A stretch of DNA of 64,000 nucleotides from Macrostomum lignano (lineage: Eukaryota): assembly GCA_002269645.1 (NCBI GenBank), contig NIVC01003096.1:55663-119662 (forward strand), given 5' to 3'. Positions 1 through 64,000 of this stretch are shown here, in pieces (position 1 is the first letter of the stretch; each line of letters opens with the position of its first letter). The position numbers and the translations under genes are program-made. The notes under the pieces are model-generated. The model was given only the letters and a program-made list of their open reading frames with translations. It was not told the DNA's origin and made no database searches.

Positions 1-3000
1 TGTAGGTTTGTAAGTACTCATTTGATTAGATTGGATTGAGGGGATAAATTTGCCTTTCTCAGTGTAGGTTTGTAAGTACTCATTTGATTAGATTGGATTG
101 AGGGGATAAATTTGCCTTTCTCAGTGTAGGTTTGTAAGTACTCATTTGATTAGATTGGATTGAGGGGATAAATTTTCCTTTCTCAGTGTAGGTTTGTAAG
201 TACTCATTTGATTAGATTGGATTGAGGGGATAAATTTCCTTTCTCAGTGTAGGTTTGTAAGTACTCATTTGATTAGATTGGATTGAGGGGATAAATTTGC
301 CTTTCTCAGTGTAGGTTTGTAAGTACTCATTTGATTAGATTGGATTGAGGGGATAAATTTTCCTTTCTCAGTGTAGGTTTGTAAGTACTCATTTGATTAG
401 ATTGGATTGAGGGGATAAATTTGCCTTTCTCAGTGTAGGTTTGTAAGTACTCATTTGATTAGATTGGATTGAGGGGATAAATTTGCCTTTCTCAGTGTAG
501 GTTTGTAAGTACTCATTTGATTAGATTGGATTGAGGGGATAAATTTCCTTTCTCAGTGTAGGTTTGTAAGTACTCATTTGATTAGATTGGATTGAGGGGA
601 TAAATTTGCCTTTCTCAGTGTAGGTTTGTAAGTACTCATTTGATTAGATTGGATTGAGGGGATAAATTTGCCTTTCTCAGTGTAGGTTTGTAAGTACTCA
701 TTTGATTAGATTGGATTGAGGGGATAAATTTGCCTTTCTCAGTGTAGGTTTGTAAGTACTCATTTGATTAGATTGGATTGAGGGGATAAATTTTCCTTTC
801 TCAGTGTAGGTTTGTAAGTACTCATTTGATTAGATTGGATTGAGGGGATAAATTTTCCTTTCTCAGTGTAGGTTTGTAAGTACTCATTTGATTAGATTGG
901 ATTGAGGGGATAAATTTGCCTTTCTCAGTGTAGGTTTGTAAGTACTCATTTGATTAGATTGGATTGAGGGGATAAATTTGCCTTTCTCAGTGTAGGTTTG
1001 TAAGTACTCATTTGATTAGATTGGATTGAGGGGATAAATTTTCCTTTCTCAGTGTAGGTTTGTAAGTACTCATTTGATTAGATTGGATTGAGGGGATAAA
1101 TTTGCCTTTCTCAGTGTAGGTTTGTAAGTACTCATTTGATTAGATTGGATTGAGGGGATAAATTTGCCTTTCTCAGTGTAGGTTTGTAAGTACTCATTTG
1201 ATTAGATTGGATTGAGGGGATAAATTTTCCTTTCTCAGTGTAGGTTTGTAAGTACTCATTTGATTAGATTGGATTGAGGGGATAAATTTGCCTTTCTCAG
1301 TGTAGGTTTGTAAGTACTCATTTGATTAGATTGGATTGAGGGGATAAATTTGCCTTTCTCAGTGTAGGTTTGTAAGTACTCATTTGATTAGATTGGATTG
1401 AGGGGATAAATTTGCCTTTCTCAGTGTAGGTTTGTAAGTACTCATTTGATTAGATTGGATTGAGGGGATAAATTTGCCTTTCTCAGTGTAGGTTTGTAAG
1501 TACTCATTTGATTAGATTGGATTGAGGGGATAAATTTTCCTTTCTCAGTGTAGGTTTGTAAGTACTCATTTGATTAGATTGGATTGAGGGGATAAATTTT
1601 CCTTTCTCAGTGTAGGTTTGTAAGTACTCATTTGATTAGATTGGATTGAGGGGATAAATTTGCCTTTCTCAGTGTAGGTTTGTAAGTACTCATTTGATTA
1701 GATTGGATTGAGGGGATAAATTTTCCTTTCTCAGTGTAGGTTTGTAAGTACTCATTTGATTAGATTGGATTGAGGGGATAAATTTGCCTTTCTCAGTGTA
1801 GGTTTGTAAGTACTCATTTGATTAGATTGGATTGAGGGGATAAATTTGCCTTTCTCAGTGTAGGTTTGTAAGTACTCATTTGATTAGATTGGATTGAGGG
1901 GATAAATTTGCCTTTCTCAGTGTAGGTTTGTAAGTACTCATTTGATTAGATTGGATTGAGGGGATAAATTTGCCTTTCTCAGTGTAGGTTTGTAAGTACT
2001 CATTTGATTAGATTGGATTGAGGGGATAAATTTGCCTTTCTCAGTGTAGGTTTGTAAGTACTCATTTGATTAGATTGGATTGAGGGGATAAATTTTCCTT
2101 TCTCAGTGTAGGTTTGTAAGTACTCATTTGATTAGATTGGATTGAGGGGATAAATTTGCCTTTCTCAGTGTAGGTTTGTAAGTACTCATTTGATTAGATT
2201 GGATTGAGGGGATAAATTTGCCTTTCTCAGTGTAGGTTTGTAAGTACTCATTTGATTAGATTGGATTGAGGGGATAAATTTGCCTTTCTCAGTGTAGGTT
2301 TGTAAGTACTCATTTGATTAGATTGGATTGAGGGGATAAATTTTCCTTTCTCAGTGTAGGTTTGTAAGTACTCATTTGATTAGATTGGATTGAGGGGATA
2401 AATTTGCCTTTCTCAGTGTAGGTTTGTAAGTACTCATTTGATTAGATTGGATTGAGGGGATAAATTTGCCTTTCTCAGTGTAGGTTTGTAAGTACTCATT
2501 TGATTAGATTGGATTGAGGGGATAAATTTGCCTTTCTCAGTGTAGGTTTGTAAGTACTCATTTGATTAGATTGGATTGAGGGGATAAATTTGCCTTTCTC
2601 AGTGTAGGTTTGTAAGTACTCATTTGATTAGATTGGATTGAGGGGATAAATTTGCCTTTCTCAGTGTAGGTTTGTAAGTACTCATTTGATTAGATTGGAT
2701 TGAGGGGATAAATTTGCCTTTCTCAGTGTAGGTTTGTAAGTACTCATTTGATTAGATTGGATTGAGGGGATAAATTTGCCTTTCTCAGTGTAGGTTTGTA
2801 AGTACTCATTTGATTAGATTGGATTGAGGGGATAAATTTTCCTTTCTCAGTGTAGGTTTGTAAGTACTCATTTGATTAGATTGGATTGAGGGGATAAATT
2901 TGCCTTTCTCAGTGTAGGTTTGTAAGTACTCATTTGATTAGATTGGATTGAGGGGATAAATTTGCCTTTCTCAGTGTAGGTTTGTAAGTACTCATTTGAT

Positions 3001-6000
3001 TAGATTGGATTGAGGGGATAAATTTGCCTTTCTCAGTGTAGGTTTGTAAGTACTCATTTGATTAGATTGGATTGAGGGGATAAATTTGCCTTTCTCAGTG
3101 TAGGTTTGTAAGTACTCATTTGATTAGATTGGATTGAGGGGATAAATTTGCCTTTCTCAGTGTAGGTTTGTAAGTACTCATTTGATTAGATTGGATTGAG
3201 GGGATAAATTTTCCTTTCTCAGTGTAGGTTTGTAAGTACTCATTTGATTAGATTGGATTGAGGGGATAAATTTTCCTTTCTCAGTGTAGGTTTGTAAGTA
3301 CTCATTTGATTAGATTGGATTGAGGGGATAAATTTTCCTTTCTCAGTGTAGGTTTGTAAGTACTCATTTGATTAGATTGGATTGAGGGGATAAATTTGCC
3401 TTTCTCAGTGTAGGTTTGTAAGTACTCATTTGATTAGATTGGATTGAGGGGATAAATTTGCCTTTCTCAGTGTAGGTTTGTAAGTACTCATTTGATTAGA
3501 TTGGATTGAGGGGATAAATTTGCCTTTCTCAGTGTAGGTTTGTAAGTACTCATTTGATTAGATTGGATTGAGGGGATAAATTTGCCTTTCTCAGTGTAGG
3601 TTTGTAAGTACTCATTTGATTAGATTGGATTGAGGGGATAAATTTTCCTTTCTCAGTGTAGGTTTGTAAGTACTCATTTGATTAGATTGGATTGAGGGGA
3701 TAAATTTGCCTTTCTCAGTGTAGGTTTGTAAGTACTCATTTGATTAGATTGGATTGAGGGGATAAATTTGCCTTTCTCAGTGTAGGTTTGTAAGTACTCA
3801 TTTGATTAGATTGGATTGAGGGGATAAATTTGCCTTTCTCAGTGTAGGTTTGTAAGTACTCATTTGATTAGATTGGATTGAGGGGATAAATTTGCCTTTC
3901 TCAGTGTAGGTTTGTAAGTACTCATTTGATTAGATTGGATTGAGGGGATAAATTTGCCTTTCTCAGTGTAGGTTTGTAAGTACTCATTTGATTAGATTGG
4001 ATTGAGGGGATAAATTTGCCTTTCTCAGTGTAGGTTTGTAAGTACTCATTTGATTAGATTGGATTGAGGGGATAAATTTGCCTTTCTCAGTGTAGGTTTG
4101 TAAGTACTCATTTGATTAGATTGGATTGAGGGGATAAATTTGCCTTTCTCAGTGTAGGTTTGTAAGTACTCATTTGATTAGATTGGATTGAGGGGATAAA
4201 TTTGCCTTTCTCAGTGTAGGTTTGTAAGTACTCATTTGATTAGATTGGATTGAGGGGATAAATTTGCCTTTCTCAGTGTAGGTTTGTAAGTACTCATTTG
4301 ATTAGATTGGATTGAGGGGATAAATTTGCCTTTCTCAGTGTAGGTTTGTAAGTACTCATTTGATTAGATTGGATTGAGGGGATAAATTTGCCTTTCTCAG
4401 TGTAGGTTTGTAAGTACTCATTTGATTAGATTGGATTGAGGGGATAAATTTGCCTTTCTCAGTGTAGGTTTGTAAGTACTCATTTGATTAGATTGGATTG
4501 AGGGGATAAATTTGCCTTTCTCAGTGTAGGTTTGTAAGTACTCATTTGATTAGATTGGATTGAGGGGATAAATTTGCCTTTCTCAGTGTAGGTTTGTAAG
4601 TACTCATTTGATTAGATTGGATTGAGGGGATAAATTTTCCTTTCTCAGTGTAGGTTTGTAAGTACTCATTTGATTAGATTGGATTGAGGGGATAAATTTT
4701 CCTTTCTCAGTGTAGGTTTGTAAGTACTCATTTGATTAGATTGGATTGAGGGGATAAATTTGCCTTTCTCAGTGTAGGTTTGTAAGTACTCATTTGATTA
4801 GATTGGATTGAGGGGATAAATTTGCCTTTCTCAGTGTAGGTTTGTAAGTACTCATTTGATTAGATTGGATTGAGGGGATAAATTTGCCTTTCTCAGTGTA
4901 GGTTTGTAAGTACTCATTTGATTAGATTGGATTGAGGGGATAAATTTGCCTTTCTCAGTGTAGGTTTGTAAGTACTCATTTGATTAGATTGGATTGAGGG
5001 GATAAATTTGCCTTTCTCAGTGTAGGTTTGTAAGTACTCATTTGATTAGATTGGATTGAGGGGATAAATTTGCCTTTCTCAGTGTAGGTTTGTAAGTACT
5101 CATTTGATTAGATTGGATTGAGGGGATAAATTTGCCTTTCTCAGTGTAGGTTTGTAAGTACTCATTTGATTAGATTGGATTGAGGGGATAAATTTTCCTT
5201 TCTCAGTGTAGGTTTGTAAGTACTCATTTGATTAGATTGGATTGAGGGGATAAATTTTCCTTTCTCAGTGTAGGTTTGTAAGTACTCATTTGATTAGATT
5301 GGATTGAGGGGATAAATTTGCCTTTCTCAGTGTAGGTTTGTAAGTACTCATTTGATTAGATTGGATTGAGGGGATAAATTTGCCTTTCTCAGTGTAGGTT
5401 TGTAAGTACTCATTTGATTAGATTGGATTGAGGGGATAAATTTGCCTTTCTCAGTGTAGGTTTGTAAGTACTCATTTGATTAGATTGGATTGAGGGGATA
5501 AATTTGCCTTTCTCAGTGTAGGTTTGTAAGTACTCATTTGATTAGATTGGATTGAGGGGATAAATTTGCCTTTCTCAGTGTAGGTTTGTAAGTACTCATT
5601 TGATTAGATTGGATTGAGGGGATAAATTTGCCTTTCTCAGTGTAGGTTTGTAAGTACTCATTTGATTAGATTGGATTGAGGGGATAAATTTTCCTTTCTC
5701 AGTGTAGGTTTGTAAGTACTCATTTGATTAGATTGGATTGAGGGGATAAATTTTCCTTTCTCAGTGTAGGTTTGTAAGTACTCATTTGATTAGATTGGAT
5801 TGAGGGGATAAATTTTCCTTTCTCAGTGTAGGTTTGTAAGTACTCATTTGATTAGATTGGATTGAGGGGATAAATTTTCCTTTCTCAGTGTAGGTTTGTA
5901 AGTACTCATTTGATTAGATTGGATTGAGGGGATAAATTTTCCTTTCTCAGTGTAGGTTTGTAAGTACTCATTTGATTAGATTGGATTGAGGGGATAAATT

Positions 6001-7790
6001 TGCCTTTCTCAGTGTAGGTTTGTAAGTACTCATTTGATTAGATTGGATTGAGGGGATAAATTTGCCTTTCTCAGTGTAGGTTTGTAAGTACTCATTTGAT
6101 TAGATTGGATTGAGGGGATAAATTTGCCTTTCTCAGTGTAGGTTTGTAAGTACTCATTTGATTAGATTGGATTGAGGGGATAAATTTGCCTTTCTCAGTG
6201 TAGGTTTGTAAGTACTCATTTGATTAGATTGGATTGAGGGGATAAATTTGCCTTTCTCAGTGTAGGTTTGTAAGTACTCATTTGATTAGATTGGATTGAG
6301 GGGATAAATTTGCCTTTCTCAGTGTAGGTTTGTAAGTACTCATTTGATTAGATTGGATTGAGGGGATAAATTTGCCTTTCTCAGTGTAGGTTTGTAAGTA
6401 CTCATTTGATTAGATTGGATTGAGGGGATAAATTTGCCTTTCTCAGTGTAGGTTTGTAAGTACTCATTTGATTAGATTGGATTGAGGGGATAAATTTGCC
6501 TTTCTCAGTGTAGGTTTGTAAGTACTCATTTGATTAGATTGGATTGAGGGGATAAATTTGCCTTTCTCAGTGTAGGTTTGTAAGTACTCATTTGATTAGA
6601 TTGGATTGAGGGGATAAATTTTCCTTTCTCAGTGTAGGTTTGTAAGTACTCATTTGATTAGATTGGATTGAGGGGATAAATTTTCCTTTCTCAGTGTAGG
6701 TTTGTAAGTACTCATTTGATTAGATTGGATTGAGGGGATAAATTTGCCTTTCTCAGTGTAGGTTTGTAAGTACTCATTTGATTAGATTGGATTGAGGGGA
6801 TAAATTTTCCTTTCTCAGTGTAGGTTTGTAAGTACTCATTTGATTAGATTGGATTGAGGGGATAAATTTGCCTTTCTCAGTGTAGGTTTGTAAGTACTCA
6901 TTTGATTAGATTGGATTGAGGGGATAAATTTGCCTTTCTCAGTGTAGGTTTGTAAGTACTCATTTGATTAGATTGGATTGAGGGGATAAATTTGCCTTTC
7001 TCAGTGTAGGTTTGTAAGTACTCATTTGATTAGATTGGATTGAGGGGATAAATTTTCCTTTCTCAGTGTAGGTTTGTAAGTACTCATTTGATTAGATTGG
7101 ATTGAGGGGATAAATTTTCCTTTCTCAGTGTAGGTTTGTAAGTACTCATTTGATTAGATTGGATTGAGGGGATAAATTTTCCTTTCTCAGTGTAGGTTTG
7201 TAAGTACTCATTTGATTAGATTGGATTGAGGGGATAAATTTTCCTTTCTCAGTGTAGGTTTGTAAGTACTCATTTGATTAGATTGGATTGAGGGGATAAA
7301 TTTTCCTTTCTCAGTGTAGGTTTGTAAGTACTCATTTGATTAGATTGGATTGAGGGGATAAATTTTCCTTTCTCAGTGTAGGTTTGTAAGTACTCATTTG
7401 ATTAGATTGGATTGAGGGGATAAATTTTCCTTTCTCAGTGTAGGTTTGTAAGTACTCATTTGATTAGATTGGATTGAGGGGATAAATTTTCCTTTCTCAG
7501 TGTAGGTTTGTAAGTACTCATTTGATTAGATTGGATTGAGGGGATAAATTTTCCTTTCTCAGTGTAGGTTTGTAAGTACTCATTTGATTAGATTGGATTG
7601 AGGGGATAAATTTTCCTTTCTCAGTGTAGGTTTGTAAGTACTCATTTGATTAGATTGGATTGAGGGGATAAATTTTCCTTTCTCAGTGTAGGTTTGTAAG
7701 TACTCATTTGATTAGATTGGATTGAGGGGATAAATTTGCCTTCTCAGTGTAGGTTTGTAAGTACTCATTTTAGGTTTTTGTAAGTACTCA
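1..7790. repeat. 62-bp satellite array, ~125 copies, runs off the left edge of the window
   Basis: Unit tgtaggtttgtaagtactcatttgattagattggattgaggggataaattt(g/t)cctttctcag. It is near-identical throughout apart from one G/T dimorphic site and rare 1-nt deletions, and decays at ~7740-7800. Confidence 0.98.
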
Positions 7791-8009
7791 TTTGTAGGAT
7801 TTTGAACTTATTTCAATCAAGTCTATTGCTTATGTTATAAAAGTAACAATATATATTTCTAGCTAAAAGGATTATACGATTAAAAAGCCTTGGGAATATT
7901 GAAACTTATGGGTTATATACCTAACAATATATTATACCTTTTGAATGCTAAAAGTATTTTAGTTTAGTTGGGAATAATGCTATTTTTAATCCAACAGATT
8001 TCAATTTGA

Positions 8010-12942
<4,933 letters not shown>

Positions 12943-13324
12943 AGTCCCGGACTCGATAGCCAGTTTCCCTCGCGGTTGTCGGCGCACGGAGGATGCGCTC
13001 GCTTTTCGATTTTTTATGTCCCACATTTCACTTCATTTTTTCCCATCCAGCCCATGCGTGGATCGCAGAGTTCAGCGTGATTCCTGAGTTGCATTGCCCA
13101 TCCACTCTTGCATTGCTGGCCAGTCTGTGTGCCCTCTCATTACATGGCCTTTTTAACACTTGCAGTCTGCGTAGCCGCCTCGCTATTTTTTATGCTTTGT
13201 CTCGCCTCCGCTTATTGCTATTTTTTACTTCATCAGGCCGGCTTGTTTTGTGTTCCCCCGGTTTCTGGCTGCCGGAGTGCCCAGGTCATGCGGTCAAGTT
13301 GTTATCTGTTAGGACCGCGAGTTA

Positions 13325-13962
13325 TCATGACCCCCAGCATGCCCCCCTATGACCGTGAGATATGACCCCAGTATGCACCCCACTATGACCGTGAGATATG
13401 ACCCCCAGCATGCACCCCACTTTGACCATTAGCTATGACCCCCAGTCAGATCATGAGCTATGACCCCCAGTCAGATCATGAGCTATGACCCCCAGTCAGA
13501 TCATGAGCTATGACCTCCAGTCATAGCTGTAGTGTACGCCCCCTCTATGCCTTCACGCTTTTCTCTGACTAGCTTTCGCCCTCTTGTCCAACGTGCACTA
13601 GCACTGGCCCCGTCAACCATTGCGTAACACTGTAGCCGCACGTCGGCAGTGAGTTGATATAATAGCTCAAATATACGGTCCACGAGACCAGGTTTTTCGC
13701 CACACACAAGCGCACTACAACCTCCAGTCAGATCATGAGCTATGACCTCCAGTCAGATCATGAGCTATGACCTCCAGTCAGATCATGAGCTATGACCTCC
13801 AGTCAGATCATGAGCTATGACCTCCAGTCAGATCCTGAGCTATGACCTCCAGTCAGATCATGAGCTATGACCTCCAGTCAGATCCTGAGCTATGACCTCC
13901 AGTCAGATCATGAGCTATGACCTCCAGTCAGATCATGAGCTATGACCTCCAGTCAGTTCATG
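13325..13962. repeat. 25-bp minisatellite interrupted by ~200 bp of unique sequence (13524-13720)
   Basis: Unit cagtcagatcatgagctatgacctc. Confidence 0.9.
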
Positions 13963-14602
13963 AGCTGTGTTTAGATAAGCCACTAGTTCGCCATGACTTC
14001 AAAGTCCAGCCTGCTCGTGTTTGCTGCTCTGCAGTTGCAGGGCTGGCACGCGAGTTCCGAGTATTCGGAATGTCCGGAGCCAGTCCTCGTGAGGCACCCC
14101 TCTCATCTGTTTCTGTAAAACATGTTCTGTCGGCATTTTATTTGTTTCCTCCCAGATTATTTCGTAGCATCTTTATAGTTTTGTTTGATTTTTTAAGCTC
14201 TTGATGAAGCGCAAAATGCGAATGTTTATTGTTGTTGATTTTATTATATCATAATTATAACGCTTATTATATTAATTCAATAAGTCAGGCATACACTACA
14301 GGCAAAATCGCGTCCTAAATTATCTCCAACAAGTGTGCTATCTGACTCTTGGACTTCTTTCATTTCTAAACAAGTTGCCAATGATAAGTCACGTGCAATA
14401 TTGAGCTGCCGATATGTATGGAAAGTAGTTGTGAAAGCGCATTGTTGCGTAATACATAATGCGTGTAATTCCAAAATTGACCTACGTTTTAACCAGACAA
14501 AATCTCGATACGATTTTTAAAGAATTCCTAAACTGTATAAAAAACTTTATATAATAAAAAGTTTATAGACTTTTATCTAAGCACGTTGAACTCAAAAGGT
14601 TG

Positions 14603-14675
14603 TGGAGTACCAGGGCATCGATCCCTGTACCTCTCGCATGCTAAGCGAGCGCTCTACCATTTGAGCTAGTACCCC
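14603..14675 (-). tRNA. tRNA-Ala(AGC): tRNA-Ala (AGC)
   Basis: Reverse complement GGGGTACTAGCTCAAATGGTAGAGCGCTCGCTTAGCATGCGAGAGGTACAGGGATCGATGCCCTGGTACTCCA. It has a full 7-bp acceptor stem with the G3:U70 Ala identity pair, anticodon arm CTCGC-TTAGCAT-GCGAG, and the eukaryotic Ala-type ATCG T-loop. Confidence 0.95.
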
Positions 14676-15230
14676 TTATCTCTCGGCCGTGGCAGAGGTC
14701 ATATAAATACATTAAACAAGACCGAATTAAAGCCAGACGTCGCTTGTAAATCAATCAGAACGAATGTTTAGAACTTTTTATATTTTTGGATTGTATCTTC
14801 AGCTACTTTAATAGGTAATCAAGTTTCGACGTCTATGCAATCTACCATTGTTTAATATTGGCGTATAAATGCTTTATTACAGTAAACTCCTGGTCCTGGC
14901 TATCTCCTATCGATTCGTAGTGTTCAAACCTTAACATACTTATTCAGTGGTATTAAACTTTTAGAATGGTAAATTTAAAATAAAATTTTTTCAAGAAAAC
15001 TTTTAATTGAAGACGAAGTCGATGCAGTGGTAAAAATTAGAAAAATATGTTGCATACTGTCAGTAGGCATATTAGCACTTTTTGTCTAAATTAGTAAAAG
15101 GTAAACTGCAAATTTCTAAATTTGGCCATCCACTCGTTCATGCTGATTTCGCTCAGCATTTTACCAAATATGGAAATTGCTCACCGTTGCCGTTATCCAT
15201 AAATGGAAAATCTCCCATTGTCCAGCTGCG

Positions 15231-16650
15231 ATGCGGAATACAAAAGTAGAATACATCTTCAACTCTGGGAGATCGCAGAACTCCCATCATCGATTGCTCG
15301 CCATCATGCAGTTCGCCAAGCGATACCCGTTCGAGGTGTCTTTCAAAGTGGCCAAGCTGCAGGGCGATGCGGTCAGCCGCAACCTGAGCCCCGACTCGGC
15401 GGCCGAGTGCCACCTGCGGCTGCGCCCCGGCCCGCCACCGCAGTCGGGGCACTGCGAGATCTACCTGGTTTGCAAGTGCGGAGAACGCAGCAGCTTCGCC
15501 TACGTGGAGGCGCACCTGGCCCAGTCGGCAGCGCAGGTGGCCGACTCTGACGGCGGCCTCCTGCTGGGCGGTCTCGTGCAGAGATTCGACTCCGGGACCA
15601 CGGAGCGGCTACTGGGCCGGATCGCCCTGCCCACCATCGGCCGCAACGCCCGCTACCTGGCCGCCAACCTGCGCCTCACGGGCCACCTGCTGGTGGAGGA
15701 CGGCTGCGGTCCGGATGCCTTCGCGCCAGACGAAATCAGCGACGTCCGGCTGCTGGTGGAGGGCCGGGAGCTGCACCTGCACCGCGGCCTGCTCGCCAAG
15801 ACATCGCCAGTGTTCCGCGCCATGCTGCTCGGCTGCTTTCGCGAGGGCCAGCAGCAGCAGGAGGCGATCGAGCTGCCGGGTAAGAGCCTCAGCCAGTTCG
15901 TGGAGCTGCTGGCCACCGTCTACCCGCCCCAGCTGGAGATGCACAGCGGCAGGTGAGGGGACAGCATTTGCTTATTCTTTGTTCTACTATCAGTAGCTGC
16001 AGAGAGCAGTCAATCAAAAATTTACGACTCTAGAATTTATAGCAATAAACACGTGATTGAACAATCCAGAGCTCGACACCTGCTGCCGTTGCTGGCTGAG
16101 TACCAGATGGTTCACCTGCTGGACCGCTGCGAGCGGGCGTTGCTGCAGTCGCCGGTGTACACTCTGCCCGACGGCTGCGGCTTTCGGGACCTCTCTGGAG
16201 AAGACGCGGCAGACATCGGGGTGAGTGACCGAATCTCCTATCTCCACTCCCATTATGCATGTACTTGCTGGCTCTCATCCTGAAAAGTACATCTTAAATG
16301 TACTTTAAATTTGAGTACCATTGATCTCGGCTTCCCGCTCTACTCAGCTGAGACTTCCATCTCCGCCATTAATGCAGCCGAATCTGCCTGAAGCGTGGAT
16401 GGAGGAGCTGCTGGAGCATGCCTGCTTGGCCACGGTGTACCAGCTGCGGGAGCTGCAGGACCAGGCGGTGTCGCTGCTGGCCAGCATCCAGCTGACCGCC
16501 GCCAGCCAGTCAACGCTGAAGGAACATCTGCCAGACGAGATTCTCTGCCGGATCTTCGCCCGCCGGGTGAGCTTGCTGGAGGGCAAGATCGGCCGGCTAA
16601 GCGAGGAGCTGGAGCGGTACCGCAGCCAGCTGGCGGAGTCCGAGGGCTGA
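15231..16650 (+). CDS. BTB/POZ domain protein with a probable divergent MATH-like N-terminus (SPOP-like architecture), 3 exons
   Basis: Exons ~15231-15952, ~16043-16220 and 16378 (or 16348)-16650. BTB motif SDVRLLVEGRELHLHRGLLAKTSPVFRAMLLGCFREG...FVELLATVYP...LLPLLAEYQMVHLLDRCE, with a C-terminal short coiled coil. The start codon and the exon 2 and 3 acceptors are uncertain, and the MATH call rests on pattern only. Confidence 0.8.
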
Positions 16651-16929
16651 GCGAGTTGCACCAGACCCAACATTGGTGTACATGTACTAGCATGGCGGAC
16701 ACTAACCAATTTGTGTAAATGTACTTAAAGGAAGACTCAGTTTTGAATGCTTCCTTTATGATTTGAATGATTTTGAATGATTATGATTTTGAATGCTACA
16801 TGTACGACTGTGCATGAGCTACTCACTCATCAGGCTGAGCAATGCGGCATTGTTAACTGAGCCATTGTGGCAGCGTTCGGTTGCGGGACAAAGGAGAGGC
16901 AGAGACACTTTAAGCAGAGTAAAGAATGG

Positions 16930-17168
16930 AACAGAGTAAAGAGTGGTGAATGGAGGGTGGTGAATGGAGGGTGGTGAATGGAGGGTATTGAGTGGAAGGT
17001 ATTAAATGGAAGGTATTGAATGGAGGGGTGCATGGAGGGTGGTGAATGGAGGGTGTTAATGAAGGGTGGTGAATGGAGGGTGTTAATGAAGGGTGGTGAA
17101 TGGAGGGTGTTAATGAAGGGTGGTGAATGGAAGGTGGTGAATGGAGGGTGTTAATGAAGGGTGGTGAA
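16930..17168. repeat. Purine-rich degenerate minisatellite (gaatggagggtggt-like)
   Basis: Direct inspection. Confidence 0.85.
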
Positions 17169-17639
17169 GCGAGTATGGTGAAGGGAGGGTGGAGATGTCT
17201 GAGGCTGCATAGATACAGAGCTCATATTGCATAAGCAGACTGAGATGTCGAACAGCAAAACCAAGGAAAGAACTCAGAATCGGGATTAATTCGCTTAAAT
17301 ACCGCCGACGCAGCGACAAGCACTCGGAGAAAGCCGCATCGAGCCCGAGCCCTGTGGTCGGTGGTTCGATTCCTTGTGCCATTCAGCTGTCTTAGTTTGG
17401 TCCCAGCCCCCATCCTTGAAATTAGAATTTCAGGCAAAGTGCGGAAAGCAGAAGAAAATGATGCACTGGGCAAGTGGCAAAATATTATTCTGACAGCATT
17501 ATCTGCGCGATTAAAAACAAAAAAAGAAAATTTGGAGTTGCGCCGGCCATGGCAGACAATTTAAATAACAGACAATGCCAGAATGAGTAAAACAAAACTA
17601 ATGATGGATTGCTCAAAGTGGAAGCGTGATTGCGGCAAG

Positions 17640-18179
17640 TACCAGATTACTGCAATCGAGTCCCAGATTACTGCAATCGAGTCCCAGATTACTGCAATCT
17701 AATCACACGTTTACTCTAACTCGGTCCCAGGCTACTGCAATATAATAAAACTTTACTGCAACCGAGTCCCAGATTTACTGCAACCAGATGCCAGACCACT
17801 GCTACTCAGTCCCAGACCACTGCTACTCAGTCCCAGACCACTGCTACTCAGTCCCAGACCACTGCTACTCAGTCCCAGACCACTGCTACTCAGTCCCAGA
17901 CCACTGCTACTCAGTCCCAGACCACTGCTACTCAGTCCCAGACCACTGCTACTCAGTCCCAGACCACTGCTACTCAGTCCCAGACCACTGCTACTCAGTC
18001 CCAGACCACTGCTACTCAGTCCCAGACCACTGCTACTCAGTCCCAGACCACTGCTACTCAGTCCCAGACCACTGCTACTCAGTCCCAGACCACTGCTACT
18101 CAGTCCCAGACCACTGCTACTCAGTCCCAGACCACTGCTACTCAGTCCCAGACCACTGCTACTCAGTCCCAGACCACTG

Positions 18180-18192
<13 letters not shown>
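17640..18192. repeat. 21-bp minisatellite, ~19 near-perfect copies plus degenerate precursors
   Basis: Unit cagtcccagaccactgctact. The last copy contains the TAG stop of the minus-strand orphan gene. Confidence 0.95.
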
Positions 18193-20826
<2,634 letters not shown>

Positions 20827-22479
20827 GGCGGCAATAATTGGATAAAAGAGGGGGCAAACAGAATTGTTTACGCTATATAAAATAACTGTTGTCTGCTGCT
20901 ACTAGAGGCAGATGTCAGCATTTCGGTACGGCTGCACTTGGCTGCTACAGGAGACCAAAGTTCGCGGAGAATCGAAGGGGGCGCTTTGGTTGATACACGA
21001 ATCGCTACGGGAGTTGCTACAAATTATTCAGTATTAAAGATACGATCGTATATAAAGTGCGCAATGAACGACTAAAAAGGAATCTATTGGGTCCGGCGCA
21101 CTTGCTTGGCTAACAAACTTGGTACTTAAAATCTTTCTCAACAAAAACTGTGCCGTCTGACAGCGTCTGTGTCTGAGGCCAAGGCGGCTGCAAGTGGTTT
21201 CCCATATTAAGGGAAGGGTCAGGGGGAGGCCACAGCTGATTCATTCCACAGAGCTTGTAAAGCAAGTGGGTCCCCCAGTGCCGAGACCAATCAGCGATCG
21301 GGGGCAGAGTGGTGAGCGGCGGCGTACACTCCCCATTGTACGCAGTATGGGTTTGAGTGTACAGCGTAGTTTCTCAGGTTCATTAACTATAGAATACGAA
21401 CTCTTGAAGCATAGAAAGGGCTCAAATTAACATTCTGTTGTTCTCAATTTCCAACAGGAAAATTATAATAATATTATGTTCTGCTTCAATTGCTATTTAT
21501 TGTCAAGGTGCAAGCGGTGGAGTCATAAAACATTCGGTCTTGCTCGGAGATAAGGAATGAAACATCGTGCGGTCAATAATTAAGGCCACTAATTAACAAT
21601 TGCTGGAATGCCTGGAGTGAGATTGTGGAGCCTGAAAAGCTGAAAAATGTGGATATTTTCAACAAGTTTACGAAAACTCACTGTCAAACGGGCCTAGATA
21701 ACATTGAATGCACAATGCCCCTGCCGGGCCTATTTGCAGAAGAGTTGAGCAGAAATCTCTTATCTTGTGTAGAATAATTTATGACTTCAATCCGGTTTAT
21801 AGCAAATGATCTTTTATTTTGATTAAATCATGCTTGCACAACGAACTTGGGCACAGAAATGAACTTTCAGTTCTATAGTGCTAAGCTAAGTTGGCCCACC
21901 ACCCGGACTGACTGACTCAATTGATTGCCACAGCTTTTTTCAATGCTTCTCCCATCTTCTAACACTGGAACTCTGCGGGTTAGGCTCCCAGCCGAAAGTG
22001 CATTGAGTTCGTTAGGCGCTTCGGCACGCAATGTACTTTAAAGAGAGATTGGTCCTAATTGAATATCTGGGAGGCACACCGGCCTCCAGACGCACTCTCC
22101 GCTCTCATCATATTTGCCGGGATGTCTCAGCTTGCGAGAGATTTTTTGCCAGAACTTGCTTCTTCCTTGGCGAAGTGATTGATTGACTGATTGGTTAGTT
22201 ATTAATGATTGAATCATATTTAGGGCTGACCGCAGACTGGTGGTCACACGAGGCTGACCTATAATATAAAAGTGCAGTCCAGTTCCTGGTCGAATTGAGA
22301 TGCACTTTTCAGTCAAGTTCGCTTCAGTGCAAGGCTCATAAATCAGACAATTTCAATTCGGCCCTAAAAATGAAGCTGCTGATGAGACGAGGCCGATTCT
22401 ATTCTCCGGATTGCAGCTTCGGTTTATTTCAGGTTTCTGATCATCAAGCTTTGATTTCTGCAGTGGGATTGGCATCGGC

Positions 22480-23440
22480 TCCTCTTGGCGCCCGCAGGGG
22501 CTCCCCTTTAGCGCCCCCTGCTCCCATTTAGCGCCCCTACTCCAATTTAGCGGCTTAGCGCCCATGGCACCCCTTTAGCGCCCCTGGGCTCCCCTTAAGC
22601 GCCACCGGGCTCCCCTTTAGCGCCCCCTGCTCCTATTTAGCCTCCATGGCCTCACTTTAGCGTCCCTCCTCCCCTTTAGCGCCCCCTGCTCCTATTTAGC
22701 CTCCATGGCCTCACTTTAGCGTCCCTCCTCCCCTTTAGCGCCCCTGGCCCCCCTTTAGCGCCCCGGGCTTCCCTTAAGCGCAACCGGGCTCCCCTTTAGC
22801 GCCCCTGGCTCCCCTTAGTGCCCCTGGCTCCCCTTTAGCGCCCCCTGGCTCCCCTTTAGCGCCCCTGCTCCCATTTAGCCTCCGTAGCCTCTCTTTAGCG
22901 TCCCTCCTCCCCTTTAGCGCCCCCTGCTCCTATTTAGCCTCCATGGCCTCACTTTAGCGTCCCTCCTCCCCTTTAGCGCCCCTGGCCCCCCTTTAGCGCC
23001 CCCGGGCTTCCCTTAAGCGCAACCGGGCTCCCCTTTAGCGCCCCTGGCTCCCCCTTAGTGCCCCTGGCTCCCCTTTAGCGCCCCCTGGCTCCCCTTTAGC
23101 GCCCCTGCTCCCATTTAGCCTCCGTAGCCTCTCTTTAGCGCCCCTGCTCCCATTTAGCACCCCCTGCTCCCATTTAGCACCCCCTGCTCCCATTTAGCAC
23201 CCCCTGCTCCCATTTAGCACCCCCTGCTCCCATTTAGCACCCCTGCTCCCATTTAGCACCCCCTGCTCCCATTTAGCACCCCCTGCTCCCATTTAGCACC
23301 CCTGCTCCCATTTAGCACCCCCTGCTCCCATTTAGCACCCCTGCTCCCATTTAGCACCCCCTGCTCCCATTTAGCACCCCCTGCTCCCATTTAGCGCCCC
23401 CTGCTCCCATTTGGCGCCCCGGCTCCCATTTAGCGCCCCC
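22480..23440. repeat. C-rich compound minisatellite (cccctttagcgcccc / cccctgctcccatttagca)
   Basis: Direct inspection; includes an internal higher-order duplication. Confidence 0.93.
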
Positions 23441-24204
23441 TCCCGACTTCCCTTTTGGCGCCCGTTGTCAACTTCGGTGCAAAAGAACCAGCCTTCTAAA
23501 AGCCGCTTTGGCCTTCAACTCTTAGCGGGGTATGCAGGTGAAGATAGCTCCGAGTCAAAAGTACACGCTGTTCGCGTATTTTGCAGCCCTTCGTAATCTT
23601 TACGAGGAGGATGTTATCGTTAAGAAAGGCCTCAGCCAGGCAGCAAACGACTCACTCGTCGATAAACCAGCCGGTTTTATAGGTTAAGAGAATCTCTAAA
23701 TCTCGTGGATGAACTCACTACACCTGGGTAACACTGCAATACAGAGAGCACAGGTGAAAGTCTTTCTCACTTCCAAGAAAAAACCACAGAGCTGCAAAGC
23801 CACAGGCGGCAAGGCAGAGGGCCCGGTCCCTCAGCCTGCGCGTCCCTCCCTGCCGCACTCAAATAAAAAAGAAAACAAGAAAGCAAAAAAATTATCTGCA
23901 GAAGAAGATTTCAGGCGCAGAAAGAAGAGACAGACAAGAAAAGTGAAGAAACAGGGCGAGTCAAAGGCACGGAGAGAAAAGTTTCTAAAGCTCCCCAGCT
24001 GTCCCCGATAAGAGCGGGCGAGCTCAGGGCGGAGGGAGGGCAGCTCGGAGTGCGCGGTGGGTGGCCGGCCGTGAAAACCGCCAGCACAGAGGGCGAAAAG
24101 TTAGCAGAAAGGAATTCGACCGGAGGGACTCGCTCGGCTGCAGTCGCAATCTCAGGTTGAGCAAAAGCTTGGCGCATTCAACCCAGTGGACTCTCATTGT
24201 TGCC

Positions 24205-27200
24205 ATGGCAGCGGTGGCCGCGGCTGAGCAGGCGGCGGCGCCCCACAGAGCGGTGGAGCAGCTGGACAGGGAGAGGCGGAAGCGGGAGAAGCTGAAGACG
24301 CAGGCGGCCAGGTGAGAGGCTTGCAGTTGGTTCTGGAACTCTTCCGCACGGGTTATCCTGCCACTTGCAGTTGGTTCTGGAACTCTTCCGCACGGGTTAT
24401 CCTGCCACTTTCTGTCGGCCCGCAGGCAGCAGTCGCGGATCCAGGAGCTGGAGGAGTCGCTGGCCGCCTCCACCGCGGCGGCGTCGGCCGCACAGGAAGC
24501 GGCGGAGCGGCACCGCGGCCAGGCGGAGCTGCTGCGCCGTCGCCACGAGGCGGAGGCGGCCCGTCGCGACGAAGAGCTGCGGGAGCTGCAGGCGCGCCAC
24601 AGCGAGGAGGACTCGGCGGCGCGCGAGGCCCTCACAAAGGTGTCGCTGAGCCTTGAGGCGGCCCGGCTGGAGGCGGCCGGCCTGCGCCAGGCGCTTTCCC
24701 GCGAGCAGCTCGAGGCCAACGAGCGGCGCGCCGAGGCGGAGCGACTTCGCGCCAGTCTGGCCGAGGCCGCGGCGGCATCAGCCGAGAGCGAGCGCGCCAT
24801 CGACGAGCTCACCGGCGAGAAACGCGACGGAGCTGGGCGGCTGCGCGAGCTGCGGGAGGCGAACATCCGCCTGCAGGAGAAGCTGGCGGGCGCCGAGTCC
24901 CGCCTTGCCGGCCTCCGCGACGACTGCCAGGCGGCGGCGGCGCTGGCGGAGGAGCGCGGCCGGCTGGCTGAGCAGCTGCGGGAGCAGCTGGCCACCTGCG
25001 AAGCCGGCCACGCAGTGGCACCAGAAGCTTCGCCACCAGGCGAGCGAGAAACTCAGCGACCTTCGGCGGAGCAGCTGGCAGAAATTTGCCAGCGGCTGGA
25101 GCGCGCGGAGGCGGCTGGATGGTCGCTGAAGGCCGCCGCTGCCCCCAGCTCGGCAGGACCGCCGCAGTCTCCGCCTACACCATCGTCAAAGTGTCCCGAG
25201 AAGCCCGATGGGGAATCCCAGTCGGCAGCAGCAACGACAGCAACTCTGAGGGAGCGGCGCCGTGCGGAGGCGGCAGAGGCGGCACTCGCCAGCGCACGGT
25301 CGGAGCTGGCGACAACCCAGGCGGAGCTGGCGAAGGTGCGCACGGAGCTAGCGGAGGCCTCCGGTCGGCTGTCAGAGTCGGGTGTCGGCGATCTCGACGA
25401 CACTGGTGGAGACAGTAGGCGGCGTCGGTACTCGGTGGCAGCTGCGGAAGATGCGAGGAAGCTGCCTGATGAGGCGGATGAGGATATCGAAGTGCACAGG
25501 GAGAACCCGGAAGGTCGGAGCGGCTGGCGGCCGGGCCTGTGGCGGACCTCATACTGCTCGGTGAGAGCCTGCTAAAGCCTGGAGATGTGGGTTCGATTCG
25601 GTGCGCGACGTGTGCGGCCACATTAATTTTGGGGGCCAAGCGTGCACAACGTGTTTCCCTGCATTCCCCGCTTCAGAATGATCTCGAAGGCCTCCGGCGC
25701 GCCTGCCTGTCGCTGGCGGCCGAGCGGGACCGCCTGTCTGGGGACTGCCGGCACTACAGGCGCCTGTACGAGGAGGAGAGACGGCTGAGGCGACGCCTCA
25801 CGGACGAGGTGCGCCGGCTGAACTGCACTGACGGCCGAGGCCGGGCGCTGCGCATGATGGCGGCCGGTGAGGCTGCGGGACAGGCGGGAAGGGGTGAACA
25901 GGGTTGGCGGGGTCAAAGGGCGGGATTAAGCGAGGGGGAGCAGAGGTGAGTAGGGTTCAGCGGGGATGAGCTGGGGTGAGTAGAAGTGAGTGGGGTTCAG
26001 CGGGGATGAGCTGGGGTGAGCAGAGGTGAGTAGGGTTCAGCGGGGATGAGCTGGGGTGAGCAGAGGTGAGTGGGGTTCAGCGGGGGTGAGCTGGGGTGAG
26101 TAGAAGTAAGTGGGGTTCAGCGGGGGTGAGCTGGGGTGAGTAGAAGTAAGTGGGGTTCAGCGGGGGTGAGCTGGGGTGAGTAGAAGTAAGTGGGGTTCAG
26201 CGGGGGTGAGCTGGGGGTGAGGTCCCAAGCTCCCAGCTGCTGCAGCCTCGCCATCAATCTGTGGCTGGGAGGCGATTTCCAGCCAGCCTCGAGTCTGCAG
26301 TTCATTCTGGGAGGGACTTTATCGGAAAATCGAAAATTCTGTTCCAGCCTAGCAGCGGCCTCGGGGCTCAGCCGGTCTCGAGTCCCTCCTGTTTCCCTTT
26401 TCTGTTCCCAAAAGTGCTCAATTGAAGGCCGGTCCCCACAGAGGAAATTTGCTCCGGAGAGAGTTCAGCTCCGGTAAGAGCTCAGCCTGCGCCCGCTGCC
26501 GCCAGGGGCCGGGCGGCCACTCCGGGTGCACTTTAAGCCGCATCGGATCGGGAAGGTCGGGCGCTGAGCGATCCGCGATGGGCTGATGGGGCGGGGGTGA
26601 ATGCTGGCAGGAAGTGCAGCATCTGCGTCAGAGCGGGCGCCATGAATGCGATGAAGCCGGAGGCTGGGGACAGAAAGGTGCATTGCAAAGGCAGTGTGCA
26701 GTGGCTGTAAATTTAATTAATCACCCAAAACGAAACTGAAATAGAGATAGCGAGCTGTGAAACGAAAAATTAAAATGTAACGCATGAACGAAGAATTGTG
26801 CATAACAGCCCACTAGCATAACAGCCCACTAGCATAACAGCACACTATCATAACAGCCCACTAGCATAACAGCCCACCATCATAACAGCCCACTAGCATA
26901 ACAACACACTAGCATAACAACACACTAGCATAACAGCCCACTAGCATAACAGCCCACTAGCATAACAACACACTAGCATAACATCACACTATCATAACAG
27001 CCCACCATCATAACAGCCCACTAGCATAACAACACACTAGCATAACAACACACTAGCATAACATCACACTAGCATAACAGCCCACTAGCATAACAACACA
27101 CTAGCATAACATCACACTATCATAACAGCCCACTAGCATAACAGCACACTATCATAACAGCCCACTAGCATAACAGCCCACCATCATAACAGCCCACTAG

Positions 27201-29052
27201 CATAACAACACACTAGCATAACAACACACTAGCATAACAGCCCACTAGCATAACAGCCCACTAGCATAACAACACACTAGCATAACATCACACTATCATA
27301 ACAGCCCACCATCATAACAGCCCACTAGCATAACAACACACTAGCATAACAACACACTAGCATAACATCACACTAGCATAACAGCCCACTAGCATAACAA
27401 CACACTAGCATAACATCACACTATCATAACAGCCCACTAGCATAACAGCTCACTAGCATAACAGCCCACTAGCACAACAGCCCACTAGCATAACAACACA
27501 TTAGCATAACAGCCCACTAGCATAACAGCCCACTAGCATAACAGCCCACTAGCATAACAACACATTAGCATAACAGCCCACTAGCATAACAGCCCACTAG
27601 CATAACAGCCCACTAGCATAACAGCCCACTAGCATAACAACACATTAGCATAACAGCCCACTAGCATAACAGCCCACTAGCATAACAGCCCACTAGCATA
27701 ACAGCCCACTAGCATAACAACACACTAGCATAACAGCACACTATCATAACAGCCCACTAGCATAACAGCCCACCAGCATAACATCCCACTAGCATAACAG
27801 CCCACTAGCATAACAACACATTAGCATAACAGCCCACTAGCATAACAGCCCACTAGCATAACAGCCCACTAGCATAACAGCCCACTAGCATAACAGCCCA
27901 CTAGCATAACAGCCCACTAGCATAACAACACATTAGCATAACAGCCCACTAGCATAACAGCCCACTAGCATAACAGCCCACTATCATAACAGCCCACTAT
28001 CATAACAGCCCATTAGCATAACAGCACACTAGCATAACAGCACACTAGCATAACAGCACACTAGCATAACAGCCCACTAGCATAACAGCCCATTAGCATA
28101 ACAGCCCACTATCATAACAGCCCACTATCATAACAGCCCACTAGCATAACAACACATTAGCATAACAGCACACTAGCATAACAGCCCACTAGCATAACTG
28201 CCCATTAGCATAACAGCACACTAGCATAACAGCCCATTAGCATAACAGCACACTAGCATATAGCATAACAACACACTAGCATAACAGCACACTAGCATAA
28301 CAGCCCATTAGCATAACAGCACACTAGCATATAGCATAACAACACACTAGCATAACAGCACACTAGCGTAGGTCATGCAGTTGCAAATGAAGTCATGAAT
28401 TTCGAAGCCGGAGTAAATTCCCAAATCTCCCTGCTGCTGTAACTCGGCAGGGCCCCAGAGCTGTACTCAGAGCTTTGGCCACTGGCGAATATCTGGCTCA
28501 ATTCCAGGGTTCATGCAAAGGCGGCTCAGAAAAATTGACGCGGACTTTTTCGGCATTTTCTTCCCATCGCAGGTCATAAAAGTACGAACTGCTCCCCCTG
28601 GCCTGGCTGAAAAGCGAGCACTGCTCAGCCACAGCTCCGCCCCGAACTGGGACTGGATCTCACCCAATGGTCTCATACCTGTCTCACCCTGGTCTCATAC
28701 CTGTCTCACCCTGGTCTCATACCTGTCTCAGCCTGGTCTCATACCTGTCTCACCCTGGTCTCATACCTGTCTCACCCTGGTCTCATACCTGTCTCAGCCT
28801 GGTCTCATACCTGTCTCACCCTGGTCTCATACCTGTCTCAAATACAGGGTCTGATACCTGTCTCTCAAATACAGGGTCTCATACCTGTCTCTCAAATACA
28901 GGGTCTCATACCTGTCTCTCAAATACAGGGTCTCAACTCGCATTGCAGACCCGCCGGCAGCTTTCGACCGCTGGACGTCGCCGAAAATCCCAGGTGACCC
29001 GGAGATGGCGTCCTTCAGCACCTACCTCAGGAGCAAGTACTCGGTCACGTGA
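24205..29052 (+). CDS. Uncharacterised coiled-coil protein, ~554 aa, probably 6 exons
   Basis: Exons 24205-24311, 24426-25560, 25677-25866, 26442-26473 (tentative 32-nt exon), 28573-28669 and 28949-29052; the phases sum in frame. Long E/R/A/L heptads, ending in DPEMASFSTYLRSKYSVT*. The 3' exons are less certain. Confidence 0.7.
25945..26222. repeat. ~39-bp G-rich minisatellite starting near a 5' splice site, rich in GTGAG/GTAAG
   Basis: Unit gtgagtggggttcagcgggggtgagctggggtgagtagaa-like. Confidence 0.9.
26800..28368. repeat. 16-bp minisatellite, ~97 copies with variants
   Basis: Unit cactagcataacagcc, with variants ...aaca, ...atca and cactatc. Confidence 0.96.
28668..28935. repeat. 22-bp then 24-bp minisatellite starting at a donor site and filling most of the intron
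   Basis: Units ggtctcatacctgtctcaccct and agggtctcatacctgtctctcaaatac. Confidence 0.9.
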
Positions 29053-29985
29053 CGGACTGCCGATCGGCAGCGGATTTTCAGTGGATTTCTTAGAACTGAT
29101 GAACGCTATTGCCATGTGCAAACACTTCCACATTGCACTGCTCTATGATAATCTTAGCTCGTAATAAACCAGTCTATGATAGCCTGCTCAGAAGCAGCAG
29201 TTGCTACTGACAGTAGCCGTTGCCTGTTCCAATTCCTATACTACGATAGCCGAAAATTTCGCCGGTGTTGGTCGTTGAGTTTATTAAAATGTATTGAAGA
29301 GATAAAGAATTTCGTTTCAATGAGTAGTAAATTCATTCATGGATTAGCTAATGGATTGAAAGAGCGCTTAAGCTGCGCGCACGACTGCCTACTGACGGCA
29401 GTAGAGTCCAGCGCAAGCGCTTTCAGTTTCTCGATTGCCGAATTTCTTCTTCGCTCTCTGCGAGTTTGCAAGCTGACGTCGCGAGCTGAGAGTGCGCAGC
29501 CCTTTATCTGCTGCAGCCCCCCGCGACCTGCCTAGCTTATCTGCTGCCTCCGCGGCTTGGCTGGCCAGGAGGCACGCGCCAGCTTAGCAGGTGACTCGCC
29601 GCTGCAAGAGCTGTCTGCCACTGCGCTGCAAGTTCTGGACTGCTGCACCGACTTGGTTGCTGCGGAAGCCGGCTGGCGCACTGCGGGACCCCCTGCTCAG
29701 CCCCCCAGTCTAACCAGCGCCATTGTTTCAGGGATCTGAATGGGGACAGGGGAGCTCATGGCAACAGGAGGAAAAAACACAGCGGTGGAGGAGACGAGAA
29801 AGAGAAAGAAAAGAGAGGAAGGGGCTCAACGTTTGAGCAAAGCAGGTGCTGGGGGGTTCCTGATCAGCATAGCAGCAGAGCGATTGCAACGCAAAAGAAA
29901 AGTTTGTAAGCTAAGAAAATTAGACGGAAAAAAGTCCAATGCACCGGAGCCAGCAGCGAGAATACTTGCTTGGCAGTGCCTTGCC

Positions 29986-30632
29986 TGAGTGAGTGAGTGA
30001 GTGATGAGTGAGTAAGCGAGTGGGTGAGTGAGTGAGTGAGTGAGTGAGTGAGTGAGTGAGTGAGTAAGTGAGTGAGTGAGTGAGTGAGTGAGTGAGTGAT
30101 GAGTGAGTGATGAGTGAGTGAGTGAGTGATGAGTGAGTGAGTGAGTGAGTGATGAGTGAGTGAGTGAGTGAGTGAGTAAGTGAGTGAGTGAGTGAGTGGG
30201 CGAGTGAGTGAGTGAGTGAGTGAGTGATGAGTGAGTGAGTAAGTGAGTGAGTGAGTGAGTGAGTGAGTGAGTGTGAGTGAGTGAGTGAGTAAGTGAGTGA
30301 GTGAGTGAGTGAGTGAGTGAGTGAGTGAGTGAGTGAGTGAGTGAGTGAGTGAGTGAATGAGTGAGTGAGTGAGTGAGTGAGTGAGTAAGTGAGTGAGTGA
30401 GTGAATGAGTGAGTGAGTGAGTGAGTGAGTGCGTGAGTGAGTGAGTGATGAGTGAGTGAGTGAGTGAGTGAGTGAGTGAGTAAGTGAGTGAGTGAATGAG
30501 TGAGTGAGTGAGTGAGTGAGTGAGTGAGTGATGAGTGAGTGAGTAAGTGAGTGAGTGAGTGAGTGAGTGAGTGAGTGATGAGTGAGTGAGTGAGTGAGTG
30601 AGTGAGTGAGTGAGTGAGTGAGTGAGTGAGTG
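29986..30632. repeat. (gagt)n microsatellite
   Basis: Direct inspection; explains the THSL-repeat ORFs. Confidence 0.97.
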
Positions 30633-32364
30633 AACGCACACAGGAGCAGCTCAGTGGCAGTGGCGGTGCAGCCCCAGCCAGCTCGCTCAGTTCTTTCTCT
30701 CCTGGCCCGCCGCTGCCCGGACGGGGGGCGCAGAGAATTAAGCTTTGCCCGTAACTCGACTGGGATCGGGAAGTGGGGTGATTAAGAGGGTTGGGAGAAC
30801 AACGCCAGCAAAACTGAGCGAAGCGTGCAAGAAAATCTCCCTAATAAAGGGGAGAAAAGAATTTTCTGTCGATCGATTGCGGGAAACTTCCGCTTTGCGG
30901 AGGTAGGGGCGGCGCTGGAGGGCTGCGTTGGGAAGACCGGGTCTGAGCGCGCTGTGCGACTTCGGGACTCAGTTTGCAGTCTTTGGGCTCGAAATGGGAG
31001 CATCTGGGAGTGCATGGATCCGACTGCAGAGTTGGTTCCTCCTTACCAATGTGTTGGCGGAGATCCCCCATCACTGAAATCCCAGTCCACCAAACCTCGG
31101 CAAAAAACGTAAGCCAGGATCGCAGAATTTGTGAATGCCAAACAGGAACACTGGAGAGAGAAAATCACAGTTTATTTTAATAAATTTCTGTTTCTATTGC
31201 CTACAATGCTTCATCAGAGTCTGAGATGGAGCTCAGGCCAAAGGGAATGCCAGCACAGGTAGGCAGCAGTTTGACTTCCCTCTGAGCCCTGAGGTGAGCG
31301 GGCGGTGTTGAGAGCAACAAACAAATATGAACTCTGCGGTGGTTGCGGAGCACTGGTGTCTTCTGTATGCACAGTGAATCGGATCTTTACAGCTTGGTCG
31401 GCTTGCCAAGGACAAAAGCACTACTGAAGTTCTATTCGCGACGGGGCGCCCCAACCCGGCGGCGCCATCGCGCGGCACCCGCTGCTGTCTCGTCTTCTCC
31501 CAGATTCTGAGCCTCATCTCGCCCCCAGCGGCCGCCTCCGGACTGCCGGCTGCGGCGCCTCTGCGAGCCCCGCTGAGACTGGCGTCTCGCCACGGAGCTC
31601 GACAGAGACCGAACCTGGGACCGTCAAATACGAAGTGCGAACCCACGACCTCCCTTCATAGCCGGTCCGACCGTCCGGCATCTCCGGCGCGCCGCTCCGC
31701 GATCAGCGCCGCGTCGGCGCGCCCAACGAAGGCGGCGCTCGACAGACGGGCGATCAGCGGGGCGCGGGCGGCGGAGACGGGGAAGGCGGCACCGGAAGGA
31801 GTGCCACGGGCTGCTGCACTCGCGCTGGCCCCGGGAGCTCCGACAGCCGGCAGGGAGAGATGAAGGGACCGCGGGAGGCTGGAGACGGAGGCTCAAAAAA
31901 GTCAGCTAAAGTACATTTTCTGTTGCTACAACAATAGATTGACAGCGGCGTGAGCCTGCAATGGCGCTCGAGGGGGGCGAAGCTGCTGCTGGGGAAGCCA
32001 GCAGGAGCCCGCGGTTCAAATAGTCAAATGCACAGACTCAGCTTAGGGGCGAAGCAGCACTCGGGGTCGAGCGCTGGAAGTCACGGGGGCGGTGTCTGAT
32101 AGAAACCCGGGCACCAGAGAAGGCGGCGGCGTCGGCGGGGGCAGCGTCGGTCGGTCCGGTCCGGTTCAGGTCAGGCGAGTTCGAGCTGGGGGCGGAGTCA
32201 TGGGCGGAAAGCGCAGCCACCCACCGGCGGCTTCTTGTCGGGCTGCGCTGAATTGTCGGTCGCTGAATTGAAAAGCGTCGCGGATTCGATGGCCATCGAG
32301 TCGGTAGTCCGGGCTGGAGAGTCGGGGGAGGCTGGGCTCGGGGAGGCGGGAGGGCGGCTGGCCG

Positions 32365-33276
32365 TCAGAGCAGCGCCGCAGTGTCGCTGAAGGCCGGCGG
32401 CCGGTGATGCTGCAGCAGGTGCTGCTGGACACGGCGCAGCTCGTCCCGGTACAGGTCCCGCTCGCGGTTGGCGCGGTCCAGCTGCAGGCGGAGGCTGGCG
32501 ATCTGGCGGGCCATGCCGACACTCTCGGTGGCCAGCTCGGCCTGGGTCTTCTGCCGGCGCAGGCGGCACACGTGCGCGTACTGCCGGTTCTTCAGCGTCC
32601 GCCTGCGGTGCTTGAGCTGCAGAACCCGTGACTTGGGCAGGTGGCGCAGGCGTAGGTTGAGGTCCTTGATGCTCAGCGACACCAGGTCGTAGTCGGAGAT
32701 ACCGGTGCCGGCCGAAGAGCCGCTTGGGCCGTCCGAGACGCTCAGCCCGTCGTCCTCGTCGTCGCCAGCCGCTCCGACCTCCTCCGACTCGTCCAGCGGC
32801 GACGGCGGCGGTGAAAACGCGAGCGGGAACTCGCAGTAGTGGGCCGGCGTAGACTGGCCGGTGTGGCAGCCGCTGTCCGGCGGGGAAAGGCTGTCCGACA
32901 GGTCCAGGATGTCCTTCAGGAAGTCCTCGTCCTCGCACTTCACCGCCACGCACACGTCCGAAGGGCTGACGCGACCGTCAGCAGAGGCGTCGCCGACCTG
33001 GGAGGCCGGCAGGCCGAAATCCTGGCTGCAGATGGCGGCCGGACCGAGCGAGTACAGAGGCAAGTCGATCTCCATCGCGGGCGAGGCAAAGCTGCTTGGC
33101 TGCTGGGTAAGAGCAGAGTGCTGGCAGGGTAAAATGTGTTGTCTGAGCTGGGCTTTGAGCTGTGCGCGCTCTGCTATGGAAGGCCCGCAAAGGGGAGGCG
33201 GCAGCTGCTGGGCCGGGCTGCTCAAATATTCAGAGCCGGTGAGGGGGACCGGAGCTCGCCCTGCTGCCGCAGCCAA
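32365..33276 (-). CDS. MAF: Maf-family bZIP transcription factor (large-Maf-like architecture), apparently single exon
   Basis: Extended homology region SDYDLVSLSIKDLNLRLRHLPKSRVLQLKHRRRTLKNRQYAHVCR, followed by a zipper and preceded by an acidic/Ser-Pro region. The start could be 33276 or the later MEIDLP methionine. Confidence 0.88.
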   Translation of the reverse strand: MAAAAGRAPVPLTGSEYLSSPAQQLPPPLCGPSIAERAQLKAQLRQHILPCQHSALTQQPSSFASPAMEIDLPLYSLGPAAICSQDFGLPASQVGDASADGRVSPSDVCVAVKCEDEDFLKDILDLSDSLSPPDSGCHTGQSTPAHYCEFPLAFSPPPSPLDESEEVGAAGDDEDDGLSVSDGPSGSSAGTGISDYDLVSLSIKDLNLRLRHLPKSRVLQLKHRRRTLKNRQYAHVCRLRRQKTQAELATESVGMARQIASLRLQLDRANRERDLYRDELRRVQQHLLQHHRPPAFSDTAALL

Positions 33277-33794
33277 TGGAGACCGGGCGGAGGCTCAGCG
33301 CACGGCGCGGGCAATGTGGCAGAGTCTCAGGCGGGAGGGCGGCCCGCGCACGCACGCAGTTGAGCCGCCCGCCCCACGAGCCGCGGCGGTCCCGAAGGAA
33401 GTGAACAGCTGGTTGCTCCGATCGAGCGATATTGTCGATTGGCAATCCATGGCCCAGCCGGGCGCTAAGCAACTTCAGCCAGTAAAGCTGTGCGCGGAAA
33501 CTCCCGCAGGAAGCGCGGCCAAGCAAATCGCAAAAATTCATTTCCGCGCAGAGCTCAAAGTCTCAGGCGCTGCGGCTTGCTCGGGATAGCGATCAGATAT
33601 TTAATGAGCTGCCCGCAACAGCTCAAAATGACATTGAGCCGTCTTCTTAACTAACTCCCCACACAGCGATCCCAGCGGAACCAGAATTCATTAAATTATC
33701 CAAAAATGTATTCCAGGACAGGCAACAGTCAGTCTTGCCGCTAGTCAGTCTCAGCTTGAGGACTGATCGACTTTGACGCTGCACCGATCAATTT

Positions 33795-34390
33795 CGAAGA
33801 CAAGCGTTAGCAGCTGCCAGATCGGCACATTCAACACTGAAGGCAAGCGTTAGCAGCTGCCAGATCGGTACATTCAACACTGAAGGCAAGCGTTAGCAGC
33901 TGCCAGATCGGCACATTCAACACTGAAGGCAAGCGTTAGCAGCTGCCAGATCGGTACATTCAACACTGAAGGCAAGCGTTAGCAGCTGCCAGATCGGTAC
34001 ATTCAACACTGAAGGCAAGCGTTAGCAGCTGCCAGATCGGTACATTCAACACTGAAGACAAGCGTTAGCAGCTGCCAGCTCGGCACATTCAACACTGAAG
34101 ACAAGCGTTAGCAGCTGCCAGATCGGCACATTCAACACTGAAGACAAGCGTTAGCAGCTGCCAGATCGGTACATTCAACACTGAAGGCAAGCGTTAGCAG
34201 CTGCCAGCTCGGCACATTCAACACTGAAGGCAAGCGTTAGCAGCTGCCAGATCGGCACATTCAACACTGAAGACAAGCGTTAGCAGCTGCCAGATCGGTA
34301 CATTCAACACTGAAGGCAAGCGTTAGCAGCTGCCAGCTCGGCACATTCAACACTGAAGGCAAGCGTTAGCAGCTGCCAGATCGGCACATA
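33795..34390. repeat. 43-bp minisatellite, ~14 copies
   Basis: Unit aggcaagcgttagcagctgccagatcggtacattcaacactga. Confidence 0.95.
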
Positions 34391-35245
34391 CACAAGCATT
34401 AGCTAGCAGAAATGCATTCTTACAAAATTTATGCTTTTCAGAGGGAATTTTTTTTGCGCTGCAAATAATGAATGGTTTTGAAAAGATTGAAAAGATAGAA
34501 GTGCATGTGATTCCATATGAAGTTCGCATAATTTCCGCGTTGCTCATTAGCATAAATTATGATTATTCAGTGCTAGGATTGAGAACTTGCACAACCTGTA
34601 CTGTAGCGTCCTTCTGCTTGGAAAGCTCTGATGTCACAGCTATTCAGATCTGGTAGCTATTGATTATAATTCTCCTTTCTCAATGGGACGCAAGATCGGG
34701 TCTGAGTCAAGCCAGGGTCGAATACAAGTTGCTTACAAATGCGGCAGCAGACACGCAGTTGCAGTCAGCTGCTGGTCGGGCAGGGGCTCGCTGGTATCGA
34801 CCCACTGCGCCAGGGGAGGGGGGAGAAATTTCTAGAATTTTCCGCGCATTGTTGCACCTAATTGCGCGGTTTGTGAAATTTGAAAACAAAGGAAATAATT
34901 ATAGTTGCCCTGTTTACAACAGTCTACTGTTGTCAGTAGGCCAACCGAGATATGCAATGCTAAACATTTTGAAAGATTAAACTGGACAGAAACTGATCCA
35001 AGACTTTCTGTAAGTTCATTAATAGCGCTCAGCCTTAGTTAATTATCCCACTGGTGTCCCCTGGATAAACTCGGCTCCCTGCGAGCACCTTCAGCCCTAT
35101 TGGGTGCCGTAAATGGTGGCAAGTCTGGCAACTCTTATGGTAAACCTGCAGACAATTGTGGCTCGTTCACATCGACATCAAACGAGGCCCATTGTGTGTG
35201 ATCACACTGTACGAATGGGTGTGATTTGATGGTCAATTTGATGGC

Positions 35246-35743
35246 GGCTGGCTGGAGTCCAGCACCCCGAGCTCAGTGCGGGCATGGAAAGCTGGCTGGA
35301 GTCCAGCACCCCGAGCTCAGTGAGGGCATGGAAAGCTGGCTGGAGTCCAGCACCCCGAGCTCAGTGAGGGCATGGAAGCTGGCTGGAGTCCAGCACCCCG
35401 AGCTCAGTGAGGGCATGGAAGCTGGCTGGAGTCCAGCACCCCGAGCTCAGTGAGGGCATGGAAAGCTGGCTGGAGTTCAGCACCCCGAGCTCAGTGAGGG
35501 CATGGAAAGCTGGCTGGAGTCCAGCACCCCGAGCTCAGTGAGGGCATGGAAGCTGGCTGGAGTCCAGCACCCCGAGCCCAGTGAGGGCATGGAAAGCTGG
35601 CTGGAGTCCAGCACCCCGAGCTCAGTGCGGGCATGGAAAGCTGGCTGGAGTCCAGCACCCCGAGCCCAGTGAGGGCATGGAAAGCTGGCTGGAGTCCAGC
35701 ACCCCGAGCCCAGTGAGGGCATGGAAAGCTGGCTGGAGTCCAG
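35246..35743. repeat. 43/44-bp minisatellite, ~11 copies
   Basis: Unit gctggctggagtccagcaccccgagctcagtgagggcatggaaa. Confidence 0.95.
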
Positions 35744-36139
35744 TTGCTCCAATAGAAAACAGTGACATGGCCAAACAAGAGAATAAAGTAGAACCTTTTA
35801 AATTCAAAACGCGCGACCGCAAAACTCGGCCAAGCTATGATAATTGTATTGTTTATCGAGTAGCGCACATGAATAGCCTTGAGTCTCGATGCACGCACAT
35901 ATGTACAGACACTCGGGACAATACAAGCAGGCGGCACGCATGCATAGAACTGCTAAACAACAAAACAGCAGCACTACTAGCAGACCCTCTGCACGACCGC
36001 GCCCAAGCCTTGCAGATAAAAAAATAAATAGAAGTGAAACAGCGAGCTCTAACTAACTGGGAAGAAGCGATGCCGAGTTGCTTAACAGAGAAGAAACGAA
36101 GGTCAGTAGAAAAGGAGTTTTGATGAATGCAATCGGTGG

Positions 36140-38803
36140 TTAATGCTGAGGCATCCTGGGCTGCTGCTGCTGCATCACAATAGATGGGTCCACAGCTGGG
36201 AAATAGTTCAGGTACTGCTGCTGCTGAGGCTGCTGCCGAGGATCGCCCTGCATCTGCTCGATTGGCATCAGGCGCTTCGCCTGGCCGTCTCCCGACATCC
36301 ATTCCGGCATTCGCTGCTGCTGCTGAGGCGGTGGGCCGCCGCCACCGCGGCGCTGCTGCGAGTTGAAGCCGCCGCCACCACCGCGCCCGCGACCATAGAA
36401 CACCATGCCGCTGAAGCCCCCGCCGCCCCTGCCGCCAGGGCCTCCGCCTCCATCGCCGCCGCCGCCGCTGCCCGTCTGCTGGCGCGAGTTTCGAGACGCG
36501 TTCGCCCGCTCCCGCTGCTGCCGGTCGAACTTCTCTAGGTCGAGCTCGTACATGCGGGGCTGCTGCTGCTGGTCCAGCTGCTGCTGCGGCGGCCTTTGAT
36601 GCTGCCGTTGCTGTGGAAACCGCTGCTGCTGCGGGCGCGGATCCGCCGGTTCCTGGCGTTGGCGTCGGCCACCGTCCGACCTCTGGTTCCCACGCTGGTT
36701 CGAGCGCAGTCGCGGGTCCTGGGCGTCCCGGCCAAAGGATTCGGCCTGGCCCGCCTGCTGCTGCGGCGGTGGCTGCCTCGGCCGGCCGAAGCCTCTGCGA
36801 CCGCCGCCACCTTCCCTAGGCATCAACTGGGCAGGAGGCGGCGGCGCTGCAACTGCCGCGCTTTCGACTGCATCGTCTGATGAGCCGGGGTTCCTCGGCT
36901 GGACGCCGCGCCCGCGTCCGCGCCCGCGACGCTGCCTGCCGCCGCGCGGGCCCCCGGCCTCGGCTGGGCGCTGAGGCTCTGCTGGCTCAGCAGCACCGTC
37001 AGCATGGCTAATGTTGAACCCGTAGCGCTTAACCAACTCGGCAGGGGTCTTCGGGCTCTGCAGGTACTGGTCGAATCGGTCGTGCCGCCACTTGTCCACC
37101 GCGTCCGGGCCGCGCTTGGCTTGCCGCGGCTGCTTAGAGGCCTCAGCCGTGTCTACGCTGCCCTCCTCGCGGAGGTCGTGCATGTAGAAATTGCCCCGTC
37201 TGGGCACGAAGGCCGGGTCCGACTCGTCCTCTTCTGGGCTTTTTGGCGCCTCCTCACTTGGACTGCCAGCCTCCGCTGCCTCTGCGTCATCCTCGTCGTG
37301 CTCCACTCCAGCCTCTGCTCCGTATTCCTCTATCACTCCAGCCTCCTCTTCCTCTTCAGATCCGGCTTCCTTATTTCTTTCGCCTTCTACGACTTCCTCT
37401 TTAGCCTCTTTGACTTCTCTGGTCCCTTCCGCTCCAATTTCATCCTCCTCTTCAGCTTCATCCTCTCCAACTTCTTCTTCCTCTTCTCCAGCTTCTTCAT
37501 CCTCCTCTCCAACTTCTTCCTCTTCTCCAGCTTCTTCATCCTCCTCTCCAACTTCTTCCTCTTCTCCAGCTTCTTCATCCTCCTCTCCAACTTCTTCCTC
37601 TTCTCCAGCTTCTTCATCCTCCTCTCCAACTTCTTCCTCTTCTCCAGCTTCTTCATCCTCCTCTCCAACTTCTTCCTCTTCTCCAGCTTCATCCTCCTCT
37701 CCAACTTCTTCCTCTTCTCCAGCTTCTTCAACGTCTTCTACAGCTTCACCTTCCTCTCCAGCTTCGTCAACTCCAATTCCACCTTTATCTTCTTTTTCAG
37801 CGTCTTCACCCATCTCTCCGATATCCGTTTTATTTCCTTCTTGAGCTTCGTCGCCTTCAACTACAGCAACGTCTTTGTTTTCTTTCAACTCAATTTCCGC
37901 CGTTTCCGCTTTAACTTCTCCCTCTGCAGCCACAGCTTCATCACGCGACTCAGATTCGTCCATATTTGCACCAGCTTCCACATTCGGCTGCTCTTGGGAG
38001 TCGCGGCCCCCAGCTGCCTGCTCATCATCAACAGCGTCCGAGTAGACAGAGGACGAGCCCTCGCCCTCGACAATTTCGCCGCGTTCCGCAGTCACCTCTG
38101 CAGTCTCGGTCTGAGGCTTGTCAGCCGCAGATGCCTCATCGTCCTTCATCTCGGCCTGCTCATTCTGCTGCTCACCGCCAGCTGCAGCCGCAGATGCCTC
38201 ATCGTCCTTCATCTCGGCCTGCTCATTCTGCTGCTCACCGCCAGCTGCAGCCGCACTGCCCGTGCCAGCATGGGTTTCGGCATGATCAGTCTCCACCTGC
38301 TCGTCGGCAGCTGGAGCAACTCTAGCTTCATCAGTTTGAGCCCGCTCCTCTCCAGCTTCAGTTTGTTCAACTTGACCTGCTGTCACAGCCTGCTCTGCAG
38401 CCTCCACAGCTTCAACGACCTGATTATTCGAACTGGCAGGCTGCTCCACTTTCGGAGCCTCTGCGGACTCATCAGCAGACTCTGCCGCCTCATCACTGTC
38501 AGCTGCCTTCGCCTCAACAGCAGTCAGCCCAGCCTCCGAGCTCTCCTGCACTGGAGATGACGGATTTGGCTCTCCGCTCTCGCCCTCAGCCTGCGGCGCC
38601 GGCTCCTCAGCGGCTTCGACAAACTGCGCCGACTCGGAGCCGCCCGTGTCGCCGTCCTCGGAGACCGCGTCGCCAGCCTCGGTCTTCGGAGCCTCGGCAG
38701 CCGCGGTGCCGTCTTCGGCATCGGCAAATTCCGACTCTGTGGGATCGTCCTGCGCGTGCGAGTCCTGCAATTGAATTTGGCTGGGCTTGGATTCGATCCT
38801 CAT
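36140..38803 (-). CDS. CASC3: CASC3/Barentsz/MLN51 (exon junction complex component), 887-aa ORF
   Basis: SELOR/Btz domain DESDPAFVPRRGNFYMHDLR...DKWRHDRFDQYLQSPKTPAELVKRYGFNI, with a very long acidic N-terminus and an RG/Q/P-rich C-terminus. The true 5' end is uncertain. Confidence 0.9.
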   Translation of the reverse strand: MRIESKPSQIQLQDSHAQDDPTESEFADAEDGTAAAEAPKTEAGDAVSEDGDTGGSESAQFVEAAEEPAPQAEGESGEPNPSSPVQESSEAGLTAVEAKAADSDEAAESADESAEAPKVEQPASSNNQVVEAVEAAEQAVTAGQVEQTEAGEERAQTDEARVAPAADEQVETDHAETHAGTGSAAAAGGEQQNEQAEMKDDEASAAAAGGEQQNEQAEMKDDEASAADKPQTETAEVTAERGEIVEGEGSSSVYSDAVDDEQAAGGRDSQEQPNVEAGANMDESESRDEAVAAEGEVKAETAEIELKENKDVAVVEGDEAQEGNKTDIGEMGEDAEKEDKGGIGVDEAGEEGEAVEDVEEAGEEEEVGEEDEAGEEEEVGEEDEEAGEEEEVGEEDEEAGEEEEVGEEDEEAGEEEEVGEEDEEAGEEEEVGEEDEEAGEEEEEVGEDEAEEEDEIGAEGTREVKEAKEEVVEGERNKEAGSEEEEEAGVIEEYGAEAGVEHDEDDAEAAEAGSPSEEAPKSPEEDESDPAFVPRRGNFYMHDLREEGSVDTAEASKQPRQAKRGPDAVDKWRHDRFDQYLQSPKTPAELVKRYGFNISHADGAAEPAEPQRPAEAGGPRGGRQRRGRGRGRGVQPRNPGSSDDAVESAAVAAPPPPAQLMPREGGGGRRGFGRPRQPPPQQQAGQAESFGRDAQDPRLRSNQRGNQRSDGGRRQRQEPADPRPQQQRFPQQRQHQRPPQQQLDQQQQPRMYELDLEKFDRQQRERANASRNSRQQTGSGGGGDGGGGPGGRGGGGFSGMVFYGRGRGGGGGFNSQQRRGGGGPPPQQQQRMPEWMSGDGQAKRLMPIEQMQGDPRQQPQQQQYLNYFPAVDPSIVMQQQQPRMPQH

Positions 38804-38824
38804 GCCGACTGACTCAGCTGCTTT

Positions 38825-39250
38825 GGGGATTAGGATTGGGGAGGCTAATGAATGCAGTCAGCATTGGGGATTAGCATTGGGGAGGCTAATGAATGCAGTC
38901 AGCATTGGGGATTAGCATTGGGGAGGCTAATGAATGCAGTCAGCATTGGGGATTAGCATTGGGGAGGCTAATGAATGCAGTCAGCATTGGGGATTAGCAT
39001 TGGGGAGGCTAATGAATGCAGTCAGCATTGGGGATTAGCATTGGGGAGGCTAATGAATGCAGTCAGCATTGGGGATTAGGATTGGGGAGGCTAATGAATG
39101 CAGTCAGCATTGGGGATTAGCATTAGGGAGGCTAATGAATGCAGTCAGCATTGGGGATTAGGATTGGGGAGGCTAATGAATGCAGTCAGCATTGGGGATT
39201 AGCATTGGGGAGGCTAATGAATGCAGTCAGTATTGGGGATTAAGATTAGG
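38825..39250. repeat. 41-bp minisatellite, ~10 copies
   Basis: Unit ggggaggctaatgaatgcagtcagcattggggattagcatt. Confidence 0.95.
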
Positions 39251-39414
39251 GAGGCAATGAAAACCATCTGTAAATGCTAACATGGTTTATTACGTTATAG
39301 CTGCAGCCTGTAAGTAGATTGGGAATGCTTGAAAAACTAACAAAGTTCTGAGAATAGAATTTTGCATTTGCTCTTTAATCATTTTTTATGTTTTGGACTA
39401 ATGTAAATGCATAG

Positions 39415-40196
39415 GGCTCATTCCATATAAGATGGACATATTTGGAAAAAAAAGTCAATATTTTTGCTTGCCATTGCCTAATAATTAGCTTTTTTTTACC
39501 AAATGTTTATATTGTGCAATATATACAATCTAAGAATAAAGGAATGGTAAAATGTTGGATTAGTATGTTATCAATTGGCAAAAAGTCATTTTTGTAAAAA
39601 TTTGGACATTTTTCGAAGCAAAAGACATCATTAAGATTTTGTACCTTTTAAAAACAAATAGAAAGCTTTTGAAGGTTGAAACAAACTATAGATAAAAGTA
39701 TAGTACTTGCATCATCAGATAAAAGCATTGGTGACCAAATAATCTATTATATTTTTAATGTATTAGTACCTCAAAGTTACTGAATTGACAGAAAAAAATA
39801 TGTTACAACCATAATGTTACGACCATAAGGCTGCCTTTTCTTTTGTATCTTTGTTGCCTTTTGAGTTTATATATTCTAATAAAAGAGTATGATTTCTAAA
39901 GATGTTCTTAGTCAAATTTTAAAAATGTATTGCAAAATATCAAAAATGAAAAATGTTATAAGACTTTTACCTTTTAGTTTCTATATGTCAAAAATCCTGT
40001 CGTTACAACCATAAGTGTCATTTAAGGTTTAATAGCATCTATACTAATGATGATATCTATATGAAACTCTATAAATATATTCTAGACAAAATAATCTTTC
40101 ATTTAAAATATTGGTTTAGTATATTCTATTATTAGATTTCATTTTATAAGTAAAAATAACCTGTCATGTTACGACCATGCTTATATGGAATGAGCC
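39415..40196. mobile_element. AT-rich non-autonomous DNA transposon with 17-bp perfect TIRs and a 4-bp TSD (ATAG)
   Basis: ggctcattccatataag at 39415 and cttatatggaatgagcc ending at 40196, with atag on both flanks. An internal gttac(a/g)accat motif recurs. No ORF. Confidence 0.8.
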
Positions 40197-41045
40197 ATAG
40201 CACTAAGCATTATAAATTGAGTAATACTTAACAATAACATCATAACCTAACATGATCTTATTTATAATTTTAATATACAAAACATATATTGTATATATTC
40301 TAATAAATAATGTAATAAAGTCTCATAGATAGATTAGCAAATGTTAAGCCCACCATGTATTTTTAAATTCAAGTATTAACAAAATAAAAACCATCTAAAA
40401 CTTTAATAATTATATTTTAAGGTTTCATTAACAATAATAAAATATTAATATAGATTGCAAAACAATGTCTAATCAACTATATAATTATATATTAGATATT
40501 AATATATACTTGAAATAAAGCTATATAAAAATAAAGCTTAAATTTGAAATCAATATAATCAAAACCCTTATATATAGATAAAATTATAATCTTATAAAAC
40601 TTATAAATAATTTATTAATTAATCTAGAATTCAAGACAAATACAAATAAATCATTAAATATTATTAGGAAAAGGATTTTCAAACTTCTTTATTGGTAAAT
40701 AGGATAAAATAAAGGCCTAGTATAGGTTGTATATATATGCTTTAAGAATATTATACAAAGCTAAACTAGCTAAAGAATACTCAAATACCATTATTGTTAA
40801 ATAAGCATTACCAAAAGTGCCCTTTAAGCCTAGGTAGATCTACTCTACTCCTACCCTAGACCACTACTAATATAGGTATAAGATTGTAGCTAATCAACAT
40901 TAGGCTTACGCTAGGTCAACAAATGAAAATAAGTTTGGCCAATTGAATTGGTTTTTTAATATAAAAAAACCAATGTTAAAATATACATAGACATGTGTAT
41001 TAATTCTGCATGATGACTCATTTATCTCTTACCCCTTGGTTAGTT

Positions 41046-42749
41046 GGGTGCTGGTCATTTCGTCAACTGCTAGTTCGTCAACTGGGTTGACGAATTGACT
41101 AACATTTTAAGGTGGTCTCACTTGCAGTTGACGAAATGACCAAGGTTTTAGATTGGTTCATTAGTCAGTTGACGAAATGACCTGAGAGAATGTTAGTTAC
41201 TTCGTCTACAGTTTGCAAATGTCATAACATGTACATCAACTAACGCATGTCATATCCGCTTATTACCTTTGTTATTACTTCTGAATTCACCACAAAAAGA
41301 ACCACCGATGAACCAACTGACTTCTCTCAATTCATCTTCGCACCCACTAGAGGTCGGACGGGATCCCGATCCCGATCCCGAAATCTCGGGATCCCGAGGA
41401 AAATTGAATTCCCGCGGGACCAGAATCCCGACCCTAAAAAAGTCGAGATTCGGGAACAGGTCTTTCGATTAATAATTTATAGAATTAGTGATTACTTAAA
41501 GGTATTTTGCTTCAACTTGTACTTGTTATATTATTTACTTTGTTGGTTACAAAACTTCATATCAATTTTGTTGTGTTTTACTTCTTGATCTTGACAATCT
41601 TTTCTCAATTTTGTTTAACTTTACATGGACAATACACTAAAAGACCTGATCCCGATTCCCGATCCCGATCCCAAGAAAAAAATTATTCCCAATCCCGATC
41701 CCGCCCGAAGATTTCAATCCCGTCCGACCTCTAGCACCCACCCCCAAACTGACAACGTGCCCTATCTCTGTAACTTGAACCAGGGCCCCTTGCGCTGACA
41801 CCTGTTCTCTCAATCCATCTTCGCACCCACCCCCCCCCCAAGCTGTCAATGTGCGCCCTGTCTCTTTTACTTGAACCAGCGCCCATCGCGTTGACACCTG
41901 TTCTCTCAATCCATCTTCGCACCCACTCCCCCCCCCCAAGCTGTCAATGTGCGCCCTAGCTCGTGCGCCCTATCTTGGTCTTGGTTTCAAGCAAAACGTG
42001 GGTGGTGTCGGAGGGGAGGGGTAGGCAGGTAGGCAGTTCTTGTGAGGTGCGAATTGGCACCAGGTCTTATCCCCAACTATCATATCCCCAACTAACAACC
42101 CCACCAGCCAAACCAATCCAAAATACTTTAAACCTGACACTGCAACCTCCTCAAACACTATATAATGGAGTAGGGTTTCAGGAGGGCCACTCAATTTTTA
42201 CATCTTTGGATGGAGACTGATAAGTGTATTCAGTGCTCAGAGACTGTGCGGCCACGTCAACAGGCCATACAGTGCGATTCATGCCTATTATAGACATTAT
42301 GGTTAGTACCCTAGGAACTGCTCTTAAAAAATTAAAAAAGCACGTTTCTTCCTCGCAGGGCCCTTCCAAGAGCCGGTCCGTCTCACTGAAGTCTCGATGG
42401 AAGGTCAGCTTTATATTTGATTGTGACCTTTGTGGTGGCCTTTGTGATCTTTGTGATTTTGTGCAATGCATTTTCCTTTTTTACCATACAAACTGCATCT
42501 TTGTGGCAGTAACTCCGCCATTGTCTGGTCCCAAGCCCAGAATGAGAAAGGAGGAGGGCTGCATGCGGGGCGTGTATTATTGGCAGTTGACGAAGTGACC
42601 AAAAGTTGACATCGTCCCATTGAACCGTTGACGAAATAACCAAGCTTTGAAAGTATCCTATTGGTTGGTTGACGAAATGACCAATATGGGGAACGGGTTG
42701 ACGATGTGTCCAGTTGACGAAATGGCAGTTGACGAAATGACTAGGATCC
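41046..42749. mobile_element. 1.7-kb non-autonomous TIR element with GG termini and an 8-bp TSD (GGTTAGTT); superfamily uncertain (Merlin- or MULE-like)
   Basis: Left end gggtgctggtcatttcgtcaactgc versus right-end reverse complement ggatcctagtcatttcgtcaactgc. Subterminal gttgacgaaatgac motifs repeat at both ends, and ggttagtt occurs at 41038-41045 and 42750-42757. Confidence 0.78.
41348..41733. mobile_element. hAT-type MITE (386 bp) nested inside the 1.7-kb element
   Basis: Perfect 17-bp TIR TAGAGGTCGGACGGGAT, 8-bp TSD GCACCCAC (41340-41347 and 41734-41741), and subterminal gatccc repeats. Confidence 0.88.
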
Positions 42750-45126
42750 GGTTAGTTACCCTATAATTTTGTTGTCTAGCATATAGCCATCCCACTCCTA
42801 CTTACTATGTACATTTTAATATCAATTTTAAACTAATTAGCTAAAGTTATATAATATGTCTACTAATTAGAATTAATATATTTTGTTTTTGCTAGTTTGC
42901 TTGTCTAGAAAAGACTAAAAGAGATACTGACAACAATTAGACTTTTGTTCCACCTATAGTTATGGTTTAGGCCTAGGTTTCAGATTTGTTTAGCTACCTT
43001 ATACTATATTTAGGCTTATAAAATCATATACTTAATTATTTTTCAAACTTAACTGTAAGTTTTAATATGTGGGGTTTTCTTTTATTTTGACATGGCATAA
43101 TGAATCAAAGCTGCCTATCTATGCCTATATGGACAATGACATAGTAAGAAAACAATATATTGGCAATAGGGTTCATCTTAAGTTATATAAATCTCATTTG
43201 GAATTCTAATTCAACTTTTTAAAGTTCAAATAGCAGGCAGGAGCGGCCAATTGTCCTACTATTTATTATACAGGCCTGTTCTTTGAGGCTGGCATGGCAA
43301 GCTAAGTCTGATGACTATTGTACATAACTACTAACATAACTTGTCTTGATACTGGTATTGGTACTTATTGGTACTGGTATTGGTATTATTGGTATTGGTA
43401 CTGATACTGATATTGGTACCACTTGTCTTGATACTGTACTGAACTGATGGGCCACTAAGTCTAAGATTCAAGGCAATATGTTTTGCAACAACAATGCAAA
43501 GTCACTATCTACATTAAAGTTGACTGCAAAAGGCAAAAGCTTTTTTATACATATGTAATATTCAATAGGCAACTGTTTTATTTCGCATTAAAATGTGTAA
43601 AAAAGAGGTTTACGGAAATTTCGTCAATTAGACATTACGACAGCTCAACTCAGCAAATGGATTATAGCTGCACGTACATCTTTCTTGTTTAGGCGAAAAA
43701 AGTTATAATTTACAAATTGGGTATGGTTCTCGAATCAGAACAAGCAATATGAAAAGGCCGAATGTGATGTCAAATTTGTTTAAAACGCGTACACTCTAGA
43801 AAGTATCTTTTCGTAGAAACGACCGGCCCCTCCGATCAGTGGTCTGTCGTGCCTTTGCGCCGTGAGGTTGCCTTGTGCAGTTGTAAAATGCTTCGCAAGC
43901 TCCGAGATTCTCTGCTTGCCGAAAGGATGCCTGTGAATGCATGTAGGGATACATGCATGCTTGTACAATTATGTATAGCTGTGTAAGGCAATTGATTGCT
44001 GTATCTGCCTGCGTAATGAGGAGGCTATGCCATCTGCGGCTAACCCTAACAAACGACAAACTTACCACCCTGTAAACCTACTACGTTGGGCGTGACGTGC
44101 ATGGATGTGCAGCAGCAGCGTCTCGTCGCTCGACGAGCTCTCGGCCTTCAACCATGAGCTCAACATAACTAACAATGGTTGAACATGCGCAAATTGACCT
44201 GTACCGCCTCGCGAAACTGCAGATTTGCCAGCAGGCGGCCGTCATTATGTGGATGATGACTCGCGGCGTCACAGTAGCGAGAAATCTGCGGCAACTATGT
44301 GAGGTACAGCAGTGTGACCAGCACAAGCACCTGATAGTTTTGGGGCGGGCTGCATTCTTATCTTCGAATTTTAGCACTTAGACCCTTGACAGACGGCGTG
44401 TGGTTCTTATGAAGAAACTTATCGACAAAAAATGTTTCAGCACGAATTACCTATATGCATGTATGTAGACTTCTAGTTTAGTTTTTTAGAATTTTTATTT
44501 AACTACTGTTACTTCTGTTTTGAAAGGGGTGAAAGTTTGTGCGCGCATTTGCAAAAATGGTTGTTTGAAAACATTTGTGTTAAGCATCGGATAAATGTTA
44601 CTTTCAGTAGAGATGCAAGTTTTTACAGTTCATACGGCTCTAGAAACTTTATCACTATTTTCACTCGTCTATCCTAGATGACAGATGCTACAGTTTGTGT
44701 CCGGGCTGTGAGATGTGACTTGAGTGTCCGCGTTCCTGATGCAGTACGCCAGGATGTTGAGCTCAGAAAGCTCAGAGAAAAAGCACAAATATGCCCGACT
44801 TGAGTTTGAATCGAGAATGCAAAAATTCCTTTGCCTCTGACTGGAGAGCTGAGCACCTTTGACGATCTTGCAGCTGCCGGCTGCTTGCTTAATGCAAACT
44901 CAGCAGCTCAGCTCAACTCGATACGACATTGCGTCAGCTGCATCTGCTATTTTTGGCCCTGCTGTCTGCCTCACTGCCTGCACCTGTACGGGTTTTGTCA
45001 TTCCTGATTTAGCTCAGAGGGACCCGCGTCCTGTTGATGAAATTGCATACAAATTTTTTTATGAATGTTCCTGGAAAAAATTAATTTCTTCTGGGGCTCG
45101 GATCCCTATAATCTGCTCAAGAATTG

Positions 45127-45289
45127 CTCAGTTGATGGGGAATCGCTCAGGTGATGGGGAATCGCTCAGGTGATGGGCAATCGCTCAGGTGATGGGGAAT
45201 CGCTCAGGTGATGGGGAATCGCTCAGGTGATGGGGAATCGCTCAGGTGATGGGGAATCGCTCAGGTGATGGGGAATCGCTCAGGTGATG
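45127..45289 (+). repeat. 19-bp minisatellite (gatggggaatcgctcaggt), ~8 copies
   Basis: Same unit as the array at 53176-53981, but in the opposite orientation. Confidence 0.95.
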
Positions 45290-45819
45290 AGGTGAGTCTA
45301 CAGCATGCTGCAGAGGCCAAGTCAGAAGCAGGTGGCAGCCAAGGTGAGCTGCGCATAAAGGCCAACCCAAAGGCCATCGAGTGCATTCAAACTCTGTCAT
45401 GCAATTTCAAACTCTGCCGCCATAAGACGGCTCAAAGGCACGTCGAACCTTTAAGAGGCTGAGTAGATGAGGCAAAATCGGAAATCTCTGCGAATCACGA
45501 AAATAGGCATGATGCAATTAAAAACAGCCTCCATTCCTAAGCTGGCCGTCAGTGCAAAAGGTTGAATAGCAGTTTTATGCATTTAAAAGCATTGCAGATG
45601 CCACACTCCATGAACGAGATTGTTGTGGAAATTTTAGCGTTGACGTGTTGTTTGCACCTGCCTGCAGGTCATGAAAAACACCATGCAGCTATCTGCACTC
45701 TGTCTCCACTGCTCAGCTCCATGCACAATGAGCAGCTCACTGAGTCATCTGAGACTGCAATGTGAGCGAATCAAGGCCATACAGAAATCAGCATTCAGAC
45801 AGAAACCACTTCAGTCACA

Positions 45820-45957
45820 CAGTAGCCACTACAGTCACACAGCAGCCACTCCAGTCACACAGCAGCCACTCCAGTCACACAGCAGCCACTCCAGTCACAC
45901 AGCAGCCACTCCAGTCACACAGCAGCCACTCCAGTCACACAGCAGCCACTCCAGTCC
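45820..45957. repeat. 20-bp minisatellite (cagtcacacagcagccactc)
   Basis: Direct inspection. Confidence 0.9.
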
Positions 45958-46522
45958 CAAAAAGTAGATTCTGCCCTCCAGTCTGTCCTGCTTCAGTGCC
46001 CTGAAACATCCATTTTGGTGCCCTGTCCTGACTGAGCATCCATGATTGCAAGGTGCATTTTTTGCTCTTCGTCCCTTCCTTCCCTTCCTTTCCTTTCCTT
46101 CCCTTCCTTTCCTTTCCTTCCCTTCCTTCCTCATGTCCCGCCCTTCGTCACAGACAAAAATAGCACAGCATTTTTAAAGTCACTGGTAGGATGGCAAATG
46201 GTTTGAGACAGGGTGAGGTAACAGGCCCCAACTGCAACCCTGTAAGACAGCTGAATGCAATAAATTTGCAGCTCTATTTTCTGCGATGAGGTTTAGCAAG
46301 TGCCGTGCCAACATAAATGAATAAATGACCTTCAGAGAATGCATCGTAACTGAAAATTGGTCCTGTTTGTTTTTGTCAAAAATGGGCTGCAAGAAGTGGC
46401 TGGAGTTCTCTATAAAATGAGTCCATGGAGCAGCCTTAAAAAGACACTATGGTCTTGAGAAGGCTATGGGGCTGCAGGGCGAGCTATCTAACTGATTTCT
46501 AACTCTCAACTGCTACATCAGC

Positions 46523-49500
46523 ATGGCCAGACTCTTGCTGCTGCTCATTACAGCCGCTGTCTGCACAGGTAAATTGGCATTCTGCTCGAATAGCAATTAG
46601 CAAATGCACTTCATGCAGCTCAGGTGACCATTCTCGCATTGCAGACGGCGGCCTCGCCATCAGCTGCTTCAGCCGCAGCGGAAGCACAGACGAAAGCAAC
46701 CGGACTGCGATTTCCTGTGGAGACTTCCCCTACTGCTATTCGTATTCGAAAGGCCTCGAGGTAAGGTCAAATGAGAAATGTCACAGAGTGGCTTGTTTGG
46801 CTTTGACTTCACTTTTGATTTACCGTATCTGCCGTCGTTTTATTCAAGTACGCGTGCACTCATAAGGACAGCTAAAGCAGAAGGGGTCGGTTGTGGTTTT
46901 ATTCAAGTACGCGTGCACTCATAAGGACAGCTAAAGCAGAAGGGGTCGGTTGTGGTTTTATTCAAGTACGCGTGCACTCATAAGGTCAGCTAAAGCAGAA
47001 GGGGTCGGTTGTGGTTTTATTCAAGTACGCGTGCACTCATAAGGTCAGCTAAAGCAGAAGGGGTCGGTTGTGGTTTTATTCAAGTACGCGCGCACTCATA
47101 AGGACAGCTAAAGCAGAAGGGGTCGGATGTGGTTTTATTCAAGTACGCGCGCACTCATAAGGACAGCTAAAGCAGAAGGGGTCGGATGTGGTTTTATTCA
47201 AGTACGCGCGCACTCATAAGGACAGCTAAAGCAGAAGGGGTCGGATGTGGTTTTATTCAAGTACGCGCGCACTCATAAGGACAGCTAAAGCAGAAGGGGT
47301 CGGATGTGGTTTTATTCAAGTACGCGCGCACTCATAAGGACAGCTAAAGCAGAAGGGGTCGGATGTGGTTTTATTCAAGTACGCGCGCACTCATAAGGAC
47401 AGCTAAAGCAGAAGGGGTCGGATGTGGTTTTATTCAAGTACGCGCGCACTCATAAGGACAGCTAAAGCAGAAGGGGTCGGATGTGGTTTTATTCAAGTAC
47501 GCGCGCACTCATAAGGACAGCTAAAGCAGAAGGGGTCGGATGTGGTTTTATTCAAGTACGCGCGGAAGCACTGAGGCACTGAAGCACGGGCTGGCAGTGC
47601 AGCAGCGCTGTGGCCCGAGTGTCAATGGGCGTGGCTGCACGAACCAGACGTGGTCAAGTTGCATTGTTGGTCAGTCCGCGCATCAGTGCCGTATAGCAAT
47701 GCACTGGTGATTGCTGATTGGCGCACAGAGGAAGTTATGAAAACACAGTTAGCCCGTGTTCTTGAATTTTGCATGCCTTCGTTGCTCCATTTCGGGGCGG
47801 CAAAAATCGTCAGGGGTTCCCTCCCTCCTTGGCTGCTCTGCTGTACAGTGGAATTCGCACAGCAGTGCGAAAAGCAGCCAGAAATTGTTTCCATGGTTAA
47901 CAACTTCCGATCAGTCTGTGCAGAGTTTTTATTGCAAAAAATTTATGGGCTTTGATGCGAAATGAGCACACGAAAGACTGGCAAGCCACAGCTGTGAAGA
48001 AAGTGGATAAAGGATATTGGTAAATTGAGTTGAGTTGAGTTGGTGATGCTGTGAAGTCATCTTTCTTAGTCTTTGGTTCTGAGAGTTTACAGGCTTTAGA
48101 AATTGAAAGAAATTGAATTTGAAAGAAATAGATTATGAAGCAGGCGGCAAATCTTCTAGCAAGATTGAAATTTTCAAGTTTCTCACCGAACTGAGCTCTG
48201 CTTGTCGCGTTCGACACTTTTTGATTTGCACTTCGCGAAATTCGATTCCTGTCTGTTTCACCTCTGCTTCGTAAAGTTTTCTTAGCAACTTGTGAAATAC
48301 CATCAGAGCTGTCTATTTTAATAATTTTACGCGCTTTCAGCGTTTTGCCGGCTGCAGCAGCTGCACCGGGCTCCAAGAGTACTATTCTGGTGGATGCAGC
48401 AACACCATCTGCACGTTGGGAATGGACTGTCAAGTGTGCAGCTCTGACTTCTGCAATACGGTCTCTCCCTCAAGCATCAGCTGTTTCTACCGCAGTGGCG
48501 TGCACTACAGTGCAAATGACAATGGAACGAAGGTCACATGTCATTCTGGGTGGCCACCTGTTACTCGTACATGTCGGTAAGCTGCATCAGCACAGACGCA
48601 CCTCAGCAGCACATCGACTTGCTTTCAGCTTAGATCTTTCACACCATTTTCATTCACCCTCAACTCCCAGGGATCGTCCAGCTACGCTGGCTGCGGTGAC
48701 TGCCGCACACGGGACGATCCCTCGTGCGTCACATGCAACTCTGCGTACTGCAACACAATGGCCTCATCGGCCATCAGCTGCTACGCTGGCTCCACTGGGC
48801 TACCCGGTGGACCCGGTGGATCACTGAGCAATGGAACTGCGGTTGCATGCCCAACAGGAGTCACGTCGTGCTTCTCCTATCGCCGTCTTGGAACTTCTTC
48901 TTCTACGAGTATCAGTGTGAGATGCTCTTAAGAAAATTTGCTACATATGCTCGTAATTTTCAATTAAGGTACCAATCGAAGCCATCTCCCCGATAGTGCA
49001 GACAGTACAATGGCTGGCAAGGACTAGTTTAGTGCTGCTTGCAGAATCAGTGATCGCATTTTCAGGTATCGAGCACACATCCTGTCAATACAATGGCTAT
49101 CTCAGTATGCTATGAGATAGTATGCCATCTCAACAGTAGCATAGTAGCACTTTAGTTCGCCCTGGTGAATGAATTGGATCGACCTGGGGCCAGGGGCAGA
49201 ACTTTTCTGTATTAACCCTTTGCCCTTGCTGGTCTCAGAGACTGAAGGAACTTCAGAGGCTGCCATCATACGTCATAGCGGGTGCTCCGTCATTTCCCAC
49301 TCTAGCGAAGTGAGGGCTCTGGCATGGTGATCGGGAGGGCTTGAGCAAGCACAGAGCTGCCTACAGCTAATTGGTGATCGGGAGGGCTTGAGCAAGCACA
49401 GAGCTGCCTACAGCTAATTGGTGATCGGGAGGGCTTGAGCAAGCACAGAGCTGCCTACAGCTAATTGGTGATCGGGAGGGCTTGAGCAAGCACAGAGCTG

Positions 49501-52500
49501 CCTACAGCTAATTGGTGATCGGGAGGGCTTGAGCAAGCACAGAGCTGCCTACAGCTAATTGGTGATCGGGAGGGCTTGAGCAAGCACAGAGCTGCCTACA
49601 GCTAATTGGTGATCGGGAGGGCTTGAGCAAGCACAGAGCTGCCTACAGCTAATTGGTGATCGGGAGGGCTTGAGCAAGCACAGAGCTGCCTACAGCTAAT
49701 TGGTGATCGGGAGGGCTTGAGCAAGCACAGAGCTGCCTACAGCTAATTGGTGATCGGGAGGGCTTGAGCAAGCACAGAGCTGCCTACAGCTAATTGGTGA
49801 TCAGGAGGGCTTGAGCAAGCAGAGGTCTATAGCCAAAGCTGGGACTCAGCTTAGTGCGTCTATAGGGAATCTGCAACCCCAACCAGAAGACTTCAGAGGA
49901 TCCTTAATCGCTATGATCAGCGCACGTAGCAGTACTTGAAGAAGTACTTGGAGCATGTACTGTATGCATGATTTTCAGATGCTCAGTGCAAGAAGGGTTG
50001 CGCATTCGGGGGTTGCTCTGCTTGCAGACTTCGCAATTCTTCGCAACTCAAGAAGCTGCCAGGCGTCCTCATCCGAATTGCATTTTGCCTGCGTGCTGCT
50101 CCCTCAGATGCCGTCAAGTGGGCAGCCATGGGTTTCCGTAAATACAAAACTAACTCTGAAGTCCAATGTTCCGAAATTTTGCAGTTCACTTCTGGCTGCG
50201 GTGCCTGCAACTCCACTGGTCAACCGGCATGTGCGACCTGCAGCACCGACCTGTGCAACACGGTCACGCCTTCAGCCATCAGCTGCAATATTCAAACACA
50301 TTATGACTCGGTCGTTATGTTTAGCCACGGAAACGCGGTGGCCTGTCCGTCTGGAATGACTTCCTGCTACTCAACCATGGCTTCGGTATGAGCTGTCTGG
50401 GTTGGAGTTTGCTTTGCTCTTTTATATTCCGCATAGACATAAAAACGCTAAGAAGTTCATTGCACTTGGACACCACAGAATACATACAACGCATTATACG
50501 ATTACGGCTGCGGAAGCTGCAGCGCAGACGCCATGCCATCCTGTGTGAACTGCGCCACCGACAACTGCAACACGGCTGACAGGAGTGGCCACACCTGCTA
50601 CAGCCTCTTGTCTAATCATGGCTATACGCGTGCCATTACTGTGGCTTGCACCGGAGGAATTAAAAGCTGCTACACTCTGACCAAGCCGATCGTAAGTTAT
50701 TGATAATTCTGCAGCTGGCCAGATATCATTGTGAAGGCTTAGCTCGTTTAGCCTTTCATGGCGAGTTGGGGGCTTTTTACAGACCATTGTCAGGCTGAAT
50801 TATAAATATTGACTATGCGACCCCATCCTATTCGGGGCAGACAGCGAAATCCCAGTTATGGAAATCCCAGTTATGGAAATCCCAGTTCCAGTCAGTTAAA
50901 TTTTCTGTCAATAAAGACATTTTCCTGTCAGAATTAGGCTCGCATTAAACCACAGAAATTCAATACACAGGGAAAACTCTAATCTCCCTGTCAGAATCAT
51001 TCCCCATCAGCATCTTTTCCTATCAGCATCATTCCTATGAGCATCATTCCCCATCAGCATCATTCCCTATCAGCATCATTCCCTATCAGCATCATTCCCC
51101 ATCAGCATCATTCCCTATCAGCATCATTCCCTGTCAGCATCATTCCCCTCAGATGATCAACAAAAAGGGGTCAGAATCAAGTGCTCATTGAATTGAGCAA
51201 GCTTTGATCACAAGCCAGCAGCGGTCATGTGAGCTGGCCTTTACCCACTTCGCGTCCTTTCAGACATTTTCCAATAATCAATTCGAGACACCCGTGAGCG
51301 GCTGCGGCGTCTGCACCCCCACATCAACTGCTCTCTACGGCTGCATCTCCTGCAACACCAGCAACTGCAACGCACCTGCCAACAGTGGCGGCAGCAGCCT
51401 GCCAGCCACCCTCAGCACGCCGCCATCAAACGCACCTGCCAGTAGCAGCAGCAGCCTGCCAGCCACCCTCAGCACGCCGCCGCCAGGTCAATCGAACCCA
51501 ACAGCGAATCCTGCGATCACCGCGTCGGGCATCGGCTGCTACCAGAGCTTCAGCAAAAATAAGAAAACAGAACAGCAGAAAACCAGCTGCCCATCCTACA
51601 GCAGCTGCTTTGACTACACCTTCAAATCCGGCTCGGACAGGGTGAGTCCTGCGGCATTTGGTGTGCTGGTGGGCCCACACGTCAGAACCCAATGCAGTTC
51701 CACCCACCAGTGCCACACTGCACCCTGCCACACTGCAACCCCAATCCTGCCACACTGCACCCCTGCCACACTGCAACCCCAATCCTGCCACACTGCACCC
51801 CCACCCCTGCCACACTGCAACCCCAATCCTGCCACACTGCATCCCCACCCCTGCCACACTGCACCCCCACCCCTGCCACACTGCAACCCCAATCCTGCCA
51901 CACTGCATCCCCACCCCTGCCACACTGCACCCCCACCCCTGCCACACTGCAACCCCAATCCTGCCACACTGCACCCCTGCCACACTGCACCCCCACCCCT
52001 GCCACACTGCACCCCTGCCACACTGCACCCCCACCCCTGCCACACTGCAACCCCACCCCTGCCACACTGCACCCCCACCCCTGCCACACTGCAACCCCAA
52101 TCCTGCCACACTGCACCCCCACCCCTGCCACACTGCATCCCCACCCCTGCCACACTGCATCCCCACCCCTGCCACACTGCACCCCCACCCCTGCCACACT
52201 GCACCCCACCCCTGCCACACTGCACCCCCACCCCTGCCACTGCAGTTTTACATCTCCGGCTGCGGCAGCTGCCCGTTCAGCGGAGGCAGCGACGGCTCCA
52301 CCTGCCGCACCTGCCACTCGAACTACTGCAACTCGGCTCAGAGCCGCATCACCTGCTACTCCAGCTTCGGCGGCAGTCGGAAGGATAAAAAGGAGCTGGA
52401 CTGTCCTTCATCCACCAGCTGCTTTCACTACAGCTACTCCTATAATTTCGGCATGACTGAGGTGAGCTCGCACTCGAAAACTCTTCATAGAGAGTGGCAA

Positions 52501-52706
52501 AAAAATCACAAAGCCTCTATTTTCCCCTGCTTCATCAGTTCTTCTTTGCCGGCTGCGGAAACTGCTCGTTCAGCAGCGACACCACGACCTGCCGCACCTG
52601 CTTCACCGACCTCTGCAACTCCGGAAGCCGGCTGGGAAGCCGCGCCTTCACCGCCGCTGCCGCCGCCGCTGTCGTTTTCTGCGTGATGCTGCTGAGCTAC
52701 CGCTGA
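46523..52706 (+). CDS. Secreted, probably GPI-anchored protein with seven tandem Ly6/uPAR (three-finger)-like Cys domains; ~606 aa, 9 exons, one apparent frameshift in exon 3
   Basis: Exons 46523-46568 (signal peptide MARLLLLLITAAVCT), 46645-46760, 48341-48576, 48671-48916, 50185-50385, 50479-50691, 51264-51641, 52246-52461 and 52539-52706. Repeats follow xCY..C..SC(F/Y)|..GCxxC..CxxCxxxxCN. The last domain is followed by CNSGS and a hydrophobic tail. One G appears to be missing at 48548-48551 (TCT GG[G] GTG GCC ACC TGT TAC). Confidence 0.85.
46835..47565. repeat. 59-bp minisatellite, ~12 copies, in intron 2 of the Cys-rich gene
   Basis: Unit gtggttttattcaagtacgcgcgcactcataaggacagctaaagcagaaggggtcggat. 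Confidence 0.95.
49326..49822. repeat. 47-bp minisatellite, ~10.5 copies
   Basis: Unit ggtgatcgggagggcttgagcaagcacagagctgcctacagctaatt. Confidence 0.95.
51710..52244. repeat. C-rich ~22-bp minisatellite running up to the exon 8 acceptor
   Basis: Unit cactgcacccccacccctgcca; the last copy ends cactgcag|. Confidence 0.93.
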
Positions 52707-52888
52707 CAGCTGCTGAGCTACCGCTGACAGCTGGCTGAGCTACCGCTGACAGCTGCTGAGCTACCGCTGACAGCTGCTGAGCTACCGCTGACAGCTGCTG
52801 AGCTACCGCTGACAGCTGCTGAGCTACCGCTGACAGCTGGCTGAGCTACCGCTGACAGCTGCTGAGCTACCGCTGACAGCTGCTGAGC
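52690..52888. repeat. 21/22-bp minisatellite containing the stop codon of the Cys-rich gene, ~9 copies
   Basis: Unit gctgagctaccgctgacagct. Confidence 0.93.
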
Positions 52889-53175
52889 TGAGAAGCTATA
52901 CAGTTATACCTAGATGACTCTGTAACTATAAGTGTTTTTATAACTATTATAACTATTTTTTAATATCGACTACAGAATGTTTAGTGCCACATGCGTGAAA
53001 AAAATTGAATTTTAGTATCCTAGTAAATTCCGCCGTGAACTGCTTTGCACCTGTATTTGCTCAACTCGTTTATTTCTCGTATAGTTTTATGTAATTGTGG
53101 TTTATATATAGTTTTAATTTCACGAACAATTTATAAAATGAGTTTTCCTTTTTGATATTGAAAACATAATTGATC

Positions 53176-53981
53176 TGAGCGATTCCCCATCACCTGAGCG
53201 ATTCCCCATCACCTGAGCGATTCCCCATCACCTGAGCGATTCCCCATCACCTGAGCGATTCCCCATCACCTGAGCGATTCCCCATCACCTGAGCGATTCC
53301 CCATCACCTGAGCGATTCCCCATCACCTGAGCGATTCCCCATCACCTAAGCCATTCCCCATCACCTGAGCGATTCCCCATCACCTGAGCGATTCCCCATC
53401 ACCTGAGCGATTCCCCATCACCTGAGCGATTCCCCATCACCTGAGCGATTCCCCATCACCTGAGCGATTCCTCATCACCTGAGCGATTCCCCATCACCTG
53501 AGCGATTCCCCATCACCTGAGCGATTCCCCATCACCTGAGCGATTCCCATCACCTGAGCGATTCCCCATCACCTGAGCGATTCCCCATCACCTGAGCGAT
53601 TCCCCATCACCTGAGCGATTCCCCATCACCTGAGCGATTCCTCATCACCTGAGCGATTCCCCATCACCTGAGCGATTCCCCATCACCTGAGCGATTCCCC
53701 ATCACCTGAGCGATTCCCCATCACCTGAGCGATTCCCCATCGCCTGAGCGATTCCCCATCACCTGAGCGATTCCCCATCACCTGAGCGATTCCCCATCAT
53801 CTGAGCGATTCCCCATCACCTGAGCGATTCCCCATCACCTGAGCGATTCCCCATCACCTGAGCGATTCCCCATCATCTGAGCGATTCCCCATCACCTAAG
53901 CCATTCCCCATCACCTGAGCGATTCCCCATCACCTGAGCGATTCCCCATCACCTGAGCGATTCCCCATCACCTGAGCGATT
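53176..53981 (-). repeat. 19-bp minisatellite (gagcgattccccatcacct), ~42 copies
   Basis: Reverse complement of the 45127-45289 unit. Confidence 0.96.
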
Positions 53982-54229
53982 CTAACTATTTCGACTACCA
54001 TTCCGTCCCTGGACTTTGCCTCTCGACTTTTGGACCAATAAACATGTACTTTGAACATTAAATATTAAATATTGATTGAATTTACCCCAAAAATTTTGTA
54101 TTTATTGCCGTTCTCACTCGTTTTTTCGCTCAAAAATAAACCTAGCCTGAAGATGCACAGTTTCGTGCGAAACGCGTCGCTATAAATTTAATGTTAACTT
54201 TCGCCTTCCTATTTCCCTTTCCAGTCTTC

Positions 54230-54680
54230 TCCTCCAGTCTCCCCCTCTGCCCCTCCAGTCTCCCCTCCAGTCTCCCCTCCAGTCTCCCCTCCAGTCTCCC
54301 CCTCTAGTCTCCCCTCCAGTCTCCCCCTCCAGTCTCCCCCTCCAGTCTCCCCTCCAGTCTCCCCCTCCAGTCTCCCCCTCTAGTCTCCCCTCCAGTCTCC
54401 CCCTCTAGTCTCCCCTCCAGTCTCCCCCTCCAGTCTCCCCCTCTAGTCTCCCCTCCAGTCTCCCCCTCCAGTCTCCCCCTCCAGTCTCCCCTCCAGTCTC
54501 CCCCTCCAGTCTCCCCCTCTAGTCTGCCCCTCCAGTCTCCCCCTCCAGTCTCCCCTCCAGTCTCCCCCTCCAGTCTCCCCTCCAGTCTCCCCCTCCAGTC
54601 TCCCCCTCCAGTCTCCCCCTCCAGTCTCCCCCTCCAGTCTCCCCCTCCAGTCTCCCCCTCCAGTCTCCCCCTCCAGTCTA
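54230..54680. repeat. Pyrimidine-rich 13/14-bp minisatellite (ctccagtctcccc)
   Basis: Direct inspection. Confidence 0.95.
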
Positions 54681-54791
54681 TACTATTTAGACTCGCGTTG
54701 CGGCCGCTGAGTCGGCATAATTTTGGCAAAATATGTTTTGCCTGCCTGATTTGCCAAGCAGGGCATTCAAAATGGACTCCATGCAGGCAGC

Positions 54792-56295
54792 ATGACCGTG
54801 CAGGCCCTCAAAGATGCCTTACTCGAGAAGGCCCTACCGACAGGTGGCAGTAAAGCGGAGCTGATAGGCCTCCAGCTCGCTGCAAGCCGGGCCGAGCGGC
54901 TCCCAGCGAGCATGAGGCTTACGGCGGCGACGACCAGGACGAAGCTGACGTGCGCCAAGCTGCGCCAGCGGAGGAGGCGACAGAGGCGCAGATTCGGCAG
55001 ACTCAGAAGCGGATGGAGCTGCTGAAGCTGCAGAAGGCTGAGGCCAAAGCGACGAGAAGAAGTGCAGTCGATCCGCGGTGGCTTCGCATCGCCCCAGCCA
55101 GCCAGAAGAGGAAATCTTCGCCAGCCAGCCTGTTCGGTGACCAGAGCCGACAGCCGAGGCTTGATTCGGCCGGAACACAGCGGCCCCCTCAGCGCTGCTC
55201 ATCCCAAACTTCCTGGCCGAGAGGCAGCGGTCGGGAGGATGGCTGACGCAGAACGTCAGAGGGCTGACGCAGGAACACCAAATGGCTGACGCAGGAACGT
55301 CAGAGGGCTGACGCAGGAACGCCAAATGGCTGACGCAGGAACGTCAGAGGGCTGACGCAGGAACGCCAAATGGCTGACGCAGGAACGTCAGAGGGCTGAC
55401 GCAGGAACGCCAAATGGCTGACGCAGGAACGTCAGAGGGCTGACGCAGGAACGCCAAATGGCTGACGCAGGAACGCCAAATGGCTGACGCAGGAACGTCA
55501 GAGCGCTGACGCAGGAACGTCAGAGGGCTGACGCAGGAACGTCAGAGGGCTGACGCAGGAACGTCAGAGGGCTGACGCAGGAACGTCAGAGGGCTGACGC
55601 AGGAACGCCAAATGGCTGACGCAGGAACGTCAGAGGGCTGACGCAGGAACGCCAAATGGCTGACGCAGGAACGTCAGAGGGCTGACGCAGGAACGTCAAA
55701 TGGCTGACGCAGGAACGCCAAATGGCTGACGCAGGAACGTCAGAGGGCTGACGCAGGAACGTCAGAGGGCTGACGCAGGAACGTCAGAGGGCTGACGCAG
55801 GAACGCCAAATGGCTGACGCAGGAACGTCAGAGGGCTGACGCAGGAACGTCAGAGGGCTGACGCAGGAACACCAAATGGCTGACGCAGGAACGTCAGAGG
55901 GCTGACGCAGGAACACCAAATGGCTGACGCAGGAACGTCAGAGGGCTGACGCAGGAACGTCAGAGGGCTGACGCAGGAACGTCAGAGGGCTGACGCAGGG
56001 TCGCTTGACTCTGAAAGGCGCAACGCCGAGCCTGTCCGGAGTCAACTTCGGCCAGAGGGTGGCTGCCAACAACGCGCGCATCATGCAGCGGCTGCTGGTG
56101 ACCGGCCAGCTGGTGGCGCCCGGTGACAGCCAGACTGCAAGAGGCTGAGCGCCAACTCAACTTCAACATCTACGCTCGTGCATCGGCAAGCTGCTCCAGT
56201 ACGACCAGCACGTGAGGCTGCAGCAGCACTCGCGACAGAGTGACTGGGACAGCCCCGAGCTGAACCTCATCATCAAGCATATGACGGCGCCATGA
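54792..56295 (+). pseudogene. Decayed SAP-domain gag-like ORF fragment (possibly DIRS/Ngaro-type), frameshifted and split by a minisatellite (55240-56000)
   Basis: SAP-like MTVQALKDALLEKALPTGGSKAELI, a charged coil EATEAQIRQTQKRMELLKLQKAE, and downstream IGKLLQYDQHVRLQQHSRQSDWDSPELNL, which resembles the YD..R...W segment of DIRS-like gag. Multiple frame breaks; no RT or recombinase seen. Confidence 0.4.
55240..56000. repeat. Compound minisatellite (ggctgacgcaggaacgtcagag / ggctgacgcaggaacgccaaat)
   Basis: Two alternating 22-bp variants. Confidence 0.93.
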
Positions 56296-56617
56296 GACCT
56301 GCGAGCTGCTGGCCCAGTGGCGGTCAGTCAAGGAGTCCAAGGTCACCAGAGCAAGGGCCAGCTGTCATCCGCTGGTCAGGTCAGGTCATCTGCGGCCTGT
56401 TCAGATTCCTCCTGCTTTCACTTGGTGTCGGGGTTCGCTTCCCCTTTCTGGCCGGCTGTGCCGGTCTTTTCTGCCCTCGCTTTTGCTCCGCGCGTTCGTC
56501 TTTTGGGGTTCAAATAGTCGATAGGGCGTTACTGTTAGACAAAATCAGTAACAGTAAAGCCCAGCTGGATCAATCAGCCACATCAAGGTGAGCTAATCAT
56601 AGTTCAATAGTTAAGCT

Positions 56618-56948
56618 TGCACCAACCTGCACCAACCCACACCAACCCACACCAACCTGCACCAACCTGCACCAACCTGCACCAACCCACACCAACCCAC
56701 ACCAACCTGCACCAACCTGCACCAACCTGCACCAACCCACACCAACCCACACCAACCTGCACCAACCTGCACCAACCTGCACCAACCCACACCAACCCAC
56801 ACCAACCTGCACCAACCTGCACCAACCTGCACCAACCCACACCAACCCACACCAACCTGCACCAACCCACACCAACCTGCACCTACCCACACCAACCTGC
56901 ACCAACCTGCACCAAACTGCACCAACCTGCACCAAACTGCACCAACCT
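56618..56948. repeat. 10-bp repeat (accaacctgc/accaacccac)
   Basis: Direct inspection. Confidence 0.95.
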
Positions 56949-57136
56949 GAAGAAACCCTGCAAAAGGAAAAAGAGCATTCTAAAGCCGAGTACAACAACA
57001 GCACTGTTATATTTTCATTTAACATGCGCGTGAACTACAAATGGATTAAGATGGGATTTCTGAACTTTCTGTCTGTTTGCTTCGGACCTGCTTCGAATCA
57101 CATAAACGTTGGTCGAATGGTGCCCGCACAGCGGCT

Positions 57137-60100
57137 TCAGCAGTACTTGAACAGGCAGCACTCGTGCACCGGCTCCACCAGCCAGCGCTCCAGTTCCCTG
57201 TCGAACTTCATGTGGTAGCCTGTAATGCCTGCGGGGGGAGTTGTGAGCTCACTGACTCCCTGTGCACAGCTTATTGACTCACCTGTGCACAGCTCACTGA
57301 CTCACCTGTGCACAGCTCACTGACTCACCTGTGCACAGCTCACTGACTCACCTGTGCACAGCTTATTGACTCACCTGTGCACAGCTCACTGACTCACCTG
57401 TGCACAGCTCACTGACTCACCTGTGCACAGCTTATTGACTCACCTGTGCACAGCTCACTGACTCACCTGTGCACAGCTTATTGACTCACCTGTGCACAGC
57501 TCACTGACTCACCTGCGCACACCTCACTGACTCACCTGTGCACAGCTCACTGACTCCCCTGTGCACAGCTCACTGACTCACCTGTGCACAGCTCACTGAC
57601 TCACCTGTGCACAGCTTATTGACTCACCTGTGCACAGCTCACTGACTCACCTGTGCACAGCTTATTGACTCACCTGTGCACAGCTCACTGACTCACCTGT
57701 GCACAGCTCACTGACTCACCTGTGCACAGCTCACTGACTCACCTGTGCACAGCTTATTGACTCACCTGTGCACAGCTCACTGACTCACCTGTGCACAGCT
57801 CACTGACTCACCTGTGCACAGCTCACTGACTCACCTGTGCACAGCTTATTGACTCACCTGTGCACAGCTCACTGACTCACCTGTGCACACCTCACTGACT
57901 CACCTGTGCACAGCTCACTGACTCCCTGTGCACAGCTTATTGACTCACCTGTGCACAGCTCACTGACTCACCTGTGCACAGCTTATTGACTCACCTGTGC
58001 ACAGCTCACTGACTCACCTGTGCACAGCTTATTGACTCACCTGTGCACAGCTCACTGACTCACCTGTGCACAGCTTATTGACTCACCTGTGCACAGCTCA
58101 CTGACTCCCTGTGCACAGCTTATTGACTCACCTGTGCACAGCTTATTGACTCACCTGTGCACAGCTCACTGACTCACCTGCGCACACCTCACTGACTCAC
58201 CTGTGCACAGCTCACTGACTCACCTGTGCACAGCTCACTGACTCACCTGTGCACAGCTCACTGACTCACCTGTGCACAGCTCACTGACTCACCTGCGCAC
58301 ACCTCACTGACTCACCTGTGCACAGCTCACTGACTCACCTGTGCACAGCTCACTGACTCACCTGTGCACAGCTCACTGACTCACCTGTGCACAGCTCACT
58401 GACTCCCTGTGCACAGCTTATTGACTCACCTGTGCACAGCTCACTGACTCACCTGTGCACAGCTCACTGACTCACCTGTGCACAGCTCACTGACTCACCT
58501 GTGCACAGCTTATTGACTCACCTGTGCACAGCTCACTGACTCACCTGTGCACAGCTCACTGACTCACCTGTGCACAGCTCACTGACTCACCTGTGCACAG
58601 CTCATAGTCAGAGCAGCAGCCGAAGGCGTCAGCCGTGAAGGGCAGGCAGGACACCGCAAAGTCGATGGGGATGCAGCGCAGGTCCACCACCGGCTCGATG
58701 ACCTGGCAGGAGAACAGGTAGGCCAGCCAGCCGTGCAGCACGTGACCGGAGCAGCAGTTGGCGCTCTCGTCAGTCAGCATGCTCTTCCAGAAGCGCCTCA
58801 CCAGGCTGTGCCTGCCGCGGTGCTCGAATGTGCTGATCAGCATCTCCAGGATCTTCTGGACGCCTTCCATCCAGGGCGTCTCGATGCCGTAGTCCTCGGA
58901 GCTGGTCCTGAGGTAGGCGCACACTTCCTGGAAGCTCTGCAGCAGGTGCTGCCAGTCCTCCATCTTGCCCAGCATCCGCACACCGTAGATGCCGCACATG
59001 AACTCCTGCTCTCGGAATGCGGCTGACGGGGCGGGGAAGCAACGGCTTGAAAATTCGCTCTGGTGGGCCTCAGCCAGCAGTTTTAGTCCCGCCTGATAGC
59101 GCAACAGCTCACAGCTTGCACTCCACCAGAGCACTCCTGCAGCTCACACCGAGCACTCTCCCATGCCGCAGGCAGCACACACCGAGCACTCTCCCATGCC
59201 ACAGGCAGCACACACCGAGCACTCTCCAATGCCGCAGGCAGCACACACCGAGCACTCTCCCATGCCGCAGGCAGCACACGCCGAGCACTCTCCCATGCCG
59301 CAGGCAGCATACACCGAGCACTCTCCATGCCGCAGGCAGCACACACGAGCACTCTCCCATGCCACAGGCAGCACACGCCGAGCACTCTCCCATGCCGCAG
59401 GCAGCACACACCGAGCACTCTCCCATGCCGCAGGCAGCACACGCCGAGCACTCTCCCATGCCACAGGCAGCACACATTGAGCACTCTCCCATACCGCAGG
59501 CAGCACACGCCGAGCACTCTCCCATGCCGCAGGCAGCACACGCCGAGCACTCTCCCATGCCGCAGGCAGCACACGCCGAGCACTCTCCCATGCCGCAGGC
59601 AGCACACACCGAGCACTCTCCCATGCCGCAGGCAGCACACGCAGACCACTCACAGTCCGGCACGAATCGGTACTTGAAGGCGCAAACGGCCGAGTTGAGG
59701 TTGCCCAAGTCGGAGGCCTCGGTGGAGCTGGAGAAGCTCCGCTGCAGCAGCGTGGCCAGCTCAGTCTTGTGCGCGGTGCCGCGGTACACAGCCGCCTCGA
59801 TCTCCCGCAGCCAGACGCCCACGGTCGGCTTGGCCACGCAGGCGGAGATGCTCACCTGCTGCAGGCTGCTCATTACGCTGATGTCATCCCGGCGGACCCG
59901 GTGCTCCAGGTGCACCTGCTGGCTGATGCACTGGGCGATGCAGTTCCACCAGTCCTGAGGCGCCATGGACGCGATGCCGTGCAGCCGGTAGGCCATCAGC
60001 AGGCTGCCGGGGAAGCCCAGCAGGTCGATGACGTACTTCTGGCCAGAGTCTGAGTCGTTCTGCATCACCCAGTGCTCAGGCGACACCACCAGCTTCCTCT

Positions 60101-60272
60101 CCGTGCCGGCGTCAAACACAATGTCCGCGTTCGACTGGCGCAGGAAGGGCCGGAAGGCCACAAAGCCGCAGTCGGGGATGCAGCTGTCAAGAATCGGCTT
60201 CATCTTGTTAGAGGACAGCCGCTCCAGCAGCTTGTCCACAATGATAATCGAGCCCTGATTTGACTGCGCCAT
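57137..60272 (-). CDS. DUF4419-like protein, ~380 aa, 3 exons
   Basis: Exons 60272-59654, 59022-58591 and 57228-57137; both introns are phase 1 and join in frame. Motifs recalled from DUF4419: AYRLH...APQDWWNCI, SFSSST, MCGIYGVRMLGKMEDW, W...V..IL, RFWKSM, SG..LHGWL..LF, and terminal GITGY...VEP. The family is assigned from motif memory, not a search. Confidence 0.72.
57251..58603. repeat. 23-bp minisatellite, ~58 copies, consisting of the exon-2 end plus the 5' splice site of the DUF4419-like gene
   Basis: Minus-strand unit GAGCTGTGCACAG|GTGAGTCAGT, filling almost all of intron 57229-58590. Confidence 0.97.
59140..59645. repeat. 33-bp minisatellite in intron 1 of the DUF4419-like gene
   Basis: Unit ccgagcactctcccatgccgcaggcagcacaca. 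Confidence 0.95.
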
Positions 60273-60504
60273 TTGCCAGCCTGATTCAATGCTTGCCGAA
60301 GCAAAATCTGCGCTGGGGCAGCGGCGGCCGCGCCCTCCGCCGCCTGGGGACTCGCGGAATGCCCGTCTATGGCAGAAATCACAGATGGCTCAGATGAAAG
60401 AGTGGATTGCTCAACTGGGCAATGTCTATGTCAAAATCTACTCAACGGCGACCTATGGAACGCATACTTGTGTGTTCTTCAAAATAAGGACGCCGTTCAG
60501 AGGT

Positions 60505-60708
60505 GCAGCGCAGTCGGGTGCCATCTGGCACTGTGGGTGCAACAGTCGGGTGCCATCTGGCAATGCGGGTGCAACAGTCGGGTGCCATCTGGCACTGCGG
60601 GTGCAACAGTCGGGTGCCATCTGGCACTGTGGGTGCAACAGTCGGGTGCCATCTGGCAATGCGGGTGCAACAGTCGGGTGCCATCTGGCACCGAGGGTGC
60701 AACAGTCA
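60505..60708. repeat. 33-bp minisatellite, ~6 copies, intergenic
   Basis: Unit gtcgggtgccatctggcactgcgggtgcaaca(a). Confidence 0.9.
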
Positions 60709-60939
60709 GCAGCCTGCTGTTCCAATTGGAACTTGGCGGCAAAGAAAGTAAAAAGTACACAAAGTTCTCTTGGCTAACAAGTTGATTTTTAAACAGCCCA
60801 AGTGCGGCTGAAAGTGCATGTACAAGCGGCCCGCGGCTCGAGTTTATTTACGAGTACGAGCGTTAATTATTAAATGGGGAGTTTCGGGCACAGTTCGGGG
60901 AATAAACGCATCAGCTTTCCAACAGCTCCGCCAACTCCT

Positions 60940-62882
60940 TCAGTCCGAGTTGCGGCTGGCGGAAGGCGAACCCGTGACCTCCACGGGCGGGGCGTCCGCA
61001 GCGCCGCCGCCTCCGCCGCGCCGCTTCGAAGATTCGCCGCCGGCTTTCTTGGAGCTGCGCCGCGAGGCCTCAAGGCCGCGGCTCCAGTCGCCGCGCGGGG
61101 CGTCGCTGTAGGCCGAGGGGTCCATCGGGTCCACAGCCGCCCCCCGCTTGTCGCCGCCTCCTCCGTCCTCGCCGCCGCTGCCGCTGCCGCCGGAGCTGCG
61201 ACGTCGCCGCCGATGGTGCCGCCTGCGCCTGTGGTGGCGATGGTGCCGCTCGCCGCCGCTGCTGGAGCCGCCGCTGCTGCTGCGGCTGCGGCTTCGCCGG
61301 TGGCGCCTCCGCCGGCGGTGGTCGCGCCGCTGCCGCTGCCGATCGTCCTCGGCTTCGTCGTCGCCGCGGGCGGTAGCGGCGGAGGATGCGGCGGCGTCGC
61401 CGGACTCCTGCTGGGCGGCCCGGGCGGCCTCCAGCTCGGCTGCCTTGGCGGCCGCCTGGGCGGCCATGCGCTCGTCCTGGCGCTGGCGCTCCTCCAGGCG
61501 CAGCTTCTCCGCCGCCTCAGACAGGACGGCGCGCGGGTGGCCCGGAGACAGCCAAGAGACCTGGGGGCAAATCAGTCTCAGTATCAGACTCGAATAGAAT
61601 CTTTGATCCCCAGATCCATAAACTAAAAATGGTCTGTCTGTGTCTATCTATCTATGTGATCGATTAGAGAAAAAATGGCTCAACCGATTTTGTTCAAACT
61701 TCAGATCAAAATTTCAGATCTCAGATCTACTCTCGCTGTTCTCACTGAATATCATATCTACTCTCACTGAATACCATATCTACTCTCACTGAATGTCAGA
61801 TCGACTGTCTCCGAATCTCAAATTTACTCTCACAGAATCTCAGATCTAGTCTTACTGAATCTCAGATCTAGTCTCACTGAATCTCAGATCTACTCTCACT
61901 TAATCTCAGATCAACTCTCACCGGATCTCAGATCAACTCTCCAAATCTCTTCAAATCTCAGACCTACTCTCACTGAATCTACTCCGAATCTACTCTACTG
62001 AATCTGAATCTACTGAATCTACTCTCCAAACCTCAGATCTAGTCTCACTGAATCTCAGATCTACTCTCACTGAATCTCAGATCTACTCTCACTGAATCTC
62101 AGATCTACTCTCACTGAATCTCAGATTTACTCTTACTGAATCTCAGATCTATTCTCACTGAATCTCAGATCTACTCTCACTGAATCTCAGATCGCCTCTT
62201 AATTAATCTCAAAACTAGTCTGACAGAATTTCAGATCTAGTCTCACTAAATCTCAGATCCAGTCTCACAGAATCTCAGATCTAGTCTCACTGAACCTCAG
62301 ACCCAGTTGCAACAGCTCCACTGGAACTGCGCCGGCCACTCACCTGCTCGGTGGCGGCATTCCAGTAGTAGAAGCGGTTGGTGGCGGGGTCGGCCACCTC
62401 GTACCAGTCAGGCGGCAGCGGGAAGCGCCGCAGCATGTGGTCGCGCTTGGCCAGCATGCGCTTGTCGGGGCTGAACTTCAGCCGGCCCCAGCGCTTGAAG
62501 CAGAAGGCGCTGCAGTCGTGCCACAGGATGTGCCGGTTCGGGCACTTCGCCGTCCGGTGCACCGTGAGCTCGTCATCGTCCTCGTCGTCAGTGTTCTCGT
62601 CATCAGTGGCGCCCGTGGATGCCGCTTTGCTCTTTGTGGAGGCGGCCGGCTGCTTCTTGCCCCCGCTGCCGGCCGGGCCGCCTCCGGCTCCTCCTCATCA
62701 TCGCGGTGCTCAGCGAACACCTCCTCCTCCTCCTGCTGCTCCTTGCTCTCAGCTCCGTCCTCAGCTGCGGCATCGGCGGGCCGCTCCTGGCTGGTGGCAC
62801 CGCCGGCTCCTGCGCCATCGCCGCCGTCCTTGACGATGCCACGTCGCTTGAGGCGGGCAAGCAGGGCTGGCGGCAGCGGCAT
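60940..62882 (-). CDS. PQBP1: Polyglutamine-binding protein 1 (WW domain), 2 exons; apparent 1-nt frameshift near 62675 and a divergent C-terminus
   Basis: N-terminal MPLPPALLARLKRRGI and EEEVFAE, invertebrate-type CPNRHILWHDCSAFC, WW domain LPPDWYEVADPATNRFYYWNAATEQ|VSWLSPGHP, and DPMDPSAYSDAPRGDWSRGL. Exons 62882-62344 and 61560-60940. Confidence 0.9.
61720..62302. repeat. Degenerate 22-bp minisatellite in the PQBP1 intron
   Basis: Unit tctcagatctactctcactgaa. Confidence 0.9.
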
Positions 62883-62997
62883 GGTGAGATGTTCAAATGC
62901 TCGCTGCTGCTGGGATCAGCGAAGCCGATTGGCGCATGAATATGAGTACCAGTATTAAAAAGGAAATCGGAAACTGAGATTTGTAATCCTTGGTTTG

Positions 62998-63490
62998 GGA
63001 GTGGGATCAGAGAGTGGTATTAGGGTGGGATGAGAGTGGGATCAGAGAGTGGGATCAGAGAGTGGGATCAGAGTGGGATCGGAGAGTGGGATTAGAGGGT
63101 GGGATCAGAGAGTAGGATTAGAGATTGGGATCAGACTGGGATCGGAGAGTGGGATTAGAGGGTGGGATCAGAGAGTAGGATTAGAGATTGGGATCAGACT
63201 GGGATCAGAGAGTGGATTAGAGGGTGGGATCAGAGAGGGATCGGAGAGTGGGATCAGAGTGGGATTAGAGAGTGGGATCAGGGAGTGGGATCAGAGAGTG
63301 GGATTAGAGTATGGATCAGAGTGGGATCAGGGAGTGGGATCAGAGAGTGGGATCAGAGTGGGATCAGAGGGTGGGATCAGAGAGTGGGATCAGAGAGTGG
63401 GATCAGAGAGTGGGATCAGAGAGTGGGATCAGAGAGTGGGATCAGAGAGTGGGATCAGAGTGGGATCAGAGAGTGGATTAGAGGGATAGA
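62998..63490. repeat. Degenerate ~11/13-bp repeat (gagtgggatcaga)
   Basis: Direct inspection. Confidence 0.9.
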
Positions 63491-63903
63491 GAACGGGTAA
63501 AGGAGACACAAAGAGCGTCAGTGTATTGATAAATTCTGCTAAGAAAATGCAGCAGACTTGCTGGATCTGCTGAACTCCAATTTATTTTAGCAAAAGTGGA
63601 ACTGTAAATCAATTATAAAAGCGAGTAAGCACTGGGCTGCTGATGGACAGTCTCCACTACAGAGCTTGGTGTTGAGCTGGCAGACACACAGATGGCTGAA
63701 TACTTGCTGCTGAGACACTGGATGTTAATTGCCGGGAACAAATGCTTATAGGAGAGCTGGGAAACAAGAGCTGGTCTAACAGAGTCAAAAACAGGATTTT
63801 CTAAGTAAACTTAAGAAGACTGGATATCGAACTCAGGACTCAGGGACCGTGTTTCGAAGGCCAGCCAGGTAGACAGTCAGCCGGCCAATCAGAGGCCGGG
63901 CCG

Positions 63904-63999
63904 TCAGTCGATGGGCGAGCTGGTCCACTGCTTGAAGTCCAGCTCCAGGTTCCGGCAGCCGATGATCACCTTGTGCGTCTTCTGCTGCTGCCCGAGCGT
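63904..63999 (-). CDS. 3' end of an unidentified gene entering from the right edge
   Basis: Open frame TLGQQQKTHKVIIGCRNLELDFKQWTSSPID* with the GC3-rich codon usage of the other exons; too short to identify. Confidence 0.5.
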   Translation of the reverse strand, partial: TLGQQQKTHKVIIGCRNLELDFKQWTSSPID

Positions 64000-64000
64000 C

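Follow-up and report, generated by a model that had tools for sequence, protein, structure and literature searches.

A probable seven-domain LU surface protein gene of Macrostomum lignano with an intron inside every domain

The Macrostomum lignano locus at positions 46523-52706 of the 64,000-nucleotide stretch analysed here (the window) is a genuine gene, with nine exons on the + strand and every intron GT-AG. The encoded protein is probably a divergent seven-domain LU surface protein, most likely GPI-anchored, whose mid-domain exon layout was inherited through duplication. Introns that fall within the domains are better explained as the usual LU intron of the family, multiplied by tandem duplication, than as a built-in generator of diversity. 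A literature search with the gene identifier returned no paper, and one for M. lignano Ly6 returned incidental mentions only.

From the start ATG at 46523 to the stop at 52704-52706, the gene encodes a signal peptide, seven Cys-rich domains with a Ser/Thr/Pro linker between domains 5 and 6, and a GPI-like tail. The features of the locus are as follows.

46411 to 46417, + strand: TATAAAA motif read from the sequence, a possible core promoter, 106 nt 5' of the ATG
46523 to 46568, + strand: exon 1, signal peptide MARLLLLLITAAVCT, followed by a phase-1 intron of 76 nt
46645 to 46760, + strand: exon 2, domain 1 N-half (3 Cys), ending ...CYSYSKGLE at a phase-0 donor
46837 to 47564, no strand: minisatellite in intron 2, 59 bp, 12.3 copies, also present in the paralog intron
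48341 to 48576, + strand: exon 3, domain 1 C-half (7 Cys) and domain 2 N-half, 236 nt, frame broken
48548 to 48550, + strand: frameshift site, a G run one base short when exon 3 is aligned with loci L001 and L005
48671 to 48916, + strand: exon 4, domain 2 C-half and domain 3 N-half, 246 nt, phases 0-0
49325 to 49821, no strand: minisatellite in intron 4, 47 bp, 10.6 copies
50185 to 50385, + strand: exon 5, domain 3 C-half and domain 4 N-half, 201 nt, phases 0-0
50479 to 50691, + strand: exon 6, domain 4 C-half and domain 5 N-half, 213 nt, phases 0-0
51264 to 51641, + strand: exon 7, domain 5 C-half, Ser/Thr/Pro-rich linker and domain 6 N-half, 378 nt, phases 0-0
51723 to 52240, no strand: minisatellite filling intron 7, 22/44/66 bp
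52246 to 52461, + strand: exon 8, domain 6 C-half and domain 7 N-half, 216 nt, phases 0-0
52539 to 52706, + strand: exon 9, domain 7 C-half, putative GPI-type signal and stop
52688 to 52889, no strand: minisatellite, 21 bp, starting within the last CDS codons and running into the 3' flank

Intron 1 is phase 1, and the seven introns after it are all phase 0 in the reading frames around them, as the initial annotation had claimed; its description of each internal exon as joining one domain's C-half to the N-half of the following domain agrees with the exon map. Internal exons 4-8 are all multiples of 3 (246, 201, 213, 378 and 216 nt), and the linker in exon 7 consists of two repeats of ~20 aa resembling a mucin-like stalk. 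A signal-peptide exon of equal phase is also found at the paralog loci L001 and L005. The intron minisatellites were ruled out as a gene-specific feature, with 53 such arrays across the 64-kb window.

Relatives were collected by an exhaustive domain-profile search that gave 28 representatives; a word-indexed search missed known paralogs, returning two proteins. Among M. lignano proteins, P0002 is 100% identical to the product of the gene, P0001 is 85% identical, and P0044 (600 aa) is the same seven-domain protein with exon 3 intact.

Exon 3 requires separate comment. At 236 nt as assembled, it brings the spliced ORF to a stop in exon 4; the corresponding paralog exon is 237 nt, and the database proteins P0002 and P0044 are intact at the gap, reading ...HSGVATCYSYMS. 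Neither the length of this exon nor its broken frame had been recorded in the initial annotation. Since the frame of the window copy is broken, this particular allele could be non-functional, and the extra M. lignano copies, two of them in tandem at a duplicated locus, would make the loss of one tolerable. On such a reading the window copy would be a pseudogene or null allele: a true 1-nt deletion would truncate the protein in domain 2-3, and functional protein would come from the duplicated locus alone. We consider this unlikely: the gap lies within a G homopolymer, a typical indel error of long reads; the two proteins intact at the gap come from another assembly and are 100% identical over the rest; and the window copy has no further stops, keeps all of its splice sites and retains every cysteine. 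P0002 and P0044 themselves bear frameshift-like breaks elsewhere, so such errors are common in these assemblies. We infer that the frameshift seen in the window reflects an indel of assembly or allelic origin rather than the general state of the gene.

Assignment of the domains to the three-finger fold draws on pattern, profile and model. As first described, domain 1 has 10 Cys, domains 2-7 have 8 each, and the domains end CxxC-x4-CN; counting in all seven domains bears this out. Across 68 aligned family domains there are eight invariant Cys columns, with the N conserved at 90% or more; CxxC-x(3-6)-CN occurs in 68/68, and the adjacent CC doublet (CC-x4-CN) in none. On their sequence, the domains form a divergent subfamily whose signature is C...C...C[FY]...GCGxC...CxxC-x4-CN. 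By homology with 8-Cys three-finger proteins, the disulfides would be C1-C3, C2-C4, C5-C6 and C7-C8, and with this pairing one bridge, C2-C4, would span both domain halves. In a PDB search, positions 1-64 of a family profile align with 8-Cys three-finger chains over their residues 1-62 (E = 9e-5). AlphaFold modelled domain 4 (pLDDT 87.5, pTM 0.75) with strands at residues 2-9, 19-22, 30-36, 41-47 and 59-61, and Foldseek matches this model to PDB structures with TM 0.72-0.80, rmsd 2.1-2.4 A over the whole domain and probability 1.00, the top matches all being three-finger proteins, Lynx1 and SLURP-2 included. As modelled, the domain fold is thus a three-finger beta fold. The proposal of a three-finger, LU-like protein of several domains, bearing a signal peptide and ending in a putative GPI-type tail, is accordingly supported by the PDB profile search, the model, Foldseek and hydropathy.

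Pfam gave the assignment little purchase. The whole protein had no match; domains 3 and 4 scored 14.9 and 18.5 bits against Toxin_cobra-type, below the 25.3 cut-off, and the best score of any family member was 22.7 bits for UPAR_LY6 (PF00021), cut-off 24.8, in a member from Mnemiopsis. Over the 68 domains the matches were sub-threshold throughout and fell in one group (Toxin_cobra-type, DUF753, Toxin_TOLIP, UPAR_LY6 and CD59). The suggested comparison with UPAR_LY6 and DUF753 recovered weak matches to both, and the gathering score was reached by none. With Pfam below threshold, membership was rested on the PDB profile search and the fold.

Automatic names in UniRef point elsewhere, to TNFR-type Cys-rich repeats or CXXC repeats like those of Giardia VSPs in place of LU domains: P0001, P0002 and P0044 are called "TNFR-Cys domain-containing protein," and P0005 and P0014 "Variant-specific surface protein." Such an identity is hardly credible. 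No such Pfam match appeared (TNFR at E up to 10, either at E up to 1-10), the PDB profile search and Foldseek yield full-length three-finger matches only, and the paralog P0005 shows the LU gene signature, a two-exon set between phase-1 introns. Both readings, TNFR and VSP, were rejected given the Pfam null and the three-finger fold.

The C-terminal tail, NSGS-RLGSRAFT-AAAAAAVVFCVMLLSY-R, runs from small residues through a spacer to a hydrophobic stretch, with no cytoplasmic domain. Judged by eye and by hydropathy it resembles a GPI signal, in which small omega residues precede a polar spacer of about 8-12 residues and a hydrophobic tail of 10-20. The protein is most likely a surface glycoprotein of the secretory pathway, with a GPI anchor predicted from these features. 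Family and architecture suggest that the variable finger loops may form a binding surface on worm cells, for adhesion or recognition.

The position of the introns is best read against LU gene structure. All 7 phase-0 introns (7/7) interrupt the stretch that separates the strand following Cys3 (SC[FY]...) from the GCxxC motif; in the domain 4 model the intron separates residue 36 from residue 37 within the finger-2 hairpin. The initial annotation had held the position to be equivalent in every domain, which is correct at the level of the finger-2 loop and does not extend to residues, the introns lying 5-15 residues after Cys3 and 4-13 before Cys4. In a canonical LU gene, a signal exon precedes a pair of exons for each domain, with the split at the loop 2 tip and flanking introns of phase 1 (PMC6600238). 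The signal exon with its phase-1 intron and the finger-2 split in every domain are present here. Phase-1 introns flanking each domain set are absent, the gene having no inter-domain introns; the paralog P0005 has them (n=11).

The layout most likely arose as follows. Each domain has its internal intron in the finger-2 loop, the canonical LU place; inter-domain introns are absent from this gene's branch of the family; and domain units were probably multiplied by tandem duplication or unequal crossing-over. Given a finger-2 intron, no inter-domain introns and duplication, exons would straddle domains and be symmetric, phase 0-0. The shared position would then be inherited via duplication and not reflect seven independent events, so that a comparison with chance is meaningless. 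Identities between halves of domains 6 and 7 (38% for the N-halves, 61% for the C-halves) do not fit the exon as the duplication unit, which was rejected, and fit whole-domain duplication; this in turn would need either breakpoints within exons or inter-domain introns that were subsequently lost. The mid-domain intron of human uPAR would be phase 1, judging from single-exon deletions that stay in frame (PMC2724484) and flanking introns of phase 1 (PMC6600238). With phase 0 here as against phase 1 in a nematode relative and, by that reasoning, in uPAR, strict intron homology is only tentative.

Relatives show the same layout at several domain numbers. The mid-domain introns of P0006 (2 domains) and P0004 (4 domains) are phase 0 and are their only such interruptions of the domain array, while in P0005 (12 domains) phase-0 mid-domain introns alternate with phase-1 inter-domain introns. 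The paralog survey that had been proposed thus finds phase-0 mid-domain introns common to 2-, 4- and 12-domain paralogs. In P0011 of Meloidogyne hapla, 9 introns interrupt domains, each of them in phase 1, and inter-domain introns are absent. The accompanying generalization that LU proteins usually have one domain, and uPAR three, is incomplete: Drosophila proteins carry 2-44 LU domains (PMC6600238), and an M. lignano paralog has 12.

Close copies, two of which lie on contig NIVC01000020.1, add a view of more recent change. The 85%-identical copy at L001 has 9 exons with phases alike and spans 15 kb. At L005 a tandem copy has six domains, and its last exon is recombinant, a clean join of exon 8 (5' part) to exon 9 (3' part); this six-domain recombinant adjoins an intact copy at the duplicated locus. 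It follows that domain number shifts at the DNA level, and change of domain number by genomic recombination is shown directly. Tandem copy A has an exon 7 linker with one unit fewer. When two copies are compared, 42/42 Cys of domains 1-5 are conserved, whereas 72 changes fall among the 333 other positions (Fisher p = 1e-4), concentrated in the finger 1 and finger 2 loops. Between copies dN/dS is 0.64 overall; exon 5 reaches 1.67 against the paralog, on few sites, and exon 8 is identical to that of the paralog both in protein and at synonymous sites.

Against this background, the more ambitious proposal can be weighed: that phase-0 mid-domain introns serve regulated skipping, by which one gene would yield up to 21 chimeric domains (N-half i with C-half j) and a surface recognition repertoire. 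Its arithmetic is sound. N(i)+C(j) with i<j gives the 21 extra chimeras claimed, and, with the 1-nt gap of exon 3 taken into account, skipping runs of internal exons, which are symmetric 0-0 and multiples of 3, would keep both frame and Cys register; the putative inter-half disulfide would survive as well. The chimera modelling that had been suggested as a check returned a three-finger fold for N4+C5 (pLDDT 79.8 vs 87.5 for native domain 4; TM 0.62-0.74), a result uninformative on real foldability, as AlphaFold output here is driven by the family alignment and the native reference is domain 4. Human uPAR mRNAs lacking E3, E5, E6, E4+5, E5+6 or E3+4+5 have been cloned, all in-frame deletions, and loss of E5+6 makes a chimera whose N-half comes from domain II and whose C-half comes from domain III (PMC2724484). 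The fast-evolving loops, with the dN/dS values given above, would suit a recognition repertoire, and the natural six-domain copy with its hybrid domain indicates that the genome at least tolerates hybrids. In P0018, an old gene model for the 12-domain paralog, an N-half is followed at exact exon boundaries by the C-half found three domains downstream; the model was rejected as evidence of skipping, as it carries an out-of-frame exon fragment, has no contig on record and so looks like an annotation artefact.

On the other side, no exon-skipped product of the gene is present in the protein collections searched, the donors are consensus-like (GTAAG, GTGAG, GTATG), and no intron-intron complementarity or selector-like element, of the kind whose docking or selector RNA pairing controls exon choice in Dscam1-type diversity generators, was found, the lone 19-nt match of 79% across 6.2 kb being at chance level. 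Sequence features suggesting regulated skipping were thus not found at the locus. The arms of finger 2 sum to 12-20 residues in native domains and 9-28 in chimeras, so some chimeras would depart from a native-like hairpin. The layout is common to 2- and 4-domain paralogs and a nematode relative, which marks it as inherited, not special, and domain number is demonstrably altered by genomic recombination. Taken together, these points make regulated skipping at this gene very improbable. The wider version, in which flatworm and nematode relatives too would build combinatorial recognition from half-domains, and not whole domains, by skipping half-domain exons, is just as doubtful. Normal splicing is here assumed to be constitutive, with a single seven-domain product.

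Inheritance through duplication, the preferred account and the one that the initial annotation had named as its fallback, carries a general lesson: an intron-in-every-domain pattern can arise without special function, from an ancestral finger-2 LU intron and tandem duplication with no inter-domain introns. The GCGxC...CxxC-x4-CN three-finger subfamily escapes Pfam and occurs in flatworm, nematode and ctenophore, and it has expanded in M. lignano to 2-12 domains per protein. Exon skipping, if true, would be a rare case of protein diversity from half-domains; on present evidence, the gene is an ordinary member of a large family.

Comparison with the LU superfamily at large (CD59, Lynx1, SLURPs and snake three-finger proteins) finds shared features in the three-finger fold, the 8-Cys core ending C-x4-CN, the signal exon with its phase-1 intron, the finger-2 internal intron (PMC6600238), a C-terminus of putative GPI type, and fast loops on a fixed Cys scaffold. 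The gene differs in having CxxC instead of CC before the last loop, a conserved GCGxC, an internal intron of phase 0 and not phase 1, and seven domains per chain; it is without the loop-1 (2-3) disulfide, like the 8-Cys toxin-type pattern.

Human uPAR (PLAUR), C4.4A, Haldisin, CD177 and TEX101 are, like the present protein, chains of LU domains with a GPI anchor (predicted here). In these genes as in this one the exons are symmetric, so that deletions stay in frame. The mammalian multi-LU genes keep a two-exon set per added domain and inter-domain phase-1 introns (PMC6600238), whereas this gene has no inter-domain introns, and its exons therefore straddle domain borders. N-terminal domains of the mammalian proteins are without the 7-8 disulfide, which is apparently kept in all domains here, where it is the 2-3 pair that is absent; sequence similarity is undetectable beyond the Cys scaffold.

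Nearer at hand, the M. lignano paralogs BOX15_Mlig019351 (P0005), Mlig007435 (P0004), Mlig005402 (P0006) and Mlig005947 (P0010) have in common with the gene the domain signature, the phase-0 mid-domain intron, the signal exon with phase-1 intron, and a hydrophobic C-terminal tail. They have 2 (P0006, P0010), 4 (P0004) or 12 (P0005) domains vs 7, with identity between cysteines of only 20-45%, and P0005 also retains phase-1 inter-domain introns and thus the canonical LU exon set. Meloidogyne hapla P0011, P0015 and P0020 have tandem domains of the same C...C...C[FY]...GCGxC...CxxC-x4-CN pattern, with introns solely mid-domain, all exons symmetric and half-domain pairs in each internal exon, as here; they differ in phylum, in the phase of the introns (1 there) and in being Lys/Asn-rich, and the P0011 model is without a clear signal peptide or GPI tail.

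Among flatworms, the SmLy6/SmCD59 family is mostly single-domain, with a 10-Cys pattern and the CC doublet (compare PMC6600238, Figure 1). These Ly6/CD59-like proteins of schistosomes and Fasciola are flatworm LU proteins that carry GPI anchors and have been reported from the surface of the parasites (PMC3812095, PMC8763315); they were not among the 28 representatives from the domain-profile search. Finally, six family domains match DUF753 weakly, all below threshold, and the UniProt name of P0018 is "DUF753 domain-containing"; tandem LU-type arrays are a feature of the Drosophila multi-LU/DUF753 proteins and of the M. lignano gene alike.

Three-frame translation and splice-site inspection across 46400-52800 give a plus-strand gene of nine exons, with all introns GT-AG:

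46523-46568, plus strand, exon 1 (46 nt), signal peptide, ending in phase 1
46645-46760, plus strand, exon 2 (116 nt)
48341-48576, plus strand, exon 3 (236 nt)
48671-48916, plus strand, exon 4 (246 nt)
50185-50385, plus strand, exon 5 (201 nt)
50479-50691, plus strand, exon 6 (213 nt)
51264-51641, plus strand, exon 7 (378 nt)
52246-52461, plus strand, exon 8 (216 nt)
52539-52706, plus strand, exon 9 (168 nt)

Local reading frames place every intron beyond the first in phase 0, each separating an SC[FY]xx... strand from a GCxxC motif, so that an internal exon joins the C-half of domain n to the N-half of domain n+1. Conceptual translation yields 606 aa with 60 Cys, 58 of them within domains (10 in domain 1, eight in each of domains 2-7), and CxxC-x4-CN terminates all seven domains. 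There are six N-glycosylation sequons, a Ser/Thr/Pro-rich linker of two repeats between domains 5 and 6, and a C-terminal tail resembling a GPI signal (NSGS-RLGSRAFT-AAAAAAVVFCVMLLSYR). The initial annotation was accurate on the phase-0 mid-domain introns and half-plus-half exons, and its Cys counts and domain ends match the conceptual protein; it omitted a frame break in exon 3, and its observation is real except for that broken frame.

The signal peptide, seven Ly6/uPAR-type (LU) domains, sequons, mucin-like stalk and GPI-type tail make it probable that the product is a surface glycoprotein of extended shape with a lipid anchor; its variable finger loops may be what contacts binding partners (adhesion, matrix or ligand capture). 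LU proteins so far described from flatworms are parasite surface proteins (PMC3812095, PMC8763315); a literature search returned no publication on this gene.

A second copy, BOX15_Mlig014447g1 (P0001; 604 aa; 85% identity), sits on NIVC01000020.1 and agrees with the window gene in its nine exons and in the position and phase of every intron; its exon 3 is 237 nt and the gene spans 15 kb. The two loci are colinear, introns and minisatellites included, and share two minus-strand neighbours, CASC3/Barentsz (Btz) on the upstream side and DUF4419 on the downstream side. Pfam places these and other pieces in the window as follows:

9052-9600, plus strand, protein kinase domain piece
15177-15956, plus strand, BTB/POZ piece
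32365-33276, minus strand, bZIP_Maf piece
36140-38803, minus strand, CASC3/Barentsz, an 887-aa single ORF
58556-59134, minus strand, DUF4419 piece

Both places show Btz(-), LU gene and DUF4419(-) in that order, with two LU copies in tandem on NIVC01000020.1 and one in the window. Exons 8-9 (window 52246-52706; 24526-24983 at L001, the P0001 locus) differ little or not at all, synonymous sites included, and exon 8 has no synonymous change. Because these exons and their flanks (93-97% identity) are more alike than the sequence further upstream (75-87%) or mid-gene (75-81%), the comparison suggests that the 3' end of the gene may have been converted between the duplicated loci.

Minisatellites with units of 13-66 bp occupy most intergenic and intronic DNA of the window (53 tandem-repeat rows at a score of at least 200 in 64 kb) and are a genome-wide feature, not specific to this gene. 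One with a 21-bp unit (52688-52889) begins within the CDS, its first unit being made up of the stop and the codons before it (LLSYR); the tandem copy on NIVC01000020.1 has a different repeat after its stop. Another, in intron 7 (51723-52240; 22/44/66-bp), is open in all three plus-strand frames, so that mechanical ORF lists extend from exon 7 through the intron; if the intron were retained, the protein would gain a repeat rich in Pro, His, Cys and Thr and then run out of frame with exon 8. Positions 1-7770 hold about 125 copies of a 62-bp satellite at 99% identity (GC 35%, GC skew +0.45), which stops abruptly at ~7770, where composition rises to ~55% GC. The sole Rfam match in the window is a tRNA gene at 14603-14675 on the minus strand (RF00005, 54 bits).

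As assembled, the spliced ORF shifts frame in the 236-nt exon 3 and meets a stop in exon 4. Exon comparison locates the difference in the G run at 48548-50, one base shorter than in both paralogous loci. UniRef A0A1I8I4U7 (P0002; a truncated model of 478 aa) is 100% identical to the window protein, whose source is Macrostomum lignano; P0002 and its cluster mate A0A1I8I8H6 (P0044; 600 aa, all seven domains present) both read ...HSGVATCYSYMS where the window frame breaks. These two models have frameshift-like ends of their own at other sites, and indel errors are therefore common in these assemblies. We read the gap as a homopolymer indel, assembly or allelic; that the window copy is a real null allele is unlikely.

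For the domains themselves, Pfam gave no match above threshold, and the sub-threshold matches fall only in the Ly6/uPAR/toxin group (Toxin_cobra-type, DUF753, Toxin_TOLIP, UPAR_LY6 and CD59), so UPAR_LY6 and DUF753, to which the initial annotation had looked, match weakly. A family profile built from 68 domains matches PDB chains of 8-Cys three-finger type over the full length of the domain (E ~1e-4). With the same 68-domain alignment as input, AlphaFold2 models domain 4 (pLDDT 87.5, pTM 0.75) with five strands (2-9, 19-22, 30-36, 41-47 and 59-61), and the top Foldseek matches in the PDB are exclusively three-finger proteins, Lynx1 and SLURP-2 included (TM 0.72-0.80, rmsd 2.1-2.4 A). The fold, on the model and these matches, is three-finger, and the LU assignment holds for fold and gene structure. 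Homology with the 8-Cys pattern predicts the disulfides C1-C3, C2-C4, C5-C6 and C7-C8; a single one would bridge the N-half to the C-half. Between the window copy and P0001, Cys in domains 1-5 are conserved at 42/42 positions and 72 of 333 other positions have changed (Fisher p = 1e-4), the changes concentrating at the intron-adjacent tips of finger 2 and in finger 1; dN/dS is 0.64 overall and 1.67, on few sites, in exon 5. Binding loops that evolve fast on an invariant scaffold are typical of three-finger proteins.

Half-domain exons had been proposed as a potential device for shuffling domains by exon skipping. The count of 21 N(i)+C(j) combinations is right as arithmetic, and any internal exon run could be skipped in frame if exon 3 is taken as 237 nt. 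Human uPAR offers a real precedent: mRNAs lacking E3, E5, E6, E4+5, E5+6 or E3+4+5 have been cloned, all in frame, and the E5+6 deletion fuses the domain II N-half to the domain III C-half (PMC2724484). A modelled chimera of the domain 4 N-half and domain 5 C-half keeps the three-finger fold (pLDDT 79.8, TM 0.62-0.74), with confidence below that of native domain 4 (87.5) and finger 2 poorly formed; since the family alignment drives the prediction and the native comparison is with domain 4, it says nothing either way on foldability. Against a dedicated skipping mechanism, however, the protein collections searched contained no skipped products of this gene, no selector-like complementary elements were found between introns, and its splice donors are consensus-like; finger 2 would span 9-28 residues in chimeras versus 12-20 in native domains, and a two-domain paralog with the same layout could yield one variant only. 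Regulated skipping that yields chimeric domains from this gene thus seems very improbable, and built-in shuffling is a possible but unsupported reading. P0018, a chimera-like paralog model, was rejected as skipping evidence, being probably an annotation artefact.

Changes of domain number are instead visible in the DNA. A third copy (locus L005, 6001-11046; models P0050 and P0003) shares the scaffold of P0001, lying ~13 kb to its upstream side, and consists of exons 1-7 plus one final exon, whose first ~70 nt match exon 8 (domain 6 C-half) and whose remainder matches exon 9 (domain 7 end and tail). It has six domains only and a linker one repeat shorter than that of the window gene; read-through into intron 4 cuts short its annotated model P0050 (219 aa). 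So clean an exon 8/exon 9 mosaic indicates that unequal crossing-over between homologous C-halves removed one unit; the gene left behind has six domains, one of them a hybrid, which shows that the genome can retain such a domain. The mosaic is direct evidence that duplication and deletion shape the array, which bears out the fallback in the initial annotation, tandem duplication. Half-domain identities (N6/N7 38%, C6/C7 61%, C5/C6 40%) fit whole-domain duplication better than exon duplication, by either exonic breakpoints or later loss of inter-domain introns.

The intron position itself is widely shared. In the AlphaFold2 model the domain 4 intron falls between residues 36 and 37, in the hairpin joining strands C and D (finger 2), and across the gene the introns lie 5-15 residues past Cys3 and 4-13 ahead of Cys4. 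A mid-domain intron is the rule in the LU superfamily and no peculiarity of this gene, as a review of LU proteins describes (PMC6600238); Drosophila proteins contain 2-44 LU domains (PMC6600238). Searched exhaustively with the domain profile (HMMER), 1.84 billion representatives yielded just 28 proteins at an E-value of 1e-3 or lower; those traceable to a source come from M. lignano, Meloidogyne hapla and Mnemiopsis leidyi, and several are metagenome or Logan-assembly proteins. Exons were mapped exactly in five relatives:

P0006, M. lignano, 2 domains: signal exon followed by a phase-1 intron, all further introns mid-domain and phase 0
P0004, M. lignano, 4 domains: signal exon followed by a phase-1 intron, all further introns mid-domain and phase 0
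P0005, M. lignano, 12 domains: phase 0 within domains (12 introns) and phase 1 between them (11), in alternation
P0011, M. hapla: each of the 9 mapped introns is mid-domain and phase 1, with none at domain borders
P0042, Mnemiopsis, 1 domain: intronless

P0006 and P0004 match the layout of the window gene exactly, and the exons of P0011, which are all symmetric, join a C-half to the next N-half as those of the window gene do. Border-straddling exons thus span two phyla and paralogs of any domain number, which argues that the half-domain pattern is inherited and not an adaptation of the seven-domain gene; an ancestral LU intron and tandem duplication explain the layout.

P0005, auto-named 'variant-specific surface protein', repeats the LU exon set 12 times in textbook form: unlike the window gene it keeps its inter-domain phase-1 introns, and its locus (L002, NIVC01001658.1) packs 24 introns into 12 kb in perfect phase 0/1 alternation. 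The mid-domain phase is 0 in the window gene but 1 in the nematode P0011 and, by inference, in human uPAR, where single-exon deletions are in frame (PMC2724484) and flanking introns are phase 1 (PMC6600238); since phases differ, intron equivalence holds at the level of the loop. Set against the LU superfamily, the window gene shares the mid-domain intron but has no introns between domains, and its domain, with CxxC where LU has CC, a GCGxC motif and no Pfam match above threshold, is a divergent LU variant.
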